The notes under the pieces: generated by a model | The model's input: the letters and a program-made list of their open reading frames with translations, nothing else | Told to the model about the DNA's origin: nothing | Databases searched by the model: none | Made by a program: the position numbers and the translations under genes | DNA from: a virus | Length of the DNA stretch: 46,576 bases | Direction: 5' to 3' (one strand) | Virus record (IMG/VR): IMGVR_UViG_3300025381_000024 | Shown here: piece by piece, positions 1 to 46,576 of the stretch | Layout of the letters: every line of letters starts with the position of its first letter | Position numbering within the stretch: position 1 is the first letter of the stretch

Positions 1-128
1 AATGGTCAAGGCAATCCAGTTGCTATGGAAAATAGCAAACACCTTACTGGAGAAGCAGTTGATATTGCAAATCCAGAAAAATATTCTGATGAATATTTAG
101 CGCAATATGGTCTTTATAGAAGATTGGG
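1..128. repeat. Terminal overlap copy 1, identical to 46449-46576 (circular closure of a 46,448-bp unit genome)
   Basis: Bases 1-128 match 46449-46576 base by base. The repeat lies inside one continuous ORF (tape measure), so it is a circularisation or assembly overlap, or an arbitrary cut of a permuted genome, not a biological end. Confidence 0.95.
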
Positions 129-375
129 AACTAAAGACCCAGGGCATATTGAATTAAAACAAAAACTAGAAAGCGAATCTTCTAACAATAAAGGCTCTGG
201 AGTTCCACAAGCCCCAAGTGCTCCAACATCCAATACTTCAAGCACATTAGGCTCTTTAAATTGGAATCCAACTCCAATTGCTTTAAGCATTAATACCACT
301 AAAATACCAGGTCAAGACACCAATGTAGATATGCTAAAAGCTGGTGGATATTACACAAGTATAGGACTTAGATAA
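1..375 (+). CDS. Tail tape measure protein, C-terminal end (same ORF as 45045-46576 joined through the overlap, about 592 aa in total) with LAS/M15-type peptidoglycan peptidase motifs
   Basis: The frame is open from base 1 and in frame with the 45045 ORF when 46449 is equated with 1. Motifs ISGKRD, SKHLTGEAVDI (H-x-x-G-x-A-x-D) and DPGHIE fit the Zn ligands of VanY/M15-type peptidases. Confidence 0.85.
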   Translation, partial: NGQGNPVAMENSKHLTGEAVDIANPEKYSDEYLAQYGLYRRLGTKDPGHIELKQKLESESSNNKGSGVPQAPSAPTSNTSSTLGSLNWNPTPIALSINTTKIPGQDTNVDMLKAGGYYTSIGLR

Positions 376-983
376 TGGCAACAAGTGTAGGTCAATCAAT
401 TTATCAAGTAGCTTATGAAATATCGCCAATTATTTTGTCGAATGGAATTGCTACATTTGTTCCAGGTAATTTATTGCCAATCATTGCTATTACTGAAGCA
501 GCCAATTTTGGATTTTCTTTATTAAATGGTCAAAATCCTTTAAACCTAAATAACTTTTTTGGGCATTTTAGACCTTTGCCTGGTGCTACCTTAGTAGACA
601 ATGAAATTGCAATGTATCCTTTTGCGAATCAATCTTATGCTGCTAATGCTGTTATTGCCAAGCCATTAAAGATTTCTATGTTGATGAACTGCCCTGCCAA
701 TGTGAATGGTGGTTATGTATCAAAAATGATTACCTTTACTGCGCTACAAGCTGCGCTTCAATCGCATATTCAACAAGGTGGAACTTTTATTGTAGCTACA
801 CCTTCTTATGTTTATTTGAATTGTATCCTTACTAATTTGACTGATGTATCAAGACCTGATAGCCAACAACCTCAAAATGCTTGGCAATTTGATTTTGTAC
901 AACCTTTGGTATCTCAAGCCCCTCAAAATACTCTAGGTGCATTGATGAATTCTTTTCAATCTGGTACACCATTAGCGAGTTAA
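375..983 (+). CDS. Tail/baseplate assembly protein (function inferred from position only)
   Basis: 202-aa ORF. Its ATG overlaps the tape-measure stop (TAATG). It lies between the tape measure and baseplate genes. No motif recognised. Confidence 0.6.
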   Translation: MATSVGQSIYQVAYEISPIILSNGIATFVPGNLLPIIAITEAANFGFSLLNGQNPLNLNNFFGHFRPLPGATLVDNEIAMYPFANQSYAANAVIAKPLKISMLMNCPANVNGGYVSKMITFTALQAALQSHIQQGGTFIVATPSYVYLNCILTNLTDVSRPDSQQPQNAWQFDFVQPLVSQAPQNTLGALMNSFQSGTPLAS

Positions 984-984
984 T

Positions 985-1389
985 ATGTCAAATAATCTAT
1001 GGTCTGGTGTCAATAGTGTTATTGGAAATAATAATTCCATTACAACCCCTTTATATGGTGGTTCTTTAAATACTCAGGGTGCAGCATCTACTTATTCTAT
1101 AAGTCAAAATATTGCCCCAGTTGCAACCAATGTCATTCAATTTACCCCTGCAAATAATTCTAATTTTCAATTTCAAGCTACTTTTGATGGTGCTTCTTAC
1201 AATGTAATTGTGACTTGGAATATTTATGGGGAAAGATATTATGTCAATATTTATGATTTGAATAATATTTTAATTGTTGCATTGCCTTTAATTGGTTCTC
1301 CATTAAATTACAATATTTCATTAACTGCTGGTTACTTTACAACCCAATTAGTTTATAGAGTTGCAAACAATCAATTTGAGATTATCTAA
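985..1389 (+). CDS. Tail/baseplate protein, hypothetical
   Basis: 134-aa ORF tightly packed (1-nt gap upstream, ATGA-type overlap downstream) in the tail module. Confidence 0.6.
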   Translation: MSNNLWSGVNSVIGNNNSITTPLYGGSLNTQGAASTYSISQNIAPVATNVIQFTPANNSNFQFQATFDGASYNVIVTWNIYGERYYVNIYDLNNILIVALPLIGSPLNYNISLTAGYFTTQLVYRVANNQFEII

Positions 1390-2480
1390 TGAGAAGGTAT
1401 GAAATTAAGATTACCGATCAAGATGGAAATCCAAAGGTAATTAATGGCTCAGATGGAAAACCCATTTTTAATGGTACTTTTACCAGCTATGGCACTAATG
1501 GAAGTATTTTTGGTGCATTTACAAGCACAAAAAGCACAATTTCAGGTGCTTTAAATGTTGAATGGGATTTGCCAGTTTCTACCTTTAATTCTCCTTTAGG
1601 GGGAGCATCTTTAAGAGTTTATGGTGTAGGGCTTCCTTTGTTGGCTCAAGCAGCCAATTTCAATCCTAGTGTTGATGGCACTAAATATTGCAATATTGTT
1701 ATTTCTGGTGGAATGGCAAAAGGGCTTCCTTTAGCAAATCCAGAACAATATGGGGTTTTGATGACTTCTAGAATTCAACAAGCCTTTGGTAATTGGCAGG
1801 GAACTTCGCAAACTTTAGACTTTATTATGGTTTTGCCTACTGGCAGCAAAGAAACCCCATTAAACTTTAGTTTTAGTTGTGACAATAATGCCCCTTTAGC
1901 ACCTGCAATTGAAACTACTTTAAAAAATGTGTTTCCAAATGCTTCTGCTGTCAATGTCAACATTAGCCCAAATTTGGTTGCTCCTGAACCTATTAAACAA
2001 CAAAACTTTACTTTAGAGACATTTTCTAAATTTTTAAATGAAAGAAGTAGAAGTATTATTGGGGGAACTACTTATCCAGGAATTCAAGTGTCTTTTGTAG
2101 ATAACATTATTAATGTCTATGATTACACTATTCCACCAACTTCTGAGCCTATTCAAATTCAATTTACTGATTTAATTGGGCAGCCTACTTGGATTGCGCC
2201 TTATACATTGACCTTTAAAACTGTCATGCGATATGACCTTAAAGTAGGGGGTCAAATCTTAATGCCTCAACAATCGGCAACCAAAGGTCTTATTTTAACT
2301 TTACCTCAGACTCAGTCTCAATTTAAAACTACCTCAAATTTCAAGGGTACTTTTAATATTCAAAGTGTTAGACATATTGGAATATTTAGGCAGGGTGATG
2401 CAAATAGCTGGGTTACAGTAATACAAGCGTATGTACCACCAAATTCTACTACTTCAACCTTTGGAACTTTCCACGCATAA
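1389..2480 (+). CDS. Putative baseplate hub/tail protein (P2 gpD / Mu gp44 position)
   Basis: 363-aa ORF immediately upstream of the V-like spike gene. The assignment rests on synteny only. Confidence 0.5.
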   Translation: MRRYEIKITDQDGNPKVINGSDGKPIFNGTFTSYGTNGSIFGAFTSTKSTISGALNVEWDLPVSTFNSPLGGASLRVYGVGLPLLAQAANFNPSVDGTKYCNIVISGGMAKGLPLANPEQYGVLMTSRIQQAFGNWQGTSQTLDFIMVLPTGSKETPLNFSFSCDNNAPLAPAIETTLKNVFPNASAVNVNISPNLVAPEPIKQQNFTLETFSKFLNERSRSIIGGTTYPGIQVSFVDNIINVYDYTIPPTSEPIQIQFTDLIGQPTWIAPYTLTFKTVMRYDLKVGGQILMPQQSATKGLILTLPQTQSQFKTTSNFKGTFNIQSVRHIGIFRQGDANSWVTVIQAYVPPNSTTSTFGTFHA

Positions 2481-3202
2481 TGTCCTCTATAGATCAAAAA
2501 ATATCATTTGCCCAATCTATTAATCTTTTTGCAGATAGAAAGATTAATGATGCTTTGCAAGGATATAGTCAATCTTTTCCTTGTTATGTAACATCGGTCA
2601 ATGGTTCTATTGTTACTGTCAAATTTGATGTCAATGTTCCAGATGGAATTACCCTTCCTGAAGTAACTTGCCCTGTAGCTGGATCAGAATACATTAGATA
2701 CCCTATTCAGCCAGGCTGTAAAGGATATTGCATTCCTGCTGATGTCAGTCTTAGAAAGGCTTCTGGACTGGGTACTGGAACTCCTGATTTAAGCGATCCA
2801 GGCAATTTGACAGCTTTAGTATTTTTCCCTTTTGGTAATACCGCTTTTTTTGCGGTTAATGGCGAATACCTATTTATGTATGGGGAAACTGGGGTAGAAA
2901 TAACTACTAAAAATCAAGATTGCAAACTGACTTTAACATCCACAGGAATTATAATTGACCTTAATGGTGGCAATTTAGTTGTCAACAATGGCAATACCAT
3001 TATGAATGGAAATCTGACTGTCAATGGATTAATCACAGGTACAGATGGCTTTGCTATTAGCGGTGGATCAGGTGGAACTATGAGTGTTAATGGAAATATT
3101 GCTACTACTGGAACTATTACTAATAATGGTAAAAATATTGGCAGCACTCATGAACACTCTGGAGTTCAGCCTGGTTCTGGAAATACTGGAGCACCAATAT
3201 GA
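2480..3202 (+). CDS. Baseplate central spike, gpV / Mu gp45-like
   Basis: Gly/Asn/Thr beta-helix-like repeats (GNLVVNNGNTIMNGNLTVNGLITG, MSVNGNIATTGTITNNG). The C-terminal STHEHSGVQPGSGNTGAP resembles the His-containing apex of P2 V-type spikes. The gene directly precedes the W/J/I-like genes. Confidence 0.7.
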   Translation: MSSIDQKISFAQSINLFADRKINDALQGYSQSFPCYVTSVNGSIVTVKFDVNVPDGITLPEVTCPVAGSEYIRYPIQPGCKGYCIPADVSLRKASGLGTGTPDLSDPGNLTALVFFPFGNTAFFAVNGEYLFMYGETGVEITTKNQDCKLTLTSTGIIIDLNGGNLVVNNGNTIMNGNLTVNGLITGTDGFAISGGSGGTMSVNGNIATTGTITNNGKNIGSTHEHSGVQPGSGNTGAPI

Positions 3203-3232
3203 TTACACAAAAAAAATGGGAATTTGCTAATC

Positions 3233-3580
3233 ATGGCTAGAACATATGGTCGAGTAAAGAATTCTGCTGGAGATTTAGTTTGGGTAGAAATACAGCAAGA
3301 TGCTTCTGGCAACTTTGAGTATGGATATGCCACTACTCTTATTCAGGTACTTAAATTAAGCCTGGGAGAATCCCCTTTTTATGCAAACTATGGAATTCCT
3401 GCTCAAAGGTCAGTTATTCAGCAAGTTTTCCCTGATTATTATGTAACTGTCACTCAACAACAATTCTCTAACTTTTTTGCCAGTTTGACAATTACTAAGG
3501 CACAATTACCTACCCCTACATATAATGTAGATATAGTAACAACTCAAGGTACTAAAATTCAACAACAGGTGGCAGTATGA
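3233..3580 (+). CDS. Baseplate wedge protein, gpW/gp25-like
   Basis: LKLSLGESPFYANYGIP resembles the GE..P..YG motif of the GPW/gp25 family. Its stop overlaps the next start (ATGA). The ORF-track start at 3224 is TTG; the first ATG is 3233. Confidence 0.6.
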   Translation: MARTYGRVKNSAGDLVWVEIQQDASGNFEYGYATTLIQVLKLSLGESPFYANYGIPAQRSVIQQVFPDYYVTVTQQQFSNFFASLTITKAQLPTPTYNVDIVTTQGTKIQQQVAV

Positions 3581-4986
3581 CCATTACAACAGATGTAAAT
3601 TCTTCAGGTTTGCAACCAACCTCACCAACTACTCTGCAATCAGAGTTAATTGCTCTGGTTTCTGCAACAAATCCTGGTTATACAGCCAATTTGCCAGGCT
3701 CTTTAATTGAAGATATTAGTTCTACCGATGTTGGTGCTTTAGCTTTAATAGATTCAGCCAGAGTCGATCTTTATAATAGTATTACACCCTATACTGCCAA
3801 TTCTTATTTATTGAATCAATTAGGTCAAATTTATGGTGTACAACAAGGCATTGGGTCTAATACTTCAGTTTATGTAACCTTTTCTGGAAGCCCTGGATTT
3901 GTTATTTCTAAGGGATTTGTAATATCTGATGGTTCTCATCAATATACAGTTCAAGATGGCGGTGTAATAGCTTCTACAGGACAAAGTGCTGAGTTATATT
4001 GTCTAGCTATTAATTCAGGCTCTTGGGCTGTTCCTGTTGGCACAGTAACCCAAATTATTACCTCAGTACCATCTGGTTTGACTTTATCTTGTACTAATCA
4101 AACCGCAGGTATTCCTGGTGCTTCAGCCCAACCATTAGAAGATTATCAAGCTCAAGTCATTCAAGCTGGTCTTGCTGTAGCTTCTGGTATGCCCACATTC
4201 TTAAAAACACAATTGCAAAATGTTAATGGTGTTCAAGATAGACTTGTTGCGGTGCGACAATCTGGCACAAATTGGGAAATTATTTGTGGTGGTGGTGATC
4301 CTTATGAAGTAGGAAATGCCATTTTTACTGGATTATTTGATATATCGAATATTGTAGGCTCTACCATTACCGCTTTAAGCATTACCACAGGTACTAATGC
4401 TGTTATCAATACTGGTGCTTATTTTGGTGAATATTCTGTAGGAGAAGTAATTACAATTACAGGTGCTAGTCCAGCAGCCTTTAATACTACTTATACTGTA
4501 ACTGCCATTTCCAATAATTTGGTTACAACAAGTAAAAATACATCTACTTTTGGAACTTATACAAGTGGTGGTGTAGTCACCCCAAATTATAGAAATATTA
4601 CTGTATCAATCAATGATTATCCTGATACTTATAATATTACTTTTGTAAATCCACCACAACAAGCTGTTTCTATTAGCCTTGTTTGGAATACAACATCTAC
4701 CAACTATGTGTCTCCAACTGCTGTAGCACAATTAGGACAACCAGCTATTGCTGCTTATATTAATAGCATTTATGTTGGTCAACCAATCAATATTTTTGAA
4801 TTGCAAAATGTATTTCAACAAGCAATTTCTAGCATTATTCCACCTACATTGCTGTCTAGAATGGTATTTACAGTAGCTATTAATGGTGTTGATGTATCTC
4901 CAGAATCAGGTACAGGTTTAATTATTGGCGATCCTGAAGGTTATTTTGAAACTAATATTCAATCTATAGCAATCACCCAGGGATAA
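3577..4986 (+). CDS. Baseplate J-like protein
   Basis: 469 aa, in the position between the W-like and I-like genes of the canonical V-W-J-I order of P2/Mu-type baseplates. Confidence 0.65.
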   Translation: MTITTDVNSSGLQPTSPTTLQSELIALVSATNPGYTANLPGSLIEDISSTDVGALALIDSARVDLYNSITPYTANSYLLNQLGQIYGVQQGIGSNTSVYVTFSGSPGFVISKGFVISDGSHQYTVQDGGVIASTGQSAELYCLAINSGSWAVPVGTVTQIITSVPSGLTLSCTNQTAGIPGASAQPLEDYQAQVIQAGLAVASGMPTFLKTQLQNVNGVQDRLVAVRQSGTNWEIICGGGDPYEVGNAIFTGLFDISNIVGSTITALSITTGTNAVINTGAYFGEYSVGEVITITGASPAAFNTTYTVTAISNNLVTTSKNTSTFGTYTSGGVVTPNYRNITVSINDYPDTYNITFVNPPQQAVSISLVWNTTSTNYVSPTAVAQLGQPAIAAYINSIYVGQPINIFELQNVFQQAISSIIPPTLLSRMVFTVAINGVDVSPESGTGLIIGDPEGYFETNIQSIAITQG

Positions 4987-4987
4987 T

Positions 4988-5680
4988 ATGCTTACCCAAA
5001 TTATCCCAAGCTATCTATATCAGCAATATTATGATGATTCTGATCTTCAGGCTTTTGTATCTTCCTATAATACTTTAGCCCAAGAATACTTAGATTGGTT
5101 TAATAATTTAAACCTTCCAATCTATACAAAACAATCTGGGGCTTCTTTGGATTGGGTAGCTCAAGGAATATATGGTTTAACTAGACCAGTTCTTCCTGAA
5201 GGCGGTTATACCAATAAAGGTGTTTATAACACCGATTATTTAAACACTTTGCCATTTAACCAAGATGTCAAAATTGCGCCTAGTAATTTTTATGTTACTA
5301 CTGATGACATTTTTCAAAGATGTATTACTTGGAATTTTTATAAAGGCGATGGTTATCAATTTAACACTACTTGGCTAAAAAGAAGAATTGCTCGATTTTT
5401 AGCAGGAGTTAATGGTACTGATCCTTTGTTGGGTGAAACTTATCAAATTAGTGTAACTTTTGCCTCAAACAATGTTGTCAATATTCATATTTATTCAGGG
5501 GTAAATATTAAAAAAGGTGGTTCTTTATTGGATACTTTTGAATTTAATGAAGTACCTTTAAATGCAGAATCCACATTTACTCCTTTAATTCCCACTACAC
5601 TTGCTCCAATTTTGCAATCAGGCATAAATGCAGGTGTTTTACAAGTGCCTTTCCAGTATACTTTCAATGTAACCTATTAA
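4988..5680 (+). CDS. Baseplate/tail protein I-like (fibre socket), putative
   Basis: 230 aa, directly after the J-like gene and before the fibre genes. Assigned by synteny only. Confidence 0.5.
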   Translation: MLTQIIPSYLYQQYYDDSDLQAFVSSYNTLAQEYLDWFNNLNLPIYTKQSGASLDWVAQGIYGLTRPVLPEGGYTNKGVYNTDYLNTLPFNQDVKIAPSNFYVTTDDIFQRCITWNFYKGDGYQFNTTWLKRRIARFLAGVNGTDPLLGETYQISVTFASNNVVNIHIYSGVNIKKGGSLLDTFEFNEVPLNAESTFTPLIPTTLAPILQSGINAGVLQVPFQYTFNVTY

Positions 5681-5690
5681 GAGATTTGCT

Positions 5691-7283
5691 ATGACAATCT
5701 TACTTTTTGCCAATAATGCTAAATCATTTTTAGCATCTGCTATTTCCAGCACAACCACTACCGCTACTTTGGCTTCTGGTACAGGTTCACTATTCCCAAG
5801 CCCAACCACAGGTCAAGGTTTTAAAATGACCTTTGTGGATGCTGCTACAGGTCTTTTGAATGAAATTGTTTTAGTAACTGCTAGATCAGGCGATACTATT
5901 ACAATAGTTCGTGGTCAAGAAGGTACAACCCCTCAATCTTGGTTAGCAAATGATTTGGCAGGAATGTATTTTACGGCTGGAACTATTAATAATAATATCC
6001 AGTTAGATCAATATCAAATTGGTACTTATGATACTGCTATTGCTACTGGCTCTGCCAATGCTTTATCAGCAACCATTCCTTCCAATTTAAACTATATTCC
6101 AACAAATTTTACTTTTATTTTGCAAGCTGCTTATGCAAATACTGGTGCAGCCACTTTAAATTTAACCATTGGATCAACTGCTACAGGTATTTATTCAATT
6201 GTTAAATCTAATAATCAACCTTTAATTGCAGGTGATATTGCTAATGCTGGTTATCCAATGTTATTGTCTTGGAGTCCAGTTTATTCTGCTTATGTTTTAT
6301 TAAATCCAGGTACAGGAGAATCTACTGCTTTAAGCCCTGCACAACTTCAAGAGCAATTTTATACCTATGCACAAGCTACAGGTGGAGCAGATACCATTGC
6401 AGTAACTATTCCATCTTCTTTAACTTCGCTATCTGATGGTTTAGCACTTGAATTTAGGGCTACAGGTAACAATGCTACAACTACTCCTAATTTAACTTTA
6501 ACTTTGGGTTCTACTGTTACTGCAACTACTACTATTGTTAAAGGTAATAATCAGCCTTTGGCTGTTAGTGATATTGCTGGATCAGGCTATGTTTGCCAAG
6601 TAGTTTATAGCAGTTCTTATGGAAAATGGATTTTATTAAACCCTTATTGGAATGTTAGTTCTTTAGGAACAATGGCTTTTGAAAATTCCAATTCAGTAAA
6701 TATTACTGGTGGAACAATTACTGGTTCTTATGGATTAAATGCTGCAACCGCAACTAATTCTGTAACCACTTCACAAACCAACTTTAGCAATCTTTTTATT
6801 AGCGGTAATCAAGTATTAAGTTCATCAAATTTTAATTCTTATGCTCCAACTTTAAATGGTGCTGGCGCTTATGGTAATTGGGGAATTAATATTACTGGTA
6901 ATGCTAATACTGTCAATACTTTAAATTATTCTCAAATTATTTCTGGTTTAGGTTATACACCTTATAACACTTCAAATCCTGCTGGATATGTTAATGTTGG
7001 TTTAGGTTTTGGTGGAACTCAATGGAATAATGTAACTGGATCAAGAAGTTTTAATACAACATATACCAACTCAAAAAGTTACCCAATTGCGGTTTCAGCA
7101 ACTGCTACTTGCTCTGTAACTTCTACTATTCAAGCCTATGTCAATGGAATGCTAATTGCTTGGTATCAATGGCAGTTTAATGGATGCGGTTCTTATGGCG
7201 GTACATTTATTATTGTTCCACCTGGCGCAACCTATCAACTAAATTCTGGTCAAGGTGTTTATAACTGGGTCGAGTTGTACTAA
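5691..7283 (+). CDS. Tail fibre protein A (530 aa)
   Basis: The N-terminal ~100 aa (MTILLFANNA...VRGQEGT..W...TAG) is shared with the ORFs at 7891 and 8530. The protein is Gly/Thr/Asn/Ser-rich. It has an internal tandem duplication of a ~95-aa module (..TLNLTIGSTATGIYSIVKSNNQPLIAGDIANAGY.. versus ..NLTLTLGSTVTATTTIVKGNNQPLAVSDIAGSGY..). Confidence 0.8.
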   Translation: MTILLFANNAKSFLASAISSTTTTATLASGTGSLFPSPTTGQGFKMTFVDAATGLLNEIVLVTARSGDTITIVRGQEGTTPQSWLANDLAGMYFTAGTINNNIQLDQYQIGTYDTAIATGSANALSATIPSNLNYIPTNFTFILQAAYANTGAATLNLTIGSTATGIYSIVKSNNQPLIAGDIANAGYPMLLSWSPVYSAYVLLNPGTGESTALSPAQLQEQFYTYAQATGGADTIAVTIPSSLTSLSDGLALEFRATGNNATTTPNLTLTLGSTVTATTTIVKGNNQPLAVSDIAGSGYVCQVVYSSSYGKWILLNPYWNVSSLGTMAFENSNSVNITGGTITGSYGLNAATATNSVTTSQTNFSNLFISGNQVLSSSNFNSYAPTLNGAGAYGNWGINITGNANTVNTLNYSQIISGLGYTPYNTSNPAGYVNVGLGFGGTQWNNVTGSRSFNTTYTNSKSYPIAVSATATCSVTSTIQAYVNGMLIAWYQWQFNGCGSYGGTFIIVPPGATYQLNSGQGVYNWVELY

Positions 7284-7292
7284 GGACAAATT

Positions 7293-7604
7293 ATGGAAAT
7301 GAATCACTATAAAGACAAAGATGGCAATCTATATGGATTTGCTGCTGATGGATCGCAAAATCATTTAATTGATAAGCGAAAACATAAACTTATTACCAAA
7401 CAAGAAGCAGATCAATTAGGTCAAGCATCATTTAAACCAATAATGATTGGTAATGAAGATTATTATCGTCAACGCATTATGAATTATCCAGAAATAGGTG
7501 AATTTTTGGATGCTTGGGTTAAAAAAGATGAAGTTGCATTAGAAGAATATAGAAAAAAATGTTTAGCTGTTAAAGCACAATTTCCAAAACCTGAAGGATT
7601 TTAA
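7293..7604 (+). CDS. Putative tail fibre assembly chaperone
   Basis: Small (103 aa) charged ORF immediately downstream of a fibre gene, with a DKDGNLYGF-type N-terminus as in Tfa-like chaperones. The call rests mainly on position. Confidence 0.45.
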   Translation: MEMNHYKDKDGNLYGFAADGSQNHLIDKRKHKLITKQEADQLGQASFKPIMIGNEDYYRQRIMNYPEIGEFLDAWVKKDEVALEEYRKKCLAVKAQFPKPEGF

Positions 7605-7606
7605 TT

Positions 7607-7879
7607 ATGTCATATAACTATGGTAGCCCAATTACAGGCACTCTTACTGGAACAACTGCGGTTGTCAATGTTCCCAATGTTGTTTATCCAGCTTCACTTG
7701 TATTGAATTCAAGCAATGGTAGCAGAGCCATTCAATTTTCTTTTGATGGTGGAGCAACTTATTACGCAGCAGTTACACCAACTTATACCGAAACTTCACA
7801 GATTGTTTATGTCTTGAACTTTCCTGTAACAACTGTTAAATTCACAGGTGCAGCAGCCGACACTTATAGAATCTTGTAA
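7607..7879 (+). CDS. Hypothetical protein in the fibre cluster (90 aa)
   Basis: Compactly placed ORF with a 2-nt gap upstream. No motif recognised. Confidence 0.55.
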   Translation: MSYNYGSPITGTLTGTTAVVNVPNVVYPASLVLNSSNGSRAIQFSFDGGATYYAAVTPTYTETSQIVYVLNFPVTTVKFTGAAADTYRIL

Positions 7880-7890
7880 AGGGAGTTTGT

Positions 7891-8529
7891 ATGACCATTC
7901 TGCTCTTTGCTAATAATGCACAGTCTACTTTAGCATCACCTATTTCTGCATCTGCAACCACTTGCACATTAGCAACTGGTACTGGGGCTAAATTCCCCAA
8001 TCCTACTACTGGTCAAGCATTTAAAATGACCTTTACTGATGCTGCTACTGGTTTTTTGGATGAAATTGTTCTTTGTACAGCTAGGTCTGCCGATGTCTGC
8101 ACTATTGTTAGAGCACAAGAAGGGACTACTGCTCAATCGTGGTTGGCAGGAGATTTGGCATCAAATTACTTTACTGCTGGAGCAGCTAGTTCTTTTCAGC
8201 AAACTGGTAATGCTTTGCCACCAACTGTAACTACAGTTACCAATGCTTTTTATACTCAAACCACTAGCGATACGACTTTAATTATTAATACTTCATTTGA
8301 TGTTGTATTAACTCTTTTAAATGCTGCATCTTATTATGGTAATACTCTTTGGATTAAAAACCCTAATGGAGTAACCATTACAAGTGCATCTTCAAATGTA
8401 GTGCCTTCTGGTACAACAACAGCAGGTACAGCCATTTTAGAAGCAGTTGTTGGCACTTCTTGTTTATTGCAATCCGATGGTACAAATTGGAATGTAATTT
8501 CTACATCTTTTCAACCAAGTGGATTCTAA
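7891..8529 (+). CDS. Tail fibre protein B (short, 212 aa)
   Basis: The N-terminal ~100 aa is highly similar to fibre A (MTILLFANNAQSTLASPISAS...VRAQEGTTAQSWLAGDLASNYFTAGA), followed by a different C-terminal domain. Confidence 0.75.
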   Translation: MTILLFANNAQSTLASPISASATTCTLATGTGAKFPNPTTGQAFKMTFTDAATGFLDEIVLCTARSADVCTIVRAQEGTTAQSWLAGDLASNYFTAGAASSFQQTGNALPPTVTTVTNAFYTQTTSDTTLIINTSFDVVLTLLNAASYYGNTLWIKNPNGVTITSASSNVVPSGTTTAGTAILEAVVGTSCLLQSDGTNWNVISTSFQPSGF

Positions 8530-11500
8530 ATGGGCATCCTATTATTTGCTAATCAGGCACAGACAACTCTTGCTCTACCTGTAGCAAGTACAGATACAGT
8601 CATTTATGTTGCTGCTGGTACTGGATCATATTTTCCTGCCCCATCTGCAAATCAAGCAGTTACTATTACCCTTGTAAATGCAACTAATAACTTAGTTGTA
8701 GAAATTGTTTCTTGTACCAACATTACTGGTGATGCTCTAACTGTAGTGAGAGGTCAAGAAGGTACTGTCCCTAGAGCATGGAATCGAGGTGATTTTGTTA
8801 CCAATTTGATGACTGCTGGTACTGCAAATTCATTTTCTCAAATTTATGGCTTAAATAATGCCTTGTATTCACCGCATTTTGCCAATACTTTAACCGATTC
8901 AGGTCAAGTTATTGCTGTCCCTGTCAATCCTACTGATTTGGTTAACAAGCAATATGCTGATTCTATTTCTACAGGCGCAGCTAAATATGAGTGTCAATGT
9001 GCCACTACAGGTGACATTACCCTTTCTGGGCTACAAACTATTGATGGATATACCACTTTAGCTGGTGATCGAGTTGTAGTAAGAGCACAAGCCAACCCTG
9101 CTTACAATGGTATTTGGGTTGCTTCTACAACTGCTTGGGCTAGAGCAGCCGACATGGAAGCCTGGGTACAAATACCAGGTGCAACTACTTTTGTACAAAA
9201 TGGCACTTTATATGCCAAAACTGGTTGGGTAGCCATTGTCCCTGAAATTGGCACAATTGATGTCACTCCTATTACTTGGACACAAATTTCTGGTCAAGGC
9301 ACTTATAGTGCTGGCACAGGGTTAACCCTTACTGGCACTCAATTTAGCATTACCAATACTGGTGTTACCGCAGGGTCTTATGGTACTGCTTCTTATGTGC
9401 CAGCTTTATTTTTAAATGCTCAAGGTCAAATTACTAGCGCAACCAATACACCAATTAGTATTGCACCAAGTCAAATTAATGCGACTATCCCAAATTCAGG
9501 TTTAACCAATTCATCTATTACTATTGGGTCAACAAGTGTTTCATTAGGGTCTACCCTAACTACTTTGGTTGGCACTTCAATTAGTGGTTCTACCAATACT
9601 TTAACTGCAATTCCTAATAGTGCATTAGTCAATAATTCAATCACTATCAATGGCAATGCAGTTGCATTGGGTGGCAGCACTACTGTCACCGCAGTTACAC
9701 CTTATGCTTTGACTATCGGCACAGGTCTATCTGGTGGATCATTTAATGGCTCTAGCGCAGTTACTATTGCTCTGGCTAATACCGCAGTTACCGCAGGTTC
9801 TTATGGTTCTGCTGGCTCTGTAGCAACTTTTACTGTCAATGTCCAGGGTCAACTTACCGCAGCCAATACAACCTCTATTGCTATTAGCAATACTCAGGTA
9901 TCTGGTTTAGGCACTATGTCTACCCAAAATGCCAATAATGTGGCTATAACTGGTGGAACAATTCAAGGTGTAGGACTAACTATAGATAGTTTAGATAATA
10001 CCCCTATAGGCTCTACAACTCCTTCTACAGCTAAATTTACAACTTTATCTGCCAATAGTACTGTCACTTTAGGAAACTATACTGGCTATGTTTATGCCAA
10101 TGGTTCTAGTGCAATTACCGCATCTACAACCATTCCTACTACTGCTCTTAGTGGTACAGTTACTAATGCTCAACTAGCAAATTCTTCTATCACTATTAAT
10201 GGTGATTTAGTAAATCTTGGTGGTTCTGTAACAGTAACTGCCGATCTTCCAAATAGCCTTACTTTTAATAATAGTGGGTCTGGGGCATCTTCTCCTGTAG
10301 TTTTTAATGGTGCAACTGCTTATACCATTTCTTACAATACTTTAGGTGCTTCTCCTTTGGCTGGATCAACCAGCTTAACTACTACTGGAACTATCACTAC
10401 AGGTACTTGGTCTGGTCTTTTCGGTGCGGTTTCAGGCGCAAATTTAACCAATTTAACTGCTGGTAATCTTACTGGCACTATTCCTTCGACAGTTTTAGGA
10501 AATTCGACTGTCTATATTGGAACAACCGCAGTAGCTTTAAATCGTGCTTCTGCAACTTTGGCTTTAACTGGAATTACCATACCGACTCTAACTATTGGAA
10601 CTGGTCTTTCTGGAATTTCCTATAATGGTTCTACTGCTACCACCATTGCTTTAGCAAATACCGCAGTCACCGCAGGAAGTTATGGTTCAGCTTCAAATAC
10701 TTTGGAAGCAACTGTTAATGGTCAAGGGCAATTAACTGCGCTTAGTTCAGTAGCAATTAGCATTGCTCCAAGCCAAATTAATGCCACTATTCCTAATTCT
10801 GGATTAACAAACTCTAGTATCACCATTAATGGTAATGCTGTCAGTCTTGGCGGTTCTACTACAGTCACCGCAGACACCCCTAATGCCCTTACGATTGGCA
10901 CAGGTCTTTCTGGAACAAGTTTTAATGGATCATCCCCAGTAACAATTGCCATTTCTAATTCTGGTGTTACTTCTGGAACTTATGGTAATGCTTCAACCAT
11001 TCCAGTTATTACTGTCAACAGCCAAGGTCAAATTACTTCAGTAAGCACTCAGCCTACCAATGCTCCTGCTTATCAAGGAACATGGAATGCTTCAACTAAT
11101 AACCCAACTTTGACTTCTTCGGTTGGAACTCAGGGTTATTACTATGTAGTTTCTACTGCTGGTAATACTACTTTAAATGGTGTTTCCGATTGGAATATTG
11201 GCGATTGGGCAATATTTAGTGGTGGTGCATGGGAAAAAATACCTGGATCAAATACAGAATCGTTCACCAATTTAACCACTACCAATTTGGCGGTTACTGG
11301 TCTTACTGGCTATATGTATGCCAATAACACTATTGGTAATGTAACTGCTTCAACCACAATTCCAACTACTGCATTAAGCGGAACAATTACTAATGCTCAA
11401 TTAGCGAATTCAACCATATCAGGGATTTCCCTAGGTAGCAACTTGGCTACATTGACTATTGGAACAAGCCTTTCTGGTACTTCATACAATGGTGGAAGTG

Positions 11501-13377
11501 CAGTAACTATTGCCCTGGCATCTAGCGGTGTTACTGCTGGTTCTTATGGATCGGCTAGTACTGTACCGACTTATACAGTTAATGCTCAAGGTCAACTTAC
11601 AGCAGCTTCCAATACGACCATTTCTATTGCTCCTAGTCAGATTAATGCAACCATTCCGAATAGTGGATTGACCAATAGTTCAATCACTATTAATGGAAAT
11701 GCGGTCAGTTTAGGTGGATCAACTACTGTAACTGCTGATACCCCAAATGCTTTAACCATTGGAACTGGATTATCTGGAACATCTTTTAATGGTAGTTCTC
11801 CAGTAACCATTTCTATTTCAAATACTGCGGTAACTGCTGGAAGTTATGGTTCTGCAACTCAAGTTGGAACATTTACTGTTAATGCACAAGGTCAATTGAC
11901 CGCAGCTTCTAATGTCACTATCACCCCAGCAGTTACTTCGATTACTGGATTGGGTATTGGAATGGCTACTTTCTTAGCCACTCCAACAAGTGCAAACTTG
12001 GTTGCTACTGTAACCGATGAAACTGGTACTGGTTCTTTAGTATTTGCCAATACTCCAACTTTAGTTACCCCAATTTTGGGAACTCCTACTTCTGGCACTT
12101 TGACCAATTGCTCTGGACTTCCTTTAAGTACTGGGGTTACTGGTACTTTATCAGTAGGAAATGGCGGTACAGGAGTAACTTCTTCAAGCGGTGCTAATTC
12201 TGTAGTTTTAAGAGATAGCAATCAAAATGTATTTGCTAATAATTTCATACCAAATACAACATTTACAGCATCATCATCAACACCTGTTAATTTAACTGTT
12301 TCATCTGCTCAATATCAAGTAGTAACAGGCACAACTACTTCTCAAGTATTTAATATGCCTGATGCGACTACTTTGATTGTAGGCGATACTTATTATTTTA
12401 ATAATAATATTACTTATTCTTCTGTGCAAATTAATGCACATGATGGAACTACATCATTATTAGCATTACAAGCTGGTGGTGCTGCTCATTTAATTCTTTT
12501 AAGCAATAGCACTTCTAATGGGACTTGGGATATTCATTCTTATGTGCCAGCTTCAGTTTCATGGGGAAATGCAACTTTAAATTTTAATTCTGCAAGTAGT
12601 ATTTCAGGCTCTGTATCTTGGCAAGGTAATACTATAGGCATTGGTTATGGTGGTACTGGTATTACTTCTACACCTACCAATGGTCAATTATTGATTGGTA
12701 ATGGTACTGGTTACACCCTGGCAACCATTACTGCTGGTGCTGGTATCTCAGTCACTAATAGTTCTGGTGGCATCACCATTGCAGTTAATGGTACTGGTGA
12801 AGTAACTAGCTTCCAAACTAGCTTATCAGGGCTAACACCTAGCACCGCTACAGGCGGTGCAGTTACCCTGGCAGGTACTCTAGGGGCTGCATCTGGCGGT
12901 ACTGGAGCAACTACCCTTACTGGATATGTATATGGTAATGGCACTTCAGCCATGACCGCATCAACCACTATTCCTACAAGTGCTTTATCTGGAAACTTTG
13001 TAAGCACATTTAGTGCTGGCACTACTGGTCTAACACCCTCTACTGCGACTGCTGGTGCTATCACTTTAAGTGGTACTTTAGTAGTTGGAAATGGTGGTAC
13101 TGGAGTTGCAACTTTGACAGGCTTGGCTTATGGCAATGGCACTTCTGCTTTTACAGCAGCAACCGCAGCCCAAGTAGTTTCTGTAATAGGTTCTACAGCA
13201 GTAACCAATGCTACCAATGCTGCAAACTTAAACCTGGCTGCTGGTTCAGGATCAACAAACTATATTACTTTTGCTTCTTCTGCAACAGGAAATACAGCAC
13301 AATACACAAATACTGGACTTACTTACAATTACACCAATAATGCTATTACTGGGGGTATCTCAGGTGGCTCTTTTTAA
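8530..13377 (+). CDS. Giant tail fibre protein C (1615 aa) with long internal repeats
   Basis: It has the same N-terminal anchor module (MGILLFANQAQTTL...VRGQEGTVPRAWNRGDF..TAGT). It carries multiple repeated modules (SIAPSQINATIPNSGLTNSSITINGNAVSLGGSTTVTADTPNALTIGTGLSGTSFNGSSPVTI x2 plus a diverged copy, and TASTTIPTTALSGT.TNAQLANS x3). Its ATG overlaps the previous stop. Confidence 0.85.
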   Translation: MGILLFANQAQTTLALPVASTDTVIYVAAGTGSYFPAPSANQAVTITLVNATNNLVVEIVSCTNITGDALTVVRGQEGTVPRAWNRGDFVTNLMTAGTANSFSQIYGLNNALYSPHFANTLTDSGQVIAVPVNPTDLVNKQYADSISTGAAKYECQCATTGDITLSGLQTIDGYTTLAGDRVVVRAQANPAYNGIWVASTTAWARAADMEAWVQIPGATTFVQNGTLYAKTGWVAIVPEIGTIDVTPITWTQISGQGTYSAGTGLTLTGTQFSITNTGVTAGSYGTASYVPALFLNAQGQITSATNTPISIAPSQINATIPNSGLTNSSITIGSTSVSLGSTLTTLVGTSISGSTNTLTAIPNSALVNNSITINGNAVALGGSTTVTAVTPYALTIGTGLSGGSFNGSSAVTIALANTAVTAGSYGSAGSVATFTVNVQGQLTAANTTSIAISNTQVSGLGTMSTQNANNVAITGGTIQGVGLTIDSLDNTPIGSTTPSTAKFTTLSANSTVTLGNYTGYVYANGSSAITASTTIPTTALSGTVTNAQLANSSITINGDLVNLGGSVTVTADLPNSLTFNNSGSGASSPVVFNGATAYTISYNTLGASPLAGSTSLTTTGTITTGTWSGLFGAVSGANLTNLTAGNLTGTIPSTVLGNSTVYIGTTAVALNRASATLALTGITIPTLTIGTGLSGISYNGSTATTIALANTAVTAGSYGSASNTLEATVNGQGQLTALSSVAISIAPSQINATIPNSGLTNSSITINGNAVSLGGSTTVTADTPNALTIGTGLSGTSFNGSSPVTIAISNSGVTSGTYGNASTIPVITVNSQGQITSVSTQPTNAPAYQGTWNASTNNPTLTSSVGTQGYYYVVSTAGNTTLNGVSDWNIGDWAIFSGGAWEKIPGSNTESFTNLTTTNLAVTGLTGYMYANNTIGNVTASTTIPTTALSGTITNAQLANSTISGISLGSNLATLTIGTSLSGTSYNGGSAVTIALASSGVTAGSYGSASTVPTYTVNAQGQLTAASNTTISIAPSQINATIPNSGLTNSSITINGNAVSLGGSTTVTADTPNALTIGTGLSGTSFNGSSPVTISISNTAVTAGSYGSATQVGTFTVNAQGQLTAASNVTITPAVTSITGLGIGMATFLATPTSANLVATVTDETGTGSLVFANTPTLVTPILGTPTSGTLTNCSGLPLSTGVTGTLSVGNGGTGVTSSSGANSVVLRDSNQNVFANNFIPNTTFTASSSTPVNLTVSSAQYQVVTGTTTSQVFNMPDATTLIVGDTYYFNNNITYSSVQINAHDGTTSLLALQAGGAAHLILLSNSTSNGTWDIHSYVPASVSWGNATLNFNSASSISGSVSWQGNTIGIGYGGTGITSTPTNGQLLIGNGTGYTLATITAGAGISVTNSSGGITIAVNGTGEVTSFQTSLSGLTPSTATGGAVTLAGTLGAASGGTGATTLTGYVYGNGTSAMTASTTIPTSALSGNFVSTFSAGTTGLTPSTATAGAITLSGTLVVGNGGTGVATLTGLAYGNGTSAFTAATAAQVVSVIGSTAVTNATNAANLNLAAGSGSTNYITFASSATGNTAQYTNTGLTYNYTNNAITGGISGGSF

Positions 13378-13401
13378 ATATAATGGCTAAAAGGAATTAA
13401 T

Positions 13402-14724
13402 ATGGCTCAAAGCGGATTTTCCCCCATCCTGATTTATGGCAGTACTACTACTGGTAATACTCCATCTGCAAGCAATTTAACTACAACTTCTCTTGGAGTT
13501 GAACTTGCTATTAATGCTACTGATGGCAAATTATTCTATAAAGATAATGCTGGAAATGTTCAAACTTTAGCCACAAAAGCTACAGGTACTATTGGCGGTT
13601 CAAACACCCAAGTTCAATACAATAGCTCTGGCTTATTGGCTGGTTCTGCCAACATGGTATTTGATGGCTCTACATTGACTACCCTTAATTCTGCATACAC
13701 AGGCACACTTACTGGCGGTACAGGAGTAGTTAATCTAGGTTCTGGACAGTTTTATAAAGATGCTAGTGGTAATGTAGGTATTGGTACTAGTAGTCCTTCC
13801 GCACTTGGATTGCAAGTAACAAAAGGTTCTGGAGTTTCTGCTGGTATTTTATTTAGTAATGCAGCAAATAACTGGCAAATTAACACAGGTACAACTACCA
13901 ACTATTTAGCTTTTGTCGATAATCAATTTGCAGAGCGTATGCGTATTGACTCTAGTGGTAATGTAGGTATTGGTATTACTGCACCTACTGCTAGATTGCA
14001 TTTATCTACAGCATCAGGCTCAACTGCTTTAACAATGTCCACAAACAGCAATCAAAACAATAACTTCACTATTGTCAATGATGCAACCTATGGAATTTTT
14101 GCTTCAAACTATGGAAGCACAGGCGTAAAAGTTAAGTATGCTTTGCAAATGCCTGACAATTCAATGATTATTGATTCTAGCGGTTATGTGTATTTTGTTG
14201 GTTCAGGAACATCACCTTCATATTCACCTGCATCAGGTGTGCAAATATTAAATCTTGTTGGAAATACAGTAGGTGTTATTTCTATTGGTCATGCAAATGG
14301 AACTGCTAGTGGAAATAATTATGTAACTTTTGGATACAATTCAAGTGGTATTGGTTCTATTTCCCAAAACGGCACTACTGGCGTTCTTTATAATTTAACT
14401 TCTGATTACCGCCTTAAAGACAATGCCACACCATTAACAGGTGCTTCAGAATTTATTATGGCTTTGAAACCAAAATCTTGGGATTGGTGGGATGGCTCAG
14501 GTAAGGGTGTTGGCTTTATTGCTCATGAATTTATGGAAGTTGCCAAGTATTCAGGAAATGGTACAAAAGACGAGCTTGATGATGAAGGCAAGCCAAAATA
14601 TCAATCTATTCAGCCATCTTCCTCAGAAGTAATGGCAAATCTTGTAGCTTTAGTCCAAGAACAACAAGCCCTTATTACAACAATGCAAGCCAAACTAAAA
14701 GACGCTGGCATACTAGGATTCTAA
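13402..14724 (+). CDS. Tail fibre/spike protein D with a C-terminal intramolecular chaperone (peptidase S74-type) domain
   Basis: The C-terminus SDYRLKDNATPL...ALKPKSWDW...GFIAHEFMEV...YQSIQPS...LVALVQEQQALI fits the auto-cleaving endosialidase-chaperone domain pattern (SD.R.K ... GfIAqE ... coiled tail). The N-terminus is fibre-like. An AAGGA Shine-Dalgarno sequence lies upstream. Confidence 0.8.
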   Translation: MAQSGFSPILIYGSTTTGNTPSASNLTTTSLGVELAINATDGKLFYKDNAGNVQTLATKATGTIGGSNTQVQYNSSGLLAGSANMVFDGSTLTTLNSAYTGTLTGGTGVVNLGSGQFYKDASGNVGIGTSSPSALGLQVTKGSGVSAGILFSNAANNWQINTGTTTNYLAFVDNQFAERMRIDSSGNVGIGITAPTARLHLSTASGSTALTMSTNSNQNNNFTIVNDATYGIFASNYGSTGVKVKYALQMPDNSMIIDSSGYVYFVGSGTSPSYSPASGVQILNLVGNTVGVISIGHANGTASGNNYVTFGYNSSGIGSISQNGTTGVLYNLTSDYRLKDNATPLTGASEFIMALKPKSWDWWDGSGKGVGFIAHEFMEVAKYSGNGTKDELDDEGKPKYQSIQPSSSEVMANLVALVQEQQALITTMQAKLKDAGILGF

Positions 14725-14725
14725 A

Positions 14726-15049
14726 ATGACAACATTTAATTGGCAAGTAGTACAAATGGACAGATTAACTTCTGATGGCTTTGTAGTGACTGTTCACTAC
14801 ACAGTAAACGCAGTAGACGGTGACTTTACTGCTTCTACTTACGGCACAGTAGGTTATACACAGGGCGAAGGTTCTTATGTACCTTACGCTGACTTGACTG
14901 AAGCTGAAGTCGTTGGCTGGGTACAAGAGTCACTTGGTCAAGATATAGTAGAAGCTAGTCTGACTGCACAGATTGAAGCACAAAAGAACCCAGTACAAGA
15001 AGCTGGATTACCTTGGGTTACACCATTTGAGAACGCTATAAAGTCTTAA
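14726..15049 (+). CDS. Hypothetical protein (107 aa)
   Basis: ORF 1 nt after the fibre D stop. No motif recognised. Confidence 0.6.
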   Translation: MTTFNWQVVQMDRLTSDGFVVTVHYTVNAVDGDFTASTYGTVGYTQGEGSYVPYADLTEAEVVGWVQESLGQDIVEASLTAQIEAQKNPVQEAGLPWVTPFENAIKS

Positions 15050-15095
15050 TATATACTATTACATGGGAATAATCCCTAAACTTTAAAGGACAAAA

Positions 15096-15311
15096 ATGAA
15101 CTTAATTAACCTTTCTCAAGAACTTGTAGAAGCTATTTTTCAACATTTAATTAAAAAGCCTTATGAAGAAGTGGCTCATTTAATTGATCCATTGAAAGCC
15201 CAAGCTGCCCCTCAAATTCAAGCTGCTCAAGCTGCTCAAGCTGCCTCTACAGATGCTCCTGCTACTGTAGATGCTCCTGCTGTTGATCCAGCAACTTCTA
15301 CAGTTCAATAA
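15096..15311 (+). CDS. Hypothetical Ala/Gln-rich protein (71 aa)
   Basis: ORF with an AAAGGA Shine-Dalgarno sequence upstream and a low-complexity C-terminus (AQAAPQIQAAQAAQAAS). Confidence 0.5.
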   Translation: MNLINLSQELVEAIFQHLIKKPYEEVAHLIDPLKAQAAPQIQAAQAAQAASTDAPATVDAPAVDPATSTVQ

Positions 15312-15313
15312 AA

Positions 15314-15580
15314 ATGTCTTGGGAAGCTGTTTTCGCAGGGTTAACCCTACTTTATTTTATAACTAGCGGTTTTATTGGTTATTGGACTAATAGCATCGCT
15401 AAAAGTCAAGATAATTTAAGTAAATCCCAGGGGCAATTAGCCAAAGATTTAAAAAATCTTGAGGTAATGCTTCCCAATTCTTATGTAAAAAAAGCAGATT
15501 TGGACTATAGATTATCTAGAATTGAGCATATATTAGACCAAATTATGACAAAACTTGACAATAAAATGGATAAATCATAA
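15314..15580 (+). CDS. Membrane-anchored coiled-coil protein (88 aa)
   Basis: N-terminal hydrophobic helix (AVFAGLTLLYFITSGFIGYW) followed by charged heptad-like sequence. The gene is coupled to its neighbours. Confidence 0.6.
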   Translation: MSWEAVFAGLTLLYFITSGFIGYWTNSIAKSQDNLSKSQGQLAKDLKNLEVMLPNSYVKKADLDYRLSRIEHILDQIMTKLDNKMDKS

Positions 15581-15771
15581 TGTTTAAAAAGATTTGTGCT
15601 TTATTAAGTCGAAAAGTTGAACCATTATCTCCAGAGCCAATGTTTCCAATTAAAAAAAGACCTACAATCAAAAAAGCAACAACCAGAAGTGTTGCCAAAA
15701 AATCAGTCAAGCCACCAGCAAAGAAAGTGGTAAAAGATGGTAACAAAAAGACCACCAGTAAAAAGAAGTAG
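15580..15771 (+). CDS. Lysine-rich basic protein (63 aa)
   Basis: ATG overlaps the previous stop (TAATG). About one third of residues are Lys/Arg (KKRPTIKKATTRSVAKKSVKPPAKKVVKDGNKKTTSKKK). Confidence 0.5.
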   Translation: MFKKICALLSRKVEPLSPEPMFPIKKRPTIKKATTRSVAKKSVKPPAKKVVKDGNKKTTSKKK

Positions 15772-16381
15772 AGTAACTACTAAATCCAAAGACAATATTG
15801 ATAAGGCAATTGACCTTATAAAATGGGTAGATAACCCCTTTAAACTTTTTGCAGTAATACTATTATCCATAGTATTTTTCATTGGGTATTTTGCTTGGGA
15901 TAGTCGACAAACCATACTAACAGCTATTTCCAATACCAATACTATTCCCAAATTAAGAACCCAGGCTGAAATATTGCCTATATCTCAGAAATTATTACAA
16001 GATTTAGATGCCCAAGTTGTAGTAGTAAATGAAGTAAATTTAACCACCAATCTCAGAACTACCATAGTTGCACTTTCTCAATCAGAAAGAAATCATGCTA
16101 TGGAAGGTGTTGAATCTACCTTAATTTCCCCAGATCAAGGAAGAAATAAAGCTATAGTGGCAATGATGGCTGGAGAGGTCTATTGCGATGATTACAGCCC
16201 AAATTCTAAGGTTGGAGCATGGGAAGCTAGTCTAGGTGTCAAATATATGTGCCGAGGCTCTGTACCACCGCCTATGGGTCAATTTGCTGGTTATGTAGCT
16301 GTAGGCTTTAAAGATAAGCCAAATGATTTGACAGCAGCCAAAACTAGGATTAATTTAGCATCTACACAAATGGCAAAGTAA
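15737..16381 (+). CDS. Membrane-anchored protein (214 aa), function unknown
   Basis: Basic N-terminus followed by one TM helix (FKLFAVILLSIVFFIGYFAW). It overlaps the previous ORF by 35 nt. Confidence 0.6.
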   Translation: MVTKRPPVKRSRVTTKSKDNIDKAIDLIKWVDNPFKLFAVILLSIVFFIGYFAWDSRQTILTAISNTNTIPKLRTQAEILPISQKLLQDLDAQVVVVNEVNLTTNLRTTIVALSQSERNHAMEGVESTLISPDQGRNKAIVAMMAGEVYCDDYSPNSKVGAWEASLGVKYMCRGSVPPPMGQFAGYVAVGFKDKPNDLTAAKTRINLASTQMAK

Positions 16382-16382
16382 T

Positions 16383-16466
16383 ATGGATAATGAAAGATTA
16401 TTCTGGATTATTTTAGGAATAGCTGCCTGGTTATTAATTGGCTATTTTATGGGCGCATTTATATGA
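16383..16466 (+). CDS. Tiny hydrophobic peptide (27 aa), possible holin-associated micro-ORF
   Basis: MDNERLFWIILGIAAWLLIGYFMGAFI. It fills the gap exactly, and its stop overlaps the next start (ATGA). It is below the ORF-track size cutoff. Confidence 0.35.
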   Translation: MDNERLFWIILGIAAWLLIGYFMGAFI

Positions 16467-16687
16467 AAATTTTAAAAGATATTTTGACTGAAGATGACAA
16501 TACTACTTACTGCGCTGCAAGAGTTTGCTCTATTGCTTGCGTATTTGGTTTTCTTGTTATTTGCCTTATTCATGTTTGGCATGGTGGCACTATTGATTTT
16601 GATAAGTTGGGTTTGGGATTGGCTACTACGCTTGGTGGGTCTGGAATAATGATTGGTGCTAAAGCTGCCACCCAAAAAACTGAATAA
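16463..16687 (+). CDS. Putative holin (74 aa, two TM segments)
   Basis: Two hydrophobic segments (ARVCSIACVFGFLVICLIHVW and LGLGLATTLGGSGIMIGA) and a charged C-terminus. It lies immediately upstream of the spanin and endolysin genes. Confidence 0.55.
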   Translation: MKILKDILTEDDNTTYCAARVCSIACVFGFLVICLIHVWHGGTIDFDKLGLGLATTLGGSGIMIGAKAATQKTE

Positions 16688-17106
16688 TGTTTATTTCAAC
16701 CTATATAAAAATTGCCATTTTTCTATGTATTTCTTTGGGAAGTGCATACATTACCCATAAAATTGATGAATCAAACTATTTAGAGCAGGTTAATGACCAG
16801 ATTAGACAAGCGGTTGAGCATGAAACTCAGGTAGTAAATGACCAGGCTGCTATTAGTCAAAAAACCCAAAAGGACAAAGATGAACTCCAAAACCGCTATG
16901 ATGTTGCTATTACTGAACTTAGGGGGTTGCGCCAACAATCTGCCACCCAAGGAAATGAACCCACCACCCCTTCAATATCAAGTAAAGGACTCAGATTACT
17001 TGAACCAGATGCTGAAGTTCTTATCGGATTTGCAAAACAATGCGCCAATACCGAATTAGAAAGAAATGATGTCATTAATAAATATAATGCTTTAATGGTG
17101 AAATAA
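16687..17106 (+). CDS. i-spanin (Rz-like)
   Basis: N-terminal TM helix (IKIAIFLCISLGSAYI) plus a coiled, charged periplasmic part. It contains an embedded lipoprotein ORF in the +1 frame and sits next to the endolysin gene. Confidence 0.7.
   Translation: MFISTYIKIAIFLCISLGSAYITHKIDESNYLEQVNDQIRQAVEHETQVVNDQAAISQKTQKDKDELQNRYDVAITELRGLRQQSATQGNEPTTPSISSKGLRLLEPDAEVLIGFAKQCANTELERNDVINKYNALMVK
16880..17059 (+). CDS. o-spanin (Rz1-like lipoprotein) embedded in the i-spanin gene
   Basis: MNSKTAMMLLLLNLGGC has a lipobox followed by Pro-rich mature sequence (NLPPKEMNPPPLQ). An AAGGA Shine-Dalgarno sequence lies 5 nt upstream of ATG 16880. The ORF lies wholly inside 16687-17106 in another frame. 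Confidence 0.7.
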   Translation: MNSKTAMMLLLLNLGGCANNLPPKEMNPPPLQYQVKDSDYLNQMLKFLSDLQNNAPIPN

Positions 17107-17552
17107 TGGAATATTCTAAAGATGGTGCTCACCTTACTGAGCAATTTGAAGGATGCAAACTTACTGCTTATCCTGATCCTGCTACTGGTGGCGATCCTTG
17201 GACTATTGGTTATGGGCATACTGGCAACGATGTATACCCAGGCTTAACTATTACCCAAGAACAAGCTGAAGAATTGCTTATGAAAGATGTCCAGAAGGCT
17301 GCTGCTGATGTCAATGCAAAAGTAACTACCGATATGAACCAAGGCGAATTTGATGCCTTGGTGGACTTTGTATTCAATTGTGGTGCAGGTAACTTTAATG
17401 GCTCTACCTTATTAAAAAAAATTAATGAGGGAGATATGGAAGGCGCAGCCCAAGAGTTTGATAAATGGGATATGGCTGCTGGTAAGCATTTGGCTGGTCT
17501 TTTAAGGCGCAGACAAGCTGAAACTGCGGAATTCTTGTCCAACCTTGCATGA
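17106..17552 (+). CDS. Endolysin, glycoside hydrolase family 24 (T4/P22-type lysozyme)
   Basis: LTEQFEGCKLTAYPDPATGGDPWTIGYGHTG matches the catalytic E...D...T and TIGYGHT signature of GH24 lysozymes. Confidence 0.9.
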   Translation: MEYSKDGAHLTEQFEGCKLTAYPDPATGGDPWTIGYGHTGNDVYPGLTITQEQAEELLMKDVQKAAADVNAKVTTDMNQGEFDALVDFVFNCGAGNFNGSTLLKKINEGDMEGAAQEFDKWDMAAGKHLAGLLRRRQAETAEFLSNLA

Positions 17553-17761
17553 GTGCTGATTATTTTGATGATGCCTCGGATATGGAAGAATTACATAGAA
17601 ATCTAGCAATAAAAAATATTCGAGATCAAAAAAAGAATCTTTTTAGCGGTCATTGTTTATATTGCAATGACACTATTTCAGAAGGCAGATTTTGTAGTCA
17701 AGAATGCCGAGAAGATTGGAAAATGGAAGAAAACTTAAAGAAAATCAAAGGCTTGAGATAA
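17549..17761 (+). CDS. TraR/DksA-family C4 zinc-finger protein
   Basis: DDASDMEELHRNLAIKNIRDQ plus C-x2-C...C-x3-C (HCLYCNDTISEGRFCSQEC) follows the phage TraR-like pattern D.AS..EEL.R..AI. Confidence 0.65.
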   Translation: MSADYFDDASDMEELHRNLAIKNIRDQKKNLFSGHCLYCNDTISEGRFCSQECREDWKMEENLKKIKGLR

Positions 17762-17957
17762 GCCCTGCAAGCTGTATTATTTGCATTAAATAGACTCTAA
17801 TTTCTTGATTTTTAGCAAATTGATCGGCATTATCGTTAATTTTTTGAGCAATGCCAAGACTGTCAATTAAATCTTTAAATTCTTTATCGGTAATAAGCCC
17901 AGAATCAAATTGGGCTTTATATCCTTTGGCTTCTCCAGCTAATTCTTGAATATTCAT
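17745..17957 (-). CDS. Hypothetical protein (70 aa), last gene of the leftward operon
   Basis: ORF coupled to the upstream gene (ATGA overlap at 17954-17957). Its 3' end converges on and overlaps the TraR-like gene. Confidence 0.55.
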   Translation of the reverse strand: MNIQELAGEAKGYKAQFDSGLITDKEFKDLIDSLGIAQKINDNADQFAKNQEIRVYLMQIIQLAGLISSL

Positions 17958-18304
17958 CTTGGCTTATTTCCAGTAACTTTTTGAATTGATTCTGCGCTAG
18001 ATTCAATTATATTCATCTTTGCTTTGCAATAAGCTGGGCTTGGGTTGTCAATCTTATGTAAACCATCCACCAACTTGTACAAGTCATTTACCAAGGCGAT
18101 TTCCTGGTCATTGTCTGGAAGATATTGACTGTAATTTTTAAGTTCTAGGGTCTGTGTATACATAATGTATACATTTAATTTTGAGCAATCAACCAATTGA
18201 GCCTGGGTGCGAATGCGGTTGACATAGCTATATTCTATAGGGTCAAAGCTGCCAATCATTAAAGAGCACCCAGATAACATAAGAATTGGCAAAAACTTAA
18301 TCAT
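17954..18304 (-). CDS. Lipoprotein (116 aa), possible superinfection-exclusion-type factor
   Basis: Signal peptide with lipobox MIKFLPILMLSGC. It is an early leftward gene. Confidence 0.65.
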   Translation of the reverse strand: MIKFLPILMLSGCSLMIGSFDPIEYSYVNRIRTQAQLVDCSKLNVYIMYTQTLELKNYSQYLPDNDQEIALVNDLYKLVDGLHKIDNPSPAYCKAKMNIIESSAESIQKVTGNKPR

Positions 18305-18482
18305 ATATTCCAGCTTCCATTAATTTTTTTCTTAATCTTTGAATTTCTGCTTGCATAATTTGTAATTGATGTCTTAGCATGGATTCGGTATCTTCTTTAT
18401 CCATAACACTAGCACCGCTATTGACAATCACAACTGGTTCAGTCATAGCTGCAATCCGATATTCTAAGGTAAATGTAGTCAT
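18297..18482 (-). CDS. Hypothetical protein (61 aa from ATG 18482; the ORF track extends it to a TTG at 18602)
   Basis: ATG 18482 is coupled (ATGA) to the stop of a hydrophobic micro-ORF read in another frame. The 101-aa version needs a TTG start. Confidence 0.45.
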   Translation of the reverse strand: MTTFTLEYRIAAMTEPVVIVNSGASVMDKEDTESMLRHQLQIMQAEIQRLRKKLMEAGIYD

Positions 18483-18580
18483 TTTTTTTGCAGATAAATC
18501 ATCAGCAATATTGCAATCATAAATATCCAAAAGATGATTCCAGTAGTCAATAAAAATCCAAAAATCAAATCCATAATCAT
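18479..18580 (-). CDS. Hydrophobic micro-ORF (33 aa)
   Basis: MIMDLIFGFLLTTGIIFWIFMIAILLMIYLQKK. An AGGAAAG Shine-Dalgarno sequence lies 7 nt upstream. The stop overlaps the next ATG. Confidence 0.4.
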   Translation of the reverse strand: MIMDLIFGFLLTTGIIFWIFMIAILLMIYLQKK

Positions 18581-18738
18581 TTTTTTGCTTTCCTGGCGGC
18601 AATTTCTTGCTGCAATATGTACCAAAACTGAGATTTAATTATCATGCCCATCCCCCTAGTCTAATGGCAAATCGCATAGCCGATAGCAATACTACTGATG
18701 CAATCACCATTATTGCAATAGCTACCTTATCTGCCCAG

Positions 18739-18912
18739 TTATTCTGCATAATTTACAGTATTAAAAATAATGTTTTGAATAATTACATCCATTTCAATTG
18801 CGGTGTCATACAACTGTTTTCTACCTTGAATTTCAGGATTTGCATTTAACATTTCTAATCGGTTGGTTAATTTTTTAAGATCAATAATCTGTTGACTAAT
18901 TTCTGTGTTCAT
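18739..18912 (-). CDS. Hypothetical protein (57 aa)
   Basis: MNTEISQQIIDLKKLTNRLEMLNANPEIQGRK..., on the same strand as the operon. It starts 1 nt after the upstream micro-ORF stop (TAAAATG). It is below the ORF-track cutoff. Confidence 0.5.
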   Translation of the reverse strand: MNTEISQQIIDLKKLTNRLEMLNANPEIQGRKQLYDTAIEMDVIIQNIIFNTVNYAE

Positions 18913-18913
18913 T

Positions 18914-19000
18914 TTATCTGTCCTTAAAGTGAATGAATATTACAAAAATAAAGCCAGTAATTACCACCAGGGCAAAATACATGGCTTCATCATTGCTCAT
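18914..19000 (-). CDS. Hydrophobic micro-ORF (28 aa)
   Basis: MSNDEAMYFALVVITGFIFVIFIHFKDR. Its ATG overlaps the stop of 18997-19206 (ATGA). Confidence 0.4.
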   Translation of the reverse strand: MSNDEAMYFALVVITGFIFVIFIHFKDR

Positions 19001-19206
19001 TTAATTCTCGCTACTTTCGCTTGTTTTAATGCTTGCTCATAGAGTTCTTTGGCATGGTCATCCAAATTTCTTAATGGCAAATTTTGATAATACTTCCATT
19101 TATCTTTGTACTCTTGGAGTTCAGATGGCGGTATCCAACCATATTGATTTTTCCAGCGCAAAGCAATGTCAGTACCAGATGCTGTCCATATATAAGGTGT
19201 TCTCAT
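18997..19206 (-). CDS. Hypothetical protein (69 aa)
   Basis: ORF with an AAAGGAAAA Shine-Dalgarno sequence upstream, in the leftward operon. Confidence 0.6.
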   Translation of the reverse strand: MRTPYIWTASGTDIALRWKNQYGWIPPSELQEYKDKWKYYQNLPLRNLDDHAKELYEQALKQAKVARIK

Positions 19207-19215
19207 GATTTTCCT

Positions 19216-19314
19216 TTAAATTGATAAAGCAAACATACAACCAAAAATAATGCCAAAAACTAAAACACCAAGGGCTTCGACCCACAAAGGGATATTCCAA
19301 CTGTCATAAAACAT
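19216..19314 (-). CDS. Hydrophobic micro-ORF (32 aa)
   Basis: MFYDSWNIPLWVEALGVLVFGIIFGCMFALSI. It fills the gap between two genes exactly (TAATATG at its start). Confidence 0.4.
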   Translation of the reverse strand: MFYDSWNIPLWVEALGVLVFGIIFGCMFALSI

Positions 19315-19315
19315 A

Positions 19316-19504
19316 TTAATCTCCTAATCTTGACTGTGATTTATTAAGCATGGCAAATACTTGATTGGCATTAGAAGCAGCATAGTCTGGACAAACTGGA
19401 TATTCATTTCCATCGCTGCGAACTGCCATCCAACAACCAGGGATTGATGCCTTTACCCTGGGATTATATTTTTCAGGTACTAAGTAAACTTCCACTATTT
19501 TCAT
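19316..19504 (-). CDS. Hypothetical protein (62 aa)
   Basis: ORF coupled to the upstream gene (ATGA overlap at 19501-19504). Confidence 0.6.
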   Translation of the reverse strand: MKIVEVYLVPEKYNPRVKASIPGCWMAVRSDGNEYPVCPDYAASNANQVFAMLNKSQSRLGD

Positions 19505-19746
19505 GATTGACTCCTTGGAATTGAACCAACTAAATTACCTTCCATTACTTCAAAAATAATTAACTTTGCTCTATTCAAAGACTGTCTGGCTCTTTCATCC
19601 ATGCCAACAGCAATTTCTTCCTGGGCATCACTCATAATGCTGGCAGCGCACATAAGAGCACCAGAAAATTGATAGCTAAGAGATTCTTTGACGCTTGATA
19701 AAAAAGCATCTGGATCACAACCATACATTTGATTTACTTGACTCAT
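19501..19746 (-). CDS. Small early protein, paralogue of 32047-32277
   Basis: 81 aa. It shares MSQ..MYGCD...MSDAQEE.AVG..ERARQSLNRAK...FE.M.GN with the island gene. It is the first gene behind a promoter plus a CACGAAAGG leader. Confidence 0.7.
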   Translation of the reverse strand: MSQVNQMYGCDPDAFLSSVKESLSYQFSGALMCAASIMSDAQEEIAVGMDERARQSLNRAKLIIFEVMEGNLVGSIPRSQS

Positions 19747-19784
19747 TTTGATTTCCTTTCGTGAATAATCAAACTACATAAGAA

Positions 19785-19812
19785 GTATTACATAGATGTA
19801 TTATAGGCACAA
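19785..19812 (-). promoter_or_regulatory. Leftward sigma70-like promoter (TTGTGC-16 nt-TAATAC, with TG just upstream of the -10)
   Basis: The minus strand reads TTGTGCCTATAATACATCTATGTAATACTTCTTATGTAG...CACGAAAGGAAATCAAAATG. The 15-mer TGTAATACTTCTTAT is identical to the one at 22148-22162. Confidence 0.55.
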
Positions 19813-19840
19813 GTATTATTTTTACTTGTTGCTTTTTTGC

Positions 19841-19929
19841 ATAGGGTGGAGTCCCTATCTCTCACGAAAGGTCTGGCATTGCACCAGAAGGTAATTTTTG
19901 GGTGTACCACTCCCAGAAATAGGGACTCC
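19841..19929. other. Structured intergenic element: an 11-bp perfect closing stem enclosing two hairpins, with an alternative local hairpin
   Basis: GGAGTCCCTAT (19848-19858) pairs with ATAGGGACTCC (19919-19929). Inner hairpins are TCTGG-CATTGCA-CCAGA (19872-19888) and TGGG...CCCA (19899-19915). An upstream ATAGGG (19841-19846) can instead pair with CCCTAT (19853-19858). Confidence 0.6.
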
Positions 19930-19943
19930 AAGATCATTTTAGC

Positions 19944-20357
19944 TTAAAAAGGAATATCTTCATCTAAATTGGTTAAATTAACACCCTTTTGAGGGCTTTG
20001 AGAAGGTTTTGAATCTTCTGAAGGCTTACCCCCTAACATCTGCATTGTGCTTCCTATGACCTTTGTAGAGTACTTCTCGACACCAGTATTCTTGTCGGTA
20101 TACTTCTCAGTCTTAAGTTTGCCTTCAACATAGACTGAACTGCCTTTTTTGAGGTAGTCACCAGCGATTTCAGCCAGCTTTCCAAAAAAGACTACATTGA
20201 CCCATTCAGTTACTTCTTTCTGCTCACCCTGCTTATCTTTGTATTTCTCTGTACAAGCAACTGAAATATTGGTTACTGGGCTGCCATCTGGAAAAGACCT
20301 TTGTTCTGGGTCTTTTCCTAAATTGCCCACAATAATTACTTTATTTACTGATGCCAT
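19944..20357 (-). CDS. ssb: Single-stranded DNA-binding protein
   Basis: [16 protein letters not shown]-fold start, [12 protein letters not shown], a Gly/Pro/Ser-rich tail and the acidic C-terminal tip DEDIPF. Confidence 0.92.
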
Positions 20358-20359
20358 GA

Positions 20360-20632
20360 TTATTTAACCTCGCTTGTTAATACATCACCATTTTCAACAC
20401 CAATAATGAATTGAATAAGTTTTCTATAGCTAGAAATTTTGTTTTTAAGACCTACTATTTGTTTATTTTCTATTCTTAAACTTTCTTGTAATTTATCTAA
20501 AACAGATATGTGATGCTTTAATTCTTCAATTTTTTGTTCATATCTTTGAATTGAAGCACTAAGACTGTCATTGTGTTGCTCAAGCATTTTTGCTTTTTTT
20601 TGCCAATTGATATTTTCTGCATTTGATTTCAT
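20360..20632 (-). CDS. Coiled-coil protein (90 aa), hypothetical
   Basis: Heptad-rich sequence between the exonuclease and ssb genes. Confidence 0.6.
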
Positions 20633-20635
20633 GAT

Positions 20636-21262
20636 TTATCCTAACTCAATGATTAATTGTTCAACTTCTTCCAAAAACTGCTTTACCTCTTGCTCCATCA
20701 ACTTAATTAATTGCTCATCCCTATAGGTTTTAACAATCAATAAGCGACTCTTTTCAGGCATTCTTGGATCGTAAGATACAAAATCGCACCATTCCCAATC
20801 CATTACCCAGATTTGCCCTTGTACTTGTTTGACATACTCAGTAGGCACAATCTTGTTTCGCCAATATTTAACATGAGTATGACTATCAGGGCATTTGATT
20901 TCCACACCGCCATTGGGAGTTGCGATCCGATCTGGAGAGCAGCCAACCCAAGGAATACTAGAGTGTTTCCAAAAACCTGTCTTGTCTAATAATGTTTCAC
21001 ATGAAACCTCATAAGCCATAGCAGCTTTTTCTTCTGTCTCCACACCCCATTCCATGCTTGGGTTTGAATAAGACTCACCAATTTCACCAGTAAGTCTTTC
21101 AATTGCCAGGCGAGTTTTGTATTTTTCCCTAGTAACAGACTCAGCACCACCTTTACCTTTAGCCATAACAGCATCTAGGTTAGAAGCTGATACATACCCC
21201 AGGCGAACCTTTTTCCATTCATCTGTACCCTGTTCTACATGGATAGAATCTTGAATAATCAT
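20636..21262 (-). CDS. YqaJ-type (lambda Exo-like) recombination exonuclease
   Basis: GTDEWKKVRLGYVSASNLDAVM is the typical YqaJ N-terminus. SPDRI...GGVEIKCP is a PD-(D/E)XK core. The gene is paired with an Erf-type annealase gene. Confidence 0.8.
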   Translation of the reverse strand: MIIQDSIHVEQGTDEWKKVRLGYVSASNLDAVMAKGKGGAESVTREKYKTRLAIERLTGEIGESYSNPSMEWGVETEEKAAMAYEVSCETLLDKTGFWKHSSIPWVGCSPDRIATPNGGVEIKCPDSHTHVKYWRNKIVPTEYVKQVQGQIWVMDWEWCDFVSYDPRMPEKSRLLIVKTYRDEQLIKLMEQEVKQFLEEVEQLIIELG

Positions 21263-21801
21263 GATTGTGCTCCAAGCAATTCAGCTTTGCGAATATCTTT
21301 GGCTTTGACCAACTCTGGCAATTCGCCTAAAGTTTTGACCGCAGCAATGTAGACCTTTTTTAAAGCATCTTCGCTTAAAGCAGACATAATTTTGTTGATA
21401 TAAGGGTCAATACTGGGTGGCTCTGCGCCTGTAGTGGAATCAATGGCATCATGCTCAACAATCTCCAGGGCTGCCATCCAAAGGTATCTGCGTTGATAAG
21501 TCTCAACTGCACCAATGTTTTGCACCTCATGACAGCCTTTTAAGTTGGCTGATCCCATTGGACTTTCAATTTCTATTTTGTCACCTGAATCAATGTCAAC
21601 AATAGCCATTTTTGCTTGTTCAACATTAAAACTAACAATGCCACAAAGACCATTGTTTTCAAATACTCCTAAAGCTGGAATCAAAAAGTCGGCAAGTTCA
21701 AAATAGTTGTACTTGGCAAAATCATTGCGACCCGATTTTTTTAACTTTAAAAGATGAAATTCTTTTCTAGCTTGATTTAATTTTTTGTAAATAGTACTCA
21801 T
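21259..21801 (-). CDS. erf: ERF-family single-strand annealing protein
   Basis: By eye it aligns with P22 Erf (FAKYNYFELADFLIPALGVF versus FGKYKYRSCEDILEGVKPLL, and AVETYQRRYLWMAALEI versus ATSSYARKYCLNGLFGI). Confidence 0.75.
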   Translation of the reverse strand: MSTIYKKLNQARKEFHLLKLKKSGRNDFAKYNYFELADFLIPALGVFENNGLCGIVSFNVEQAKMAIVDIDSGDKIEIESPMGSANLKGCHEVQNIGAVETYQRRYLWMAALEIVEHDAIDSTTGAEPPSIDPYINKIMSALSEDALKKVYIAAVKTLGELPELVKAKDIRKAELLGAQS

Positions 21802-21822
21802 GTTTATTACCTTTCTTGATGA

Positions 21823-22122
21823 TTAATCTAAATAACCGCTTGATAAATTTTCTTCTGCATGACTAATTGCATAGTTCTCCATGTAGTCATAAGCCATTGA
21901 CCACAATTTCCTACCCAAAGCCTCAAAATCAATATCCACATGAGGTTTTGATAACATTTCCTCAATGATTGCTTGATCTTCTTTTTTGGCTTCTGAAATG
22001 CCTTCTGAGAAATTTGAATACTTTTTTATGCTGTATTCATCTTCCATGAGTTCAGCAACTCGATCATTGATCTTGTCTGAATCATCATCTTCTGGTTCGT
22101 AATACCGATTATTGTTGTACAT
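21823..22122 (-). CDS. Highly acidic early protein (99 aa), promoter-proximal
   Basis: 25 Asp/Glu against 10 Lys/Arg by direct count. It is the first gene behind the leftward promoter and the CACGAAAGG leader. Confidence 0.65.
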   Translation of the reverse strand: MYNNNRYYEPEDDDSDKINDRVAELMEDEYSIKKYSNFSEGISEAKKEDQAIIEEMLSKPHVDIDFEALGRKLWSMAYDYMENYAISHAEENLSSGYLD

Positions 22123-22154
22123 ATTTATCTACCTTTCGTGAGTTGATATAAGAA

Positions 22155-22182
22155 GTATTACACACAACTATTACAATTGCAA
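22155..22182 (-). promoter_or_regulatory. Leftward sigma70-like promoter (TTGCAA-16 nt-TAATAC)
   Basis: The minus strand reads AAAAGTTGTTGCAATTGTAATAGTTGTGTGTAATACTTCTTATATCAACTCACGAAAGGTAGATAAATATG. It shares the 15-mer TGTAATACTTCTTAT with the 19785 promoter. Confidence 0.55.
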
Positions 22183-22205
22183 CAACTTTTGTGTAAAAAT
22201 GCCAC

Positions 22206-22559
22206 ATGACTGAAATTACTTTGGAACTACCGCTTCCACCCACTATAAATAGCTATTGGGGATTCTCTGGTCATAGGCGATTTTTAACATTACCAGCCAG
22301 GGAGTTTAAGCAGCAAGTGGCTCATATAGTGAACCAGCAAAAAATTAATTTTGAAGATCAAAAATTATCTATTGACATCACATTATTTTGGAAAGATAAA
22401 AGAATTCAAGATTTAGATAATCGCTGCAAATCTTTACTGGATTCGCTTGTCCAGGCTGGTCTAGCCAATGATGATAGTCAATTTAAAGAAATACACATCT
22501 ATGAAGGTGGCATTTTAAAGGGTGGGAAAACCCTGATAAAAATATCTGTCATAGATTAA
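22206..22559 (+). CDS. rusA: RusA-family Holliday junction resolvase
   Basis: LELPLPPTINSYW..., DLDNRCKSLLDSLVQAGLANDDSQ and the C-terminal KGG..I align with E. coli RusA ([35 protein letters not shown]). Confidence 0.85.
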   Translation: MTEITLELPLPPTINSYWGFSGHRRFLTLPAREFKQQVAHIVNQQKINFEDQKLSIDITLFWKDKRIQDLDNRCKSLLDSLVQAGLANDDSQFKEIHIYEGGILKGGKTLIKISVID

Positions 22560-22585
22560 AAATTTACTGTAAACTTTTAAGACTG

Positions 22586-22601
22586 CCTAAATGGATTTAG
22601 G
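22586..22601. promoter_or_regulatory. 16-bp palindrome CCTAAAT-GG-ATTTAGG (possible operator)
   Basis: Perfect 7+2+7 dyad in the gap after rusA. The loop is too short for an RNA hairpin, so a protein-binding site is the more natural reading. Confidence 0.25.
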
Positions 22602-22646
22602 TAGCTATAGCTGGTGCTAATAAACTTTTTCGGAAAAAAGGAAAAA

Positions 22647-22844
22647 ATGCTTGAATTTCCCCCTCAAGACAAAATTGAGGTCTATGCCAATGAAACAGGA
22701 TTTATTTGTTTTAGATGTGCAGGTGATCTTGAAAATACCAAAGAACAAATAGTTTGTTTGACCATCGGTCAATTTCGATCAGTCATTAAAAATGCCGACA
22801 AACTAATTTCACAAGCAGATGAAATTAGAAAGGCAATCCAATGA
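22647..22844 (+). CDS. Hypothetical protein (65 aa from ATG 22647)
   Basis: An AAGGA Shine-Dalgarno sequence lies 5 nt upstream of ATG 22647. The ORF-track start at 22614 is a non-ATG codon. Confidence 0.55.
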   Translation: MLEFPPQDKIEVYANETGFICFRCAGDLENTKEQIVCLTIGQFRSVIKNADKLISQADEIRKAIQ

Positions 22845-23533
22845 CATACAAAATTAAGAATTGGAATAAATTTCAACATTTCAAGGATCGTAGACCACCC
22901 TGGGTAAAACTTTATCGAGATTTGCTGGATGATTTAGACTGGTTTGAACTTGATCCAGTATCTTCTAAAAATTTAATTAATTTATGGCTCATCGCAAGTG
23001 AATATGATGGATATTTGCCATCATTAGATATTCTATCTTTTAGATTAAGGCTTAAAAAACAAGAAGTTACAAGAATTTTATCTTGTCTTGGTCATTGGTT
23101 GGAACAAGATGATATCAAGGTGATATCAGAAGGATATCAAAGTGATAGTACAGAGACAGAGACAGAGACAGAGACAGAGACAGAGACAGAGACAGATATA
23201 TTCGTGGACTCAAAGATTCCACCATGCCCCCACCAAGCCATTATTGATATTTATCATCAAACATTGCCAGAGTTACCAAGAGTGATTTCTTGGAATAAAA
23301 CAAGGGAATCCCATTTAAAGCAACGCTGGAGAGAATTGTTTACTGAATTTGAATGCAAAAGTTCGGAAGAAGCCCTGGAATGGTTTAGGAATGATTTTTT
23401 TCAATTTATTAAAAGTTCCAAGTTTTTAACTGGGAAAACACATTCAAAGGATAGGAGACCATTTTTAGCAGATTTGGAATGGGTTATTAAACCAACCAAC
23501 TTTACAAAAATCATCGAAAGGAAATACCTATGA
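22841..23533 (+). CDS. Putative replication initiator/replisome organiser (O-like), two domains joined by a (TE)7 linker
   Basis: The conserved phage-type N-terminus NWNKFQHFKDRRPPWVKLYRDLLDD is followed by phased DNA repeats and an in-frame hexanucleotide repeat in the middle of the gene, as in lambda O. The functional assignment is tentative. Confidence 0.45.
   Translation: MTYKIKNWNKFQHFKDRRPPWVKLYRDLLDDLDWFELDPVSSKNLINLWLIASEYDGYLPSLDILSFRLRLKKQEVTRILSCLGHWLEQDDIKVISEGYQSDSTETETETETETETETDIFVDSKIPPCPHQAIIDIYHQTLPELPRVISWNKTRESHLKQRWRELFTEFECKSSEEALEWFRNDFFQFIKSSKFLTGKTHSKDRRPFLADLEWVIKPTNFTKIIERKYL
23111..23150. repeat. Four 11-bp phased direct repeats (consensus ARGTGATATCA), iteron-like
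   Basis: GATATCA starts at 23111, 23122 and 23133, and GATAGTA at 23144, an exact 11-bp spacing. Confidence 0.7.
23150..23197. repeat. Hexanucleotide tandem repeat (ACAGAG)x7 plus a partial unit, encoding (Thr-Glu)n
   Basis: Read directly: acagag repeated from 23150 and ending acagat. It translates to TETETETETETETETD. Confidence 0.9.
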
Positions 23534-24036
23534 AATCCAAATTAGTCAAATTTTCAAATCCTGAAGAATCAAACCAAGAAAGTCAGCCTTTATCCTGCGG
23601 GGCTTATGGATGCGGTCTGCTTGGCACAATTTCTGCTGGAACAAATGGAGAAAGCAAGTTTTACTGTCGTTTTCATTATGGTTTAAAACCGCATAAAAAT
23701 GACCAGGTAACTGCCAGAATCCATCAAAATAGTCAATTGCTTGATCTTTTTGATATGTGTACATCCCCAGATAGGTTTTTTAAAGGAAACAATAAAACAA
23801 CTTTTTTTGAGTTGGCAGATACAAAAGTATCTCAAGGTCTTTTTGACATGGGTTTGCAAGAACTACATATTCCTAAAAACTTGCTCAAAACTCGCAAAAA
23901 CATCATGGCAGAACTTGATAAGCGCACTTTTGTAATTGATGAAGATGGTATGCCTATGCCTAAAGCAATGGATGTAGGAAACCATTATTTAGACAAAATT
24001 AACTACAAAGGAACAAATGTAGGATTTGACAAATGA
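23530..24036 (+). CDS. Hypothetical protein (168 aa), Cys-rich N-terminal segment
   Basis: ATGA-coupled to the upstream gene. It contains CGAYGCG...KFYCRFHYG. Possibly a helicase-loader-position gene, with no motif support. Confidence 0.6.
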   Translation: MKSKLVKFSNPEESNQESQPLSCGAYGCGLLGTISAGTNGESKFYCRFHYGLKPHKNDQVTARIHQNSQLLDLFDMCTSPDRFFKGNNKTTFFELADTKVSQGLFDMGLQELHIPKNLLKTRKNIMAELDKRTFVIDEDGMPMPKAMDVGNHYLDKINYKGTNVGFDK

Positions 24037-24470
24037 AAGGCAACGATAAACCCTACCTAGAAAGGATTAAAACCAACCTAGGAGAGGAGTTGTTCATTTC
24101 CTATTGCAATGCCAAGGGATACAAAATAAATCGCCTAGGATTCGATGAGAGGGCTGGATATGTGGAAAATTTCTTTAATCTCAATCCATTATTAAGAAAT
24201 TTGCCTGATTTTGTGGTCAATACCCCTAATGAAACTTTTGTAGTGTGTGTAAAAGGCACAGCAAACCTTAAAAAACAAGAATTTGATCTTCTTCCTTTGA
24301 TGATTGAATGGTTTAGCAGCAAAAAAGCACCCTTGGTTTATGCTTTTTGTTTTGATGATCGAGAAAAACCTGCCCTTGTTTACCCAGAAAAGGTCATTGA
24401 ACTGTATCAAAAAGCCAAAGAAAAAAGATATGAAAGCGATGGAGTTATCTATCGAAGTCTTGCTGTTTAA
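24033..24470 (+). CDS. Hypothetical protein (145 aa), possible degenerate PD-(D/E)XK fold
   Basis: GEELF...LPDFVV...FVVCVKG resembles the E...PD...(D/E)xK layout but has Cys in the acidic position. The call is weak. Confidence 0.55.
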   Translation: MKGNDKPYLERIKTNLGEELFISYCNAKGYKINRLGFDERAGYVENFFNLNPLLRNLPDFVVNTPNETFVVCVKGTANLKKQEFDLLPLMIEWFSSKKAPLVYAFCFDDREKPALVYPEKVIELYQKAKEKRYESDGVIYRSLAV

Positions 24471-24488
24471 TGGTTTTTAGCTTATAAT
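24460..24488 (+). promoter_or_regulatory. Near-consensus sigma70 promoter TTGCTG-17 nt-TATAAT in front of the alarmone hydrolase gene
   Basis: TTGCTG at 24460-24465, a 17-nt spacer, and TATAAT at 24483-24488, followed by the leader TACGAAAGG (24502-24510). Confidence 0.6.
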
Positions 24489-24516
24489 ACTTATGTTGGA
24501 TACGAAAGGTAATAAA

Positions 24517-24999
24517 GTGATTGAACCGATACCATTTGCAGGATTAATTGAGTTGGATGTGGGATTTATCCCTGCCAGCTTAGATCGTGCAATTGCCATA
24601 GCTGCTAGTGCTCATGCTGGTCAAGTTGACAAAGCAGGTGAGCCTTATATTTTGCATCCTTTAAGAGTAATGTTGTCTGTACCACCAGAAGCCAGGATTG
24701 CTGCGGTATTGCATGATGTTTTAGAAGATAGCGATATTAGCTCTGACGATTTATTGGCTGAAGGATTTAGCCCTGAAAATTTGGCTGTTTTAGATGCTGT
24801 CAGTCGTAGACCTGGTGAGTCATACCATTCATTTATTGTTCGATGCTCTAAAAACCCATTGGCTAGAATCGTTAAATTGGCTGATTTGCGAGATAACTGC
24901 GATATGAGTAGATTGGCAAATCCATCTTTGGCTGATTGGGCAAGATACGAAAAATATATGGAAGCAATTGTTTATTTGCGTGGCGATGAATTGTGCTAA
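24517..24999 (+). CDS. HD-domain small alarmone hydrolase (SpoT/Mesh1-type (p)ppGpp/(p)ppApp pyrophosphohydrolase)
   Basis: AASAHAGQVDKAGEPYILHPLRV, AAVLHDVLEDS and VKLADLRDN match the RelA/SpoT hydrolase-domain motifs (AH.GQ.RK.GEPYI.HPL.VA, LHDV.ED, KLADRL.N). The start is probably GTG 24517, 7 nt after AAAGG; the ORF-track ATG at 24493 lies at the predicted transcript start. Confidence 0.8.
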   Translation: MIEPIPFAGLIELDVGFIPASLDRAIAIAASAHAGQVDKAGEPYILHPLRVMLSVPPEARIAAVLHDVLEDSDISSDDLLAEGFSPENLAVLDAVSRRPGESYHSFIVRCSKNPLARIVKLADLRDNCDMSRLANPSLADWARYEKYMEAIVYLRGDELC

Positions 25000-25027
25000 T
25001 ATTTTTTGAACTATTACACAGGACAAC

Positions 25028-25291
25028 ATGATGGAAAAGAAAAGTTCAAATGCTCTGGTCAAGGTCAGGGCAGTTTTTTTATCGGAAGATATGCCATTTA
25101 CTTTAGCGGTTTTGGCACAAAAAACCAATTTAAAAGCACCTGAAGTATCAATGGCTTTGTGTCATTTGAGAAAGCAACGATATGTCACTAGGCGATTAAT
25201 TGCAAATCATTCTGGCAAAGGTCGTAAAAGTGTTTGGGCTTATTACTATCACCCTCTAAGGGTTAGTGTAAGTGAACTTACAGAAGCATAA
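25028..25291 (+). CDS. Small protein with a possible winged-helix DNA-binding fold (87 aa)
   Basis: FTLAVLAQKTNLKAPEVSMALCHLRKQRYVTRR looks like a helix-turn-helix plus wing. The call is weak. Confidence 0.5.
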   Translation: MMEKKSSNALVKVRAVFLSEDMPFTLAVLAQKTNLKAPEVSMALCHLRKQRYVTRRLIANHSGKGRKSVWAYYYHPLRVSVSELTEA

Positions 25292-25313
25292 ACATCAATG
25301 TGCAGTAAGGCAG

Positions 25314-25472
25314 ATGCTGATTTATCGTAGGAAATGGGGTCTTTTGAAGTTTCAGCAGTTCATTAGAAGCGAAAGAGTAATACATTTATGGCTTACTTTA
25401 GAAGCAGATTTTAAGGATCAATTTCAAAAAGGTAATAGCGGAGAACCAGGACAATGGATAGAGAAGAACTAG
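25314..25472 (+). CDS. Doubtful small basic ORF (52 aa from ATG 25314)
   Basis: It is the only ORF covering the gap 25292-25453. The Shine-Dalgarno sequence is weak and the track start at 25272 is GTG. Confidence 0.3.
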   Translation: MLIYRRKWGLLKFQQFIRSERVIHLWLTLEADFKDQFQKGNSGEPGQWIEKN

Positions 25473-25603
25473 AAGCGAAACTTAGCGCAGCCTTACAAGA
25501 TGCTCAGTATTGGCGGTCAATGTATGATAAGTTATTGCAACACATACAACACCAAAGCGAATACATTGCTCATCTTGAAAAGCAAATTTGGGGCAGCAGA
25601 TGA
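25454..25603 (+). CDS. Small coiled-coil protein (49 aa)
   Basis: MDREELEAKLSAALQDAQYWRSMYDKLLQHIQHQSEYIAHLEKQIWGSR. Its stop overlaps the ninB ATG (ATGA at 25600-25603). Confidence 0.5.
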   Translation: MDREELEAKLSAALQDAQYWRSMYDKLLQHIQHQSEYIAHLEKQIWGSR

Positions 25604-25986
25604 GAAGCAACTTTATTCTGGCACATCATGTTGCCAGAAAAAATGCTATTCAAGCTATTTTAGAAGCCCCTGATGGCTATGCAGTTTCGATTAAGCCTAA
25701 GAATCGCAGCTTAGAGCAAAATGCAAAACTTCATGCGCTTATACAAGAAATAGCCCAAAAAATAGAATGGGTAGGAAAAAAACAAGAAGTAGAGACATGG
25801 AAAAGACTCCTAACAGCAGCTTGGCTCCGAGCAAGGGGAGAACCAGTAGAAATGTTACCAGCAATTGATGGACATGGTGTTGATATTGTTTTTCGCAGGA
25901 CATCGGATTTAACTGTACCTGAAATGATCGAGTTGATCGAATACATCCAGGCATGGGCAGTAGAGCAAGGAATTGATGTATTATAG
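25600..25986 (+). CDS. ninB: NinB (Orf) family recombination protein
   Basis: KNRSLEQNAKLHALIQEIAQKIEWVGK aligns with lambda NinB RNRSLDQNRKLWACLGDVSRQVEWHGR. ATG 25600 is preferred over the TTG at 25588. Confidence 0.85.
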   Translation: MRSNFILAHHVARKNAIQAILEAPDGYAVSIKPKNRSLEQNAKLHALIQEIAQKIEWVGKKQEVETWKRLLTAAWLRARGEPVEMLPAIDGHGVDIVFRRTSDLTVPEMIELIEYIQAWAVEQGIDVL

Positions 25987-26005
25987 AATCCACGAAAGGG
26001 AAAAT

Positions 26006-26260
26006 ATGATTAAAGATAATCAAGATGGCACATTTAGCATAGTCAGACCTAAAGTCTGGGATGATGAACCAGTAGCATGGATTAACAATCACATGGATGA
26101 AGGCTGGTTATCTTGGGATAAAGATTCAACTGCGGATTCTTCAATACCACTTTATACCCATTCCTATAAAAGACCTATCAATTCAGTATTAGTACCATGC
26201 GATAAGTTGGCAGAAATGCAAGCTGAGTTAGCAATACTAAGAAAGGCAAGTGAGAAATGA
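26006..26260 (+). CDS. Hypothetical protein (84 aa from ATG 26006)
   Basis: The CACGAAAGG leader at 25991-25999 lies 6 nt upstream of ATG 26006. Confidence 0.6.
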   Translation: MIKDNQDGTFSIVRPKVWDDEPVAWINNHMDEGWLSWDKDSTADSSIPLYTHSYKRPINSVLVPCDKLAEMQAELAILRKASEK

Positions 26261-26460
26261 ACGCTACTGAATTGGCTTTTTTGTTGGACAAATCAAGAAA
26301 AGAATCTTATACATCGGAAAATTTGGTTGGTAAAGCTGCCACCATGCTACGACAGCAACAAGCTGAAATAGAAGCGTTGAAAGCAGAAAAAATTAGGGCT
26401 TATGACAATGGATATGAAGATGGTAGAAAACCTAATACAAATAAGGCACAAGAGAAATGA
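26257..26460 (+). CDS. Hypothetical coiled-coil protein (67 aa)
   Basis: ATGA-coupled on both sides. Confidence 0.6.
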   Translation: MNATELAFLLDKSRKESYTSENLVGKAATMLRQQQAEIEALKAEKIRAYDNGYEDGRKPNTNKAQEK

Positions 26461-26708
26461 GTTATTCTTTTAATCCTGAATACATGGGTACTTTGCCCTG
26501 GGGTCAAAATCCTGTAGACTCAAAGCCTAATCAAATCTGGTTTAGCCAAAATCCAGAGGGTAGCCTTTTTTCTTGGTACATGGATCATTGGGTAGAAGTA
26601 TCCCCAAGCCTAAAGGGATCAGACATGATTACTATTACACTTCCTAAAGAAATATGGAAGGCAGTAAGTAAAGCAATCAATATTGCATTAGCGATAAATG
26701 GCAAATAA
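26457..26708 (+). CDS. Hypothetical protein (83 aa)
   Basis: ATGA-coupled upstream. It overlaps the next gene by 11 nt. Confidence 0.6.
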   Translation: MSYSFNPEYMGTLPWGQNPVDSKPNQIWFSQNPEGSLFSWYMDHWVEVSPSLKGSDMITITLPKEIWKAVSKAINIALAINGK

Positions 26709-26985
26709 AGAACAAAAAAGGATGTATGACAGAATTGCCAGATTTGGCTGCATTTTGTGTTACCACCTCGGATATGGAGAAGGCACACCAGCAGAGTTGC
26801 ACCACATCCGCAGAACCAAACCTAGAGACCAAGCCCCTGTTATCCCCTTGTGTAGAGAACATCATAGAGGGAATGCAGGGATTCATGGAATGGGGAGAAA
26901 ATCATTTGAAAAAATCTACCCATCGGAAGATTCGCTTTTGGACATGATTAACACCAAACTCAGTATTACTACTAACACTTTGTAA
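26698..26985 (+). CDS. Ref-family (RecA-dependent) HNH-type nuclease
   Basis: RIARFGCILCYHLGYGEGTPAELHHIRR...VIPLCREHHRGNAGIHGMGRKSFE follows the Ref / RecA-dependent nuclease pattern (C..C....G....E.HH....G.....PLC..HHRG....H). Confidence 0.75.
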   Translation: MANKEQKRMYDRIARFGCILCYHLGYGEGTPAELHHIRRTKPRDQAPVIPLCREHHRGNAGIHGMGRKSFEKIYPSEDSLLDMINTKLSITTNTL

Positions 26986-27008
26986 TAGCTTGTGCTAATA
27001 TTCCAATC

Positions 27009-27066
27009 GTCAGGTAGGGTGCAACTGTCCTTGCATTCGCTACATCCCAAAAGATGCCTACCTGAC
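27009..27066. other. Structured intergenic element: a 10-bp perfect stem (GTCAGGTAGG / CCTACCTGAC) with an inner hairpin
   Basis: 27009-27018 pairs with 27057-27066. The inner hairpin TGCAA-CTGTCC-TTGCA is at 27020-27035. It lies between the Ref-type nuclease gene and the GIY-YIG and terS genes. Confidence 0.55.
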
Positions 27067-27076
27067 ACTAGAAATT

Positions 27077-27553
27077 ATGGATAAACAAGTTAAATTTTCT
27101 AAAATATATGGACTCTCAGATAAAAAAACTGGAGAGATAATCTATATTGGAAAATCGGATGATCCAAAAAAAAGATTAAAACAACATATTTATGACTCAA
27201 AAAGGCGAAATACAAAATTACATCAATGGATTAGAAAAAATCCAAATTCAGTAGAATTGATTATATTAGCCTGTGCTATAAGTAATGATTGGCAATCCCT
27301 TGAAAAACAAATGATTGCTCAATATAAAGAATCTGGAAAACTTCTTAATATTGCCAAAGGCGGAAATCAACCATTTAGAGATGAAAATGATTCATTTAAA
27401 AGAAAAGCATGGATTATTAAAAATTTCATGGCTAGACTTGTCAATGAATGGAAAAATATACCAACCACCGAAAAAATTGAAGAAAGAAAAGCCATGCTTA
27501 GATATGCTGCATGGAAAAAACCAGAATTATTTGGTGAATGGAAGTATTTATGA
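27077..27553 (+). CDS. GIY-YIG endonuclease (free-standing homing-endonuclease-like)
   Basis: KIYGLSDKKTGEIIYIGKSDDPKKRLKQH gives the GIY...YIG...R motifs. The gene is inserted just before terS and its stop overlaps the terS ATG. Confidence 0.75.
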   Translation: MDKQVKFSKIYGLSDKKTGEIIYIGKSDDPKKRLKQHIYDSKRRNTKLHQWIRKNPNSVELIILACAISNDWQSLEKQMIAQYKESGKLLNIAKGGNQPFRDENDSFKRKAWIIKNFMARLVNEWKNIPTTEKIEERKAMLRYAAWKKPELFGEWKYL

Positions 27554-28002
27554 AAGAAAAGGGCAGACCATCCATCTTTACTGAAGAAATAGCCCATGAG
27601 ATTACTGAAAGATTGTCAGATGGAGAGCCATTAAGAGCAATTTGTCGATCTGAAGGAATGCCAAACTGGAGAACTGTGTATGATTGGATGGCAAAAGATA
27701 ATACATTTTCCGCACACATCGCACACGCAAGGGAGATTGGCTTTGATGCAATAGCCGAAGAAGCCCTAATGATTGCTGATACTCCTTGCTATTTAGAAAC
27801 AAAAGAAACCATTGAAGATCAAGGAAAACCAACAAAAGTTAAAGTCGTAGTGGCTGATGCTTTTAATCATCGTAGATTACAAGTCGATACTAGGCTAAAA
27901 CTATTAGCTAAATGGTGTCCTAAAAAATATGGCGATCAAGTTCAATTTGATGTAGAAAACAATAACTGGACAGTCAATGGCATCCCTGTCAAAACAAGGT
28001 AG
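27550..28002 (+). CDS. terS: Terminase small subunit
   Basis: KGRPSIFTEEIAHEITERLSDGEPLRAICRSEGMPNWRTVYDWM is the typical HTH N-terminus of phage small terminase subunits. It lies directly upstream of, and overlaps, terL. Confidence 0.8.
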   Translation: MKEKGRPSIFTEEIAHEITERLSDGEPLRAICRSEGMPNWRTVYDWMAKDNTFSAHIAHAREIGFDAIAEEALMIADTPCYLETKETIEDQGKPTKVKVVVADAFNHRRLQVDTRLKLLAKWCPKKYGDQVQFDVENNNWTVNGIPVKTR

Positions 28003-29278
28003 AGAACCCATAGAATTACCCCCTTTACACCAGGGACAACAAGAAGCCTTTGATGCTTCCACTCGATTTTTTGCTATTCGCTGCGGTAGGCGATGGGGCA
28101 AAACTGCCATGATGCAAAACATTGCTTGTGCTGGAGCAGCCCAAGGCGAAAAAATAGGATGGTTTGCACCTGACTATAAAATTCAATCTGAAGCCTTTAG
28201 GGAAATAGCCGATCTATTAGCTCCCATGATTAAGTCATCATCTAAGATTGATGGCATTATTCAAACCTATACTGGTGGGCGCATAGACTTCTGGACTTTG
28301 GAAAATGAAAGGGCTGGTCGATCCAGGAAATACCATAAAGCCTTTATTGATGAAGCAGCCTTTACCAAGCCCAATATGTCTAAAGTATGGCAAACCGCTA
28401 TCAAACCAGCATTACTCGATTATCAAGGTAGTTGTATTACAGCATCAACACCCAATGGAATTGATAGCGACAACTTCTTTTGGCAGATATGCAATCAGCC
28501 TGAACATGGATTTACTGAATACCATGCTCCAACCTTTACTAATCCATTTCTACCTAAAGAGGAATTGGAAAAGCTGGAGAGAGAAAATCATCCAATGGTA
28601 TTTAAGCAAGAATACCTGGCTGAATTCGTGGATTGGTCAGGTGAAGCATTCTTTAGCCTAGATAAGCTGCTGGTCGATAATAAACCTGTGGTTTACCCTA
28701 GTAAATGCGATGGTGTATATGCAGTCATTGATACTGCGGTCAAAGGCGGTAAAGAAAATGATGGTACTGCCATTGTCTATGTTGCTGTAGACCGATATAC
28801 CCAAAATCCATATAACCTGATTTTATTGGATTGGGATATTGTGCAAATTGATGGCGCAATGCTAGAAAATTGGATGCCAAGTGTATTTTCCAGATTAGAA
28901 GAACTCGCTAGATTGACTAATGCAAGGCAGGGAGTTGTCGGTACATTTATTGAAGATGCTGCTGCTGGATCAATTTTGATTCAACAAGGCAGAGCAAGAG
29001 GATGGAATACTCATGCCATTGACTCAGGGTTAACCTCAGTAGGCAAGGATGAAAGAGCCATTTCTGTATCGGGTTACTTTCACCAGGGCTTAATGAAGAT
29101 TAGCGATTATGCTTTTGATAAGACTATGACATTTAAAAATGCTAGTCGTAATCACCTATTAACTCAGGTAACTGGATTTAGAATTGGCGATAAAGATGCC
29201 TACAAAAGAGCAGATGACTTGCTAGATGCTTTCGTATATAGTTTAGCCATTGGTGTTGGCGATAAATATGGCTACTAA
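27977..29278 (+). CDS. terL: Terminase large subunit
   Basis: Walker A-like CGRRWGKT, a Walker B-like FIDEAAF and a C-terminal nuclease-type acidic residue pattern. 433 aa, followed by the portal gene. Confidence 0.9.
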   Translation: MASLSKQGREPIELPPLHQGQQEAFDASTRFFAIRCGRRWGKTAMMQNIACAGAAQGEKIGWFAPDYKIQSEAFREIADLLAPMIKSSSKIDGIIQTYTGGRIDFWTLENERAGRSRKYHKAFIDEAAFTKPNMSKVWQTAIKPALLDYQGSCITASTPNGIDSDNFFWQICNQPEHGFTEYHAPTFTNPFLPKEELEKLERENHPMVFKQEYLAEFVDWSGEAFFSLDKLLVDNKPVVYPSKCDGVYAVIDTAVKGGKENDGTAIVYVAVDRYTQNPYNLILLDWDIVQIDGAMLENWMPSVFSRLEELARLTNARQGVVGTFIEDAAAGSILIQQGRARGWNTHAIDSGLTSVGKDERAISVSGYFHQGLMKISDYAFDKTMTFKNASRNHLLTQVTGFRIGDKDAYKRADDLLDAFVYSLAIGVGDKYGY

Positions 29279-29287
29279 GGAATAACT

Positions 29288-31579
29288 ATGTCTGATGTGA
29301 TGGTGAATAATACTTATCTGGGTGGTGAATTAATGAACCTGCTCAGTTCTGAGAATATCCAACCAGGTTCACAGGCAGGTTATGAATTATGCAAAATCAT
29401 TTGGGAATATCACCCATTAGGCGGTAAATTAGTTGAAAAGCCAGTTCGCTTGGCTCTTTCAAAACCCAGAATTATTACTGTAGATGCAGAACCAAAGGAA
29501 ATGTTGGTCGAGGCATTTCAAAAAGAATGGGAAAAATTAGGTGCTACTAATCATATTCGTGATGTTATGTTTATCAATCGCACTTATGGGGCTGGTGGAA
29601 TTGTTGTGGGTGCTGATAAGATTCCTACTACTGAGCCTATTGATCCTTGGCAGCTTCCTGATCTCAACATTTATTTTAATCAGTTAGACCCATTAAACAT
29701 GGCTGGTTCGATTGTTACAAACCAGAACCCAAATGCGCCAGACTTTCAAAAACCTCTTGCATACACTACTGCTGCTGGTCAGCCTTATCATCCTAGCCGT
29801 AGCGTGGTGGTATTCAATGGCACTCCTATCTACTTGTCTTTCCAATCTAGTGCTTTCGGCTATACAGGTCGAAGTGTGTTTCAAAGGGCATTGTATCCAT
29901 TAAAGTCTTTTGTTCAGTCGATGATTACCGATGACCTGGTGACTTTTAAATCAGGTCTGATTATTGCCAAGCAAAAACCTGCTGGGTCTATTGTCAATCG
30001 CTTAATGCAAACTGCTGCTGGTATTAAGCGCACTTATTTGCAAGAAGGCGGTACTGGCAATGTGCTATCAATTGATATTGATGAAGAAATCAACTCCATT
30101 GATTTGACCAATACTGCAACTGCAATGACAACTGCCAGAGATAACATCATTGCCAATATTGCTGCTGCTTCCGATGTCCCTGCAATGCTACTCAAAGATG
30201 AAGCATTTACTCAAGGCTTTGGTGAAGGTACTGAAGATGCAAAAGCCATTGTCCAGTACATTGATGGCATTCGAGTTGACATGGAATCTTTGTTCCGATT
30301 CTTTGACAAGATCGTAATGCACCGAGCCTGGAATAAAGAATTATTTGAATCTATTCAATCTGCCTATCCAGAGCAATATGGCAAGATGACCTATGAGCAA
30401 GCATTCTATTCATGGAAAAATGCTTTCAAACCTGAGTGGGAATCACTCATGGAAGAACCGCCAAGCGAAAAAGTCAAAGTTGATGACATTAAGCTAAAAG
30501 GTGTTACTGAAGTACTTCGTACAATGCTGCCAGTTATTGATCCACAAAATAGAGCAAATTTAATTCAATGGGCTGCTGACAATTTGAATGAAATGCCAGA
30601 TATGTTCCAAAGTTCTATGCAATTGGATGCTGATGCAATCGCTGAATATGAAATTCCAGAACAAGAACTTAAAAACTTACCTAGATTGGATGCTTATTTT
30701 GCAAAGGGGGATTGGGCAAACCCCACCCCAAAAGCTGATGCTTTCATAGAACAAGACCATCCCAGGGATGCGGATGGAAAATTTACTGCTGGCGCAGGTA
30801 GTAGCGCAGCAACCACTACTATGCCTGGTGGTCGAGCACAAGCCCCATATACTGTGGCAGCTAAATCTATTCCACAACCACCAGAGCCACCAAAGGCAGC
30901 AAATAAACCTACAGCAGCAGAGCCACCTAAAGTTCCAACCGCCAAAAGCGCAAAAGAGCATTTAGAAGGAAAGTTGCAAAAGAAAGATGTAGATCGCTTA
31001 CCAAAAGAAAAACGCAAAGAATTTGAAGAAATGTACCAAAGGGCTGCCCAAAACAAAAACAAGTTTGATGAGACCAATGCCCAGATCGCTAAAGAACTTG
31101 GTGGTAAAGCTGCGGTTGTGCCACTCAAGGGTTCAGAAAGAGCAGTTGATAAGATCACCAAGTCTTACAATAATGACCCATCCAAAATTAAAGATTTGCT
31201 CAGAACCACTATCGAGATTAATTCAGTAAAAGATGTGCCAAGTGCTATCGAGAAGATTAAAGCCCAATATGGTGAGCCAGCAAAATTAAGAAATCTTCTT
31301 GATCCTAATGTCGATTCATTAGCAGGGTCTGGATACCGAGACATCAATATGGTGGTTGAAGTCAATGGTTCTTATGCTGAGATTCAAGTAAATATGCCCC
31401 AGATGCTAGAAGCAAAAGAAAAAGGGCATAAGTACTATGAAGAAGTTCGTATTATTGTCGAGGATGCTGAAGTTCAAAAAAGACCATTAACTGCTGATGA
31501 GCAGGAAAAGGTTAATGCAGCCAACAATAAGATGAAAGAACTTTATGATGCTGCCTGGGAATCCATCACCAAAGCCTGA
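29288..31579 (+). CDS. Portal protein fused to a C-terminal RelA/SpoT-like nucleotidyltransferase domain
   Basis: The ~480-aa N-terminal core is portal-like by position after terL and by size. It is followed by HPRDADGKF, a Pro/Ala/Lys-rich linker, and a C-terminal domain with PLKGSERAVDKI, DLLRTTIEI, SGYRDINMVV and AEIQVNM...GHKYYE. Confidence 0.7.
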   Translation: MSDVMVNNTYLGGELMNLLSSENIQPGSQAGYELCKIIWEYHPLGGKLVEKPVRLALSKPRIITVDAEPKEMLVEAFQKEWEKLGATNHIRDVMFINRTYGAGGIVVGADKIPTTEPIDPWQLPDLNIYFNQLDPLNMAGSIVTNQNPNAPDFQKPLAYTTAAGQPYHPSRSVVVFNGTPIYLSFQSSAFGYTGRSVFQRALYPLKSFVQSMITDDLVTFKSGLIIAKQKPAGSIVNRLMQTAAGIKRTYLQEGGTGNVLSIDIDEEINSIDLTNTATAMTTARDNIIANIAAASDVPAMLLKDEAFTQGFGEGTEDAKAIVQYIDGIRVDMESLFRFFDKIVMHRAWNKELFESIQSAYPEQYGKMTYEQAFYSWKNAFKPEWESLMEEPPSEKVKVDDIKLKGVTEVLRTMLPVIDPQNRANLIQWAADNLNEMPDMFQSSMQLDADAIAEYEIPEQELKNLPRLDAYFAKGDWANPTPKADAFIEQDHPRDADGKFTAGAGSSAATTTMPGGRAQAPYTVAAKSIPQPPEPPKAANKPTAAEPPKVPTAKSAKEHLEGKLQKKDVDRLPKEKRKEFEEMYQRAAQNKNKFDETNAQIAKELGGKAAVVPLKGSERAVDKITKSYNNDPSKIKDLLRTTIEINSVKDVPSAIEKIKAQYGEPAKLRNLLDPNVDSLAGSGYRDINMVVEVNGSYAEIQVNMPQMLEAKEKGHKYYEEVRIIVEDAEVQKRPLTADEQEKVNAANNKMKELYDAAWESITKA

Positions 31580-31761
31580 AAAGCCGATGAATTAATTGGT
31601 AGCATAAAGACACCCTTCATATCAAAGGGTTGAGGTTCTCCATTGATCCAAGCTGCAACCATTGGAATACCATCACCAGCATTGACTGATACTGGATATT
31701 CATCTTCTGCTGTTACATAGAAAATAGCCGATGGACTAATCTCATATTTGCCTATTTGCAT
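31543..31761 (-). CDS. Hypothetical protein (72 aa from ATG 31761), convergent with and overlapping the portal 3' end
   Basis: An AAAGGAG Shine-Dalgarno sequence lies 5 nt before the second ATG (31761). A TGATACAAT extended -10-like sequence (minus strand, about 31780-31788) lies upstream. The 3' end overlaps the portal ORF by 37 nt. Confidence 0.5.
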   Translation of the reverse strand: MQIGKYEISPSAIFYVTAEDEYPVSVNAGDGIPMVAAWINGEPQPFDMKGVFMLPINSSAFQALVMDSQAAS

Positions 31762-31813
31762 ATAGACTCCTTTCATTAAATTGTATCATACATCTACCCC
31801 TATAGGATAGAGC

Positions 31814-31838
31814 AAAAAGCCCACAAGGGGCTTATTTT
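31814..31838 (-). terminator. Rho-independent terminator of the leftward island operon (hairpin flanked by A and T runs, so possibly bidirectional)
   Basis: The minus strand reads AAGCCC-CTTGT-GGGCTT followed by TTTG. On the plus strand it is preceded by AAAAA. Confidence 0.6.
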
Positions 31839-32028
31839 AATAGCGATTCTTTAATAATCTTTTTGCTGCTGCCAGGCGAAGATCATCCGCTTCAGAATTA
31901 AGACCAGGCAAAATAGATAATGCTCGAATCATATTCTTTAATGCAACTTTGTCAGAATTGCCAGCAATTCGCAAATCCGCATACTTCGCAGGATTATTAA
32001 TTTTCAAATCTTCATAATAGCTAGACAT
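31837..32028 (-). CDS. Hypothetical protein (63 aa), island
   Basis: The CACGAAAGG leader (32037-32045, minus strand) lies 8 nt upstream of the ATG. Confidence 0.6.
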   Translation of the reverse strand: MSSYYEDLKINNPAKYADLRIAGNSDKVALKNMIRALSILPGLNSEADDLRLAAAKRLLKNRY

Positions 32029-32046
32029 TTTATTTCCCTTTCGTGG

Positions 32047-32277
32047 TTATCTTGGAATTTCCAAAATCATATTGCCATCCATGATTTCAAACAAAATCGC
32101 TTTGGCTCTGTTCAAACTCTGTCTGGCTCTTTCATTCGCACCCACAGCCAATTCCTCTTGAGCATCACTCATAAGACCAGCAACAACAATACCAGCCCCA
32201 CCCAACTTGTAGCTGGCTGATGATCTGATCTGCGCTATAAACTGCTCAATGTCGCAACCATACATTTCCTGACTCAT
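32047..32277 (-). CDS. Small protein, paralogue of 19501-19746
   Basis: 76 aa. About 55-60% identical by eye to the early-operon copy, with an invariant MSDAQEE.AVG..ERARQSLNRAK core. Confidence 0.7.
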   Translation of the reverse strand: MSQEMYGCDIEQFIAQIRSSASYKLGGAGIVVAGLMSDAQEELAVGANERARQSLNRAKAILFEIMDGNMILEIPR

Positions 32278-32420
32278 GCTGCACCCCTTTCTTGAAATTG
32301 CTGGATAACTGCCCTAGCAGCAGCAGCCCTGCCCATTTGACCTTTTGCCAAAGCCAAAATCAAAATCCCCTGGGCTTGGGCAATACTGAAAACCTCGTAT
32401 CCATACAAAGACAAACTCAT
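32274..32420 (-). CDS. Small Ala-rich protein (48 aa), first gene of the leftward island operon
   Basis: MSLSLYGYEVFSIAQAQGILILALAKGQMGRAAAARAVIQQFQERGAA. The CACGAAAGG leader lies 8 nt upstream. The stop overlaps the next ATG. Confidence 0.5.
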   Translation of the reverse strand: MSLSLYGYEVFSIAQAQGILILALAKGQMGRAAAARAVIQQFQERGAA

Positions 32421-32455
32421 TTCAAACTCCTTTCGTGATTAACTACTACACTTAC

Positions 32456-32484
32456 ATATTAATACTTATTAGGTATAAGCACAA
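32456..32484 (-). promoter_or_regulatory. Leftward island promoter (TTGTGC-17 nt-TAATAT)
   Basis: The minus strand reads TTGTGCTTATACCTAATAAGTATTAATATGTAAGTGTAGTAGTTAATCACGAAAGGAGTTTGAAATG. Confidence 0.55.
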
Positions 32485-32540
32485 GGACTATTTCACTATT
32501 TGTTGTATTTGTGCAAAAACAACACTTTAGATAAATAGAT

Positions 32541-32569
32541 TTGACACCTATACTAAATAGGAATAATAT
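32541..32569 (+). promoter_or_regulatory. Rightward island promoter (TTGACA-17 nt-TAATAT)
   Basis: A consensus -35, a 17-nt spacer and a good -10, followed by the leader ...GTAGTCTTAATTAACCACGAAAGGG and ATG 32609. Confidence 0.65.
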
Positions 32570-32608
32570 AAGAATGTAGTCTTAATTAACCACGAAAGGG
32601 AATTAAAA

Positions 32609-32782
32609 ATGCAGATCGACCAAGCCATTGCAATTATTGAGGAATATCGCCAGGACTGTGGAATTGGGTTCTTGGAAGCCTTGATTGAAATTCGTCAGAA
32701 TCCAGAGGAATTTAGCGAGCAGCAATTGATCGCTTATCGGGTTTTTATGAATGATGCTCGTCAGATGTTTCAACCAGCTTGA
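32609..32782 (+). CDS. Hypothetical protein (57 aa), island
   Basis: MQIDQAIAIIEEYRQDCGIGFLEALIEIRQNPEEF... The CACGAAAGG leader lies 9 nt upstream. It is below the ORF-track cutoff. Confidence 0.55.
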   Translation: MQIDQAIAIIEEYRQDCGIGFLEALIEIRQNPEEFSEQQLIAYRVFMNDARQMFQPA

Positions 32783-32791
32783 GGGGGTTTT

Positions 32792-32989
32792 ATGAATTTA
32801 TTGATTGCTGAAAAAGTTGGCGGTTCTTTTCAAAAAATCGGTGTCATGAATGGCGATGAGTTGCTTGCAGATTGTTTGCTTGCTGTCGGTCTTGCCTACA
32901 ATGCCAAAAGGTTTTTTGAAGGAGATTCGGCAGCAGTTTCTCTGGATTATCAGTTAGAGGGTATTGAGTACAGAGTTTTAAAGTTTTAA
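32792..32989 (+). CDS. Hypothetical protein (65 aa), island
   Basis: A GAGGGGG Shine-Dalgarno sequence lies upstream. The gene is compactly placed. Confidence 0.55.
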   Translation: MNLLIAEKVGGSFQKIGVMNGDELLADCLLAVGLAYNAKRFFEGDSAAVSLDYQLEGIEYRVLKF

Positions 32990-33015
32990 GTAGTTCAACC
33001 ACGAAAGGAGTTGTT

Positions 33016-33258
33016 ATGAAATACCAATTAGATGTTAGTCGTGATGTAGATGCGGATGACGATGCCTATATGCTCTGGCTGCCATTCGGCTTTAGATTTT
33101 CAGATGATTTAGTTCATGTTCGAGGTTTTGACACTATGGCTGAGATTCGTCAAGCTGCCAAAAATGATGTTATTCCCTGCGATTGTGAAGATTGCAAGTT
33201 GAATATCAAAGAATTGGCTGCCAAGAAAGCATCTTTTATGAAGGAAATGCTGAAGTAG
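33016..33258 (+). CDS. Hypothetical protein (80 aa), island
   Basis: The CACGAAAGG leader (33000-33008) lies 7 nt upstream of the ATG. Confidence 0.6.
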   Translation: MKYQLDVSRDVDADDDAYMLWLPFGFRFSDDLVHVRGFDTMAEIRQAAKNDVIPCDCEDCKLNIKELAAKKASFMKEMLK

Positions 33259-33265
33259 CAAAAAT

Positions 33266-33290
33266 GCAACAACCCTAAAAAAGTTGTTGC
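33266..33290 (+). promoter_or_regulatory. 8-bp hairpin GCAACAAC-(9 nt)-GTTGTTGC overlapping the -35 of the next promoter
   Basis: Read directly. It is not followed by a T run, so it is not a classical terminator. Confidence 0.35.
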
Positions 33291-33314
33291 ATTAATACCT
33301 AATAGGTATATACT
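33287..33314 (+). promoter_or_regulatory. Rightward island promoter (TTGCAT-16 nt-TATACT)
   Basis: It is followed by GAAAGTGTAGTAATTAACCACGAAAGGAAAATTATG. The ATACCTAATAGGTAT and GTGTAGTA.TTAA.CACGAAAGG segments are shared with the 32456 promoter unit on the other strand. Confidence 0.55.
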
Positions 33315-33347
33315 GAAAGTGTAGTAATTAACCACGAAAGGAAAATT

Positions 33348-33680
33348 ATGAAAGAAGTTGAAATCTGGGCTGGCAAAAAAGTCATGGCATACCAGGATGC
33401 TGACTTGGTTGAAAAAATGCCCTATATCAAAGCTGCTGAGTCTGTCTGGTATCAAAGCTGGTTGGACAATGGCGGTGAGGATGTCGGTAGCTGCTGCGGT
33501 GGCAAAGCGATTCGGATTTACTACTTGGGCAAAGGAAAAAGAAATGTTGTAGAAAAAAGCATTGTGCCTTGTAGCTTTGTTCAGGGAAATGTGGCTGCTG
33601 CGAAATCAGTTGCTCCTGCTTTGGAATTCTTGGCTGCTCATGGGATTGTCGGTGAGTATTACGATGGTTGGATGGATTGA
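33348..33680 (+). CDS. Hypothetical protein (110 aa), island
   Basis: The CACGAAAGG leader lies 6 nt upstream. Confidence 0.6.
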   Translation: MKEVEIWAGKKVMAYQDADLVEKMPYIKAAESVWYQSWLDNGGEDVGSCCGGKAIRIYYLGKGKRNVVEKSIVPCSFVQGNVAAAKSVAPALEFLAAHGIVGEYYDGWMD

Positions 33681-33685
33681 TTAAT

Positions 33686-33699
33686 GCCCCTTCGGGGGC
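33686..33699 (+). promoter_or_regulatory. GCCCC-UUCG-GGGGC tetraloop hairpin (copy 1), fused to the CACGAAAGG leader
   Basis: ATGCCCCTTCGGGGGCTTCACGAAAGGAAT. There is no T run, so it is more likely a processing, stability or attenuation element than a terminator. Confidence 0.5.
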
Positions 33700-33717
33700 T
33701 TCACGAAAGGAATCAAA

Positions 33718-33969
33718 ATGGCAATGGCTTATAAAGAAATGGTTGTGTTTGCGAAATATGTTTATAGCTTCTATGGCGATGGCGGTATTTATGATATGGG
33801 AGTTCCCTATGAAATCATTAAGCAAGCTATCCGCTTTTTGCAATCAAAGGATGGTCGCAAGTATCGCTACGGTATTCCTGTGTGTGGCGATTCTGTAGAT
33901 CGTGAGCATATTCGCATGATCTTGGAAGAAGAATATGGGTATTGTGAAAAAAAGCTACAAGCTGCTTGA
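33718..33969 (+). CDS. Hypothetical protein (83 aa), island
   Basis: The leader CACGAAAGG lies 7 nt upstream. Confidence 0.6.
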   Translation: MAMAYKEMVVFAKYVYSFYGDGGIYDMGVPYEIIKQAIRFLQSKDGRKYRYGIPVCGDSVDREHIRMILEEEYGYCEKKLQAA

Positions 33970-33993
33970 CATTATCCTAAATTAGTATATTAT
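33966..33993 (+). promoter_or_regulatory. Rightward island promoter (TTGACA-16 nt-TATTAT)
   Basis: A consensus -35 overlaps the stop of the previous gene. It is followed by ...GTTGTAGTG... and the AAGGAG Shine-Dalgarno sequence of ATG 34035. Confidence 0.5.
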
Positions 33994-34034
33994 TAAGTTG
34001 TAGTGTTTATTAATCATCAAATAAGGAGTTAATC

Positions 34035-34532
34035 ATGGGTTCAATTAGTAGTCATGCTGGTGCTGCCAAAATGGTTCGCCAGTTTATGAAAGCCAAAGGC
34101 ATCGCTGGTCAAGTTCGCAGCAAAAGCTATAGCATGGGTAGCAGCATTCATGTGTATGTTCAGGATTTGCCCCCAGCGCAATATGCTGAGTTGAGCAGCT
34201 ATGTCAGTCAGTTTGAGTATGGTCACTTCAATGGCATGGAAGATATTTATGAGATCAGCAATCGCAGGGATGACATTCCCCAAGTGAAATATGCCTTTGT
34301 TGACAATAAAATGAGTGATGCCTTGGGTGAAAAGATTTACCAGTTCATGAAAGGATATTACTCTGGCATGGAAGGTGCTCCAGATAGTTTCAAAGATGCC
34401 CATAGTTTTTACAACATGAGATTCAATGGGTATGCAAGTCACTTGGTTTACAAGTTATTTGCTGGTGGTTATATGCACAATGAATATTGGATTTCAGTTG
34501 GTGTCATTGCTCCAGAAGTAGAAGCTGCTTAA
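34035..34532 (+). CDS. Hypothetical protein (165 aa), island
   Basis: Strong AAGGAG Shine-Dalgarno sequence. No motif I can name with confidence. Confidence 0.65.
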   Translation: MGSISSHAGAAKMVRQFMKAKGIAGQVRSKSYSMGSSIHVYVQDLPPAQYAELSSYVSQFEYGHFNGMEDIYEISNRRDDIPQVKYAFVDNKMSDALGEKIYQFMKGYYSGMEGAPDSFKDAHSFYNMRFNGYASHLVYKLFAGGYMHNEYWISVGVIAPEVEAA

Positions 34533-34537
34533 TTGAT

Positions 34538-34551
34538 GCCCCTTCGGGGGC
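34538..34551 (+). promoter_or_regulatory. GCCCC-UUCG-GGGGC tetraloop hairpin (copy 2), fused to a CATGAAAGG leader variant
   Basis: ATGCCCCTTCGGGGGCTTTCCATGAAAGGGAAT, a near-repeat of 33683-33712. Confidence 0.5.
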
Positions 34552-34571
34552 TTTCCATGAAAGGGAATAGT

Positions 34572-34748
34572 ATGATAGATAAATTTTTAACTTTAGAAAA
34601 TGCCAAGGCTTATGCTGCAACTCAGGACAAATTGCTATTTTGCGAATATTTGACAGACTTGCCATTCCAAAGCAAAGCATTAGAAAAGTTTGAATATGAA
34701 ATGTTTGTGTTTGCCCTTAATTTAGGACTTGTATCAGAAGATGACTAA
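34572..34748 (+). CDS. Hypothetical protein (58 aa from ATG 34572), island
   Basis: ATG 34572 lies 6 nt after the AAAGGG leader. The upstream in-frame extension in the ORF track would run through the hairpin. Confidence 0.5.
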   Translation: MIDKFLTLENAKAYAATQDKLLFCEYLTDLPFQSKALEKFEYEMFVFALNLGLVSEDD

Positions 34749-34950
34749 AACTAGAAAAAGGGGTGGTCTTGGTACTACCCCAAAACCAGAAGAAATTATT
34801 GCAGCCAGGGCTGCATTATCTCAATCCAAAGCTGCATCTTTAATATATACTACCCAAGCAAGATGGTCAGATTATGAAACTGGCAAAAGTCGTATGCACC
34901 CTGCTGCCTGGGAACTATTTTTATTAAAGATACAGAATGACATTTTTTGA
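34741..34950 (+). CDS. XRE-type helix-turn-helix protein (69 aa)
   Basis: LSQSKAASLIYTTQARWSDYETGKSRMHPAAWELFLL fits the HTH_XRE pattern (q..aA.l.g.s...is.wE.G.r.p). It overlaps both neighbours. Confidence 0.6.
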   Translation: MTKTRKRGGLGTTPKPEEIIAARAALSQSKAASLIYTTQARWSDYETGKSRMHPAAWELFLLKIQNDIF

Positions 34951-35737
34951 AGTTCTTACTGCTGCCATTAATGACTTTATTGAATATGGCTTTGATTCTC
35001 AAAGTCGAGTAGACAATTGGCTTAAAAAGATTAAAGAAGCAGCAGAAAAGGCTTTGATGTCAGAAGCCCAGATGCAAAAAGAAATGGAAAAGTCTTTAAA
35101 TGCAGCCTTTTCTCGCCTGGTGACTAAAGGCGGTCTAGTCAATAAAGAAGTATCCAAATATGACATTGACCGATTAAAGCCAAAACTTAGGTCTGAACTA
35201 GATCGCAGAATCATGGCTTCTGCAAACTTGATTAAATACAATCGAGAGCAAAGTATTACAGATGTGCTCAGAAGATTTGAAGGTTGGGCTACATCCATTC
35301 CTAAAGGCGGTTCACTCGCAGTAGACCGCAATAAAGAAAAACAAAATATTAAAAAGTCTTTAGCAAAAATGCCTTTTAATCAAAGGCGAGTTGTAATAGA
35401 TCAAACCCATAAATTGATTTCTAACATTAATGATATTGTCGCTGTTGATAATGGCGCAATTGCTGGTAAATGGCATTCTCATTGGAAACAAATTAATTAT
35501 GATTACCGCAAAGATCATAAAGAAAGGGATGAAAAGGTTTATGTCATTAGAGGTAATTGGGCAAGCGAAAAAGGATTTATTAAAGCCACTAATGGATATA
35601 CTGATGACATTACCACTCCAGGTGAAGAAGTATACTGTCGCTGTTATTACAAATATATTTACAGTTTGCGAAAGATGCCTGAAGAAATGCTTACAAAAAA
35701 AGGCAAACTAGCGTTACAATCGTCAAAAATACTGTAA
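34937..35737 (+). CDS. MuF / SPP1 gp7-like minor head (head morphogenesis) protein
   Basis: The C-terminal GKWHSHW...TPGEEVYCRCYYKYIY resembles the P..H.NCRC end of the MuF family. 266 aa, at the head of the capsid-assembly genes. Confidence 0.7.
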   Translation: MTFFEVLTAAINDFIEYGFDSQSRVDNWLKKIKEAAEKALMSEAQMQKEMEKSLNAAFSRLVTKGGLVNKEVSKYDIDRLKPKLRSELDRRIMASANLIKYNREQSITDVLRRFEGWATSIPKGGSLAVDRNKEKQNIKKSLAKMPFNQRRVVIDQTHKLISNINDIVAVDNGAIAGKWHSHWKQINYDYRKDHKERDEKVYVIRGNWASEKGFIKATNGYTDDITTPGEEVYCRCYYKYIYSLRKMPEEMLTKKGKLALQSSKIL

Positions 35738-35746
35738 GGTAGTTTT

Positions 35747-37957
35747 ATGCCATTTAAGTCGGAACAACAAAGAAAAGCTATGTATGCTGCATTGGCAGGA
35801 CATAGCAACATTGGAATTCCTAAAGAAGTGGCTAAAAAATTCATCAAACACAGCGAAGATGATTCTGGTGATTTCCCAGAAAAAGCTACTCCACTCAGCA
35901 CTCCAGAATTTAAAGAAGATGATGAAATCGTCATTCGTGCTGGCAAAAAAGATGAATTAAAGAAATTTCAAGGTGATTTAGCTGATGTAGCTAAAATCAT
36001 CCAAGGTCTTAAAGACCAATCTCAAACAGTACCTAGATTTGGTCAAGATGCTGACCCTTGCTGGGAAGGCTATAAACAAGTTGGCATGAAAGAAAAAGAT
36101 GGCAAAGAAGTACCAAATTGTGTGCCAGATGCTGCTGATCTAGTAGCTAAAACCCCAGAATTAGTTGCTCCAATTGCTAATAATGCTGGTGCAGCAGGTC
36201 GGGCTTCTGGAATCATGTTTGTTACTGGTGAAGGTCATACTTTATTAATTCGCAGAGGTTCAGGCGGTGGCGATTATCCTAATACCTGGTGTGTGCCAGG
36301 CGGTCATCAAAAAGAAGGCGAAACTTTAGAAGAAGCTGCTCGCAGAGAAACTAAAGAAGAAACTGGCATTGACTATAAGGGTAAATTAGAAGTATTACAC
36401 GATGATGGTCAATTCTGCACCTACATTGCTAGAGATGTAAAAAAAGAAGAAGTCAAACTCAATTATGAGTCTACTGGCTATGATTGGTGCGATCCGCTTT
36501 GCCCACCTTTGCCATTACATCCTGGTTTAGAAGTTGCATTCAAAATTGCATCCTCTAAGACTGAGACCGATGTTGCTCAGTTAATGGCTGATAACCTTAT
36601 TCCAAGTCCACAAATGTATGCCAATATCATGTTATTGGCTATCCGCATTACTGGTACTGGATTGGCTTATCGGTCAAGCATTGGCGAGAATGTCTGGAGA
36701 GACCCATCACTTTATCTAAATGATGAGTTCTTAAAAAGATGTAATGGATTAATGGTCATTATGGATCATCCAGATTCTGCGGTTCTTACTTCTAAGGAAT
36801 TTAAAAATCGTGCAGTAGGAAGTATTATGCTTCCTTATATTAAAGGTGATGAAGTCTGGGGCATCGCTAAAATCTATGACCAAGATGCTGTAAATGAAAT
36901 TTGTGAGGGAGAGATTTCTACCTCACCTTCAGTAGTATTTGACAATACTGCTGGAAACACTACACTAACTACTGAGAATGGCGAGCCACTCTTAATAGAA
37001 GGTGTTCCATTTCTTTTAGACCATATAGCTATCGTTACGAAAGCTAGAGGGTCTAGAGGTGTATGGGATAAGGGTGGCGATGCCACAGGAGTTCTTTTAA
37101 ATAACCAAGAGGTGTCTGATATGAATGACAATACTATTGCACCAAAGGCAGATGCCCAAGGTGATAAGTTGGATGCTGTACTCGCTGTACTAGGCGATTT
37201 GGCTGCAAGAATGGATGCGATGGAGAAGGAATTACCTGCTCCACCATTAGTTACTGCTGCTGATAAAAAGCGCAAAGATGATGACTCAAAACATCGTAAA
37301 GACGATGATGATGAGGAAGAAGAAGAAATGGCTAAAAAAGATGATGATGATGAGTCTGAATCTGAAGCTAAAGCCTATATGATGCGTAAAGCTGACAAGA
37401 AGCGTAAAGATGCAGAAGGTTCTGATCCAAAAGAACATGGCAAAGCTGGCGAAATCAAGCCTGATGATGAAGGCATGGTTGAACATCCTGGTCACATGGA
37501 ATTCAAAAAAGATGACGATGATGAGGAAGAAGAAGCAATGCGTAAAGATGAAGAAGAAGCTGCAATGTGCGATGCACAAGCTAAAGCTGATTCTGTTTAT
37601 GCTTCCTTCGGTAAATCTGCTTCTCGCCCATTAAAAGGCGAAGTTCTATTGTCTTATCGCAAGCGTTTGTTGCGTGGTCTCCAAGCCTATTCTGATAGCT
37701 ACAAGTCAGTAAACTTGGCTTCTATCAAAGATGCACAATTGTTAAATATTGCTGAAAAGCAAATTTTTAATGATGCTTTGATGGCTGCTAAATCACCAAC
37801 TATGTTCGCCCCAGATCAATTGATTGAAATTCATGAAAAAGATCGTGCTGGTCGTACAATCACGAAATTCAAAGGCGCAATGGAAGCATGGCTAGGTGAC
37901 TTTAAAGTTCCTTCTATGCGAGTCAAAGAATTTCATCTTTTCAACAATAAGCGATAA
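35747..37957 (+). CDS. Polyprotein: N-terminal conserved phage motifs, a Nudix hydrolase domain, a scaffold/prohead-protease-like region, and a highly charged scaffold-like C-terminus
   Basis: A perfect Nudix box GHQKEGETLEEAARRETKEETGI (GX5EX7REUXEEXGU) lies at 36302-36370. It sits in the position between MuF and the capsid genes. It has long acidic/basic runs (KDDDDEEEEEMAKKDDDDESESE and KKDDDDEEEEAMRKDEEE). Confidence 0.7.
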   Translation: MPFKSEQQRKAMYAALAGHSNIGIPKEVAKKFIKHSEDDSGDFPEKATPLSTPEFKEDDEIVIRAGKKDELKKFQGDLADVAKIIQGLKDQSQTVPRFGQDADPCWEGYKQVGMKEKDGKEVPNCVPDAADLVAKTPELVAPIANNAGAAGRASGIMFVTGEGHTLLIRRGSGGGDYPNTWCVPGGHQKEGETLEEAARRETKEETGIDYKGKLEVLHDDGQFCTYIARDVKKEEVKLNYESTGYDWCDPLCPPLPLHPGLEVAFKIASSKTETDVAQLMADNLIPSPQMYANIMLLAIRITGTGLAYRSSIGENVWRDPSLYLNDEFLKRCNGLMVIMDHPDSAVLTSKEFKNRAVGSIMLPYIKGDEVWGIAKIYDQDAVNEICEGEISTSPSVVFDNTAGNTTLTTENGEPLLIEGVPFLLDHIAIVTKARGSRGVWDKGGDATGVLLNNQEVSDMNDNTIAPKADAQGDKLDAVLAVLGDLAARMDAMEKELPAPPLVTAADKKRKDDDSKHRKDDDDEEEEEMAKKDDDDESESEAKAYMMRKADKKRKDAEGSDPKEHGKAGEIKPDDEGMVEHPGHMEFKKDDDDEEEEAMRKDEEEAAMCDAQAKADSVYASFGKSASRPLKGEVLLSYRKRLLRGLQAYSDSYKSVNLASIKDAQLLNIAEKQIFNDALMAAKSPTMFAPDQLIEIHEKDRAGRTITKFKGAMEAWLGDFKVPSMRVKEFHLFNNKR

Positions 37958-37967
37958 GGAATAAGCC

Positions 37968-38603
37968 ATGACCGCACAAATCTCTTTACAACCTATGGTA
38001 ACAACTGTAGCTAGTGGTTTATTTAACACTAATAGCAATGGTTTTACTCAAGGTGATGCGCTAGATGATCCAGCAGTTAAGTTTGCTTTGGCATCTGGTA
38101 CTTTATCAACTGCTGCAACAACTCCTTTGTGGGGTGGTGTACCTATTACTGAGTTGATCCCAACTTTGCAAAATGGTTACTATTCACAACCACAACCAGG
38201 TACTGATACATTAGGTGGAACAGTTGTTCAAGCTGGTGTTTCTTCTGCTCCTACTGGAATTGCTGTATATAACCAGGCATTTGGTGGTATTACAACTCCA
38301 CAAAGCACAGCACCTTTGTTCTCACCTGGTATGTCTGTAAACTTCTACCGCTTTGGTAGTGGTGCTCGTATTCCATTGCCTTGCGATTCTTCAGTCGTAG
38401 CCTTGGATGGTTCATCCATTACTGAAACTGTATACTGGGACACTACCAATTTGTTATTGACTACAACTGCTACAAGCAATTTTGCTGTACCTTGCAAAAT
38501 TCTTCGCACAAGTACTGCCAACAATAAGTTAGTATCGTATTCAAGCGGTACTGGTAATGCTAACTGGACTTCAACTGGCTTTATTGCAGTTGTTCAAATC
38601 TAA
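37968..38603 (+). CDS. Capsid-associated structural protein (decoration or auxiliary capsid protein), putative
   Basis: 211 aa between the scaffold and major capsid genes. Assigned by position only. Confidence 0.5.
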   Translation: MTAQISLQPMVTTVASGLFNTNSNGFTQGDALDDPAVKFALASGTLSTAATTPLWGGVPITELIPTLQNGYYSQPQPGTDTLGGTVVQAGVSSAPTGIAVYNQAFGGITTPQSTAPLFSPGMSVNFYRFGSGARIPLPCDSSVVALDGSSITETVYWDTTNLLLTTTATSNFAVPCKILRTSTANNKLVSYSSGTGNANWTSTGFIAVVQI

Positions 38604-38618
38604 CAAAGGAAAAATATT

Positions 38619-39644
38619 ATGTCAGGTTTTGCTCCTTCATTTGTAACAGTAAATCCGCATTACATGATGCCTGAGTTGATTATGCAATACAGCTTGGCTT
38701 CAGGTGCTTTTACTACCCTTGCTACAGAAAATCCAATGCCTCGCCTTGGCGAAGCGGATTTGTATGTTTATGCTAAAAAGATTCAGTTGACAACTCAGGT
38801 TTCAGCTAATCAATCTACAGCTAATCAACTGCCTAGCGCATCTGTAATTCCTTCAATGATCTCGACTGCAACTTATCGTCTGCAAACTCGTGCTCAGTAT
38901 GACAACTTCGATGAAGCTGCTACTGGCGCATGGGGCTATGCGCTGCCACAAGCAATGCGCCTGGCTGCTCGCCAAGGTATTGCTCAACAATTGCGTAATG
39001 CGCTTTTGTATGGCTACAACCCTGCAAATGGCGAAGGTCTAGTAAACACCAATGGTGCTACCCATCAAGTTTTGGGTTCAGACACTAATGGCAATACTGG
39101 CTATAGCACATGGGATAGCGGTCAACTTGCTCAATACCTATTGAACATGATTGGCAGCTTGAAAGTGTCTACTTTGCAAATCGGTCAACCTTTGCGCTTA
39201 GTTTTCCTTGCTCCACAGCGATTCATTAGCCAAATCAGCTACTCTGGTGTAGTGTCATTGACACAATTCCAGCGTATCGGTGCTGGTGTTGAAACTGCTG
39301 CTGGCTTGGTCGAAACTGTTGCTCAATGGGCAGGTGGCGATGATGTATCTTTCGCTGCTGATGACACTTTGATCGGTCAAGGTGCTGGTGGTACAGATTT
39401 GATCCTTTTAATTGCTCCAGAATTGAAGATTCCTAAAGCAAATGCTCAAATCAATACCAACATTTTTGCAACATTGACACCTAATCAGACAGCAACTTCA
39501 TTGATGCTTACTGATGTGTCTGCTCCTACTGAAATCCCTACTCCTATTGCTGATGGTGGTATTACTACCCTCTACACTATGCGTAGCACTTCAGGTTGGG
39601 GTATTCGCCCAGAAGCAATCAGCCTTTTGTCTGCTGCTTACTAA
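38619..39644 (+). CDS. Major capsid protein
   Basis: 341 aa with a strong AAAGGA Shine-Dalgarno sequence, the last gene of the head block, followed by a strong terminator as expected for the most abundant late product. Confidence 0.75.
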   Translation: MSGFAPSFVTVNPHYMMPELIMQYSLASGAFTTLATENPMPRLGEADLYVYAKKIQLTTQVSANQSTANQLPSASVIPSMISTATYRLQTRAQYDNFDEAATGAWGYALPQAMRLAARQGIAQQLRNALLYGYNPANGEGLVNTNGATHQVLGSDTNGNTGYSTWDSGQLAQYLLNMIGSLKVSTLQIGQPLRLVFLAPQRFISQISYSGVVSLTQFQRIGAGVETAAGLVETVAQWAGGDDVSFAADDTLIGQGAGGTDLILLIAPELKIPKANAQINTNIFATLTPNQTATSLMLTDVSAPTEIPTPIADGGITTLYTMRSTSGWGIRPEAISLLSAAY

Positions 39645-39661
39645 GCAATCTAGCTTTAATC

Positions 39662-39687
39662 AAAAAGCCACCTTCGGGTGGTTTTTT
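39662..39687 (+). terminator. Rho-independent terminator after the capsid gene (AAAAAGCCACC-TTCG-GGTGGTTTTTT), symmetric
   Basis: GC-rich stem, UUCG loop, a T6 tail and a matching A5 upstream. Confidence 0.85.
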
Positions 39688-39730
39688 GTTATAGTAATAC
39701 TACTTGTGTCAAGCCGAGTGTAGATTCAAT

Positions 39731-39776
39731 GGGGGGCAGGGAATCCTTAAAGAAGATTCCGCTTGATCTGTCCCCC
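39731..39776 (+). promoter_or_regulatory. GC-rich nested hairpin in the 5' region of gene 39794
   Basis: GGGGGGCAG (39731-39739) pairs with CTGTCCCCC (39768-39776, one G-T pair). The inner hairpin GGAATC-(9 nt)-GATTCC is at 39740-39760. The 3' arm TCCCC could alternatively pair with the GGGGA Shine-Dalgarno sequence at 39786-39790. Confidence 0.5.
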
Positions 39777-39793
39777 ACCCAAATTGGGGAATT

Positions 39794-40303
39794 ATGATGA
39801 AACTTTATGTAGCCAATTGCAGTAAACAAGATTTCAACTTCACTTATATGTTGTTGGAAAATCCTCGCCCATTTCATCACCGCATTCGTGCAGGTGGTCA
39901 ATGGGAAATTAATGGTAGTCATGATGAAATTGACCATATTATTAAGCAGCATTCTATTTATGGAATGATGGAAGCTAATAAGGTCAAAAAAGGTTTTGGT
40001 GGCATTGCTTATCGAATTGACAAGCCTATTAATGTGGAAGCTATTGAAGCTGGACTTAGTCAAAGCGAACAAGAAGCAATTGATCGTGCTCAACAAGCTA
40101 GAAATGTCACCGCAGCAGCAGCCGATCAAATCCTTTCTGCCAAGGCTCAAGAAATGGGATTGAAACAAAAATCAGGACTTGAGATAGAAGTAGTGGAAGA
40201 AAAGCGAAATGCAGGTGATAATAGCGAAAAGTTTGAACAAACTATTGAAGTAGTTCGAGAGGGTGTTCAGCCGATCAAAAGTCGGGGTAGACCAAGAAAA
40301 TAA
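39794..40303 (+). CDS. Hypothetical protein (169 aa) with a C-terminal SRGRPRK (AT-hook-like) tail
   Basis: The ORF lies between the capsid terminator and the connector genes and is preceded by a structured leader. Confidence 0.6.
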   Translation: MMKLYVANCSKQDFNFTYMLLENPRPFHHRIRAGGQWEINGSHDEIDHIIKQHSIYGMMEANKVKKGFGGIAYRIDKPINVEAIEAGLSQSEQEAIDRAQQARNVTAAAADQILSAKAQEMGLKQKSGLEIEVVEEKRNAGDNSEKFEQTIEVVREGVQPIKSRGRPRK

Positions 40304-40311
40304 GGTAGATT

Positions 40312-40767
40312 ATGAGTGATCCCATTACATCCCCATCATTAACTGGCTTTATTGCTTGGACAAGGGCTGTAATGGGCATTCCCACTACTGCTATTGCTGA
40401 TAATGATGTCGGTTATCAGTATGCTTATCAGGTCGCATTAGACCTAGTTCCGCTTGATTTTTCAGTTACTTCACCAGATATTTATACTTTAACTGTGTAT
40501 AACTTAGGTGGTAGCAATTTATTACAATGGCAACAAGACTTACCAGGTCAAACCTTCTTTTCTGATGCAAGATTGGCTTATGGCATGAATAACTTTGTTG
40601 CTGGTGTTATCAGTAATGCAGGGGATGTTTCTACTAATGAATCCCTGGCAGTCGGTTTAGGATTGCAAAATCTAGATTTGATTTCTTTGCAAGCGATTAA
40701 AAATCCTTATGGCAGACAAGCGATGGCATTTATGCAATCTCTTGGAACTCTCTGGGGGCTAACTTGA
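40312..40767 (+). CDS. Head-tail connector/adaptor protein, putative
   Basis: 151 aa. Assigned by position between the capsid and tail genes. Confidence 0.5.
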   Translation: MSDPITSPSLTGFIAWTRAVMGIPTTAIADNDVGYQYAYQVALDLVPLDFSVTSPDIYTLTVYNLGGSNLLQWQQDLPGQTFFSDARLAYGMNNFVAGVISNAGDVSTNESLAVGLGLQNLDLISLQAIKNPYGRQAMAFMQSLGTLWGLT

Positions 40768-41222
40768 TTCTCCATCTTGGGGTAATTGATGTCCCAGAGC
40801 CTGAAGGGAACACCACCTATGGGGTGGCTACAGAATTAGAAGAAAAATATGAATTATTTTCAGTTTTTGCCAGAGTCTATGAGAATAAAATCGTCAATGG
40901 ACTTACAGAAAGCATGGCAGGGGCTTTAGAAACTATGATGCAAGGGGGTAAGATCAAAGACCCTTTTGCCGATGCCACAAGCGAGATTGATGGCTATTTC
41001 AAGCACTTTTTAAGTTCTCAAGAAGCAGAGCAACAAGGCATACCTGGCACTCCAACCAAAGCTGCTTTAGAAGGTAAAAGCATTCGCTTTAAGGGTAGAT
41101 TGACAGCTAAAGGCTATGTTAAAGGGAAAAGGGCTGGATTTACCAGAGTTACTGGAATTCGCAGACCTTCCTTTATTGATTCTGGAGTTTTACAGGCTTC
41201 TTTTAAATCTTGGGTTGATTAA
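40764..41222 (+). CDS. Head-tail joining protein, putative (TTG start)
   Basis: 152 aa. TTG 40764 overlaps the previous stop (TTGA) and has a GGGGG Shine-Dalgarno sequence 5 nt upstream. There is no in-frame ATG nearby. Confidence 0.5.
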   Translation: MILHLGVIDVPEPEGNTTYGVATELEEKYELFSVFARVYENKIVNGLTESMAGALETMMQGGKIKDPFADATSEIDGYFKHFLSSQEAEQQGIPGTPTKAALEGKSIRFKGRLTAKGYVKGKRAGFTRVTGIRRPSFIDSGVLQASFKSWVD

Positions 41223-42250
41223 TGGCAAATGTATTTGAGACTTCAGGCGCAAAGCCACAATTGGCTTCTGGATTGGCAGAAGGGGTCAATACCCTATCTG
41301 GTAATGAACAAGTAACCTTTACTTTGTATGTAAAGCTGGTTTTGCCTTTAGATGGCTATGTTTTTTGGGTTAATGCAGCCCTTTTAACTGATACTGCTAT
41401 TTATAATGCAGCGCAATATGATCGGCTGCTTTATGATAATTATAAAGGTCAAGTACCAGCTAGGACAATTACTGCCCAAGGATCATTCCATTTAGCCCAA
41501 GAATTGCATCAATTGGATGATAGGACTACTAATTACAACCATATTATTTTTACTTCCCTACAGCCAATTCAGGACTTTAATTTAATTAATCCTCAATTGA
41601 TCTATGTTGCCACTTATCAAAATGTGCAATTTGCTTTTAGTCGTAGGGACAATTATTACAAACAAGCTGATCTTTACCATTATCGTGGCGATGCTTTGTA
41701 CTCCATCATGGATACTCAGCTTGTTGATTCAATGACCGATTTTGATAGTTCTAGTGTGATTGTGTCTAATAGCCTTCCTATCTGGCTGGCACTTAATCAA
41801 TACTTTCCTTTATATCCATCTTATTTAGTGGATCAAAATTTACCGCCACCTTATGCTGCGGTAGACATTATTTCTTCTAATACCGAAGCTATTGGTCAAT
41901 TTCCAATAGTAAATAACATTGTCATTAATGGTGGATCAAGCCCTAGTACTCAAACAACAATCAATCAATTAGCAAGCGATACAGTTAAAATTTCCATCTA
42001 TGGAATTCGCAATAATGAGGCTTTAAACTTTGCTAATTATGTGTTTCAATACAGCATGGATACCGATAATATTGGTATTCAAAATATGCCTATAATGCAA
42101 GATGAGAAAGTTACTCAACCTGAATTTGGCATTATTGCAATGAAGAAAAGTATCACCTTTAAAGTCAGTTATTACCAAAATACAGTTAATGATGTGGCTT
42201 TAAAGTTAATTAAGTCAGTTTTTGTAAGTTACAACCCAACCCAACCCTAA
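41222..42250 (+). CDS. Structural protein (342 aa), neck/tail-completion region
   Basis: ATG overlaps the previous stop (TAATG). Assigned by position only. Confidence 0.5.
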   Translation: MANVFETSGAKPQLASGLAEGVNTLSGNEQVTFTLYVKLVLPLDGYVFWVNAALLTDTAIYNAAQYDRLLYDNYKGQVPARTITAQGSFHLAQELHQLDDRTTNYNHIIFTSLQPIQDFNLINPQLIYVATYQNVQFAFSRRDNYYKQADLYHYRGDALYSIMDTQLVDSMTDFDSSSVIVSNSLPIWLALNQYFPLYPSYLVDQNLPPPYAAVDIISSNTEAIGQFPIVNNIVINGGSSPSTQTTINQLASDTVKISIYGIRNNEALNFANYVFQYSMDTDNIGIQNMPIMQDEKVTQPEFGIIAMKKSITFKVSYYQNTVNDVALKLIKSVFVSYNPTQP

Positions 42251-42271
42251 GTGTAAAAAAGGAGTTATCAA

Positions 42272-42586
42272 ATGGCAATTACCTCAAACCCAGCAGTTGT
42301 AAATGGCGCAGCTATTACAGCCCAAGGTATCAATTCTTTCCTCAACATTTCTGCTGCTACAGCAATCAAATCAAGCAAAGGTCGCATTGCTAAAGTCAAT
42401 GTTACTACTGGTGGTTCTACAAATGGCTCAATTTATGACCATGCTACTACCTCTGGTACAGGCGCAGCTAACTTAGTTGCTTCTATCCCTGATGTTATAG
42501 GTTCTTACACTATTGATTTCCCATGCGCTAATGGGATTGTGATTGTTCCTGGTACTGGAATGGTTGTTTCTGTCAGCTTTAATTAA
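42272..42586 (+). CDS. Small structural protein (104 aa)
   Basis: AAGGAG Shine-Dalgarno sequence. It lies immediately upstream of the sheath gene. Confidence 0.55.
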   Translation: MAITSNPAVVNGAAITAQGINSFLNISAATAIKSSKGRIAKVNVTTGGSTNGSIYDHATTSGTGAANLVASIPDVIGSYTIDFPCANGIVIVPGTGMVVSVSFN

Positions 42587-42599
42587 TTAGGGGTCTATT

Positions 42600-43901
42600 A
42601 TGACAACTCAAATTGTTACAGTTAATGTAACTCAAACCCTTGCTCCAGCACCCAATACTCTGCAAAGAACTGGTGCTTTGGTTAGCCAAGGTGCGACTAC
42701 ATTAGCTACTGGTACTACCGCACTTTTAACTCAATTTGCGGATTTAAGTTCTATTTTGAATGGTGCAATTACTACTTCTTCTATTAACTGGGCAACTGGT
42801 GTAGTTACTGTAGTTACTTCAGCACCTCATGGAATTCCTATTAGTGATACTGTTCCAGGCATTATTGCTGGTGTTGTTCCTACTGCCTACAATGGTACTT
42901 TCCAAGTTACTTCTACTGGTGCTTCTACATTTACTTATCCTTTGGCAAGTAATCCTGGTACTGTTACAACTCAAGGTGCTTTTACTCTTGAATCTGTACA
43001 AGAATTGGTTGCTATGGCAACTACTTATTTTGCACAAGGTTCAGCCAATGCAATTTATGTTCTTGAATTGGGAGCAGGTACAGGCGCACAAGGTGTTACA
43101 GCATTAAATAGCTACATTGTTGCTAACCCACAAAAGTTTTATGCTTATGCAGTTACTTATGAGATGTCATCTGATTCCTCATTCTTAACTTTTGCTAAAA
43201 ACTATGAATCCACCACTTCTCAAGTTTATTTCTGGGTAAAAGAAGTAATTGGTACTTATGGTGTATTTAAAAATGTTAAATCTGTAGTTTCAATGTTGCA
43301 AGATACAACTGCTCCAGTAACCGAGTGGACTCCTGCTGCAATGCTCTACAATGCCTTAAATTACAACCCAAGCGACACCAATAAAGTTGCTCCAATGGCT
43401 TTCCAATACATTTCAGGAGTAACAGCATTTACTGGTACTGTTGCACAATGTCAATTGTTAAAAACTGCTAATGTGAACTATGTTGGTACAGGCGCAGAAG
43501 GTGGCATTAGTAATACTCTGGTTCTTTGGGGTGTAACTGCTGATGGTCAAGACTATACTTACTGGTATTCAGTAGATTGGGTACAGATCAACATTAACTT
43601 GTTTATCTCCAATGCAATCATTAATGGTTCTAATAATCCAATTAATCCTTTGTACTATAACCAAGCTGGTATTAATCGCTTGCAAAAAGTAGCCCAAGGC
43701 ACTATGAATAGTGGTGTTGCTTATGGATTGGTTCTGTCTCCTGTAACTGTAAATGCAGTTCCATTTACTACTTATGTAGCAGATAACCCAAGTGACTATG
43801 CTATTGGTAAATATGCAGGTCTTTCTGTAACTTATACACCAGCGAGAGGATTCATTCAAATTGTATTTAATGTGAATGTTTCTAGCTTTGCTTTAGCATA
43901 A
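42600..43901 (+). CDS. Tail sheath protein
   Basis: 433 aa, followed by a 146-aa tube-sized gene, the frameshifted chaperones and the tape measure. This is the canonical order for contractile tails. Confidence 0.65.
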   Translation: MTTQIVTVNVTQTLAPAPNTLQRTGALVSQGATTLATGTTALLTQFADLSSILNGAITTSSINWATGVVTVVTSAPHGIPISDTVPGIIAGVVPTAYNGTFQVTSTGASTFTYPLASNPGTVTTQGAFTLESVQELVAMATTYFAQGSANAIYVLELGAGTGAQGVTALNSYIVANPQKFYAYAVTYEMSSDSSFLTFAKNYESTTSQVYFWVKEVIGTYGVFKNVKSVVSMLQDTTAPVTEWTPAAMLYNALNYNPSDTNKVAPMAFQYISGVTAFTGTVAQCQLLKTANVNYVGTGAEGGISNTLVLWGVTADGQDYTYWYSVDWVQININLFISNAIINGSNNPINPLYYNQAGINRLQKVAQGTMNSGVAYGLVLSPVTVNAVPFTTYVADNPSDYAIGKYAGLSVTYTPARGFIQIVFNVNVSSFALA

Positions 43902-43912
43902 AGGAATAAATC

Positions 43913-44353
43913 ATGGCAGCCCCATTAATTCAACAAGGCACATTAAATAGACTGCGTGGTTCAGTAGTCTATGCCGAAAATGCAACACTCAATGTAACAG
44001 CCCCATATTTGGCTAGGGAAGCTATTAGTATCGCTTTTGAAGGCGATGCAGGTATGCTCATCCCAACCTTAACTGGTGGTGTTACTTCTCCAGAACCCTA
44101 TCAAATGGCAACTGTAACCATTAATTTGCTTAAAAGTCAGGCATTAGCTAATGCTTATAAAACGCAAATTGAAACCAATGTGAATGTAGGTGATATATCG
44201 GTTATCGCTGATTCGGCAACTTTGTCGGATTATCAGATCGGTAATTGTGTTCTCAAAGGTGTTCGTGATGTTACTTATGATGGTAATGTGCCTGGTTTTG
44301 TAGTCACATTAACTGGTGTATACCAAGTTAACGCAGCACTTTGGAGTCTATAA
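43913..44353 (+). CDS. Tail tube protein
   Basis: 146 aa. Assigned by position between the sheath and the chaperones. Confidence 0.65.
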   Translation: MAAPLIQQGTLNRLRGSVVYAENATLNVTAPYLAREAISIAFEGDAGMLIPTLTGGVTSPEPYQMATVTINLLKSQALANAYKTQIETNVNVGDISVIADSATLSDYQIGNCVLKGVRDVTYDGNVPGFVVTLTGVYQVNAALWSL

Positions 44354-44357
44354 ATAG

Positions 44358-44930
44358 ATGAAAATTAATCGAGCCTTGAACTTAGTAATTCCGATTGAAT
44401 CGGAAAAAGGACAGCTATATGTTCACAGCACACCAATCTCAAGAGATATTTTTGAGCAATATTTTTTGGTAATTTCCAAAACTTTTGCTGCAATCTTTTC
44501 TCAAGGGCTTGGTGCGATTTGCGGATCAAGAATAGCCTATTTGATGCTTAAACAAACAGCAGAAGATATGGGTATTTGGAATGGAGTTTCTGGGGTCAGG
44601 GCTGGATTAGTGAATGAAATAGTTAGACTTTCAAATGTAATGATGCCATCCACAAAAGGCTGGAAAAGTATTCCTTTATATACCGCTATTGAAAAAGGTA
44701 CTTTTGATAGCGAAACAATCGCAGAAATTGAAGGCGAACTCATTTTTTTTACTTGTGTGTCTATGATAAACAAGAAGAATCAAATTCAAAGCATCATGGA
44801 CACAGTCAATGGCTTATGGGGATCGCAAACAACATCATTAAATTCTATGGAGTTTCAGAATTCCTTGATGACATCGACAGAGGTCGAGAATTCTGGAGAG
44901 ATGGAGACCACATCGTCTCTGCCTGTTTAG
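44358..44930 (+). CDS. Tail assembly chaperone (G-like, zero-frame product)
   Basis: 190 aa immediately upstream of the tape measure. It contains a T8 slippery run and an overlapping open -1 frame. Confidence 0.7.
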   Translation: MKINRALNLVIPIESEKGQLYVHSTPISRDIFEQYFLVISKTFAAIFSQGLGAICGSRIAYLMLKQTAEDMGIWNGVSGVRAGLVNEIVRLSNVMMPSTKGWKSIPLYTAIEKGTFDSETIAEIEGELIFFTCVSMINKKNQIQSIMDTVNGLWGSQTTSLNSMEFQNSLMTSTEVENSGEMETTSSLPV

Positions 44931-45055
44931 ATTATGTAAGTGTTGAAGGATTTTCCAAGTTTTTTGAGGATGTAGATATAGAATATAAGTCAAGCGCACA
45001 TGAGTTTCGCCAAAGACATATTTTGAGAGCATTAGGAAGAAACAATGGCTACTAA
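44358..45055 (+). CDS. Tail assembly chaperone, -1 frameshift fusion product (GT-like; 44358-44750 joined to 44750-45055, about 232 aa)
   Basis: The 44753-45055 ORF is in the -1 frame relative to 44358. Its stop lies 8 nt past the tape-measure ATG. Confidence 0.6.
44743..44750 (+). promoter_or_regulatory. Programmed -1 ribosomal frameshift slippery site (T TTT TTT within a T8 run)
   Basis: Zero-frame codons are ATT TTT TTT ACT. The -1 frame opens just after a stop at 44729-44731 and stays open to 45055. Confidence 0.65.
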
Positions 45056-46576
45056 AAGTGTAATTGACATTGATATTAATGATGAGAAATTCAAAGAGTT
45101 CCAAAGACTCTTTGAAAAGTATCAGCAATCCCTTGTCAAAATGCCAAATCAATGGGGAAAAATAAATAAAGAAGTTGGTTCTTTACAGGGCAATTTCAAT
45201 AAAATCCAACACGCTTTGGATACTATTGCTTCCAGATTAGATAAAAATTACAAGACTTTACAAAATACAGATCAAGTAGTTAATAAGACTGAAAAGCATT
45301 GGCAGAATATTGGAAAGTCTGCTGCATCTATTACCAAAAATGTTACCGCTACTACTTGGAATCTTTTGAAATGGGGTAGTGTTACTACTGCTTTTGGTTT
45401 ATTAGGTGCTGCTGGTGGTCTATTTGGTATTGGCTCATTAGCTGGCTCTGCAAATGATACTAGAAGGCAATCTCAAGGATTGGGAGTATCGGCAGGAGAA
45501 TTAAAAGCTGCTCAAATTAATTTTCAAAGAGTTGCCGATGTTAATTCGGTTTTGGGAAATGTTGCAGCAGCGCAAACTGATGTTCAAAAACAATGGGCTT
45601 TCCAGGCTGCTAATGTTAATCCCAATCAAAATGTAGCCCAATTATTACCACAATTGCTTAGAAGGGCTGCTGAAGTATACAAAGCTGGCGAACCTGCTAC
45701 TGCTCAACAAAGATTGGAAGTAAGTGGATTATCTGCTTTAGGCATTGATGTTGAAACTGCTCGAAGAATGGCATCTTTGCGAAAAGGTGAAATGGATGAT
45801 ATTGAGAGAAAATACAATGCCGATACCAAATCTTTAGCCCTTACTGATGCTTTATTAAGAAGATGGCAAGACTTAGATGTTCAATTAGGTAGATCAAAGC
45901 AAAAAATTGAAAATGTATTTCTGACAGGATTGGAAGGTTTAGTCACTCCATTAGAAAAGCTGTCTGATTCATTTTCTAATGCGGTTAAAGTTTTCCTTGA
46001 AAGCCCAGCAATTAAAAATTGGATTACTGATGTTGCAAGTCATCTTGAGGGTTGGGCTAAAGATATGACCAAGCCAGAATTTCAAGATGCTGTTAAAAAA
46101 TTCGCTTCTCAAGTTGTTACTATTGGAGAAGCTGCTGTCAAATTAGCTGAAGCTGTTCTTTGGTTAGCCGATAAGATTAAAGAGCCATTCAATCCTGATC
46201 CTAGTCATAATATTGTTATGACACCAGAAGAAGCCAAGAAAAAAGGTGCAATACCTTTTGAGCCTTCTAGAGAAGGTATGAAAGAAGGATTCAAGGCTTG
46301 GTGGAATAATTTAAGTGGTGTAAACCCTGAATTAGCCAATGCAGTACAAGCTGCTGGTTTGCCTGTCATTAGCGGAAAAAGAGATGAAAATTGGGCTAAA
46401 AAGCATGGAATTTTAAATCCTGCTGATGGCAAATATTACACAAAACCAAATGGTCAAGGCAATCCAGTTGCTATGGAAAATAGCAAACACCTTACTGGAG
46501 AAGCAGTTGATATTGCAAATCCAGAAAAATATTCTGATGAATATTTAGCGCAATATGGTCTTTATAGAAGATTGGG
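45045..46576 (+). CDS. Tail tape measure protein, N-terminal and central part (no stop in the window; continues at base 1)
   Basis: ATG 45045. I translated it by eye with no stop to the window end. It has helical, Ala/Gln/Lys-rich sequence and a hydrophobic Gly-rich segment (FGLLGAAGGLFGIGSLAGS). It is absent from the ORF track because it runs off the end. Confidence 0.85.
   Translation, partial: MATKSVIDIDINDEKFKEFQRLFEKYQQSLVKMPNQWGKINKEVGSLQGNFNKIQHALDTIASRLDKNYKTLQNTDQVVNKTEKHWQNIGKSAASITKNVTATTWNLLKWGSVTTAFGLLGAAGGLFGIGSLAGSANDTRRQSQGLGVSAGELKAAQINFQRVADVNSVLGNVAAAQTDVQKQWAFQAANVNPNQNVAQLLPQLLRRAAEVYKAGEPATAQQRLEVSGLSALGIDVETARRMASLRKGEMDDIERKYNADTKSLALTDALLRRWQDLDVQLGRSKQKIENVFLTGLEGLVTPLEKLSDSFSNAVKVFLESPAIKNWITDVASHLEGWAKDMTKPEFQDAVKKFASQVVTIGEAAVKLAEAVLWLADKIKEPFNPDPSHNIVMTPEEAKKKGAIPFEPSREGMKEGFKAWWNNLSGVNPELANAVQAAGLPVISGKRDENWAKKHGILNPADGKYYTKPNGQGNPVAMENSKHLTGEAVDIANPEKYSDEYLAQYGLYRRL
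46449..46576. repeat. Terminal overlap copy 2 (identical to 1-128)
   Basis: See copy 1. Confidence 0.95.

Follow-up and report, generated by a model that had tools for sequence, protein, structure and literature searches.

The window analysed here is a 46,576-nucleotide stretch of viral DNA (IMG/VR record IMGVR_UViG_3300025381_000024). Its 1615-residue open reading frame lies in a tail/baseplate module and is homologous to annotated fibre proteins, as expected of a tail-fibre gene (Table 1). Residues 1345–1448 match PHROG 31660 'tail fiber protein' (E = 6.6e-13), the adjoining genes belong to baseplate hub, baseplate wedge and tail-fibre families, and the gene next to it bears Peptidase_S74. 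Two fibre proteins, encoded at 5691..7283 and 7891..8529, have an N-terminal domain in common. Of 8000 candidates scored, 2837 are homologues at E ≤ 1e-10. A Pfam search of the fibre gave no match, the sole match in a PDB sequence search was a capsid-decoration protein, to N-terminal residues 156–274, and a megablast search of the gene for close relatives among GenBank phages returned a 42-nt match only. Besides an Erf-like annealing protein and an exonuclease, the window encodes an SSB. The AlphaFold2 monomer model of residues 686–845, built on a 59-sequence alignment, has a pLDDT of 69.6 and a pTM of 0.29 and is confident in β-hairpins only, and Foldseek found no match to it in the PDB at E ≤ 0.001. 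Since the model is globally of low confidence and matchless, the constraint on the module described below is left without a structural explanation.

Table 1. Repeat modules of the fibre gene and recombination genes in the window.
Feature	Coordinates	Strand	Basis or remark
Long tail-fibre gene, 1615 aa	8530..13377	+	ORF listing; holds every repeat module
Copy R1, partly diverged	9454..9768	+	24 identical residues, 41-aa insertion, then 45-codon stretch
Larger repeat R2, aa 686-840	10585..11049	+	embeds copy A; offset alignments
Copy A, 64-residue module, aa 743-806	10756..10947	+	translation, codon comparison, exact-repeat search; A-type DNA 95-98% identical in related contigs
Copy A hypervariable segment, module residues 22-43, ITINGNAVSLGGSTTVTADTPN	10819..10884	+	most variable part between phages; same in A and B
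Larger repeat R3, aa 974-1128	11449..11913	+	embeds copy B; offset alignments
Copy B, same module, aa 1031-1094	11620..11811	+	translation, codon comparison; related contigs carry B-type DNA at 95-96% or full identity
Copy B hypervariable segment	11683..11748	+	comparisons with other phages' modules
Recombination exonuclease	20636..21262	-	PHROG 149, E=2.9e-44, and PHROG 434 RecE-like; context for the recombination-avoidance idea
Erf-like single-strand annealing protein	21259..21801	-	PHROG 155, E=2.2e-21; context for the recombination-avoidance idea

Repeats within the fibre were located by a custom exact-repeat search together with offset alignments. The first-pass annotation had described 10759–10947 and 11623–11811 as encoding the same 63 residues with 38 codons exchanged for synonyms, and a direct codon count bears this out: 38 of the 63 codons differ with no amino-acid change, and the identical run actually comprises 64 residues. 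Copies A and B start 864 nt apart, an in-frame distance of 288 codons, with B downstream. Over the 63-codon stretches 50 of 189 nucleotides differ (73.5% identity), with 9, 6 and 35 differences at the first, second and third codon positions. Synonymous divergence, which had been called near saturation, is in fact fully saturated, as only 26 of the 64 codons are identical, where synonymous codons drawn at random by the codon usage of the gene would agree at 29.0 ± 3.7; at four-fold sites the mismatch is 24/34 (0.71), the equilibrium value being 0.625. Exactly six serines switch between AGY and TCN codons, as had been counted before, which is 6 of 11 and corresponds to the equilibrium level. We used direct codon counts and four-fold sites and set the Nei–Gojobori (NG86) dN/dS aside, because it scores the AGY/TCN paths of serine and the CTN/TTR paths of leucine partly as non-synonymous and is therefore misleading for this pair.

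The 64-residue core is bounded sharply from its diverged flanks. Between R2 and R3 the flanking protein is about 55–65% identical, about 40% of the residues flanking A and B being different (pooled flank dN 0.405, pN 0.313), and the flanks are as saturated as the core (22/35). The DNA separating A from B encodes unrelated domains, Tandem Repeats Finder reported nothing over the A/B region, and the copies do not form a head-to-tail array of the ubiquitin type. What they have in common with ubiquitin-type repeats is that the protein is identical while synonymous sites are saturated or nearly so. A third, partly diverged copy, formerly placed at about 9460–9790, is real (R1). Its first part (9454–9525) encodes 24 identical residues at 74–79% nucleotide identity to A and B; its second part (9634–9768) is a stretch of 45 codons with six substitutions relative to A and B, five of which fall in the last 40 residues.

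An identical protein with random-looking codons is just what deliberate codon scrambling produces, and an assembly error or a designed construct might be suspected. However, DNA of the A and B types is found again, at 95–100% identity, in ENA and JGI contigs of separate samples, both versions stand together in the fibre gene on independent bog-lake metagenome contigs with ordinary small divergence among them, a like pattern occurs in hundreds of related natural fibres, and the codon usage of A and of B is the same as that of the remainder of the genome. The sequence is natural, and the independent contigs bearing the gene effectively refute an artefact, to which we give practically no credence. 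The full 64-mer was found in this clade only, and a metagenome scan brought up no further DNA version encoding the same peptide, the two types being the only ones among 166 loci. Close relatives carry substitutions in a single copy, namely D40N in A only, and S6N and N19Y in B only.

The pair offers a natural test case for a long-standing question: can selection alone account for the identity of the repeats, or is a homogenising or anti-recombination process required? Conservation of the peptide is family-wide. The first 23 residues of the module are identical in 19 independent phage lineages, whose nucleotide identity is 0.769 ± 0.074; the values within the fibre (A–B 0.710, R1–A 0.783, R1–B 0.725) are all within this spread, the DNA of A and B being as unlike as that of copies from unrelated phages. 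Throughout the family, some 40 of the 64 residues hardly vary; for these, and not for the full 64-mer, the same peptide is found across independently diverged lineages. Among different phages, L059 differs from L048 or L098 at two residues, and copy A from L013, L015 or L090 at four, in each case with saturated codons. Within single fibres, L071 shows 22 of 22 residues identical with 7 of 22 codons identical, and L005, L093, L135 and L144 are similar. The 23-residue start and the pairs with two to four differences support the earlier proposal of extraordinary purifying selection on the peptide, and extend it to the family. The serine switches had also been held to be beyond a single synonymous step. 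Their number stands, whereas the need for a special process is weakened, given that both codon families are common at the invariant serines of 39 independent lineages, with a mean switched fraction of 0.39 ± 0.18 (0.55 for A–B).

Complete identity over 64 residues is a stricter matter. From family-wide residue frequencies, with positions taken as independent, its chance is about 10^-7, a figure that exaggerates the improbability because variable positions correlate into module types, by which we mean sets of copies sharing the same states at those positions. Among 3166 codon-saturated copy pairs the mean difference is about 14 residues, and zero is reached only by the A–B pairs of this clade. 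On short branches, core replacements stand to synonymous codon changes as 66:268 family-wide, as 25:190 without the largest cluster, and as 2:15 between W (the window phage) and L004. One amino-acid change per 4–8 synonymous codon changes or so predicts 5–10 replacements for the 38 of A–B, where none is seen (P ~0.007 or lower), and this is so even before multiple hits are corrected for; confidence limits are wide for the estimate from the W clade by itself. This shortfall counts against plain retention by purifying selection, as do the protein divergence of the flanks and the sharp edge of the core.

The question is sharpest for the approximately 22 module positions that vary between phages yet agree in A and B, some with states that are rare in the family (N27, T35, V37 and D40, at 2–15% frequency). 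Over codons 22–44, copy B and L051 differ by seven replacements and one synonymous change with 15 codons identical, so that in one related DNA lineage the variable positions change faster than synonymous sites; comparison of B with L102, L048 and L103, as with L051, shows the segment rapidly rewritten over an unchanged synonymous background. Because such positions can outpace synonymous sites, their stasis over a saturating time needs a lineage-specific argument. Phages whose copy shares the DNA backbone of B have one copy only, or discordant copies.

Might the identity have been re-created rather than kept? Selection for a common receptor or docking partner could drive each copy separately, by point mutation, to the same residues, and the fast rewriting of the segment is in line with this. 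Codon-saturated paralogues do share the 22-residue segment beyond cross-lineage expectation: of 17 multi-copy lineages, 3 have a pair with at most one difference where 0.37 would be expected (P = 0.0044), and the mean minimum segment distance is 5.4 within genomes against 6.7 ± 0.56 for copies from different lineages (P = 0.014). In L046, L071 and L135, paralogues of the same genome resemble each other most in this segment and have diverged more in the downstream part that is usually conserved, a pattern no harder to explain by selection for matching than by simple retention. On the other hand, the null for this enrichment ignores phylogeny, and old lineage-specific duplications predict an equal enrichment; the mean distance over all 20 within-genome pairs is not below background, none of the single-copy substitutions of the clade is parallel, and the L103 fibre holds two different types. 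Moreover, the B type appears ancestral in its own DNA lineage (outgroup L046:6001), so that B need not have converged, and exact convergence at about ten or more positions is a high bar. Separate convergence of the copies is therefore an explanation that we take seriously but consider unlikely. We are equally tentative about a broader proposition, by which selection for a common receptor or docking partner would maintain or create identity among a fibre's modules at their hypervariable specificity positions while their DNA stays as unrelated as that of modules from different phages, the phage's annealing recombinase perhaps helping by removing nucleotide-similar copies. Such evolution would be concerted in the protein without any homogenising of nucleotides.

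Mechanisms acting on the DNA itself were also considered. Gene conversion between the copies was rejected, as the A–B codon identity of 0.41 equals the background of 0.37–0.41 and B is nearer to the L051 and L046 copies than to A. An overlapping-gene reading was considered and rejected as well. The variable regions that diversity-generating retroelements (DGRs) produce in phage receptor-binding proteins resemble the present case in that a short fibre segment bears many residue changes on an unchanged background; DGR mutagenesis was rejected, since the changes between B and other copies are not confined to adenines in either partner, the gene contains no high-identity template repeat, and no reverse transcriptase was seen among the ORFs scanned, a set short of every small ORF.

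The first-pass annotation had offered conversion from diverged donors as a further possibility, which has indirect hints in its favour, in the form of synonymous codons that copy B shares with other phages, but lacks a high-identity donor. Short-patch recombination with diverged modules of other phages or paralogues, with peptide-preserving patches kept, would randomise the codons without a long time. Copy B shares 37 of 53 synonymous codons with L051 and 35 of 55 with L046:6001, against 26 of 64 with A (background 0.41 ± 0.08), and its similarity to other phages' modules is uneven along the module. Copies B of L004 and L010, 95–96% identical overall to that of W, differ from it at 7 nt; these gather in the first 69 nt, and a TCT→AGT serine switch of two bases is among them. 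L005 is an evident recombinant with a W-like N-terminal third and a different distal part. Nevertheless, no segment of A or B has a high-identity donor, the best match outside the clade being 78% identical over the 192 nt; the patches would have to be of few codons and to come from donors with the same rare states, and only two DNA types among the 166 loci encode the peptide. Such patchwork exchange seems to us very improbable as the source of the pattern.

Selection against nucleotide identity, exerted through the phage's own Erf/Exo system, had been suggested too. Its premise holds, as the Erf-like, exonuclease and SSB genes are present, while its prediction is hardly borne out, overall identity being not below random (P = 0.15–0.28). 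According to this scheme, Erf and exonuclease would cause deletion between recent, identical 192-bp repeats 864 bp apart, and identity-breaking synonymous changes would be positively selected until the homology became unusable, which would naturally yield the shortage of replacements relative to synonymous differences. The longest run shared by A and B is indeed 9 nt, whereas synonymous shuffling yields 15.9 ± 4.5 (P = 0.031; 0.024 in a second test), codon identity, nucleotide identity and four-fold mismatch all tend to be more different than random, no within-gene repeat of at least 60 nt above 80% identity occurs in 10 independent fibres, and no A/B hybrid copy was found at the 13 clade loci. 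However, the shared run is one nominally significant statistic of several and was picked after seeing the data; six other pairs give P = 0.11–0.81, and pooling five roughly independent pairs by Fisher's method yields a value of about 0.08. When unrelated phages serve as the empirical null, A–B stands at the 27th–29th percentile, and k-mer repeats are not depleted gene-wide (P = 0.16–0.45) and are in excess when summed over 22 related fibres. Divergence selected to be 'just enough' would not bring serine family switching to its equilibrium level, the flanks are equally saturated and their protein has diverged too, and core synonymous rates are not raised between W and L004. The family survey is itself biased against young duplicates, because assemblers break at long exact repeats. 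These tests show no robust avoidance of nucleotide identity. Homologous recombination needs roughly 20–30 nt of identity; since chance alone gives a shared run of about 16 nt, already short of this requirement, no extra force is needed for the stability of saturated copies. We regard recombination avoidance as a rather improbable cause.

On balance, it is somewhat more probable than not, by our reckoning, that A and B are ancient copies belonging to a single module type, and that very strong selection on the protein over a long time, not a DNA-level mechanism, has kept them alike. The two copies would belong to the shaft of the long tail fibre, their DNA having diverged until synonymous sites, both serine codon families included, reached mutational equilibrium, with every residue kept by selection on the protein. 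The approximately 40 near-invariant residues probably reflect structural or assembly constraints of a presumably trimeric fibre, and the 22 or so others, chiefly at module positions 22–43, may be lineage-specific determinants that change in bursts between lineages and are frozen within them, both copies having the same states. That the identity goes back to common descent rather than to later re-creation is our inference, as is the purpose proposed for the constraint. The single-copy substitutions of relatives show that enforcement of the identity is not immediate, in keeping with a slow purging of changes by selection.

The closest precedent is polyubiquitin, over whose repeats purifying selection with birth-and-death evolution has been disputed against concerted evolution (Sharp & Li 1987; Nei et al. 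2000; in the outline given by the review PMC10457151). The same outline allows us to recognise in A/B the protein-identical repeats, the heavy synonymous divergence and the interpretive dispute. Whereas polyubiquitin is a head-to-tail tandem of a whole, universally conserved protein, A and B lie apart inside one viral structural gene and, unlike ubiquitin, include positions hypervariable between phages; and whereas ubiquitin repeats within a species are, as far as that outline goes, still closer at synonymous sites than those of different species, A and B have no excess synonymous similarity. Concerted evolution by conversion or unequal crossing-over likewise makes copies within a genome more alike in protein than those of other genomes, but conversion homogenises nucleotides, and the DNA of paralogues of the A/B kind has diverged just as far as that of copies from unrelated phages. 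Literature searches brought up no precedent for such repeats in phage fibres.

The tail fibres of T-even phages, known from the work of Tétart and colleagues in 1998 and of Sandmeier in 1994, are reportedly modular, with conserved motifs serving as recombination sites. Both those fibres and the present one are long, with repeated motifs and mosaic exchange between phages (here the L005 recombinant). The conserved peptide motifs of T-even fibres have conserved DNA that promotes module swapping, whereas here the most conserved peptides are without conserved DNA. Designed codon scrambling, which Tang and Chilkoti are said to have applied in 2016 to repetitive genes for stability, arrives at the same end state as A/B, an identical peptide with minimal nucleotide identity; it is a deliberate optimisation, while scrambling in the natural copies does not significantly exceed what synonymous codons picked at random would give. 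For phage engineering, the fibre is an instance of repetitive modules that, with their codons diverged, are stably carried by a genome with an annealing recombinase gene of its own. Tail fibres are usually held to be the fastest-evolving phage proteins, and here a shaft module shows ubiquitin-like conservation across synonymously saturated DNA lineages. Within it, a segment rewritten between phages faster than synonymous sites, yet the same within one fibre, marks candidate specificity determinants in an abundant uncultured freshwater phage family.

The first-pass annotation held that nucleotides 10759-10947 and 11623-11811 encode the same 63 residues with 38 of 63 codons different, and both statements were confirmed, by translation (0 amino-acid differences) and by codon count, respectively. 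The two modules, termed A and B, in fact share 64 consecutive residues. Over the 189 nt, 50 nucleotides differ (9, 6 and 35 at codon positions 1, 2 and 3), and exactly six serines switch between the AGY and TCN families, as had been described. The third, partly diverged copy placed at ~9460-9790 is real (R1), and consists of 24 identical residues followed, after an insertion of 41 residues, by a stretch carrying a few substitutions. The initial description of all three copies is accurate. Around the 64-residue core, the larger repeats R2 and R3 that embed A and B (offset 288 codons) are ~55-65% identical in protein and ~70% in DNA, and the edge of the block against these flanks is sharp. N-x-S/T motifs (NAT, NSS, NGS) are abundant in the invariant peptide.

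Positions of the fibre gene, its repeat modules and neighbouring features in the window
Feature	Position	Strand	Remark
Long tail-fibre gene	8530..13377	+	1615 aa; ORF holding A and B
Module A	10756-10947		aa 743-806
Module B	11620-11811		aa 1031-1094
R1	9454-9768		third copy
R2	10585-11049		embeds A
R3	11449-11913		embeds B
Hypervariable segment of A	10819-10884		module residues 22-43
Hypervariable segment of B	11683-11748		module residues 22-43
Segment divergent from L001	8680-9880		fibre aa 50-450
Match to 9nx3_A	8995-9351		fibre aa 156-274
Fibre-like protein	5691-7283		530 aa
Fibre-like protein	7891-8529		212 aa
Peptidase_S74 gene	13402-14724		440 aa
Exact terminal repeat	1-128 and 46449-46576		128-nt overlap

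The A/B pattern exists as described, is of natural origin and stands out statistically. Neither an artefact nor a designed sequence can account for it, since A-type and B-type DNA both recur at 95-100% identity across 13 clade loci; neither a third DNA version of the module nor an A/B hybrid was found among these loci in the metagenome scans. The exact overlap of its ends indicates that the contig is circularly closed, a complete genome of ~46,448 bp. A protein search gave 2837 fibre homologues at E<=1e-10 among 8000 candidates scored, the nearest being 93-95% identical on contigs of several independent ENA and JGI samples, and scans of IMG/VR and JGI metagenomes gave 160 further loci, which by their record names come mostly from samples of bog lakes, Trout Bog among them.

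Synonymous divergence had been called near saturation, and the counts bear this out. Identical codons number 26 of 64, compared with 29.0±3.7 under random synonymous choice from the gene's own usage, and four-fold sites mismatch at 24 of 34 (0.71; 22/35 in the flanks), the equilibrium for this base composition being 0.625. Given a genome-wide AGY share of 0.29 among serine codons, equilibrium predicts a switch at ~41% of shared serines, and 6 of 11 show one. dS is a lower bound only; pS is 0.68 by the Nei-Gojobori method (NG86), which scores Ser/Leu family paths as partly non-synonymous. With divergence at random or equilibrium levels, A and B are therefore indistinguishable from what back-translating the same peptide twice, independently, would give.

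Across the family, module residues 1-23 and about 44-58 hardly vary, and ~22 positions, chiefly residues 22-43, are variable. The first 23 residues are identical in 19 independent DNA lineages of other phages at a nucleotide identity of only 0.769±0.074, and the values within the window (A-B 0.710, R1-A 0.783, R1-B 0.725) lie inside this spread. At the invariant serines of 39 lineages AGY and TCN are both common, with a switched fraction of 0.39±0.18 between lineages and 0.55 between A and B. Homologous fibres, where a parallel check had been proposed, give the same pattern, modules of different phages differing at as few as 2-4 of 64 residues over saturated codons. In DNA terms, A and B resemble any two unrelated lineages. 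Because the peptide is conserved family-wide over divergent DNA, very strong and long-lasting selection on it is a property of the whole family, which supports the extraordinary purifying selection that had been proposed. Several serine positions also strongly favour one codon family in the 39 lineages (92% AGY at position 6 and 91% TCN at position 52, with 29% AGY genome-wide). In a low-confidence AlphaFold2 monomer model of aa 686-845, only the beta-hairpins at GSYGSA...TVNxQGQLT motifs are confident, and Foldseek found no match to this model in the PDB.

The unexpected feature of the conserved A/B block is that it includes the segment that is hypervariable between phages. Codon-saturated module pairs differ at 11.8±3.7 residues in a first sample and at ~14 on average in a larger one of 3166 pairs, in which only the A-B pairs of the window's clade show zero differences. 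A and B even share states rare in the family (N27, T35, V37, D40; 2-15% frequency). Along short branches, ~1 replacement accrues in the 64-codon core for every 4-8 synonymous codon changes (66:268 over 15 clusters; 2:15 between the window's gene and the homologous locus L004), so that at least 5-10 replacements would be expected alongside 38 synonymous codon differences. Variable positions can outpace synonymous sites: codons 22-44 of B and of a module on another contig (L051:6064-6132) comprise 15 identical, 1 synonymous and 7 replacement codons, 5 of the 7 differing at two bases (variable versus conserved parts, Fisher P=0.005 and 0.0003). Hence A-B identity at these positions, over a time long enough for saturation, calls for either stasis specific to the lineage or active matching. 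Over its hypervariable segment, B has 15 of 16 same-residue codons identical to those of L051, L102, L048 and L103, modules of a different type, i.e. with other states at the variable positions; the replacements at positions 27-29, 35, 37 and 40-41 point either to intense diversifying selection or to codon-scale replacement.

Selection-driven matching of copies within one fibre is possible but unproven. In 17 independent lineages with at least two copies, with codon-saturated pairs only, a within-genome pair with at most one difference in the 22-residue segment occurs in 3 lineages versus 0.37 expected (P=0.0044), and the mean minimum within-genome distance is 5.4 versus 6.7±0.56 (P=0.014), under a null that leaves out phylogeny, so that old lineage-specific duplication followed by stasis predicts the same concordance. 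The paralogues of L071 agree at 22/22 residues with 7/22 codons identical, those of L046 have 1 difference, and those of L005, L093, L135, L144 and L155 have 2-3; in L046, L071 and L135 the paralogues match better over this segment than over the downstream part, which is normally the conserved one. However, the mean over all within-genome pairs is not below background.

Gene conversion is rejected, as paralogues are not unusually similar at synonymous sites and B is closer to the L051 and L046 modules than to A. DGR mutagenesis is likewise rejected; changes are not confined to adenines, the gene contains no high-identity template repeat, and no reverse transcriptase was detected among the ORFs scanned. 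The earlier idea of conversion from diverged donors survives only as hints of patchwork exchange, namely that B resembles other phages' modules unevenly at synonymous sites, and that changes cluster in the L004/L010 sister sub-clade. A search for donors found none. This cluster places 7 nt differences in the first 69 nt of B (L004:6091-6160 and L010:3372-3441 versus window 11620-11688), including a two-base TCT to AGT serine switch and S6N and N19Y at otherwise family-invariant positions, with 0-2 changes in the remaining 123 nt; it suggests that a short patch was imported or that mutations came in a burst.

Selection against nucleotide identity through Erf/Exo recombination had also been put forward, and the genome does encode an Erf-like annealing protein, an exonuclease and an SSB. 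The longest run shared by A and B is 9 nt, against 15.9±4.5 under synonymous shuffling (P=0.031 and 0.024 in two runs), but nucleotide identity (P=0.15), identical codons (P=0.28) and six other module pairs (P=0.11-0.81) are unremarkable, repeated k-mers are not depleted gene-wide and are in excess across 22 related fibres, and an empirical comparison with unrelated phages gives no signal. For homologous recombination to be efficient, identity over about 20-30 nt or more is required; a random shared run of ~16 nt is already below this, so no extra selection is needed at saturation. Nucleotide repeats of at least 60 nt above 80% identity are absent from the fibres examined, short-read assembly being biased against such repeats. 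Recombinase-driven scrambling is possible but unproven and unnecessary, and may have contributed in the past. The best-supported reading is that selection at the protein level would have kept old copies of one module type whose DNA has reached synonymous equilibrium. The same kind of phenomenon has been debated for polyubiquitin (PMC10457151); here it lies in a viral fibre.

The fibre gene sits among genes for the baseplate hub, the baseplate wedge and fibres, and there is a tail-fibre PHROG match in its C-terminal part. The gene that follows carries an endosialidase-chaperone domain. By sequence, the fibre matches a single PDB chain, 9nx3_A, named 'capsid decoration protein' (E=3.4e-6). Two further fibre-like proteins have in common an N-terminal domain of ~110 residues (PHROGs 8469, 6427, 25419, 30299), which could be a common anchoring domain. 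Relative to the closest relative, L001, almost all of 243 nt differences fall in the N-terminal quarter and the repeat region is ~99% identical, which points to replacement of the proximal part by recombination. L005:3001-8235 is a mosaic fibre, the R1 module and the rest of its N-terminal third being 86-93% identical to the window's gene and its distal modules of a different type (VTYNGVAVALGASGTIT). The L001 and L004 fibres are nearly identical to that of the window despite a differing Peptidase_S74 gene (573-590 aa in L001:7873-9594 and L004:7780-9552), which looks like a swap of this distal receptor-binding gene. The only clear module match within a genome collection, 81% over residues 12-64, is on a 54.7-kb contig (L166, CAIYCP010000321.1) in the MAG bin of an uncultured betaproteobacterium, a weak hint at the host group.

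Follow-up and report, generated by a model that had tools for sequence, protein, structure and literature searches.

A predicted Aph1-type (p)ppApp hydrolase in a virus with a portal-fused Tas1/Apk-like synthetase domain

Results

Genes and features of the locus

We analysed a stretch of 46,576 nucleotides from the IMG/VR virus record IMGVR_UViG_3300025381_000024 (hereafter the window), which carries a small HD-domain hydrolase gene, aph, and a portal gene fused to a toxin-like domain (Table 1). The aph reading frame runs from GTG 24517 to TAA 24997-24999 and stands as a one-gene cassette within the replication/nin region. Between it and the portal–toxin fusion gene (29288-31579, + strand) lie 4.3 kb and about ten genes, with NinB, a GIY-YIG gene and the terminase among them. 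On the opposite strand, a 72-aa ORF shares 37 nt with the 3' end of the toxin gene and closes a leftward unit of four genes (32420 to 31543).

No integrase was recovered among the larger ORFs in Pfam scans; no tRNAs were found in the window, and Rfam and PADLOC searches gave no hits. A DNA search against phages matched only short patches. Scanning contigs for relatives returned MAG contigs that were binned inconsistently (Bacteroidetes, Mucilaginibacter, Methylococcaceae) and one Acetobacteraceae prophage-like locus with 49% identity.

Table 1. Positions of the hydrolase gene, its upstream elements and the portal–toxin region in the window
Feature	Position	Strand	Evidence
Promoter-like element, TTGCTG (−35-like)/17-nt spacer/TATAAT (−10)	24460..24488	+	Sequence reading, relatives
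Leader ACTTATGTTGGATACGAAAGGTAATAAA	24489..24516	+	Motif family enrichment; invariant in L001, L007, L009
aph, predicted Aph1-family (p)ppApp hydrolase (adenosine 3'-pyrophosphohydrolase), 160 aa	24517..24999	+	Profiles, alignment, AF2 model
Portal domain (Phage_portal_3), residues 1-457 of 763-aa fusion	29288..30658	+	Pfam PF06381 E=4.5e-16; phrog_146 E=2e-50
Linker: conserved DHPRDADGKF motif, then Pro/Ala-rich low-complexity stretch	30659..30967	+	Alignment
Predicted Tas1/Apk-type (p)ppApp synthetase (toxSYNTH) domain	30968..31579	+	6OX6 match, invariant residues
Convergent 72-aa ORF, candidate toxin-binding immunity protein	31543..31761	−	Conserved position; role inferred
Separate MuF-like head-morphogenesis gene	34937..35737	+	phrog_324 E=6e-26

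The hydrolase carries the Aph1 specificity signature

The initial annotation of this locus had proposed a stand-alone HD-type small alarmone hydrolase on the basis of the motifs AHAGQVDKAGEPYILHPLRV, LHDVLED and KLADLRDN, all of which are present in the aph ORF just where it had placed them. The proposal holds up well: the catalytic His and Asp residues, a misalignment of which had been named as a point on which it could fail, fall into their proper places whether compared by sequence, by profile or by predicted structure. The choice of GTG 24517 as start codon is likewise borne out by comparison with relatives. The start position is common to three homologues, with ATG as the codon in L001, and an alternative upstream ATG at 24493 is out of frame in L001 and directly followed by TAA in L009.

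The aph product scored 29.6 bits against HD_4 (PF13328; cut-off 27.2), matched TIGR00691 (spoT_relA) over the N-terminal half only (E=1e-13) and belongs to phrog_990 (E=1e-47), a family that PHROGs labels only as 'metal-dependent phosphohydrolase'. In the PDB, it matched best to Aph1 of B. caccae (7SMG; E=2.4e-30, 48% identity over 132 aligned residues), followed by the hydrolase domains of long RSH enzymes at E~1e-10. The metal ligands H47, H66-D67 and D123 align with H33, H53-D54 and D110 of Aph1 and are invariant in 51 homologues. Six residues separate Aph1 from (p)ppGpp hydrolases (PMC10083569), and this signature (D24, R96, D116, R119, K133, Y134) is matched identically by D38, R109, D129, R132, K146 and Y147 of aph; across the 51 homologues D38, R109, R132 and Y147 do not vary at all and D129 hardly does. 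At the guanine-contacting positions, aph has D38-K39-A40, like D24-K25-A26 in Aph1, and the alignment shows none of the guanine-contacting residues of the (p)ppGpp hydrolase type, which are R43-R44-S45 in T. thermophilus Rel.

The AF2 model of the aph monomer (pLDDT 89.8) has the compact eight-helix topology of Aph1, without an extra C-terminal helix; of its 160 residues, only the four after residue 156 follow the last helix. Foldseek ranked 7SMG first (target-normalised TM 0.93, rmsd 0.9 Å, 135 columns) and MESH1 second (TM ~0.64, rmsd 3-4 Å). Residues 1 to ~20 form a clade-specific extension that is predicted to be disordered. As the Aph1 tetramer is built through N- and C-termini (PMC10083569), these extra 20 N-terminal residues could affect an interface of that type.

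Purified Aph1 hydrolyses pApp, ppApp and pppApp with no detectable hydrolysis of ppGpp, all 12 purified Aph1 homologues hydrolyse ppApp, and ppGpp activity was gained only in the D24R/R119A double mutant (PMC10083569). Judged by sequence, the aph product is an Aph1-type HD-domain small alarmone hydrolase and not a generic (p)ppGpp hydrolase, and it is very probably an enzyme that degrades toxic (p)ppApp.

A conserved −10-like box and a recurrent leader precede aph

The hydrolase gene had also been credited with a near-consensus promoter of its own, which stands only in part. There is an element at 24460-24488, and its TATAAT box (24483-24488) matches the −10 consensus at 6/6 positions and is invariant in four relatives. 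The −35-like hexamer TTGCTG (24460-24465), by contrast, matches TTGACA at 3/6 positions, overlaps the final codons and stop of the preceding ORF (24033-24470) and is not conserved in these relatives. In a sigma-70 scan of the region the site fell below the threshold and was not listed, and promoter-like sites are rarer there than expected by chance (22 vs 33.9 in shuffles). A block upstream of aph, CTATAATACTTATGT…ACGAAAGG, is invariant in the four relatives, with the flanking coding DNA ~70-75% identical.

The view that aph is preceded by a special leader of this phage is better founded. The aph leader carries a recurrent, Shine-Dalgarno-bearing motif, [CT]ACGAAAGG (24501-24509), 7 nt before the GTG. 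Its exact form, TACGAAAGG, has a single occurrence, whereas the [CT]ACGAAAGG family has 11, with a start codon 6-9 nt downstream at 10 of them. Allowing one mismatch yielded 17 matches against 6.0 expected, a number reached in 0 of 100 shuffles. TTGnnn-17-TAnAAT-like elements also precede other leader sites in the window; a strict composite pattern of −35, −10, leader and start found only two sites (24460 + and 22185 −), and the promoter family is therefore described here qualitatively. Since the −10-like box is conserved and the leader is the standard one, aph is probably expressed independently of the late portal operon, and possibly earlier than it.

The portal protein ends in a Tas1/Apk-like domain

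An RSH-like domain on the portal protein, also predicted in the initial annotation, was recovered as a C-terminal match to Tas1. Portal residues ~575-760 align to the Tas1 structure 6OX6 with E=4.2e-16 as a single sequence and 1e-24 as a profile. The runner-up in the PDB reached only E=2e-3 in the profile search, and the match to Pfam RelA_SpoT (E=0.0019) was below the cut-off. In the numbering of the 203-aa domain, all family-invariant residues are kept (K54/R58/K62, D76/R79, G122-Y-R-D125, E138/Q140, K150/H154/Y157); catalytic residues are assigned here from such family-invariant alignment columns. The domain is, by these alignments, a Tas1/Apk-like (p)ppApp synthetase and not CapRel-like.

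A word-index search with the toxin domain returned only 14 proteins, none of them a full-length portal fusion, and an exhaustive search was needed to recover 2,102 homologues, which include Apk-like domains in proteins of 2,000-4,450 aa. Relatives of the phage have the same toxin domain as a portal fusion or as a free-standing protein, or lack it. Stand-alone portals in relatives are ~470 aa long, and the linker region there opens a separate protein of ~306-350 aa encoded just 3' of the portal; in L017, the DHPRDADGKF motif heads a different cargo protein. The MuF-like gene marks the far edge of this portal–MuF cargo interval and directly follows the portal in toxin-less relatives. Borne on a dodecameric portal, the domain may never act in the cell as a free toxin.

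Wherever this flank was examined, including eight separately checked loci, a small convergent homologue of the 72-aa ORF reaches into the 3' end of the Apk gene. The AF2 model of the 72-aa product (pLDDT 92.4) found nothing at E<1 in a Foldseek search of the PDB, which includes the Tas1–Tis1 complex 6OX6. Querying all six-frame ORFs of the window with IapK of Pmp13 and phiARI0462 (phmmer) gave no match. A PDB search with 13 concatenated ORFs flanking the toxin gene and aph likewise gave no match to Tis1; its sole match was an XRE-type regulator (7xi5) for ORF 34729-34950. We had considered a Tis1/IapK-like protein, an idea that was dropped for want of sequence similarity and of a PDB fold match; with no such fold match, the ORF cannot be called Tis1/IapK-like. 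From its position, its product is a candidate for the cognate toxin-binding immunity protein.

Hydrolase and toxin co-occur among related phages

We compared 80 IMG/VR loci with portals 74-100% identical. A hydrolase is present in 7/7 fully covered toxin-bearing loci and in 1/12 toxin-less loci (Fisher p=1.6e-4), or in 7/8 toxin loci if the exception L014, which is toxin-bearing and has no hydrolase within 21 kb, is counted (p=7.7e-4); these p values are uncorrected for kinship and the compared loci are related phages, not independent samples. The toxin-less locus with a hydrolase, L054, carries an Aph1-type gene. Some relatives have the Aph1-type hydrolase in the nin region, others a MESH1-like hydrolase (3NR1, E=6e-30) in the cargo region, and the occurrence of two hydrolase types at two positions suggests repeated recruitment of the same activity.

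The notion of aph as an independent, moron-like element agrees with its absence as a single gene from L064, which has neither cassette nor toxin and in which both the aph-flanking genes and portal and MuF abut. A clean insertion boundary is seen in L064 only; in most relatives, orf145 lies elsewhere or on the other strand. As aph and the toxin lie 4.3 kb apart and belong to different transcription units, the link between the two rests on their co-occurrence.

Discussion

The features described above resemble, in a different arrangement, the Apk2–IapK–Aph1 tripartite toxin–immunity modules of temperate phages, whose toxins are MuF polymorphic toxins (PMC10083569, PMC12226406, PMC5576092). As in these modules, an Apk/Tas1-like (p)ppApp synthetase domain is encoded by the same element, a small (~70-aa) gene is tightly linked to the toxin, and a product-degrading hydrolase is found in most genomes, but not all. 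The carrier, however, is a Phage_portal_3 portal protein and not MuF, which is a separate gene 3.4 kb downstream, and the toxin domain is much nearer to Tas1/Apk1 (E=4e-16) than to Apk2 of Pmp13 and phiARI0462 (E=0.005 and 0.33). The small gene is convergent and overlapping, whereas IapK is encoded immediately downstream on the same strand, and aph lies upstream of the portal instead of in the operon right after the immunity gene. Like Aph1, the hydrolase would be a single-domain HD enzyme of ~140 core residues with the same metal ligands, the same signature and a near-identical predicted fold, in a phage one of whose head proteins bears a (p)ppApp synthetase toxin domain. It differs from Aph1 in its N-terminal extension, predicted to be disordered, and in standing outside the toxin operon, preceded by a conserved −10 and leader of its own. 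A location near a toxin is not the rule for Aph1 homologues, most of which lack one, and few are next to MuF or portal genes (PMC10083569).

Among solved structures, the portal C-terminal domain has its closest relative in the Tas1–Tis1 (Apk1) effector–immunity pair of the P. aeruginosa T6SS. The portal domain and Tas1 share the strings PLKGSERAVDK/PIKSRERAMQK, IKDLLRTT/IKDLARNT, EIQVN/EIQVN and GHKYYEE/GHKYYED (portal domain/Tas1). Yet delivery of Tas1 depends on a PAAR domain and the T6SS and not on a phage head protein, and its immunity is provided by Tis1 alone, without a dedicated hydrolase. In the FaRel toxSAS system, a (p)ppApp toxin is similarly neutralised by a small alarmone hydrolase, ATfaRel, and by a toxin-binding protein, but the toxin is free-standing in a chromosomal three-gene operon and not, as here, fused to a phage structural protein with an unlinked hydrolase (PMC7229694, PMC11782079). 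Enzymatic effectors on head proteins, presumably packaged with the DNA and delivered along with it, have been described as portal and MuF fusions and polyvalent proteins, with RelA/SpoT domains noted in MuF fusions and polyvalent proteins (Iyer et al. 2017, PMC5512222). The portal fusions in the pertinent parts of that survey are 2H, PBECR and InPase, with no RelA/SpoT–portal fusion among them, and a hydrolase partner does not figure in the same parts of its discussion.

Three roles had been suggested for aph, namely an anti-defence factor, an antidote to the portal-borne domain and a block on the host stringent response, and it is the antidote that the comparative data support. The co-occurrence of hydrolase and toxin makes aph best read as an enzymatic antidote, as in Apk2–IapK–Aph1 modules, and we put at about 0.65 the probability that it serves mainly as enzymatic immunity against the phage's own portal-fused (p)ppApp synthetase. 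Aph1 protects cells from Apk toxins (PMC10083569). The mechanism that we infer, from the activities of the two enzymes to the toxicity and delivery of the synthetase, the timing of expression and the role of the 72-aa ORF, would run as follows. The toxin domain would be tethered to the portal C-terminus through the DHPRD…GKF linker and, if it is active in the cell, whether during assembly or once the virion has entered, would convert ATP to (p)ppApp and thereby deplete ATP. The hydrolase, metal-dependent and with little or no (p)ppGpp activity, would reverse this by stripping the 3'-pyrophosphate from pppApp, ppApp and pApp to give ATP, ADP and AMP, while the product of the convergent 72-aa gene may block the toxin enzyme directly.

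An alternative is that aph mainly neutralises toxSAS systems of the host, by degrading the (p)ppApp of FaRel-type toxins or by de-pyrophosphorylating tRNA hit by CapRel/FaRel2-type toxins, with the link to the portal domain being secondary. Aph1-type hydrolases attack the product and thus protect against any (p)ppApp synthetase (PMC12226406, PMC10083569), and in prophage modules they confer non-specific cross-immunity (PMC10083569, PMC12226406). The Aph1-type gene of the toxin-less L054 fits such a role, as do homologues in 181 INPHARED phage records, counted regardless of toxin status, and a position in the replication/nin region, behind a −10 and leader of its own, would be in keeping with early action. 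Among close relatives, however, the only association of aph, and a strong one, is with the toxin domain of the phage itself, and some relatives supply the activity by an unrelated hydrolase type adjoining the toxin. We therefore regard counter-defence as the main function as unlikely, although it is compatible with self-immunity.

Suppression of the stringent response would require aph to hydrolyse host (p)ppGpp like SpoT or MESH1, sustaining transcription and translation during infection. The HD_4 match, the spoT_relA match over the N-terminal half and the rank of long RSH hydrolase domains directly after Aph1 in the PDB are what such an enzyme would share, but its D38-K39-A40 is that of Aph1 and not R43-R44-S45 of Rel, it retains R132, the counterpart of the R119 that Aph1 had to lose together with D24 to act on ppGpp (PMC10083569), and its model is a much closer fit to Aph1 than to MESH1 or SpoT. 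This role conflicts with the Aph1 signature, and we give it very little weight. Just as improbable is a salvage or housekeeping HD phosphohydrolase with another substrate, a chance passenger unconnected to alarmones or the portal domain. The region is mosaic, with orf145 both displaced and inverted in several relatives, and the PHROGs label is a generic one; against this stand the complete specificity signature with its near-identical fold, the non-random association with the toxin domain and the conserved upstream signal.

It is tempting to extend the antidote reading to a joint model of a (p)ppApp pulse, which we put forward tentatively and hold to be rather doubtful as a whole. Whether portal-tethered or freed at the Pro/Ala-rich linker, the Tas1-like domain would enter the cell, or act within it, to cause a brief collapse of the ATP pool or of purine synthesis, which could shut down the host or block competitors. 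The independently transcribed Aph1-type hydrolase and the 72-aa protein, the latter as a toxin-binding immunity family unrelated to Tis1/IapK, would be two containment genes that end or confine the pulse, and DHPRD…GKF would serve to target to the head a set of interchangeable cargo effectors encoded between portal and MuF.

Taken as an enzymatic antidote to the portal-fused toxin, aph is part of what is most likely a rearranged version of the toxin–antidote system known from prophages. The pairing of hydrolase and toxin without operon linkage means that surveys of gene neighbourhoods only will miss such pairs. For annotation, the six-residue Aph1 signature can be used to sort phage genes now labelled 'HD/metal-dependent phosphohydrolase'. 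What (p)ppApp synthetase toxins carried by phages do physiologically has explicitly been called unresolved (PMC12226406), and the natural variation within this phage group, with a toxin that is fused, free or absent and two hydrolase types at two positions, could make that question tractable. The logic of toxin and hydrolase would thus extend beyond MuF carriers and beyond operon linkage.

Results

The plus-strand ORF ending at 24999 (aph) contains all three hydrolase motifs quoted in the initial annotation, and its product belongs to the Aph1 family as a new member. It matches Pfam HD_4 (29.6 bits, cut-off 27.2), in part NCBIfam spoT_relA (E=1e-13), and the PHROGs family phrog_990 'metal-dependent phosphohydrolase' (E=1e-47). 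Among PDB entries, B. caccae Aph1 (7SMG), which hydrolyses (p)ppApp, was matched with E=2.4e-30, as compared to E about 1e-10 for long RSH enzymes and about 1e-3 for MESH1. Aph1 hydrolyses pApp, ppApp, and pppApp, ppGpp hydrolysis was not detected, and ppApp was hydrolysed by 12 of 12 purified homologues (Ahmad et al., PMC10083569). The family is marked by six residues (D24, R96, D116, R119, K133, Y134), and a D24R/R119A double mutant acquires ppGpp activity (PMC10083569). The aph product is 48% identical to Aph1 over 132 aligned residues; the catalytic residues are properly aligned, with the metal ligands H47, H66-D67, and D123 all kept, and the signature is complete (D38, R109, D129, R132, K146, Y147). 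D38, R109, R132, and Y147 do not vary among 51 homologues, and D129 is almost invariant. An AlphaFold2 model built on the homologue alignment (pLDDT 89.8) had the four 7SMG chains as top PDB matches (TM 0.93, rmsd 0.9 Å), followed by MESH1, SpoT, and PaSAH (TM 0.55-0.7, rmsd 3-9 Å). The family is large, with 3,475 matches in a word-index search, mostly of 140-145 aa, and INPHARED contains 181 phage records with a homologue.

Two start codons, ATG 24493 and GTG 24517, are candidates for aph. Three homologous proteins (P0002-P0004) start precisely at the codon equivalent to the GTG, which is ATG in the related locus L001. The ATG farther upstream is out of frame in this locus and, in L009, is immediately followed by TAA. 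This comparison bears out the GTG start proposed previously, and the product therefore has 160 aa. AAAGG lies 7 nt upstream. The first 20 residues (IEPIPFAGLIELD…; full sequence IEPIPFAGLIELDVGFIPAS) are kept only in the closest clade (P0002-P0005) and are predicted to be disordered (pLDDT <60); most of the family, at ~140 aa, lacks them.

Coordinates of features in the window and in related loci
Feature	Coordinates	Strand	Remarks
(Thr-Glu)n run TETETETETETETE	23142-23285		hexanucleotide repeat
ORF containing the run	22841-23533		230 aa
orf145	24033-24470		145 aa, directly upstream of aph
TTGCTG-17-TATAAT	24460-24488		upstream of aph
aph	24517-24999	+	predicted (p)ppApp hydrolase
N-terminal extension of aph	24517-24576	+	residues 1-20
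Winged-helix ORF	25028-25291		downstream of aph
Hairpin and T-run	25051-25082		terminator-like
GIY-YIG endonuclease gene	27077-27553		between RecA-dependent nuclease and small terminase genes
Portal fusion ORF	29288-31579		763 aa; portal domain, linker, synthetase domain
Portal-MuF interval	31580-34936		cargo interval
Leftward unit	32420 to 31543		four genes
LPD29-like ORF	34035-34532		in cargo interval
XRE-type HTH ORF	34729-34950		in cargo interval; 7xi5 E=1e-10
NUDIX ORF	35747-37957		736 aa, right after MuF
Leader [CT]ACGAAAGG	19763, 22140, 32045, 32437	-
Leader [CT]ACGAAAGG	19863, 24501, 25991, 32591, 33000, 33333, 33702	+
MESH1-like hydrolase, L029	14676-15227		further relatives also carry one
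MESH1-like hydrolase, L012	12890-13435
MESH1-like hydrolase, L076	14316-14861
Cargo, L017	11416-14232		222-aa and 715-aa proteins

The RSH-like domain that had been noted on the portal protein is present as well. The portal ORF consists of an N-terminal Phage_portal_3/phrog_146 domain, a linker with DHPRDADGKF and then a Pro/Ala-rich stretch, and ~200 C-terminal residues that match Tas1 (6OX6), a type VI (p)ppApp synthetase effector of P. aeruginosa (E=4.2e-16 with the single sequence). With a 14-sequence profile, Tas1 was matched with E=1e-24 and the next PDB match was RelA (2e-3); no CapRel- or FaRel2-type chain was matched in this PDB search. All family-invariant columns are present (K54/R58/K62, D76/R79, G122-Y-R-D125, E138/Q140, K150/H154/Y157 in the 203-aa domain), as are the Tas1-like strings PLKGSERAVDK, IKDLLRTT, EIQVN, and GHKYYEE. 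The genome is thus predicted to encode both a (p)ppApp maker and a (p)ppApp-specific breaker. At least four clusters at 50% identity (P0147, P0149, P0150, P0151) contain portal fusions to such a synthetase toxin (Apk).

The layout of the window, including a fused portal of 759 or 763 aa, is kept in L001 and L003, whose hydrolases are 75% and 99% identical to the aph product. In L012, L014, and L015, linker and synthetase form a separate 306-350-aa protein encoded at most 10 nt after a 470-aa portal gene, which indicates that the window clade carries a true in-frame fusion; the fusion lacks ~35 N-terminal residues of the free protein. A cargo hot spot lies between the portal gene and the MuF-like head-morphogenesis gene (MuF in the following), because MuF directly follows the portal in relatives without the toxin (L018, L019, L020, L064) and L017 has a different cargo headed by the same type of motif, EHPRDADGKF. 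This different cargo also suggests that DHPRD…GKF serves as a carrier module that interchangeable effectors share. The motif heads the 222-aa protein of L017, and the following 715-aa protein has a C-terminus that by eye resembles ADP-ribosyltransferases (YLARG … SSFSTDY … NENEVVV). In the window, the interval holds the leftward unit and small ORFs in rightward orientation, each of which has a leader of its own.

Hydrolase and toxin domain co-occur. We scored 80 IMG/VR loci with portals 74-100% identical for both, and considered loci fully covered if they comprised 5.2 kb or more of sequence before the portal and continued through MuF. All seven fully covered loci with the toxin domain encode a hydrolase, as compared to one (L054) of the 12 without it (Fisher p=1.6e-4; 7/8 and p=7.7e-4 if L014 is counted as a toxin-positive exception), although both p values overstate independence as the loci are related. 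The Aph1-type gene lies in the nin region in the window clade, L015, and L025, while relatives with the toxin domain that lack it carry a MESH1-like hydrolase (3NR1 E=6e-30; RK where Aph1 has DK) in the cargo interval adjoining the toxin. That distinct proteins encoded at separate positions would provide the same activity argues that the hydrolase is functionally required and is not a hitch-hiker. In toxin-less L064, the 557-bp −10/leader/aph cassette is missing, and the winged-helix gene, which follows aph in the window, lies within 12 nt after the orf145 homologue. orf145 travels with aph in the close clade, is found elsewhere and on the opposite strand in L032, L035, L038, L076, and L082, and had no match in Pfam, PHROGs, or PADLOC.

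The near-consensus promoter ascribed to aph was confirmed in position only. Its −35-like TTGCTG matches TTGACA at 3/6 positions, a promoter scan did not list the site, and in L001 and L009, where the intergenic spacer is 11 nt shorter, no −35-like sequence occurs at the proper distance. Promoter-like sites in the region were fewer than in shuffled sequences (22 versus 33.9). The block CTATAATACTTATGT…ACGAAAGG, however, is identical in four phages amid coding DNA of ~70-75% identity, which suggests that the −10-like box and the leader are under selection. The special leader described initially proved to be a family: exact TACGAAAGG occurs once in the window, [CT]ACGAAAGG 11 times, with a start codon 6-9 nt downstream at 10 sites, and with one mismatch there are 17 matches versus 6.0 expected, a count reached by 0/100 shuffles. 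Several sites have TTGnnn-17-TAnAAT-like elements upstream. Several are also preceded by a common TAATACTT/TGTAGT stretch. No ORF follows the plus-strand copy at 19863, which faces the minus-strand unit at 19763. The hairpin, which lies within the 5' end of the winged-helix gene, could terminate an aph transcript or attenuate read-through, or it may have arisen by chance.

The NUDIX ORF (NUDIX E=4e-16, plus DUF2213/Pa193_gp24), conserved in L012, L014, and L015, has another nucleotide-pyrophosphate hydrolase domain on a probable head protein. The GIY-YIG gene, absent from the equivalent spot in L001, is probably a mobile homing endonuclease; in L004, the block of small ORFs that follows NinB instead contains an HNH gene, upstream of this position. 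Homologues of the ORF with the (Thr-Glu)n run (in L007 matching DUF1376) vary from 226 to 232 aa, which suggests a variable microsatellite.

Discussion

The system of the window is predicted to work like the Apk2–IapK–Aph1 modules, in which iapK (~70 aa) and then aph1 come after the toxin gene (PMC10083569), an order we confirmed in phages Pmp13 and phiARI0462. In the window, however, the carrier is the portal instead of MuF, aph lies outside the toxin operon, and no homologue of the toxin-binding immunity proteins IapK or Tis1 was found by sequence search. At every locus whose flank was examined, eight loci of one check included, a homologous convergent ORF of 65-72 aa extends into the 3' end of the toxin gene, and its divergence parallels that of the toxin. 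Its model (pLDDT 92.4; five strands and a C-terminal helix) had no fold match in the PDB. By this linkage, its product is a candidate immunity protein that would bind the toxin. Other effector domains have been noted before as portal fusions (PMC5512222); targeted literature searches found no description of a portal–Apk fusion paired with an Aph1-type hydrolase. The scanned ORFs did not include an integrase gene, and the window has no tRNAs.

Of the roles initially considered for the hydrolase, the co-occurrence favours that of antidote for the phage's own portal-borne domain. A block of the host stringent response is at odds with the complete Aph1 signature, and an unrelated housekeeping role conflicts with signature, fold, and co-occurrence alike. 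Counter-defence against host toxSAS systems that produce (p)ppApp or pyrophosphorylate tRNA is possible and compatible with self-immunity, since product hydrolases give universal cross-protection (PMC12226406), but is less economical as the primary role of a hydrolase associated with the phage's own toxin.

Self-immunity could operate as follows. The portal-borne domain, being homologous to Tas1 and Apk2, would transfer pyrophosphate from ATP to ATP or ADP, thereby making (p)ppApp and draining ATP, as summarised for toxins of this type (PMC11782079, PMC10083569), and the hydrolase would turn (p)ppApp back into ATP and ADP. With a conserved −10-like box and leader of its own and a place in the replication/nin block, the aph cassette probably does not depend on the late head operon for its transcription. 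The hydrolase might then already be there when portal protein builds up or when a domain delivered by the virion arrives. For effectors fused to head proteins, delivery together with the DNA was proposed by Jamet et al. (PMC5576092) and by Iyer et al. (PMC5512222).

Follow-up and report, generated by a model that had tools for sequence, protein, structure and literature searches.

The closest described relatives of the locus reported here are the MuF-fused RelA-like toxins of phages, which the original prediction had cited as a precedent and which are indeed documented (Jamet 2017, PMC5576092), more recently under the name Apk2 (Ahmad 2023, PMC10083569). MuF-Apk2 is a demonstrated (p)ppApp toxin that is neutralised by Tis1/IapK and by Aph1 (PMC10083569, PMC12226406), and the Apk2/IapK/Aph1 module has been found in prophages of Bacteroides caccae, S. 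pneumoniae and M. haemolytica (PMC10083569, PMC12226406). Tas1 (Apk1; PDB 6OX6) is a T6SS effector of Pseudomonas aeruginosa whose immunity protein is Tis1. PBECR, 2H and InPase effectors fused to portal or MuF proteins have been predicted to be packaged and injected (Iyer 2017; PMC5512222), and the portal protein Gp8 of phage T7 binds and inhibits host RelA/SpoT through surfaces of the portal ring (Nat Commun 2026, PMC13483052). Phage-borne (p)ppApp toxins have so far been known solely as MuF fusions. A delivery model for head enzymes is provided by the internal proteins and Alt of phage T4, which are addressed to the capsid, processed by a protease of the head and delivered along with the DNA (summarised in PMC5512222); they have no sequence relationship to the proteins described here.

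A stretch of 46,576 nucleotides from a virus (IMG/VR record IMGVR_UViG_3300025381_000024, hereafter the window) was analysed computationally. Its portal gene encodes a C-terminal domain resembling Tas1, and judged from its sequence the portal adds a further carrier to a phage toxin type known before, that of the MuF-Apk2/IapK/Aph1 system. Like the Apk2 module, this locus places a Tas1-like domain of the (p)ppApp-synthetase type at the C-terminus of a head protein of the packaging module, with an Aph1-type HD hydrolase in the genome, a small gene adjoining the toxin and the logic of polymorphic toxins. Unlike in the Apk2 module, the toxin is carried by the portal, or by a small separate protein encoded directly after it, and not by MuF; the adjoining small gene (orf77) is convergent, overlaps the 3' end of the toxin and lacks detectable similarity to solved proteins, Tis1 among them; and the hydrolase is encoded 4.3 kb upstream in the replication region, or in the portal-MuF island in some relatives. 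The carriers are also uncultured myovirus-like phages of ~46 kb, whereas the Apk2 module was described from prophages. With Tas1 the domain shares near-identical syn1, syn2 and syn4 motifs, while the syn3 region differs, Tas1 is delivered by a PAAR/T6SS carrier and not by a virion, and Tis1 is unrelated in sequence to orf77. The same domain vocabulary as in PMC5512222 accompanies the junction motif of the present portals, some relatives of which have multi-module tails; in the parts of that survey compared here, RelA/SpoT domains are placed on MuF and polyvalent proteins and not on portals, and the HPRDxDGKF motif, the co-varying small gene and the Aph1-type partner are not described. T7 Gp8 is similar in that a portal is linked to alarmone metabolism, here by prediction, but it has neither a fused enzyme domain nor a toxin or immunity gene. 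The features of the locus are listed in Table 1.

Table 1. Features of the portal-toxin locus and associated genes in the window
Feature	Position	Strand	Evidence
Predicted Aph1-type HD (p)ppApp hydrolase, 168 aa, replication/Nin region	24493..24999 (alternative start 24517)	+	PDB, Pfam and residues
terL	27977..29278	+	ORF listing
Portal-Apk fusion gene, 763 aa	29288..31579	+	ORF listing; follows terL directly
Portal core, residues ~1-484	29288..30739	+	Pfam PF06381 and PHROG 146; Phage_portal_3/DUF1073 family
Junction motif HPRDADGKF, residues 491-499 (extended form FIEQDHPRDADGKFTAGAG)	30758..30784	+	Motif search
Low-complexity linker, residues 500-564, ~65 residues, Gly/Ser/Ala-rich then Pro/Ala/Lys-rich	30785..30979	+	Sequence
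Predicted Tas1/Apk-type RelA-SpoT-fold pyrophosphokinase domain, residues 565-763	30980..31576	+	phmmer, AF2, Foldseek, syn motifs
orf77, 72-77 aa, candidate immunity protein, new family	31543..31776	-	Co-occurrence, co-variation, coding bias
Variable island, portal to MuF-like gene	31580..34936	.	Comparison with relatives
Small ORFs of the island	31837-32028, 32047-32277, 32274-32420	-	Within variable island
Cargo-less MuF-like head morphogenesis gene	34937..35737	+	PHROG 324 E 5.6e-26; Pfam Phage_Mu_F only E 0.092
Nudix + DUF2213 (Pa193 gp24-like scaffold) protein	35747..37957	+	Pfam NUDIX E 3.7e-16, DUF2213 E 2.5e-8

The N-terminal part of the fusion protein was identified as a portal both by profile and by the position of its gene after that of the large terminase. 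Residues 38-329 matched the Pfam family Phage_portal_3 (E 4.5e-16, 58.9 bits, above the gathering cut-off of 33.8 bits) and residues 12-484 matched PHROG 146 'portal protein' (E 2.4e-50). No MuF domain was found in this part, and the protein falls outside the Apk2 subfamily, which is MuF-fused. The four-part organisation first proposed for this ORF, with a core, HPRDADGKF, a low-complexity linker and a C-terminal domain, was recovered with a last part of 199 aa, and the Pro/Ala/Lys-rich linker and the four quoted motifs were all located in the translation (PLKGSERAVDKI at residues 612-623, IKDLLRTTIEI at 634-644, SGYRDINMVV at 681-690 and AEIQVNMPQM at 697-706). An identical copy of the fusion protein (P0012) is encoded on 31 contigs, and the fusion was also called as a single gene on independent metagenome contigs. 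Relatives of ~470 aa with bare portals are 70-86% identical to the portal core. Cultured relatives are 44-48% identical at the protein level, some of them annotated as 'portal protein', and the matches stop where the portal core ends; by megablast, none of 50,697 phage records matched the portal gene.

By sequence and structure modelling, the C-terminal domain has the RSH synthetase fold and is closest to Tas1. In a phmmer search against PDB sequences, Tas1 (6OX6_A) was the sole significant chain (E 1.9e-16, query residues 576-712 against Tas1 246-375), with ~28% identity to the domain. The AF2 model of the domain (pLDDT 93.3, pTM 0.84) gave Tas1 as the best Foldseek match in the PDB (E 1.1e-8, TM 0.65), and the top 37 matches were all RSH synthetase structures, comprising Tas1, an exported SAS, Rel, RelP, RelQ, RelA and SpoT. 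The second-best match was 8VX3, an exported homologue whose structure belongs to a study on exported synthetases producing (p)ppApp and (p)ppGpp, and FaRel2 was among the matches with weak scores (E 0.014 or worse). Of the checks proposed for the original prediction, the Pfam search taken alone stayed under threshold, as RelA_SpoT (PF04607) scored 18.9 bits with the whole protein and 21.6 bits with the domain by itself (E 2.8e-4, covering positions 5-102 of the 113 in the profile) against a gathering score of 27 bits; Foldseek on the predicted structure recovered the RSH synthetase fold with Tas1 first. The RelA/SpoT-synthetase fold originally proposed is thus upheld by the phmmer match to Tas1 and by the top Foldseek matches (37/37 RSH), and this resemblance to Tas1 and the RSH synthetases far exceeds chance. 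The extent given for the domain at first, 31020-31579, corresponds to residues 578-763, and was too short at its N-terminal side, where the folded domain of the model begins slightly earlier at residue ~565-573. In isolates the toxin domain had 28%-identical matches only, and the distant homologues were obtained from an exhaustive search of representatives, whereas a word-indexed profile search gave close relatives only.

The syn1, syn2 and syn4 motifs agree with those of Tas1 nearly residue by residue. K614, R618 and K622 (syn1), D636 (syn2), and E698 and Q700 (syn4) are present in the domain and invariant in 10 close homologues, and among 65 diverse representatives the syn2 Asp and the syn4 Glu/Gln were invariant and the syn1 residues nearly so. 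These conserved residues are catalytic in RelSeq. The adenosine-type variants of Apk2 are R-x-T in syn2, G-x-N in syn3 and a syn4 that is not I-R (PMC12226406). In the present domain syn2 RTT and syn4 VN are as in Tas1, while syn3 reads DIN, with the N retained and D in place of the G of Tas1/Apk2. The substitutions that had been flagged as odd are the Tas1/Apk signature itself, and the suggestion of a divergent member nearer to toxin-type than to housekeeping (p)ppGpp synthetases can be sharpened, since sequence, fold and motifs all point specifically to a Tas1/Apk-like enzyme.

In this family the majority of portals have no tail (~470 aa), and others bear Tas1-like, Zeta-like, HExxH or multi-module tails; the portal cores with and without tails are 58-86% identical. 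A constant N-terminal carrier whose C-terminal domain differs between close relatives is the pattern of polymorphic toxins; the possibility that the domain is a generic structural extension of the portal family, raised beforehand, is contradicted by its absence from most family portals. In some relatives the toxin is a separate gene immediately 3' of the portal gene. A programmed frameshift uniting the split portal and toxin was rejected because the toxin gene has its own AGGAG RBS, with an ATG 10 nt past the portal stop, and because a slippery sequence is absent. When the window was compared with its relative L061, DNA identity per 100-nt bin was 92-100% (97-100% in nearly all bins) up to ~30870, a left breakpoint inside the linker ~90 nt after the motif, dropped to 48-76% over the linker, the toxin and the larger part of orf77, and was back to 90-100% from ~31730. 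In this pair the toxin is 54% and orf77 52% identical, and the portal is identical. The toxin and orf77 are thus exchanged by recombination as one cassette at the conserved junction, a feature of the cargo that the original prediction had not included. That the cassette is polymorphic suggests that it serves related phages, or the hosts of these, in competing with each other.

The orf77 gene is convergent with the toxin and overlaps the final 12 codons of its domain. In counts drawn from related metagenome contigs, which are phylogenetically non-independent, orf77 was present in all toxin-positive loci with flanking sequence and in zero toxin-negative loci, and the HD gene was present in 6/6 toxin-positive portal clusters with enough flanking DNA and in 1/13 fully covered toxin-negative clusters. 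The identity of orf77 rises and falls with that of the toxin, its reading frame shows the third-codon-position bias of a coding sequence, and the family is kept in genomes whose GC content ranges from 34-68%. Its position is that of an immunity gene, as are its co-occurrence, co-variation and co-transfer with the toxin, and it is the likeliest candidate for a direct immunity gene, one that the original prediction had not picked out, although classical immunity genes are co-directional with the toxin and orf77 is convergent. It had no Pfam, NCBIfam or PDB match, a profile of 17 sequences against the PDB was also empty, and similarity to Tis1 or other solved proteins was not detectable. In a scan for Tis1/IapK likeness, 10/10 downstream small ORFs were without a Pfam match, and an NCBIfam scan of 31546-31776, 31840-32028 and 32050-32277 matched nothing. 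The single-sequence structure model of orf77 (pLDDT 41.7) was unusable, and promoter and terminator scans around the gene gave consensus-level matches only, to which no weight is given here.

The HD-type hydrolase expected in the same genome was confirmed. Its product matched 7SMG_A, '(p)ppApp hydrolase', over residues 21-155 (E 2.4e-30) and Pfam HD_4 with 29.6 bits. The residues D24, R96, D116, R119, K133 and Y134 are a reported hallmark of Aph enzymes that (p)ppGpp hydrolases do not conserve (PMC10083569); the HD dyad and 6/6 of these residues are retained here. The role of antidote suggested for this gene gains support from its Aph1-like sequence, with all six (p)ppApp-specificity residues, and from the fact that relatives encode it together with the toxin. 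The Nudix domain proposed as a second signalling hydrolase is likewise present in the scaffold polyprotein (residues 152-249 of its ORF), but has no link to the toxin, and was rejected as a toxin-linked hydrolase because it is found in every relative reaching that gene, those with bare portals or other cargo included. DUF2213 has been described as a putative scaffolding protein kept in the Pa193 virion, and its assignment as a secure prohead protease was not borne out by the literature on Pa193, which describes a scaffold (PMC11456595). In the search for a prohead protease none was firmly found, one weak PHROG match (E 1.9e-5) naming a protease. The cargo sits on the portal and a separate cargo-less MuF-like gene lies downstream, as was first described, 3.36 kb past the portal stop. 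The island between them also holds small plus-strand ORFs, with a weak LPD29 match at 34035-34532; many bare-portal relatives are without the island and have the MuF-like gene directly after the portal, and in other relatives its size is 0.3-5 kb. The genes orf63 and orf76 were rejected as toxin-linked genes, as both are also found in toxin-negative loci.

The junction motif HPRDADGKF occurs once across the six reading frames of the whole window, and is therefore not a general cleavage site common to scaffold or capsid proteins. It was found at residues 484-507 in 19/19 full-length Tas1-type portal homologues and in most other cargo-bearing portals, being missing from P0044, P0056 and P0116. 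In stand-alone toxin proteins it lies at residues 44-52, and in the multi-module proteins P0031 and P0032 it is repeated between modules. A DNA pattern for the motif matched >119 viral contigs, and the motif marks the carrier-cargo boundary in 27 portals of four Pfam portal families. The accompanying domains are ART-PolyVal, PBECR, LPD, Zeta, TopoIB and Nudix, among which ART, PBECR, TopoIB and Zeta are typical of injected effectors. We tentatively propose, as a possibility still short of an even chance, that [FW]xExxHPRDxDGKF with its Gly/Ser linker might be a general address or processing signal of head-carried phage proteins, which would link exchangeable effector modules to MuF, to scaffold proteins and to portals from four or more families, or dock them there, and release them for injection; polymorphic toxins accompanied by immunity genes of their own, the orf77 family being one example, might in that case commonly ride on portals. 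If this is true, injected phage effectors could be listed straight from sequence by means of the motif.

For the locus itself, we consider it reasonably probable that the portal carries a Tas1/Apk-type pyrophosphokinase toxin which is packaged, released and makes (p)ppApp in the infected cell, where it is curbed by orf77 and the Aph1-like hydrolase. The portal C-terminus would face the capsid interior, so that up to twelve toxin copies would be built into each head. Since the portal normally remains in the virion, the cargo could not reach a new host without cleavage; it would be freed, probably through a cut in or close to the junction motif, and would exit with the DNA. In the newly infected cell the toxin would convert ATP/ADP to (p)ppApp, by which ATP would be drained and host or competitor functions stalled. 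The orf77 protein may act as a direct inhibitor analogous to Tis1/IapK that limits the damage, the Aph1-like hydrolase may degrade the product, and both would protect cells that carry or express the phage genome.

It is unlikely, in our estimate, that the toxin is never delivered and either stays tethered or acts only as free or unassembled portal subunits late in the producing cell, where it could switch off the metabolism or defences of the host or set the moment of lysis, with orf77 and the HD hydrolase tuning its activity. Such a course would agree with the stability of portals as virion components, with the uniqueness of the motif in the window and the want of a firmly identified protease, with the lower toxicity of full-length MuF-Apk2 than of the free domain, by which tethering can dampen activity (PMC10083569), and with the T7 portal, which acts on alarmone enzymes within the infected cell and never leaves it (PMC13483052). 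However, the motif precedes domains of the injected-effector type and separates modules in multi-module tails, which fits polyprotein processing, the toxin also exists as a small separate protein with the motif near its N-terminus, and toxins directed against other cells are typically polymorphic and paired with a gene that varies along with them.

The reaction catalysed is a further point, as all enzymes concerned have the RSH fold in common and FaRel2 as well as Rel/RelP/RelQ appeared among the Foldseek matches. An active enzyme that pyrophosphorylates tRNA 3' ends like the FaRel2/CapRel-type toxSAS, or that synthesises (p)ppGpp, is nevertheless improbable: Tas1 is the sole PDB chain found by sequence and also the best structure, FaRel2 matched weakly, and the partner hydrolase keeps 6/6 (p)ppApp-hydrolase residues and co-occurs with the domain. 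Some room for it is left by the syn motifs, which are unreliable for substrate choice, since motif swaps in Apk2 left its specificity unchanged (PMC12226406), and by 8VX3, the second structural match, which comes from the study of (p)ppApp- and (p)ppGpp-making synthetases. A catalytically dead structural or nucleotide-binding extension of the portal without toxin function would suit the low Pfam score and the fusion to an essential structural protein that is abundant late in infection; we regard it as highly improbable, given that the domain is missing from most family portals, keeps its syn-motif residues in close and distant homologues, is replaced by other toxin-type domains in relatives and is accompanied by a dedicated hydrolase and by a small gene that varies with it.

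Fusion to the portal ties the toxin to one place in the head and, in principle, sets its copy number, which makes the question of packaging raised for MuF-Apk2 (PMC10083569) directly testable. Near-identical phages offer natural comparisons, in which the portal is bare, fused or split from the toxin, or in which different toxin alleles sit on identical portals. The orf77 protein represents a candidate immunity family without known relatives, and the junction motif, present on more than 100 viral contigs, may help to recognise effectors packaged in phage heads among metagenome sequences. Should the toxin be injected as we propose, these phages would deplete ATP in their own target cell and then rescue it through early genes.

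The 763-aa ORF proved to be organized as the original prediction had described, with a portal core, the junction motif HPRDADGKF, a Pro/Ala/Lys-rich linker and a C-terminal domain bearing all four RelA/SpoT-like motifs (residues 612–623, 634–644, 681–690 and 697–706). The core matched Phage_portal_3 at residues 38–329 (Pfam, E = 4.5e-16, above threshold) and portal family 146 at residues 12–484 (PHROGs, E = 2.4e-50). The C-terminal domain was present, while the start proposed for it (nt 31020) was slightly late, the fold beginning at about residue 565–573 in the AlphaFold2 model. Coordinates are collected in the table.

Coordinates of features in the window and in loci of relatives (L handles, metagenome contigs)
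Feature	Position	Strand	Remark
Portal-toxin ORF, 763 aa	29288..31579	+	directly after large terminase gene (27977..29278)
Junction motif HPRDADGKF	30758-30784	+	residues 491-499; single occurrence in six-frame translation of window
orf77, 72-77 aa	31543-31776	-	overlaps last 12 codons of toxin
Antisense C-termini	31543-31579		…DSQAAS (orf77), …DAAWES… (toxin)
Hairpin	31817-31833		240 nt past portal stop
HD gene	24493-24999
GIY-YIG ORF, 158 aa	27077-27553		immediately upstream of small terminase gene
Portal-MuF island ORF	34035-34532		weak LPD29 match
DUF2213 scaffold-like protein	35747-37957		N-terminal Nudix
Tail-module ORF, 1,615 aa	8530-13377
L078 HD; portal	6177-6572; 9628-11028
L047, orf77-like	7844-8101	-
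L048, orf77-like	10549-11865	-
TAGT and Tet/JBP-like proteins	L005:3784-5419; L006:3993-4886		beside ParB_N

The C-terminal domain was compared with the Pfam RelA_SpoT profile, as had been proposed; the match spanned positions 5–102 of 113, but its 18.9–21.6 bits fell under the gathering score of 27. This result on its own would be inconclusive, and the sequence, structure and motif evidence is stronger. A phmmer search of all PDB sequences returned one significant chain, that of Tas1 (6OX6_A, E = 1.9e-16, query residues 576–712 against Tas1 246–375), the type VI (p)ppApp-synthetase effector of P. aeruginosa (PDB 6OX6). The AlphaFold2 model of residues 565–763, built from ten homologues, was confident (pLDDT 93.3, pTM 0.84), and Foldseek comparison of this model with the PDB ranked Tas1 top (E = 1.1e-8, TM 0.65), followed by 8VX3 (an exported alarmone synthetase) and then by Rel, RelP, RelQ, RelA and SpoT; each of the 37 best matches was a RelA/SpoT homologue (RSH) synthetase domain. 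Alignment with Tas1 paired PLKGSERAVDKI/PIKSRERAMQKI, IKDLLRTTIEI/IKDLARNTIIV and AEIQVNMPQM/GEIQVNSPEM. The substitutions flagged earlier (syn2 G to R, syn3 H to N, syn4 RT to NM) are the same variants reported to separate adenosine 3'-pyrophosphokinases from (p)ppGpp synthetases (PMC12226406). With Tas1 best in both searches and the odd residues of adenosine type, the expectation of a divergent RelA/SpoT-fold domain was borne out: the synthetase fold can be taken as secure, and the case for a Tas1/Apk affiliation is strong.

A whole-protein search found 1,633 relatives, and composition is described for the best 120 of them. Most of these were bare portals (468–485 aa, 68–86% identity over residues 1–470), and the full portal-motif-linker-toxin architecture was present in 19 clusters (748–769 aa). 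Other tails behind the same motif were a P-loop domain resembling Zeta toxin (22.7 bits, Pfam cut-off 22.3), an HExxH-type domain, and multi-module tails with two or three motif copies whose final module was the same Tas1-like domain. The toxin also occurred as a stand-alone protein of ~305 aa (~43 N-terminal residues, HPRDxDGKF, linker, then toxin), the gene for which has its own ribosome-binding site and lies 10 nt downstream of a bare portal gene. A census took in 121 loci, of which 102 belonged to this portal family and formed 33 clusters when portals were grouped at 97% identity. The toxin was fused to the portal in 7 of the 33 clusters and split from it in 3, and near-identical portals were found with different toxin alleles or with none.

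With ~36 bits, the degenerate DNA pattern for HPRDxDGKF was expected to match about once by chance; it matched more than 119 viral contigs (motif-bearing loci beyond the window, L122–L236). The extended consensus was [FW]xExxHPRDxDGKF with a Gly/Ser-rich segment behind it, and among the matches listed, 109 of 119 motif-bearing ORFs were unrelated to this portal family. In 93 non-redundant motif proteins, Pfam identified as carriers Phage_portal_3 (n = 24), the lambda, HK97 and Mu portal types (n = 1 each), MuF (n = 2) and DUF2213 (n = 5), the last being, in the description of Pa193, a scaffold that stays in the virion (PMC11456595). Partner domains in the same proteins were ADP-ribosyltransferases, Nudix, topoisomerase IB, PBECR nucleases, Zeta toxin, LPD, 2H and GNAT. 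The motif was covered by no Pfam family, and no paper naming it was found.

Apk2 homologues were reported as always having a tis1-like gene behind them (PMC10083569). Downstream of the portal, no match to Tis1, Pfam or NCBIfam was found; the small ORF convergent with the toxin, orf77, was present in every toxin-positive locus reaching past the toxin 3' end and absent from all toxin-negative loci in the census. Toxin and orf77 identities changed in step (100/100, 81/87, 73/71–74, 67/51 and 52/36%), orf77 showed third-codon-position bias in its own frame (e.g. 5/3/19 and 11/11/33), its family was recognisable across genomes of 34 to 68% GC, and in one locus it was co-directional with the toxin. 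The clearest evidence comes from a natural swap in the relative L061. From 26470 to ~30870, a stretch that takes in terL and the portal core and ends 90 nt past the motif, L061 and window DNA were 92–100% identical per 100-nt bin (nearly all 97–100%); identity was 48–76% over the linker, toxin and most of orf77, and 90–100% again from ~31730. The toxin thus travels with orf77 in a single cassette, a pattern shared with polymorphic toxin-immunity systems. Behind portals sharing at least 97% identity (L007/L036/L103 versus L040–L045, L104 and L108) lay two distinct alleles of the stand-alone toxin, with 52% and 42% identity to the window domain and each with its own orf77 variant, and cassette exchange thus occurs in the split form too. 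As a candidate immunity gene, orf77 may well encode a direct inhibitor of the toxin.

At the antisense overlap the two C-terminal peptides are both conserved in many loci, which means that each gene limits the sequence of the other over ~37 nt. In more distant, higher-GC phages (L047–L053), orf77-like sequences lay antisense within the end portion of a longer ORF on the plus strand that runs past the toxin; the weakest matches may be HMM drift. Between orf77 and orf63, another small ORF of the portal-MuF island, lies a GC-rich, bidirectional terminator-like hairpin with T-runs on both strands; if a late portal transcript stopped at this site, it would be antisense to the whole of orf77.

The best solved relative of the HD protein was 7SMG, the '(p)ppApp hydrolase' Aph1 (E = 2.4e-30, full length), far nearer than Rel/SpoT hydrolase domains (E = 1e-10 or worse). 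Six residues (D24, R96, D116, R119, K133 and Y134) are conserved in Aph enzymes and not in (p)ppGpp hydrolases (Ahmad et al., PMC10083569); the HD protein keeps all six and the HD dyad. Using HMMs built from the loci, an HD gene was detected in 6/6 toxin-positive portal clusters with enough flanking DNA, lying ~4.3 kb upstream like that of the window or else within the portal-MuF island, and in 1/13 fully covered toxin-negative clusters. Fisher's exact test, calculated by hand for five fully covered positive versus thirteen negative clusters, gave ~7e-4, which overstates independence as the clusters are related. The HD protein is very probably an antidote degrading the toxin product. In L078, the HD gene accompanies a portal without toxin domain or orf77 that is at least 97% identical to the portals of L028/L029, which have the split toxin; L078 may have lost the toxin and kept the hydrolase.

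A synthetase with two hydrolases had been envisaged, and the HD part of this is supported. The Nudix domain is genuine (Pfam, E = 3.7e-16) but is not specifically toxin-linked, because the Nudix-DUF2213 protein also occurs in relatives with bare portals or other cargo. All family members examined have the N-terminal Nudix together with a Cys-rich CWxGY…VPNCVP element (DUF6321 in relatives). Elsewhere, Nudix partners the junction motif in 9 of the 93 proteins, a frequent pairing which suggests that Nudix is itself head-packaged cargo.

As part of the portal, the toxin is in all likelihood built into heads; its release and injection are a tentative proposal, at somewhat under even chances. The place of the motif varied: where carrier meets cargo, between modules, or close to the N-terminus in small cargo proteins encoded on their own. 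Such variation is compatible with a processing site and with a docking handle, and no protease was firmly identified. The main rival, in which the toxin acts in the producing cell only or stays tethered to the portal, is unlikely.

Synthesis of (p)ppApp by the toxin domain is likely. The sole exception to its adenosine-type variants is D in place of G in syn3 G-x-N. Use of a different substrate is considered improbable. A dead domain is most improbable; the syn2 Asp and syn4 Glu/Gln were invariant in close homologues and in 65 diverse representatives. The whole proposed chain, from toxin to antidotes, is moderately favoured.

The 46.6-kb metagenome contig to which the window corresponds is from a myovirus-like phage, whose genes include those for baseplate, sheath and endolysin, an Erf/SSB/YqaJ/RusA/NinB module and an O-like replication protein; no integrase was seen among the ORFs scanned. 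The GIY-YIG ORF resembles a homing-endonuclease insertion, since the relatives L005, L006 and L007 are without such a gene at that site. One island ORF gave a weak match (22.8 bits; cut-off 27) to LPD29, a domain found in large polyvalent proteins, and further island genes may therefore be head cargo. TAGT and Tet/JBP-like genes, found in some bare-portal or Zeta-cargo relatives and absent from the window, are suggestive of DNA hypermodification. The only match of the tail-module ORF was a short tail-fibre stretch (residues 1345–1448).

RelA-like toxins fused to MuF were already predicted in 2017 (PMC5576092), and Apk2 makes (p)ppApp and is neutralised by the Tis1-like IapK and by Aph1 (PMC10083569, PMC12226406). 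Iyer et al. 2017 (PMC5512222) placed PBECR, 2H and InPase domains on portals and RelA/SpoT on MuF or within polyvalent proteins. A 2025 survey of 1,369 Tas1 homologues gave Sec, T7SS, T3SS, MuF, DUF4157 and Rhs/PAAR as carriers, portals not being among them. Our 65 representative carriers of the toxin domain included 3–4 portals, 2 MuF and 7 ddrB-ParB proteins, half of the 65 belonging to PHROG families of unknown function, and its best matches among predicted viral structures were ~1,000-aa polyvalent-type proteins. The T7 portal inhibits RelA/SpoT by binding (2026 paper, PMC13483052), a mechanism unlike that of the portal-fused enzyme here. Given the earlier MuF toxins and portal-fused effectors, a portal-borne Tas1-type toxin therefore varies a known theme rather than introducing a new principle.

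Follow-up and report, generated by a model that had tools for sequence, protein, structure and literature searches.

A variable insertion between the portal and MuF genes of a phage, with a candidate portal toxin-immunity pair and putative repressor-controlled gene cassettes

MuF polymorphic toxin modules (Apk2-IapK/Tis1-Aph1) are known from temperate phages of Bacteroides caccae, Streptococcus pneumoniae and Mannheimia, and MuF toxins have been reported only from temperate phages (PMC10083569, PMC12226406, PMC5576092). A (p)ppApp-specific hydrolase of the Aph1 kind has been shown to work as an immunity protein (PMC10083569), and the passages of Iyer et al. (2017; PMC5512222) drawn on here describe 'polyvalent protein' systems in which portal-fused effector domains are predicted to be packaged and injected. 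Among acr-aca operons, the one used for comparison is acrIC7-acrIC6-aca10 of Pseudomonas citronellolis, and the binding mode of Aca10 has been described (PMC9410881). Here we analyse a window of 46,576 nt, by which we mean the whole stretch of DNA under study; its source is a freshwater phage (46.6 kb). We put at about two in three (0.68) the probability that the interval between its portal and MuF genes serves as a polymorphic slot for cargo and accessory genes, organised in two functional layers, namely a portal toxin served by the immunity protein A77 and a hydrolase, and a set of promoter-leader-ORF cassettes under the Aca10-like protein L69. The interval is framed by the following features:

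29288-30730, plus strand: portal body (Phage_portal_3; Pfam PF06381, E 4.5e-16), carrier of the cargo domain
30749-30784, plus strand: junction motif EQDHPRDADGKF, invariant in alignment A1
30980-31579, plus strand: Tas1/Apk-type RelA-SpoT-like (p)ppApp-synthetase-like domain fused to the portal C-terminus (profile A1 against PDB 6OX6)
34937-35737, plus strand: MuF-like head morphogenesis protein that lacks a toxin extension (phrog_324, E 5.6e-26)

The 3.4-kb insertion proposed from the sequence is real, with small ORFs on both strands separating 29288-31579 from 34937-35737. The earlier tally of about 14 ORFs was too high, as the island has 12; four do run leftward (31543-32420), but the rightward ones number eight and not ten. 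Contiguity of portal and MuF genes, which had been taken as the norm, was borne out when the alignment against related genomes was run: the two are adjacent in all 14 GenBank and in 22 IMG/VR relatives, the gap being at most 37 bp in 24 fetched relatives, and portal and MuF matches are adjacent in 12 further GenBank relatives. The portal body is 44-48% identical to the ~480-aa portals of the 14 GenBank phages, with matches that stop near residue 460, and MuF is likewise 44-48% identical to the genes adjoining those portals. Mosaic inserts of 0.5-4.4 kb occupy the same position in 20 genomes, the present one included, and their content differs from one relative to another, as had been anticipated; other cargo types found in the slot are Zeta-toxin-like and HEXXH proteins. 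Half of the relatives, including all 14 from GenBank, lack every island gene, L69 among them. The accessory insertion between portal and MuF thus has independent computational support. A neutral hotspot, at which 'ORFans' accumulate because insertions are tolerated between the two genes, would account for this mosaicism, for the HNH-AP2 homing endonuclease in the insert of one relative (L020) and for the many ORFs without homologues of known function; A77 would then co-vary with the toxin domain through adjacency only, and the HTH gene would be a generic phage regulator. We regard this as unlikely in the light of how toxin domain and A77 are exchanged and of how the regulatory sequences are conserved, as described below.

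Profile comparison shows the portal to end in a predicted Tas1/Apk-type pyrophosphokinase domain, set behind a conserved junction and a flexible linker. Profile A1 matches Tas1 (PDB 6OX6) with an E value of 2.4e-20; the synthetase-type motifs KG..R..K, DL.R, GYRD, E.Q and H..Y are invariant in alignment A1, the match to Pfam RelA_SpoT is weak, and the domain corresponds to the C-terminal part of phrog_7625 'head morphogenesis'. The junction motif, (D/E)HPRDxDGKF, is confined to carrier/cargo junctions at every locus, that of the unrelated PF04860 portal in L047 among them; it is followed by a linker, G/S-rich and then P/A/K-rich, that extends to about position 30980.

An immunity gene had been expected next to this RSH-like cargo, and the last leftward ORF, which converges on the portal gene and overlaps its 3' end by 37 nt, fits that expectation. 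The genes that matter here are:

31543-31761, minus strand: A77, 72-aa candidate cognate (binding) immunity protein (co-variation, cassette swap and recurrence with the toxin domain)
31780-31792, minus strand: extended -10 promoter TGTATGATACAAT of A77, with the RBS AAAGGAG after it; conserved across divergent alleles
24493-24999, plus strand: Aph1-type (p)ppApp hydrolase encoded outside the island, within the early rightward operon (PDB 7SMG, E 2.6e-30; Pfam HD_4)

Pairwise identities of A77 follow those of the toxin domain (Spearman 0.92) more closely than those of flanking genes (0.30-0.46), which track one another (0.85-0.94), although only about five independent alleles are involved and linkage of adjacent genes can by itself produce such co-variation. 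Joint exchange of neighbours is indeed what neutral accretion would predict. In the comparison with L003, identity is 100% for the portal body, J165 and L69 and 97% for B63, but only 55% for the toxin domain and 46% for A77; recombination breakpoints enclose exactly the toxin domain and A77, which counts against a neutral hotspot. So does the recurrence of the A77 family elsewhere. One distant homologue has an overlap with the end of a portal of the PF04860 family, unrelated to the present one, that has the same C-terminal toxin domain (hhalign E 5.6e-49); another lies 3 bp downstream of a MESH1-type alarmone hydrolase (SAH) in a cellular defence-island context, the pair being flanked by a type I restriction R subunit on one side and an EVE-HNH gene on the other, with no toxin gene visible. 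Moreover, A77 diverges faster than the toxin domain, as reported for the binding immunities of Apk2 (PMC12226406). Exchange together with the toxin domain, recurrence with that domain on an unrelated portal family and pairing with an alarmone hydrolase make the ORF at 31543-31761 the best immunity candidate. A77 has a host-type extended -10 promoter of its own (an upstream ATG at 31776, unlike this promoter, is not conserved across alleles) and would act as an allele-specific binding immunity, holding the portal toxin domain inactive in the producing cell.

The A77 model is confident (AF2 pLDDT 93), and sequence and fold searches found no relative of it in PDB or BFVD; the binding immunity proteins Tis1 and IapK were absent from its sequence and fold matches. 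This, like the convergent instead of co-directional arrangement of A77 and toxin, speaks against the immunity reading. That A77 does not have the fold of Tis1/IapK would suit a scheme in which the RSH-like domain is a virion-borne or late signalling enzyme that needs no immunity, with A77 as its chaperone or allosteric regulator; the portal C-terminus would sit inside the capsid, and assembly could need a chaperone. We hold this to be improbable, since the nearest solved relative of the domain is a bactericidal (p)ppApp synthetase, the other cargo in the slot is toxin-like too, and a portal-domain chaperone would be unexpected beside SAH in a cellular restriction/EVE-HNH neighbourhood. The genome also encodes a (p)ppApp-specific hydrolase, the kind known as an immunity protein (PMC10083569). 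In this Aph1-type gene, also present in L045, equivalents of the specificity residues D24-K25-A26, N114, D116 and R119 are conserved with respect to PDB 7SMG ('(p)ppApp hydrolase'); it lies 6.5 kb from the toxin, a linkage at the genome level only. Relatives have instead a MESH1-type hydrolase inside the island, in L006-L011 at the place of K58. Of nine distinct types with RSH-like cargo, seven include the island SAH, against none of seven types that lack such cargo (Fisher P = 0.003); the two exceptions have the Aph1 gene in their early region. Homology of the hydrolases is clear; under the immunity reading, the Aph1-type enzyme would supply a second, product-degrading immunity, a role taken in relatives by the island MESH1-type hydrolase.

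The other 11 genes of the island are arranged in cassettes, each made of an early-type sigma-70 promoter, a CACGAAAGG leader and one or more small ORFs. From left to right, with the early-region paralogue first, the features are:

19501-19746, minus strand: early-region paralogue of C76 (58% identical across 78 aa, E 5e-31), preceded by a promoter and leader at 19763(-)
31817-31833: hairpin, intrinsic terminator of the leftward operon, with its U-tract on the minus strand; position conserved in relatives
31837-32420, minus strand: leftward operon of D48 (32274-32420), C76 (32047-32277) and B63 (31837-32028), from the ORF listing
32442-32580, both strands: divergent promoters P4 and P1, with near-identical orthologous promoters in L006, L007, L010 and L011
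32484 down to 32442, minus strand: P4, operator 32462-32476
32541-32580, plus strand: P1, operator at about 32550-32564, a weaker palindrome
32609-33258, plus strand: P1 operon of E57 (32609-32782), F65 (32792-32989) and G80 (33016-33258)
33287-33325, plus strand: P2, with the perfect 15-bp palindrome ATACCTAATAGGTAT (33295-33309) between -35 and -10
33348-33969, plus strand: H110 (33348-33680), a UUCG hairpin (33686-33699) and I83 (33718-33969; phrog_7799)
33966-34004, plus strand: P3, TTGACA-16-TATTAT, 11 of 12 consensus positions, with the operator-like TATCCTAAATTAGTATA (33973-33989)
34035-34532, plus strand: J165, a stand-alone LPD29 domain protein (Pfam PF18847, E 1.6e-4)
34538-34748, plus strand: a UUCG hairpin (34538-34551) and K58 (34572-34748), the ORF directly 5' of the repressor gene
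34741-34950, plus strand: L69, Aca10-like HTH repressor (profile A6), which forms the conserved right-hand boundary of the island and overlaps the start of MuF

The TTGACA -35 boxes noted earlier at 32541 and 33966 stand, but not a generic enrichment of sigma-70 promoters, a scan giving 30 sites against 26 ± 5. It is a specific composite promoter design that is enriched, with six copies in the window against about one expected, four of them in the island (P = 4e-4). The CACGAAAGG leader, said by the sequence-only reading to precede most genes, stands before 8 of the 12 island genes; at up to one mismatch it has 19 matches against 5.5 ± 2.1 expected, and there are 37 copies in 63 kb of island DNA against none in the 175 kb that flank it. 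Matches to the operator pattern, too, exceed expectation (8 against 2.0 ± 1.4), the palindromes lie at the promoter position where Aca10 binds, and their half-sites co-vary across relatives. Promoters, operators and leaders are conserved nearly base for base between relatives, P3 for instance in L003, L004, L006, L007, L011 and L019, which again argues against neutral accretion. The genes themselves come and go: D48, C76 and B63, for which family searches gave no match, are present or absent in a mosaic pattern, and in L006 the P1 leader is fused straight to the start of H110, with the E57-F65-G80 block missing. Cassettes would shuffle between relatives through recombination inside the shared promoter and leader sequences. 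C76 is, as proposed, a paralogue of an early gene. The terminator placed near 31814-31838 is found as the hairpin at 31817-31833, which has a proper U-tract only when read leftward and is the weaker terminator rightward, and the repeated UUCG hairpins are two identical GCCCC-UUCG-GGGGC copies (33686 and 34538) that have no U-tracts and are therefore not canonical terminators. J165 has 71 homologue clusters, most tagged PF18847, and a well-defined model (AF2 pLDDT 90.5), with no PDB match by sequence or fold.

The HTH gene seen at the right edge, then called XRE-type, encodes an Aca10 homologue: profile A6 matches Aca10 (PDB 7XI5) over nearly its full length (E 2.1e-14). L69 occurs in 17 island-bearing loci. 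By homology and by the symmetry of the sites, it probably binds the island palindromes. L69 would repress the four island promoters through palindromes of 15-17 bp located between the -35 and -10 boxes, so that an initial burst of early expression would then be shut off, as happens in acr-aca operons. One could instead see in L69 an MqsA/antitoxin-type or late-switch regulator that times MuF and head genes, with ORFs that serve head or packaging functions. L69 overlaps the MuF start, making co-transcription probable; it has weak MqsA-type matches, the MqsA operator ACCT-N3-AGGT is similar to the P2 palindrome, and the 31817-31833 hairpin could lower late read-through, so that island promoters would be useful for head-gene expression. 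We find this very unlikely: the Aca10 match is 12 orders of magnitude better than that to the MqsA HTH (it is also too specific for a generic phage regulator), the island promoters resemble early-region promoters more than late ones, and the half of the relatives that lack these genes, all 14 GenBank phages included, assemble heads without them. Returning to control by an Aca10-like repressor, the anti-defence-type architecture suspected earlier is upheld by the Aca10 homologue and by palindromic operators where Aca10 binds, but not by the small ORFs, none of which is similar to the known anti-defence proteins with which they were compared. The resemblance of early cassettes under Aca10-type repression to acr-aca operons makes the small ORFs candidates for a part in counter-defence or host takeover.

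The locus resembles the Apk2 modules in having a Tas1/Apk-type synthetase domain on a head/packaging protein encoded where portal and MuF lie, a small gene that adjoins the toxin and is specific to its allele, swappable toxin domains, and an HD-family (p)ppApp hydrolase as a second, interchangeable and variably present layer. In contrast to those modules, the carrier is the portal, MuF being separate and toxin-free; A77 is a new family, convergent with the toxin gene and without detectable similarity to Tis1/IapK; the Aph1-type gene is 6.5 kb away in an early operon; and the junction has the HPRDxDGKF motif. Integrase, repressor and prophage relatives were looked for in the present phage and none was found, whereas MuF toxins are on record from temperate phages only. 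Among solved structures, the catalytic domain has its closest homologue in Tas1/Apk1-Tis1, a Pseudomonas aeruginosa T6SS pair (PDB 6OX6, E 2.4e-20), in which the toxin is likewise paired with a small cognate immunity protein (here the candidate A77); however, Tas1 travels by way of a PAAR/T6SS apparatus and not on a phage portal, and neither sequence nor fold searches relate A77 to Tis1. As in the polyvalent protein systems, the effector is on the portal and solo LPD domains such as LPD29 lie beside virion genes, but in the parts of that account used here (PMC5512222) the portal fusions are PBECR, 2H and InPase, and RelA/SpoT fusions are on MuF. [quoted passage not shown] Finally, as in the PeSL mobile regulatory cassettes described for T4-type phages (PMC2839356, PMC4122927), variable ORFs lie between conserved early-promoter/stem-loop motifs that are recombination points for modular shuffling, although here the phage is of a different type (46.6 kb) and a conserved translation leader as well as a repressor operator form part of the motif.

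The segment between the portal and MuF genes is best read as a locus of two layers, an immunity module for a portal-borne toxin of the Apk type and an array of early accessory cassettes under Aca10-type regulation. At 46.6 kb, the window looks like a complete and permuted phage genome, with tail genes at 0-15 kb, divergent early operons including ERF, SSB, YqaJ, RusA and NinB at 18-27 kb, and a head module in the order TerS, TerL, portal, island, MuF-like protein, Nudix-DUF2213 protein, cement protein and major capsid protein. MuF is a separate gene without a toxin extension, and the toxin domain sits instead on the portal (PF06381). The genes that bear on the argument, with some of their neighbors, are:

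24493-24999, plus strand, Aph1-type (p)ppApp hydrolase in the early rightward operon (Pfam HD_4; PDB 7SMG, '(p)ppApp hydrolase', E = 2.6e-30)
27077-27553, plus strand, GIY-YIG endonuclease gene immediately upstream of the small terminase gene and overlapping it
27977-29278, TerL
29288-31579, portal, 763 aa
31543-31761, minus strand, A77, the last leftward island ORF
34937-35737, MuF-like gene, 266 aa (phrog_324, E = 5.6e-26)
35747-37957, plus strand, 736-aa head protein with a NUDIX domain (residues 152-249) and DUF2213, weakly head-maturation-protease-like

The island holds 12 ORFs, four leftward (A77, B63, C76 and D48) and eight rightward (E57 to L69), and not the approximately 14 of the sequence-only reading. 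Several other features proposed there are borne out: the 37-nt overlap of the last leftward ORF with the portal gene, the hairpin of the leftward operon (31817-31833), consensus TTGACA boxes at 32541 and 33966, two identical copies of a UUCG hairpin, the CACGAAAGG leader (19 matches in the window against 5.5 expected), an early-gene paralogue (C76, 58% identical to the product of 19501-19746) and, at the right edge, an HTH gene, which is L69. The major capsid gene is followed closely by a third hairpin with a UUCG loop, CCACC-UUCG-GGUGG (39668-39681, plus strand).

The relatives agree with the proposal that portal and MuF are normally contiguous and that the island is accessory. In all 14 GenBank relatives (phages of Shewanella, Yersinia, Klebsiella, Pantoea and Actinobacillus, plus Rac-SA53) the portal and MuF matches lie ~80 bp or less apart and the portal has ~480 aa. 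The IMG/VR set, 44 closer loci with MuF 61-99% identical onto which the window proteins were mapped, is mixed: the portal-to-MuF gap is at most 37 bp in 24 loci, 14 genomes, the window among them, carry an insert together with a portal longer by 268-408 aa, and six loci carry an insert beside a portal that is not extended. The inserts measure ~0.5-4.4 kb and their gene content is a mosaic, a pattern that excludes a structural function for the genes of the island. Megablast of window 29000-36000 against GenBank phages gave no match, and a MuF scan of 185,579 species genomes found no relative. Two of the GenBank deposits, Shewanella phage vB_Sb_QDWS (OK094664.1) and 'Hujiaoplasma phage zrk29-1' (OP650936.1), are both 47,902 bp with identical scores and look like a single genome submitted twice, with widely different hosts named. 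One related island, that of L020, includes an HNH-AP2 homing-endonuclease-like gene (L020:4912-5415). A second variable spot lies between MuF and the Nudix domain (window 35747-36166; also L005, L010-L016, L022-L024 and other loci), where the N-terminal ~140 residues of the Nudix-DUF2213 protein range from only 36% to 100% identity among relatives and additional sequence of up to ~0.6 kb occurs.

A profile of the portal C-terminal region, built from seven alleles, matches Tas1 (PDB 6OX6) with E = 2.4e-20, and the synthetase motifs KG..R..K, DL.R, GYRD, E.Q and H..Y are invariant in the seven. Tas1 is a type VI secretion (p)ppApp synthetase toxin. The portal domain is probably toxic and its product probably (p)ppApp. 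A homology search with the domain returned 11 metagenomic clusters only, which hold no information on other carriers. Each cargo is preceded by a (D/E)HPRDxDGKF motif and then a low-complexity linker, and the motif occurs at carrier/cargo junctions only. The same slot takes other cargo: in four loci (L015, L017, L018 and L019) the portal is fused to a P-loop domain that gives a weak Zeta-toxin match, and stand-alone proteins with an HEXXH motif occupy it in L005 and L035. Moreover, Tas1-like proteins are encoded as separate ORFs just 3' of an unextended portal, with a common ~45-aa leader, in L032, L037 and L043. Such a layout is that of a polymorphic toxin locus. The P-loop cargo (L015:3906-5133 and L017:1653-2697, also L018 and L019) follows an HPRD..GKF motif and is itself followed by a different small ORF (58-80 aa) on the same strand. 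The ~45-aa N-terminal leader (MRFLNKKSGQFV...LLRS.DY) is common to the stand-alone slot proteins (L005:567-2018, L035:995-2638, L038:9458-9988 and L043:6095-7018) and might serve as a signal for capsid targeting or portal binding. The Nudix domain was considered as a toxin-specific immunity function and rejected, since in the downstream DUF2213 head protein it is family-wide, even in island-less loci; it is also present in Shewanella phage QDWS (31%).

An immunity gene had been expected beside the portal cargo, and A77 gains support as that gene from co-variation that includes a cassette swap, from a second portal family, from pairing with a hydrolase and from a promoter of its own. Across 10 loci, the pairwise identities of A77 and of the toxin domain correlate with a Spearman coefficient of 0.92; the values for either of them against the portal body, J165, L69 and MuF are 0.30-0.46, and those four reach 0.85-0.94 among themselves. 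Clearest is the comparison of the window with the related locus L003: identity is 100% for the portal body, J165 and L69 and 97% for B63, but 55% for the toxin domain and 46% for A77. Exactly this pair has been replaced as a cassette. A77 diverges faster than the toxin domain, as likewise reported for Apk2 binding immunities (PMC12226406). A distant homologue of A77, P0020, is encoded convergently with a portal of another Pfam family (PF04860) and overlaps it. That portal, of 729 aa, ends in the same toxin domain, again preceded by DHPRD (hhalign, E = 5.6e-49). A further homologue, P0022, is encoded 3 bp 3' of a gene for a small alarmone hydrolase (SAH) of the MESH1 type, and this pair is flanked by the C-terminus of a type I restriction R subunit and an EVE-HNH nuclease, which gives it a cellular defence-island context; these short contigs show no toxin gene near the pair. 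The toxin-less operon of MESH1-type SAH and A77 homologue stands between EcoR124_C (type I R subunit) and EVE-HNH in L049:645-1399, L050 and L051 (contigs of 1.2-1.5 kb), and may consist of orphan immunity genes in a defence island of bacteria. In L050, the A77 homologue has a 303-aa partner that was rejected as a toxin domain, the protein being EVE-HNH. We infer that A77 is the cognate immunity protein that neutralises the portal toxin domain. The alleles retain both a dedicated extended -10 promoter (TGTATGATAMAAT) and an RBS for the gene, and the conserved start, ATG at 31761, gives 72 aa. The family has 16 representatives among 1.84 billion proteins. The structural model is confident (pLDDT 93; five strands and one helix), and it has no significant match among the sequences or folds of the PDB or among the folds of BFVD, nor does any Tis1 or IapK chain appear in its matches. 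A77 is thus not Tis1/IapK-like as far as these searches reach.

Enzymes that could remove the product of the portal domain occur in the lineage in two forms. A tblastn search with the SAH of relatives had suggested that the window has no alarmone hydrolase, a view overturned by the Pfam and PDB matches of 24493-24999. This Aph1-type ORF, which likely starts at GTG 24517, has an early-type promoter and a TACGAAAGG leader upstream, and it retains equivalents of D24-K25-A26, N114, D116 and R119, the residues reported to give Aph1 its (p)ppApp specificity (PMC10083569). It shares a genome with the toxin, 6.5 kb away, which lends indirect support to the predicted (p)ppApp synthesis and toxicity of the portal domain. 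Other loci (L006-L011, L020, L032, L037 and L043) have instead a MESH1-type SAH within the island (HD_4, E = 1.6e-15; 3NR1, E = 9e-30). The island SAH occurs only with RSH-like cargo, in 7 of 9 distinct types with it and 0 of 7 without (P = 0.003), islands without this cargo being judged on captured flanks only. The two cargo types that have no island SAH, those of the window and of L003/L045, both carry the early Aph1-type gene. In the toxin-less L021, neither hydrolase is found in the syntenic stretch.

The second layer is organized around L69, the conserved right edge of 17 islands. A profile of its family, A6, matches Aca10 (PDB 7XI5; E = 2.1e-14, residues 4-59 of 65) and, weakly, MqsA, and the SRMHP arginine region is invariant in the family. 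Aca10 is a dimeric repressor (PMC9410881). L69 closes an operon of small ORFs, in which promoter P3 (11 of 12 consensus positions) is followed by J165, K58 and L69. Palindromes of 15-17 bp lie between the -35 and -10 boxes of the island promoters, in the same position as the Aca10 site:

Palindromic operators of the island promoters
P1, plus strand, a weaker palindrome
P2, plus strand, ATACCTAATAGGTAT
P3, plus strand, TATCCTAAATTAGTATA
P4, minus strand, ATACCTAATAAGTAT

Their half-sites change together across relatives (ATGCTTA/TAAGCAT; TTATTCTTA/TAAGAATAA), and the operator pattern has 8 matches in the window against 2.0 ± 1.4 expected. It seems plausible that L69 represses the island promoters. 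A copy of the operator with three mismatches, near divergent early promoters at ~22.1-22.2 kb (22249-22263), could link L69 to control of the early region or could be due to chance. The richness in sigma70-like promoters that had been claimed stands in part: a generic scan shows no enrichment (30 sites against 26 ± 5), whereas a specific composite design (TTGnnn, a 16-17 nt spacer with the palindrome, TAnnnT, GTAGT and the leader) occurs six times in the window against ~1 expected, four of them within the island. The leader is also characteristic of the islands of relatives, with 37 copies in 63 kb there and none in the 175 kb that flank them. L006 has the start of H110 fused directly to the P1 leader, and the junction falls within the shared TTAACCACGAAAGG sequence; cassettes are thus lost and gained by recombination inside the motif.

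As to the cassettes themselves, Pfam, PHROGs, NCBIfam and PADLOC gave no match for 9 of the 12 island ORFs, K58, H110 and I83 matched no PDB sequence, and the ORFs upstream of L69 showed no similarity to solved and catalogued proteins. J165 is a stand-alone LPD29 domain with a confident model, which matched no PDB sequence or fold; solo LPD domains near virion genes are proposed by Iyer et al. (PMC5512222) to aid early invasion. The small ORFs may serve in counter-defence, and the putative Aca10-type circuit flags about 10 of them as candidate new counter-defence proteins.

The Apk2/Aph1 literature names as an open question what toxin-immunity modules in phage heads are for and whether their toxins are injected (PMC10083569). 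In a speculative reading, which we hold to be rather unlikely, the portal-MuF junction could be a general locus for virion cargo. Swappable toxins (Apk-type pyrophosphokinase, Zeta-toxin-like P-loop proteins or HEXXH peptidase-like proteins) would be attached through the HPRDxDGKF junction to the portal or to the ~45-aa leader, packaged, and ejected with the DNA to put the host out of action for a time; A77 plus Aph1 or SAH, as immunity that the phage expresses early, would then quench the toxin. Bacteria, in turn, would keep toxin-less pairs of SAH and A77-like genes in defence islands, where immunity genes would serve as anti-phage defence. The setting of the toxin-less SAH and A77-like pair, a cellular defence-island context, suggests in its own right that immunity genes may protect hosts. 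For the open question of that literature, the lineage offers a natural comparative series, with no cargo, portal-fused cargo, stand-alone cargo, at least three cargo types and two hydrolase solutions, and small candidate immunity proteins that form a new family, with matched toxin alleles, are suited to a comparison of cross-protection.

The locus shares parts with several known systems. Like the PeSL cassettes of T4-type phages, the island has conserved motifs at the edges of variable ORFs, with junctions inside the motif, and it has in common with the Aca10 operon a small HTH gene in last position, a strong promoter and small ORFs ahead. Phages with MuF toxins are reported to be temperate (PMC5576092), whereas the scanned ORFs of the window phage include neither an integrase nor a CI-type repressor, and the 185,579 species genomes gave no prophage relatives. 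The closest parallel in organization is MuF-Apk2, with which the locus shares a C-terminal Tas1/Apk-type RSH synthetase domain with the conserved motifs. In MuF-Apk2, however, the toxin is carried by the MuF N-terminal domain, and here by the portal (PF06381); the adjacent small immunity gene there is a Tis1/IapK homologue, whereas the adjacent, co-varying gene here, A77, is without likeness to Tis1/IapK; and the linked Aph1-type hydrolase is present here too, but 6.5 kb from the toxin. What is new relative to the MuF-Apk2-IapK/Tis1-Aph1 system is thus the portal as carrier, a candidate immunity protein from a new family, a hydrolase gene set apart from the toxin and a putative circuit of the acr-aca kind.

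What the first reader, a model, noticed from the sequence alone, without database searches (positions are those of the whole stretch)
35747..37957. Nudix hydrolase domain embedded in the capsid scaffold/prohead-protease polyprotein
The 736-aa gene sits between MuF and the capsid genes, the slot normally held by the scaffold or protease. It contains a textbook Nudix box, GHQKEGETLEEAARRETKEETGI (36302-36370, residues ~186-208), inside a Nudix-sized domain (GIMFVTGEGHTLLIRRG...WCVPGG...).

The box is preceded by small conserved phage motifs (MPFKSEQQRKAMYAALAG and CWEGYKQVGMKEKDGKEVPNCVP). It is followed by a protease/scaffold-like region and extreme acidic/basic runs.

A catalytic Nudix module physically tied to a capsid-internal assembly protein suggests the enzyme is packaged in the procapsid, and possibly ejected or released on maturation. 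Nudix enzymes hydrolyse (p)ppGpp, NAD/ADP-ribose and RNA 5' caps or triphosphates. Possible roles therefore include partnering with the portal RSH-like domain, decapping or processing host RNA on entry, or removing defence-signalling nucleotides. I do not know of a described scaffold-Nudix fusion.
Basis: partly seen in the sequence, partly recalled or inferred. Interest (0 to 1): 0.75.

Follow-up and report, generated by a model that had tools for sequence, protein, structure and literature searches.

The report
Nudix enzyme fused to capsid protease-scaffold
This phage gene joins an apparently active Nudix nucleotide-hydrolysing enzyme to the capsid-maturation protease and scaffold, probably to load the enzyme into the virus head, but this kind of fusion and that idea are already published and remain untested.

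Summary
ORF 35747-37957 (736 aa) contains a Nudix domain (Pfam E = 3.7e-16) whose catalytic box is invariant in 50 homologues.

The downstream PF09979/DUF2213 domain is an assemblin/T4-gp21-like prohead protease by fold. It has invariant His341, Ser393 and His426.

The C-terminal 278 aa is a scaffold. It starts at an invariant Met459 behind a conserved GAGGTG. In 15 of 80 related loci it is a separate gene starting at that same ATG. The window gene is therefore a protease gene fused in frame to a scaffold gene, keeping the internal start, as in lambda C/Nu3 and herpesvirus UL26/UL26.5.

The fusion is not new. PHROG 6216 covers it, and cultured phages (Chronis, PdC23, RothC/D) carry it annotated as "NUDIX hydrolase". 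Iyer et al. [quoted passage not shown]

In other phages the same N-terminal slot also carries Acb1 or PBECR1, which supports a counter-defence cargo role. Substrate, cleavage and delivery are unshown. The link to the portal's Tas1-like domain is not general.

The parts
35747..37957 (+). Full-length ORF (736 aa): N-terminal motifs + Nudix + prohead protease + scaffold
   Evidence: ORF listing and translation. phrog_6216 covers residues 153-729, E = 2.8e-155. More than 1500 homologues, mostly with PF09979 + PF00293.
35747..36187 (+). Variable N-terminal extension (res 1-147). It has a helical MPFKSEQQRKAMYAALAG motif (res 1-37) and a CWEGY...PNCVP motif (res 105-127, 36059-36127). It is absent in cultured relatives, and some relatives carry a DUF6321 insertion.
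   Evidence: Alignments A1 and A3. Pfam on variants. Lowest conservation and coverage of all segments. No Pfam family found.
36188..36556 (+). Nudix hydrolase domain (res 148-270), ending in a conserved LPLHPG motif
   Evidence: Pfam E = 3.7e-16. pLDDT about 90. Foldseek returns Nudix hydrolases only. The family profile's best PDB hit is RenU 6uuf, E = 1.4e-13. T4 NudE, E = 1e-6.
36302..36370 (+). Nudix box GX5EX7REUXEEXGU (res 186-208)
   Evidence: Read directly from the sequence. G186, R200, E201, E204 and E205 are invariant in 50 homologues.
36557..37081 (+). PF09979 (DUF2213 / Pa193_gp24) domain (res 271-445). It has the assemblin/T4 gp21-like prohead serine protease fold. Candidate catalytic residues are His341 (36767-36769), Ser393 (36923-36925) and His426 (37022-37024).
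   Evidence: Pfam E = 2.5e-8. AF2 pLDDT 84. Foldseek PDB top hits are T4 gp21 5jbl (prob 0.99) and herpes proteases. BFVD returns prohead proteases, E down to 1e-9. His, Ser and His are invariant.
37109..37114 (+). Internal Shine-Dalgarno GAGGTG, 6 nt upstream of the Met459 ATG
   Evidence: It is conserved in 23 of 24 unique contexts, against 3.7% of control in-frame ATGs. The Glu codon is always GAG although GAA is preferred about 4:1.
37121..37957 (+). Nested co-C-terminal scaffold ORF (Met459-Arg736, 278 aa). It comprises a coiled-coil helix (res 473-494), a charged low-complexity linker (about res 505-598) and a conserved C-terminal domain (res 599-736).
   Evidence: Met459 is invariant. 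The same ATG starts an independent 250-285 aa gene in 15 related loci. The C-terminal domain is homologous to the separate 334-aa gene in L010, E = 4e-28. C-terminal pLDDT is about 85.
34937..35737 (+). Upstream MuF-like head morphogenesis gene (context)
   Evidence: phrog_324, E = 5.6e-26.
37968..39644 (+). Downstream 211-aa protein (possibly decoration-like) and major capsid protein (context)
   Evidence: phrog_6268, phrog_6671 and phrog_264; weak Pfam Phage_cement_2 and Major_capside hits. The same gene order is seen in relatives.

Best explanation
The gene encodes a capsid-assembly protein with an enzymatic passenger. It yields two co-C-terminal products.

1. A minor long form (736 aa): N-terminal extension, catalytically intact Nudix hydrolase, assemblin-type prohead serine protease, then scaffold.
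2. A major short form (278 aa): the scaffold alone, initiated at Met459 behind its own Shine-Dalgarno.

The shared scaffold C-terminus co-assembles with the major capsid protein. This draws the protease and its attached Nudix domain into the procapsid interior. The same logic operates in herpesvirus UL26/UL26.5 and lambda C/Nu3.

On maturation the protease is expected to cut scaffold and itself. This would free a Nudix-containing fragment inside the head, which would be ejected with the DNA, or act at the moment of entry. There it would hydrolyse a nucleoside-diphosphate-X compound. The most likely substrates are ADP-ribose- or NAD(H)-derived defence metabolites or signals.

Shown here:
- the domain identities;
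- conservation of the catalytic residues;
- the nested start, and the fact that it is a real start in relatives;
- modular exchange of the N-terminal cargo.

Inferred:
- incorporation of the long form into procapsids;
- cleavage;
- retention or ejection;
- substrate.

The confidence given (0.6) is for the whole chain. The architecture alone I put at about 0.9, the nested start at about 0.75, and delivery to the next host with an ADPR/NAD-type substrate at about 0.4.
For: - **Nudix.** Pfam E = 3.7e-16. Box residues are invariant. The model is confident and has Nudix-only structural neighbours.
- **Protease.** Foldseek matches T4 gp21 and herpes assemblins, and BFVD returns prohead proteases. 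phrog_2229 gives E = 1.9e-5. His341, Ser393 and His426 are invariant. hhalign puts DHP on gp21 NHP(85).
- **Scaffold and nested start.** Met459 is invariant, with an SD in 23/24 contexts against 3.7% of controls, and GAG is fixed against codon bias. 15 of 80 loci are split at exactly that ATG. A separate homologous scaffold-slot gene exists in L010.
- **Capsid-internal location of the family.** Pa193 gp24 was detected in virions by LC-MS, and a fragment was seen under the five-fold vertices.
- **Cargo logic.** About four-fifths of the multi-domain representatives of this Nudix subfamily are fused to DUF2213. Others are fused to portal C-termini. The same N-terminal slot carries Nudix+Acb1 or PBECR1+Nudix in other phages.
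- **Published precedent.** The same inference is in PMC9503650.
- **Substrate lead.** The nearest characterised relatives, RenU (with activities) and T4 NudE, both act on ADP-ribose, FAD and NADH.
Against: - No proteomic or biochemical data exist for any Nudix-DUF2213 protein.
- No cleavage site could be predicted.
- The Pa193 authors could not tell whether gp24 is cleaved, and they did not identify it as a protease.
- In the split relatives, the Nudix-protease lacks the scaffold C-terminus and must enter the procapsid some other way.
- No Nudix subfamily assignment reaches any NCBIfam cut-off.
- The proline I recall as diagnostic of ADP-ribose pyrophosphatases, 15-16 residues after the box, is absent (F223/C224).
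- The fold match to gp21 has modest scores (E = 3e-3, TM 0.33-0.44).
- hhalign against single sequences is not significant.
Confidence: 0.6

Rival explanations
1. The Nudix domain works in the cytoplasm of the producing cell late in infection and is not delivered to the next host. Fusion to the protease merely couples it to late expression. It would remove nucleotide-derived defence signals or toxic nucleotides that appear when structural proteins accumulate. In this phage that could include (p)ppApp made by the portal's Tas1-like domain.
For: - The portal C-terminus matches the (p)ppApp synthetase toxin Tas1, E = 2.6e-16, so a detoxifying hydrolase would be useful.
- Prohead proteases are reported triggers of CBASS (titles and abstracts listed).
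- Nothing shown here demonstrates packaging.
Against: - The Nudix fusion is widespread in phages whose portals lack any such domain.
- The same Nudix subfamily is fused repeatedly to capsid-interior proteins in particular: the protease N-terminus and the portal C-terminus. A purely cytoplasmic role does not require this.
- The nearest characterised Nudix enzymes are ADPR/FAD/NADH hydrolases, not alarmone hydrolases.
Confidence: 0.22
2. The Nudix domain is a regulatory or structural pro-domain of the protease. It might be a nucleotide-sensing or inhibitory module that keeps the protease inactive until assembly, and would not be a catalytic effector.
For: - It sits directly N-terminal to the protease.
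- Nudix folds can serve as ligand sensors. NrtR-type regulators are mentioned in PMC9503650.
Against: - All metal-binding and catalytic box residues are invariant.
- The domain is dispensable: Rac-SA53, pPE4, L086 and many prophages lack it yet keep the protease and scaffold.
- It is interchangeable or combinable with bona fide enzymes such as Acb1 and PBECR1.
Confidence: 0.06
3. The Nudix domain is a MutT-like housekeeping enzyme. It would sanitise the nucleotide pool (8-oxo-dGTP and similar) for phage DNA replication, and its fusion to the protease is incidental.
For: - Source annotations call homologues '8-oxo-dGTP pyrophosphatase MutT'.
- There are weak hits to MutT, NudI and NudG.
Against: - All MutT-type models score far below their cut-offs (25.7 bits against 97.9).
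- Late, structural-module expression and fusion to a capsid-internal protein fit poorly with a replication-phase role.
- The domain co-occurs with conflict-related domains.
Confidence: 0.05

Closest known systems
Phage Nudix fusions to head proteins described by Iyer, Burroughs, Anantharaman and Aravind 2022 (Viruses 14:1977, PMC9503650). Cultured examples: Klebsiella phage vB_Kpn_Chronis gp4, Pantoea phage PdC23 pdc_04, Klebsiella phages RothC/RothD, Yersinia vB_YenM phages (PHROG 6216).
   Same: - The same architecture (Nudix + capsid-processing serine peptidase / DUF2213 + C-terminal domain) sits in the same slot between the MuF-like and capsid genes.
- The same proposed role: packaged into the head and injected.
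   Different: - The window protein has an extra 147-aa N-terminal extension with the MPxKS and CWxGY motifs.
- It is only 39-43% identical to the cultured examples.
- The nested scaffold start and the fused/split polymorphism were not found described in the papers read.
Pseudomonas phage Pa193 gp24 (namesake of PF09979; PDB 9B40)
   Same: - The same Pfam family, in the same slot upstream of the decoration and capsid genes.
- Shown experimentally to be in virions and bound to the capsid interior.
   Different: - gp24 has no Nudix domain.
- It was interpreted only as a scaffold; the protease fold was not noted.
- Homology of its residues 286-326 helix-turn-helix to the window protein was not established here.
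Herpesvirus UL26/UL26.5 (assemblin-scaffold), lambda C/Nu3 and P2 gpO
   Same: - A protease is fused in frame to a scaffold.
- A nested, co-C-terminal scaffold product comes from an internal start.
- The scaffold C-terminus targets the protease into the procapsid.
- The protease fold is assemblin-like.
- The details of those systems are from my own knowledge.
   Different: - None of those carries an unrelated enzyme on the protease N-terminus.
- Lambda C belongs to a different protease family.
T4 head-packaged proteins (Alt, IPI-III), loaded into the prohead and trimmed by gp21
   Same: The concept is the same: effector proteins loaded into the prohead, processed by the prohead protease and injected with the DNA (background in PMC5512222).
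   Different: In T4 the cargo uses a short capsid-targeting sequence and is separate from the protease. Here the cargo is covalently part of the protease polypeptide.
T4 NudE and mycobacterial RenU (Nudix hydrolases acting on ADP-ribose, FAD and NADH)
   Same: They are the nearest characterised Nudix relatives. RenU matches the family profile at E = 1.4e-13 and shares the C-terminal LPLHPG motif. T4 NudE gives a pairwise E = 1e-6.
   Different: - Both are stand-alone proteins.
- Identity is only about 25-31%.
- Substrate transfer is therefore a lead, not a result.

Membership tests
Nudix hydrolase superfamily (PF00293) | Nudix box GX5EX7REUXEEXGU with the catalytic Glu residues | tested here: met
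   Residues 186-208 fit the box, with Thr at one U position. R200, E201, E204 and E205 are invariant. Pfam score is 59.8 bits against a 21.1 cut-off.
Nudix hydrolase superfamily (PF00293) | Alpha/beta/alpha Nudix fold | tested here: met
   AF2 pLDDT is about 90 for residues 150-270. The top 50 Foldseek PDB hits are all Nudix-fold proteins, prob 1.00.
Nudix hydrolase superfamily (PF00293) | Mg/Mn-dependent hydrolysis of an NDP-X substrate | not testable with these tools
   Needs an enzyme assay.
ADP-ribose/FAD/NADH-type Nudix (T4 NudE clade; RenU) | Specific sequence relationship to characterised members | tested here: inconclusive
   RenU is the best PDB hit of the family profile (E = 1.4e-13). 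T4 NudE gives E = 1e-6 over 84 aa. MutT, NudI, NUDX1 and Ap4A hydrolases score similarly, and no NCBIfam equivalog is reached.
ADP-ribose/FAD/NADH-type Nudix (T4 NudE clade; RenU) | Pro about 15-16 residues downstream of the box (the ADPRase rule, recalled from memory) | tested here: not met
   Positions +15 and +16 are F223 and C224. An aromatic residue at +15 is conserved instead.
Assemblin/HK97/T4-gp21-type prohead serine proteases | Assemblin-like fold | tested here: met
   The model has pLDDT 84. Top PDB hits are T4 gp21 5jbl (prob 0.99, E = 3e-3), then EBV, PRV, HCMV, HSV and KSHV proteases. There are 139 BFVD hits at E <= 1e-3, many named prohead protease. TM-scores are modest (0.3-0.45).
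Assemblin/HK97/T4-gp21-type prohead serine proteases | Conserved catalytic His and Ser, in the order His...Ser(...His) | tested here: met
   H341, S393 (with S391) and H426 are invariant across A1, A2 and A3. hhalign places DHP(341) on gp21 NHP(85), although the alignment itself is not significant.
Assemblin/HK97/T4-gp21-type prohead serine proteases | Match to a curated protease HMM (Peptidase S21/S77/S78/S80) | tested here: not met
   The only Pfam hit is PF09979, even at E <= 10. PHROG 2229 'head maturation protease' does match, E = 1.9e-5.
Assemblin/HK97/T4-gp21-type prohead serine proteases | Proteolytic processing of scaffold or capsid | not testable with these tools
   Needs biochemistry or proteomics.
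PF09979 (DUF2213 / Pa193_gp24) | HMM score above the gathering threshold | tested here: met
   34.6 bits against 22, residues 314-435.
Protease-scaffold genes with a nested scaffold (UL26/UL26.5, lambda C/Nu3 logic) | In-frame internal start with a ribosome-binding site, giving a co-C-terminal scaffold | tested here: met
   The ATG is at 37121 behind GAGGTG. It is conserved in 23/24 contexts against 3.7% of controls. The same ATG starts a separate gene in 15 split loci. Actual initiation in this phage was not tested.
Virion-packaged effector fusions ('polyvalent'/head-protein fusions, Iyer 2017/2022) | Effector enzyme domain fused to a head-internal protein in the morphogenesis module | tested here: met
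.
Virion-packaged effector fusions ('polyvalent'/head-protein fusions, Iyer 2017/2022) | Physical presence of the effector in virions and delivery to the host | not testable with these tools
   Only family-level evidence exists, for Nudix-less Pa193 gp24.

The most novel reading that the evidence does not exclude
The N-terminus of DUF2213-type prohead proteases may be a general, exchangeable loading dock. It would carry counter-defence enzymes (Nudix, Acb1, PBECR1 and others) into procapsids. The protease would then free them by self-cleavage, and they would be delivered with the genome as a first-strike toolkit.

In this particular phage the dock would work alongside a portal-borne Tas1-like (p)ppApp synthetase. 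The virion would then inject a nucleotide-toxin synthetase together with a Nudix hydrolase that shapes or limits the nucleotide pool it creates.
Probability: 0.25. Interest if true: 0.7.

Novelty: new member of a known kind. Interest (0 to 1): 0.4.

Why it matters
Phage proteins injected with the DNA act before any phage gene is expressed. They are therefore the only way to pre-empt defences that fire at entry. Nudix enzymes could destroy ADP-ribose- or NAD-derived immune signals and toxic metabolites.

This family is abundant: hundreds of 50%-identity clusters, including gut Enterobacteriaceae phages that can be cultured. It has a defined architecture, so it offers a tractable system to test the published but unverified idea of capsid-delivered nucleotide hydrolases.

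The nested-start and split/fused polymorphism found here tell experimenters which products to expect and where to mutate. It also corrects database names for this gene, such as 'TolA protein', 'glycosyl transferase' and 'hypothetical'.

Tried and rejected
- **Near-identical DNA.** Megablast of the gene against 50,697 phage records found nothing. Only protein-level relatives exist.
- **First structure prediction.** Full-length AF2 with a shallow alignment (at least 58% identity) left DUF2213 at pLDDT 30-40. A deeper, domain-only alignment fixed this.
- **PDB sequence and profile searches.** These returned only Nudix chains and nothing for DUF2213.
- **hhalign.** The DUF2213 profile against single T4 gp21 and HK97 gp4 sequences was not significant (P = 0.09 and 0.7). 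Only the local His-motif register against gp21 was suggestive.
- **NCBIfam.** It gave no subfamily or substrate assignment.
- **Literature.** I found no experimental work on Nudix-protease fusions and no proteomics for Chronis, PdC23, RothC/D or the YenM phages. A search to document the gp21 catalytic residues found nothing, so those residue numbers rest on my own knowledge.
- **CWxGY...PNCVP motif.** Its context in Synechococcus phage BUCT-ZZ01 and Actinomycetia phage DSL-LC01 was uninformative beyond lying near the terminase and portal genes.
- **Portal partnership rejected.** I rejected 'Nudix is the obligate partner of the portal RSH/Tas1-like domain', because Nudix-bearing relatives have plain portals.
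- **Cleavage motif not pursued.** I considered the conserved (L/K)(N/T)E(T/L) motif at the Nudix-protease boundary as a gp21-like cleavage site. It is part of a confidently modelled helix of the protease domain, and it is also present at the N-terminus of the Nudix-less forms, so I did not pursue it.
Full report
**1. Observation**

Residues 186-208 (36302-36370) form a Nudix box that fits GX5EX7REUXEEXGU except for Thr202 at one hydrophobic position.

Pfam NUDIX matches residues 152-249 with E = 3.7e-16, at 59.8 bits against a cut-off of 21.1. In an alignment of 50 homologues, G186, R199, R200, E201, E204 and E205 are invariant; E192 is 48/50 and G207 is 49/50.

The AlphaFold model has pLDDT of about 90 over residues 150-270. 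Its 50 best Foldseek matches in the PDB are all Nudix-fold proteins.

The neighbours are as stated: a MuF-like head-morphogenesis gene upstream (phrog_324, E = 5.6e-26), then downstream a 211-aa protein and the major capsid protein.

**2. What the rest of the protein is**

Residues 314-435 match PF09979 (DUF2213; E = 2.5e-8) and PHROG 2229 'head maturation protease' (E = 1.9e-5).

The first full-length model left this domain unresolved. A deeper alignment of 56 more divergent homologues gave a confident model, with mean pLDDT 84 and pTM 0.71.
- Its best PDB matches are the T4 capsid assembly protease gp21 (5jbl; prob 0.99, E = 3e-3), followed almost exclusively by herpesvirus maturational proteases.
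- In BFVD, 139 viral models match at E <= 1e-3. Many are named prohead protease, capsid maturation protease or 'prohead core scaffolding protein and protease'.

His341, Ser393 (with Ser391) and His426 are invariant in all three alignments, down to 35% overall identity. Their His...Ser...His order is that of assemblin-type proteases. That order, and the gp21 catalytic residue numbers, are from my own knowledge.

A local hhalign run was not significant overall. It did place 'MDHP' on gp21 'NHP' (His85) and 'KGDEVWGIAKIY' on 'KGNDVYGRARVI'.

Current Pfam names PF09979 'Pa193_gp24'. In Pseudomonas phage Pa193, gp24 was detected in mature virions by LC-MS. Its residues 286-326 were built into cryo-EM density under the capsid five-fold vertices, and it was called a putative scaffolding protein (PMC11456595). 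This is direct evidence that the family is capsid-internal.

**3. A nested scaffold gene**

Met459 is invariant in 50 close homologues. It is also invariant in six distant ones from cultured phages, although it lies in a poorly conserved linker.

In the window it is preceded by GAGGTG at a 6-nt spacing. This is the best Shine-Dalgarno match in the gene, and better than those of the neighbouring genes' own starts. GAGG or AGGTGA occupies the same place in PdC23, Chronis, YenM, Rac-SA53 and pPE4.

I tested this in 80 related IMG/VR loci.
- 23 of 24 unique sequence contexts carry a 5-6-nt SD there, against 19 of 516 (3.7%) control in-frame ATGs.
- The Glu codon inside the SD is always GAG, although the gene uses GAA 53 times and GAG 13 times.
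- In 15 of the 80 loci the reading frame is split at exactly this point. ORF1 (N-terminus + Nudix + protease) ends '...NNEVSEND*' or '...NQEVS*'. A separate 250-285-aa ORF2 ('MTENKIEPKADAQGDKLD...') starts at that same ATG, overlapping or 1 nt after the stop, behind the same GAGGTG.

A more distant split system shows the order portal ... Nudix-protease (370 aa), a 334-aa gene, a 217-aa gene, then the major capsid gene. The 334-aa protein is homologous to the window's residues of about 599-734 (E = 4e-28).

The window gene is therefore a protease gene fused in frame to the scaffold gene, with the scaffold's own start retained. It is expected to give a long form and a more abundant short scaffold sharing one C-terminus. 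This is the arrangement known from herpesvirus UL26/UL26.5 and lambda C/Nu3 (my own knowledge).

**4. The Nudix module is an exchangeable passenger**

Four architectures occur:
- protease alone (about 220-250 aa);
- Nudix + protease (about 370 aa);
- protease + scaffold (about 390-440 aa, for example Rac-SA53 and pPE4);
- the full fusion (540-890 aa), with or without the N-terminal motifs and a DUF6321 insertion.

The Nudix segment is about as conserved as the scaffold C-terminal domain, at 70% against 72% mean identity to the window.

I ran an exhaustive search with the Nudix domain alone. It found 523 50%-identity clusters at E <= 1e-10. Among the 150 best, about 82 of roughly 100 multi-domain representatives also carry the DUF2213 protease. 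The rest include:
- portal proteins with a C-terminal Nudix (P0277, P0341);
- fusions with ADP-ribosyltransferase and Zeta-toxin domains.

Some of the DUF2213-positive representatives carry further enzymes in the N-terminal slot: Nudix + Acb1 + DUF2213 (P0364) and PBECR1 + Nudix + DUF2213 (P0339). Acb1 is the anti-CBASS nuclease, so the slot demonstrably hosts counter-defence enzymes.

**5. What is already known**

PHROG 6216 (function unknown) covers residues 153-729 at E = 2.8e-155. Cultured phages carry the same fusion in the same slot, as follows.
- vB_Kpn_Chronis gp4 and PdC23 pdc_04: annotated 'NUDIX hydrolase'.
- RothC and RothD: annotated hypothetical.
- The vB_YenM phages: misnamed 'glycosyl transferase'.

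Iyer et al. [quoted passage not shown]

The architecture and the hypothesis are thus published, but only computationally. I found no proteomic, enzymatic or genetic test.

**6. Substrate**

No NCBIfam equivalog is approached. The best PDB match of the family profile is RenU (E = 1.4e-13), with a shared C-terminal LPLHPG motif. RenU hydrolyses ADP-ribose, FAD and NADH (PMC4401782).

T4 NudE, annotated as active on FAD, ApnA, ADP-ribose and NADH, matches at E = 1e-6. This points to adenine-dinucleotide or ADP-ribose-type substrates, but weakly. MutT, NudI, NUDX1 and Ap4A hydrolases score similarly. The ADPRase proline rule, which I recall from memory, is not met.

**7. The portal link**

The portal's C-terminal extension (residues of about 575-712) matches the (p)ppApp synthetase toxin Tas1 at E = 2.6e-16. 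So this phage carries enzyme passengers on two capsid-interior proteins.

Nudix-bearing relatives have ordinary portals of 471-526 aa. A Nudix-RSH partnership therefore cannot be the general reason for the fusion. It is not excluded for this phage.

**8. Verdict**

- The architectural interpretation is supported and sharpened: the protease fold is assigned, and the scaffold is nested.
- Packaging is plausible and in line with the literature, but unshown.
- The novelty claim is not supported.

This is a new, divergent member of a known and abundant kind. Its value lies mainly in being a well-defined experimental target.

Noticed in passing
window 29288-31579 (portal); Tas1-like part about 31010-31423: The 763-aa portal protein has a C-terminal extension matching the T6SS (p)ppApp synthetase toxin Tas1 (PDB 6ox6; E = 2.6e-16, Tas1 residues 245-375). 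Pfam RelA_SpoT reaches only E = 0.0019. Portals of the cultured relatives lack this extension.
   Followed up: partly
window about 31543-34930: A 3.3-kb island of small ORFs interrupts the head module between the portal and the MuF-like gene. It includes three minus-strand ORFs (31543-32277). In cultured relatives the portal and MuF-like genes are adjacent.
   Followed up: no
P0364 and P0339 (from; architectures): Other phages carry Nudix + Acb1 (anti-CBASS) + DUF2213, or PBECR1 + Nudix + DUF2213, in one polypeptide. The protease N-terminus therefore accumulates several conflict-related enzymes.
   Followed up: partly
L013 6001-6666 and 10657-11973 (Pantoea agglomerans prophage, GCA_014839175.1): A 221-aa protease-domain-only paralogue (P0234) sits just upstream of the small terminase gene. 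The same prophage also has a full 438-aa DUF2213 protease-scaffold gene in the normal slot. The role of the second copy is unexplained.
   Followed up: no
Hits H13 and H14 (OK094664.1 and OP650936.1): Shewanella phage vB_Sb_QDWS and 'Hujiaoplasma phage zrk29-1' are both 47,902 bp and give identical match statistics. They are probably the same or nearly the same genome, deposited under two very different host names.
   Followed up: no
L002 5998-7290, L009 4998-6320, L007 4986-6617: Database names for this gene family are misleading. They include 'TolA protein' (Rac-SA53, pPE4; probably caused by the charged low-complexity linker) and 'glycosyl transferase' (Yersinia vB_YenM phages).
   Followed up: yes
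window 36059-36127 (res 105-127); L096 3501-3581; L097 3501-3611: The short CWxGY...G.EVPNCVP motif recurs at 70-78% identity in hypothetical proteins of unrelated phages (Synechococcus BUCT-ZZ01, Actinomycetia DSL-LC01), near their terminase and portal genes. It also recurs in several PHROGs of unknown function. Some relatives have a DUF6321 domain inserted beside it. Its function is unknown.
   Followed up: partly
window 37968-38603: The 211-aa protein between the scaffold and the major capsid gene has a weak Phage_cement_2 hit (E = 0.027). Its position matches that of the decoration gene in lambda (C/Nu3-D-E) and in Pa193 (gp24-gp25-gp26). PdC23 annotates its counterpart as 'endosialidase'.
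   Followed up: no
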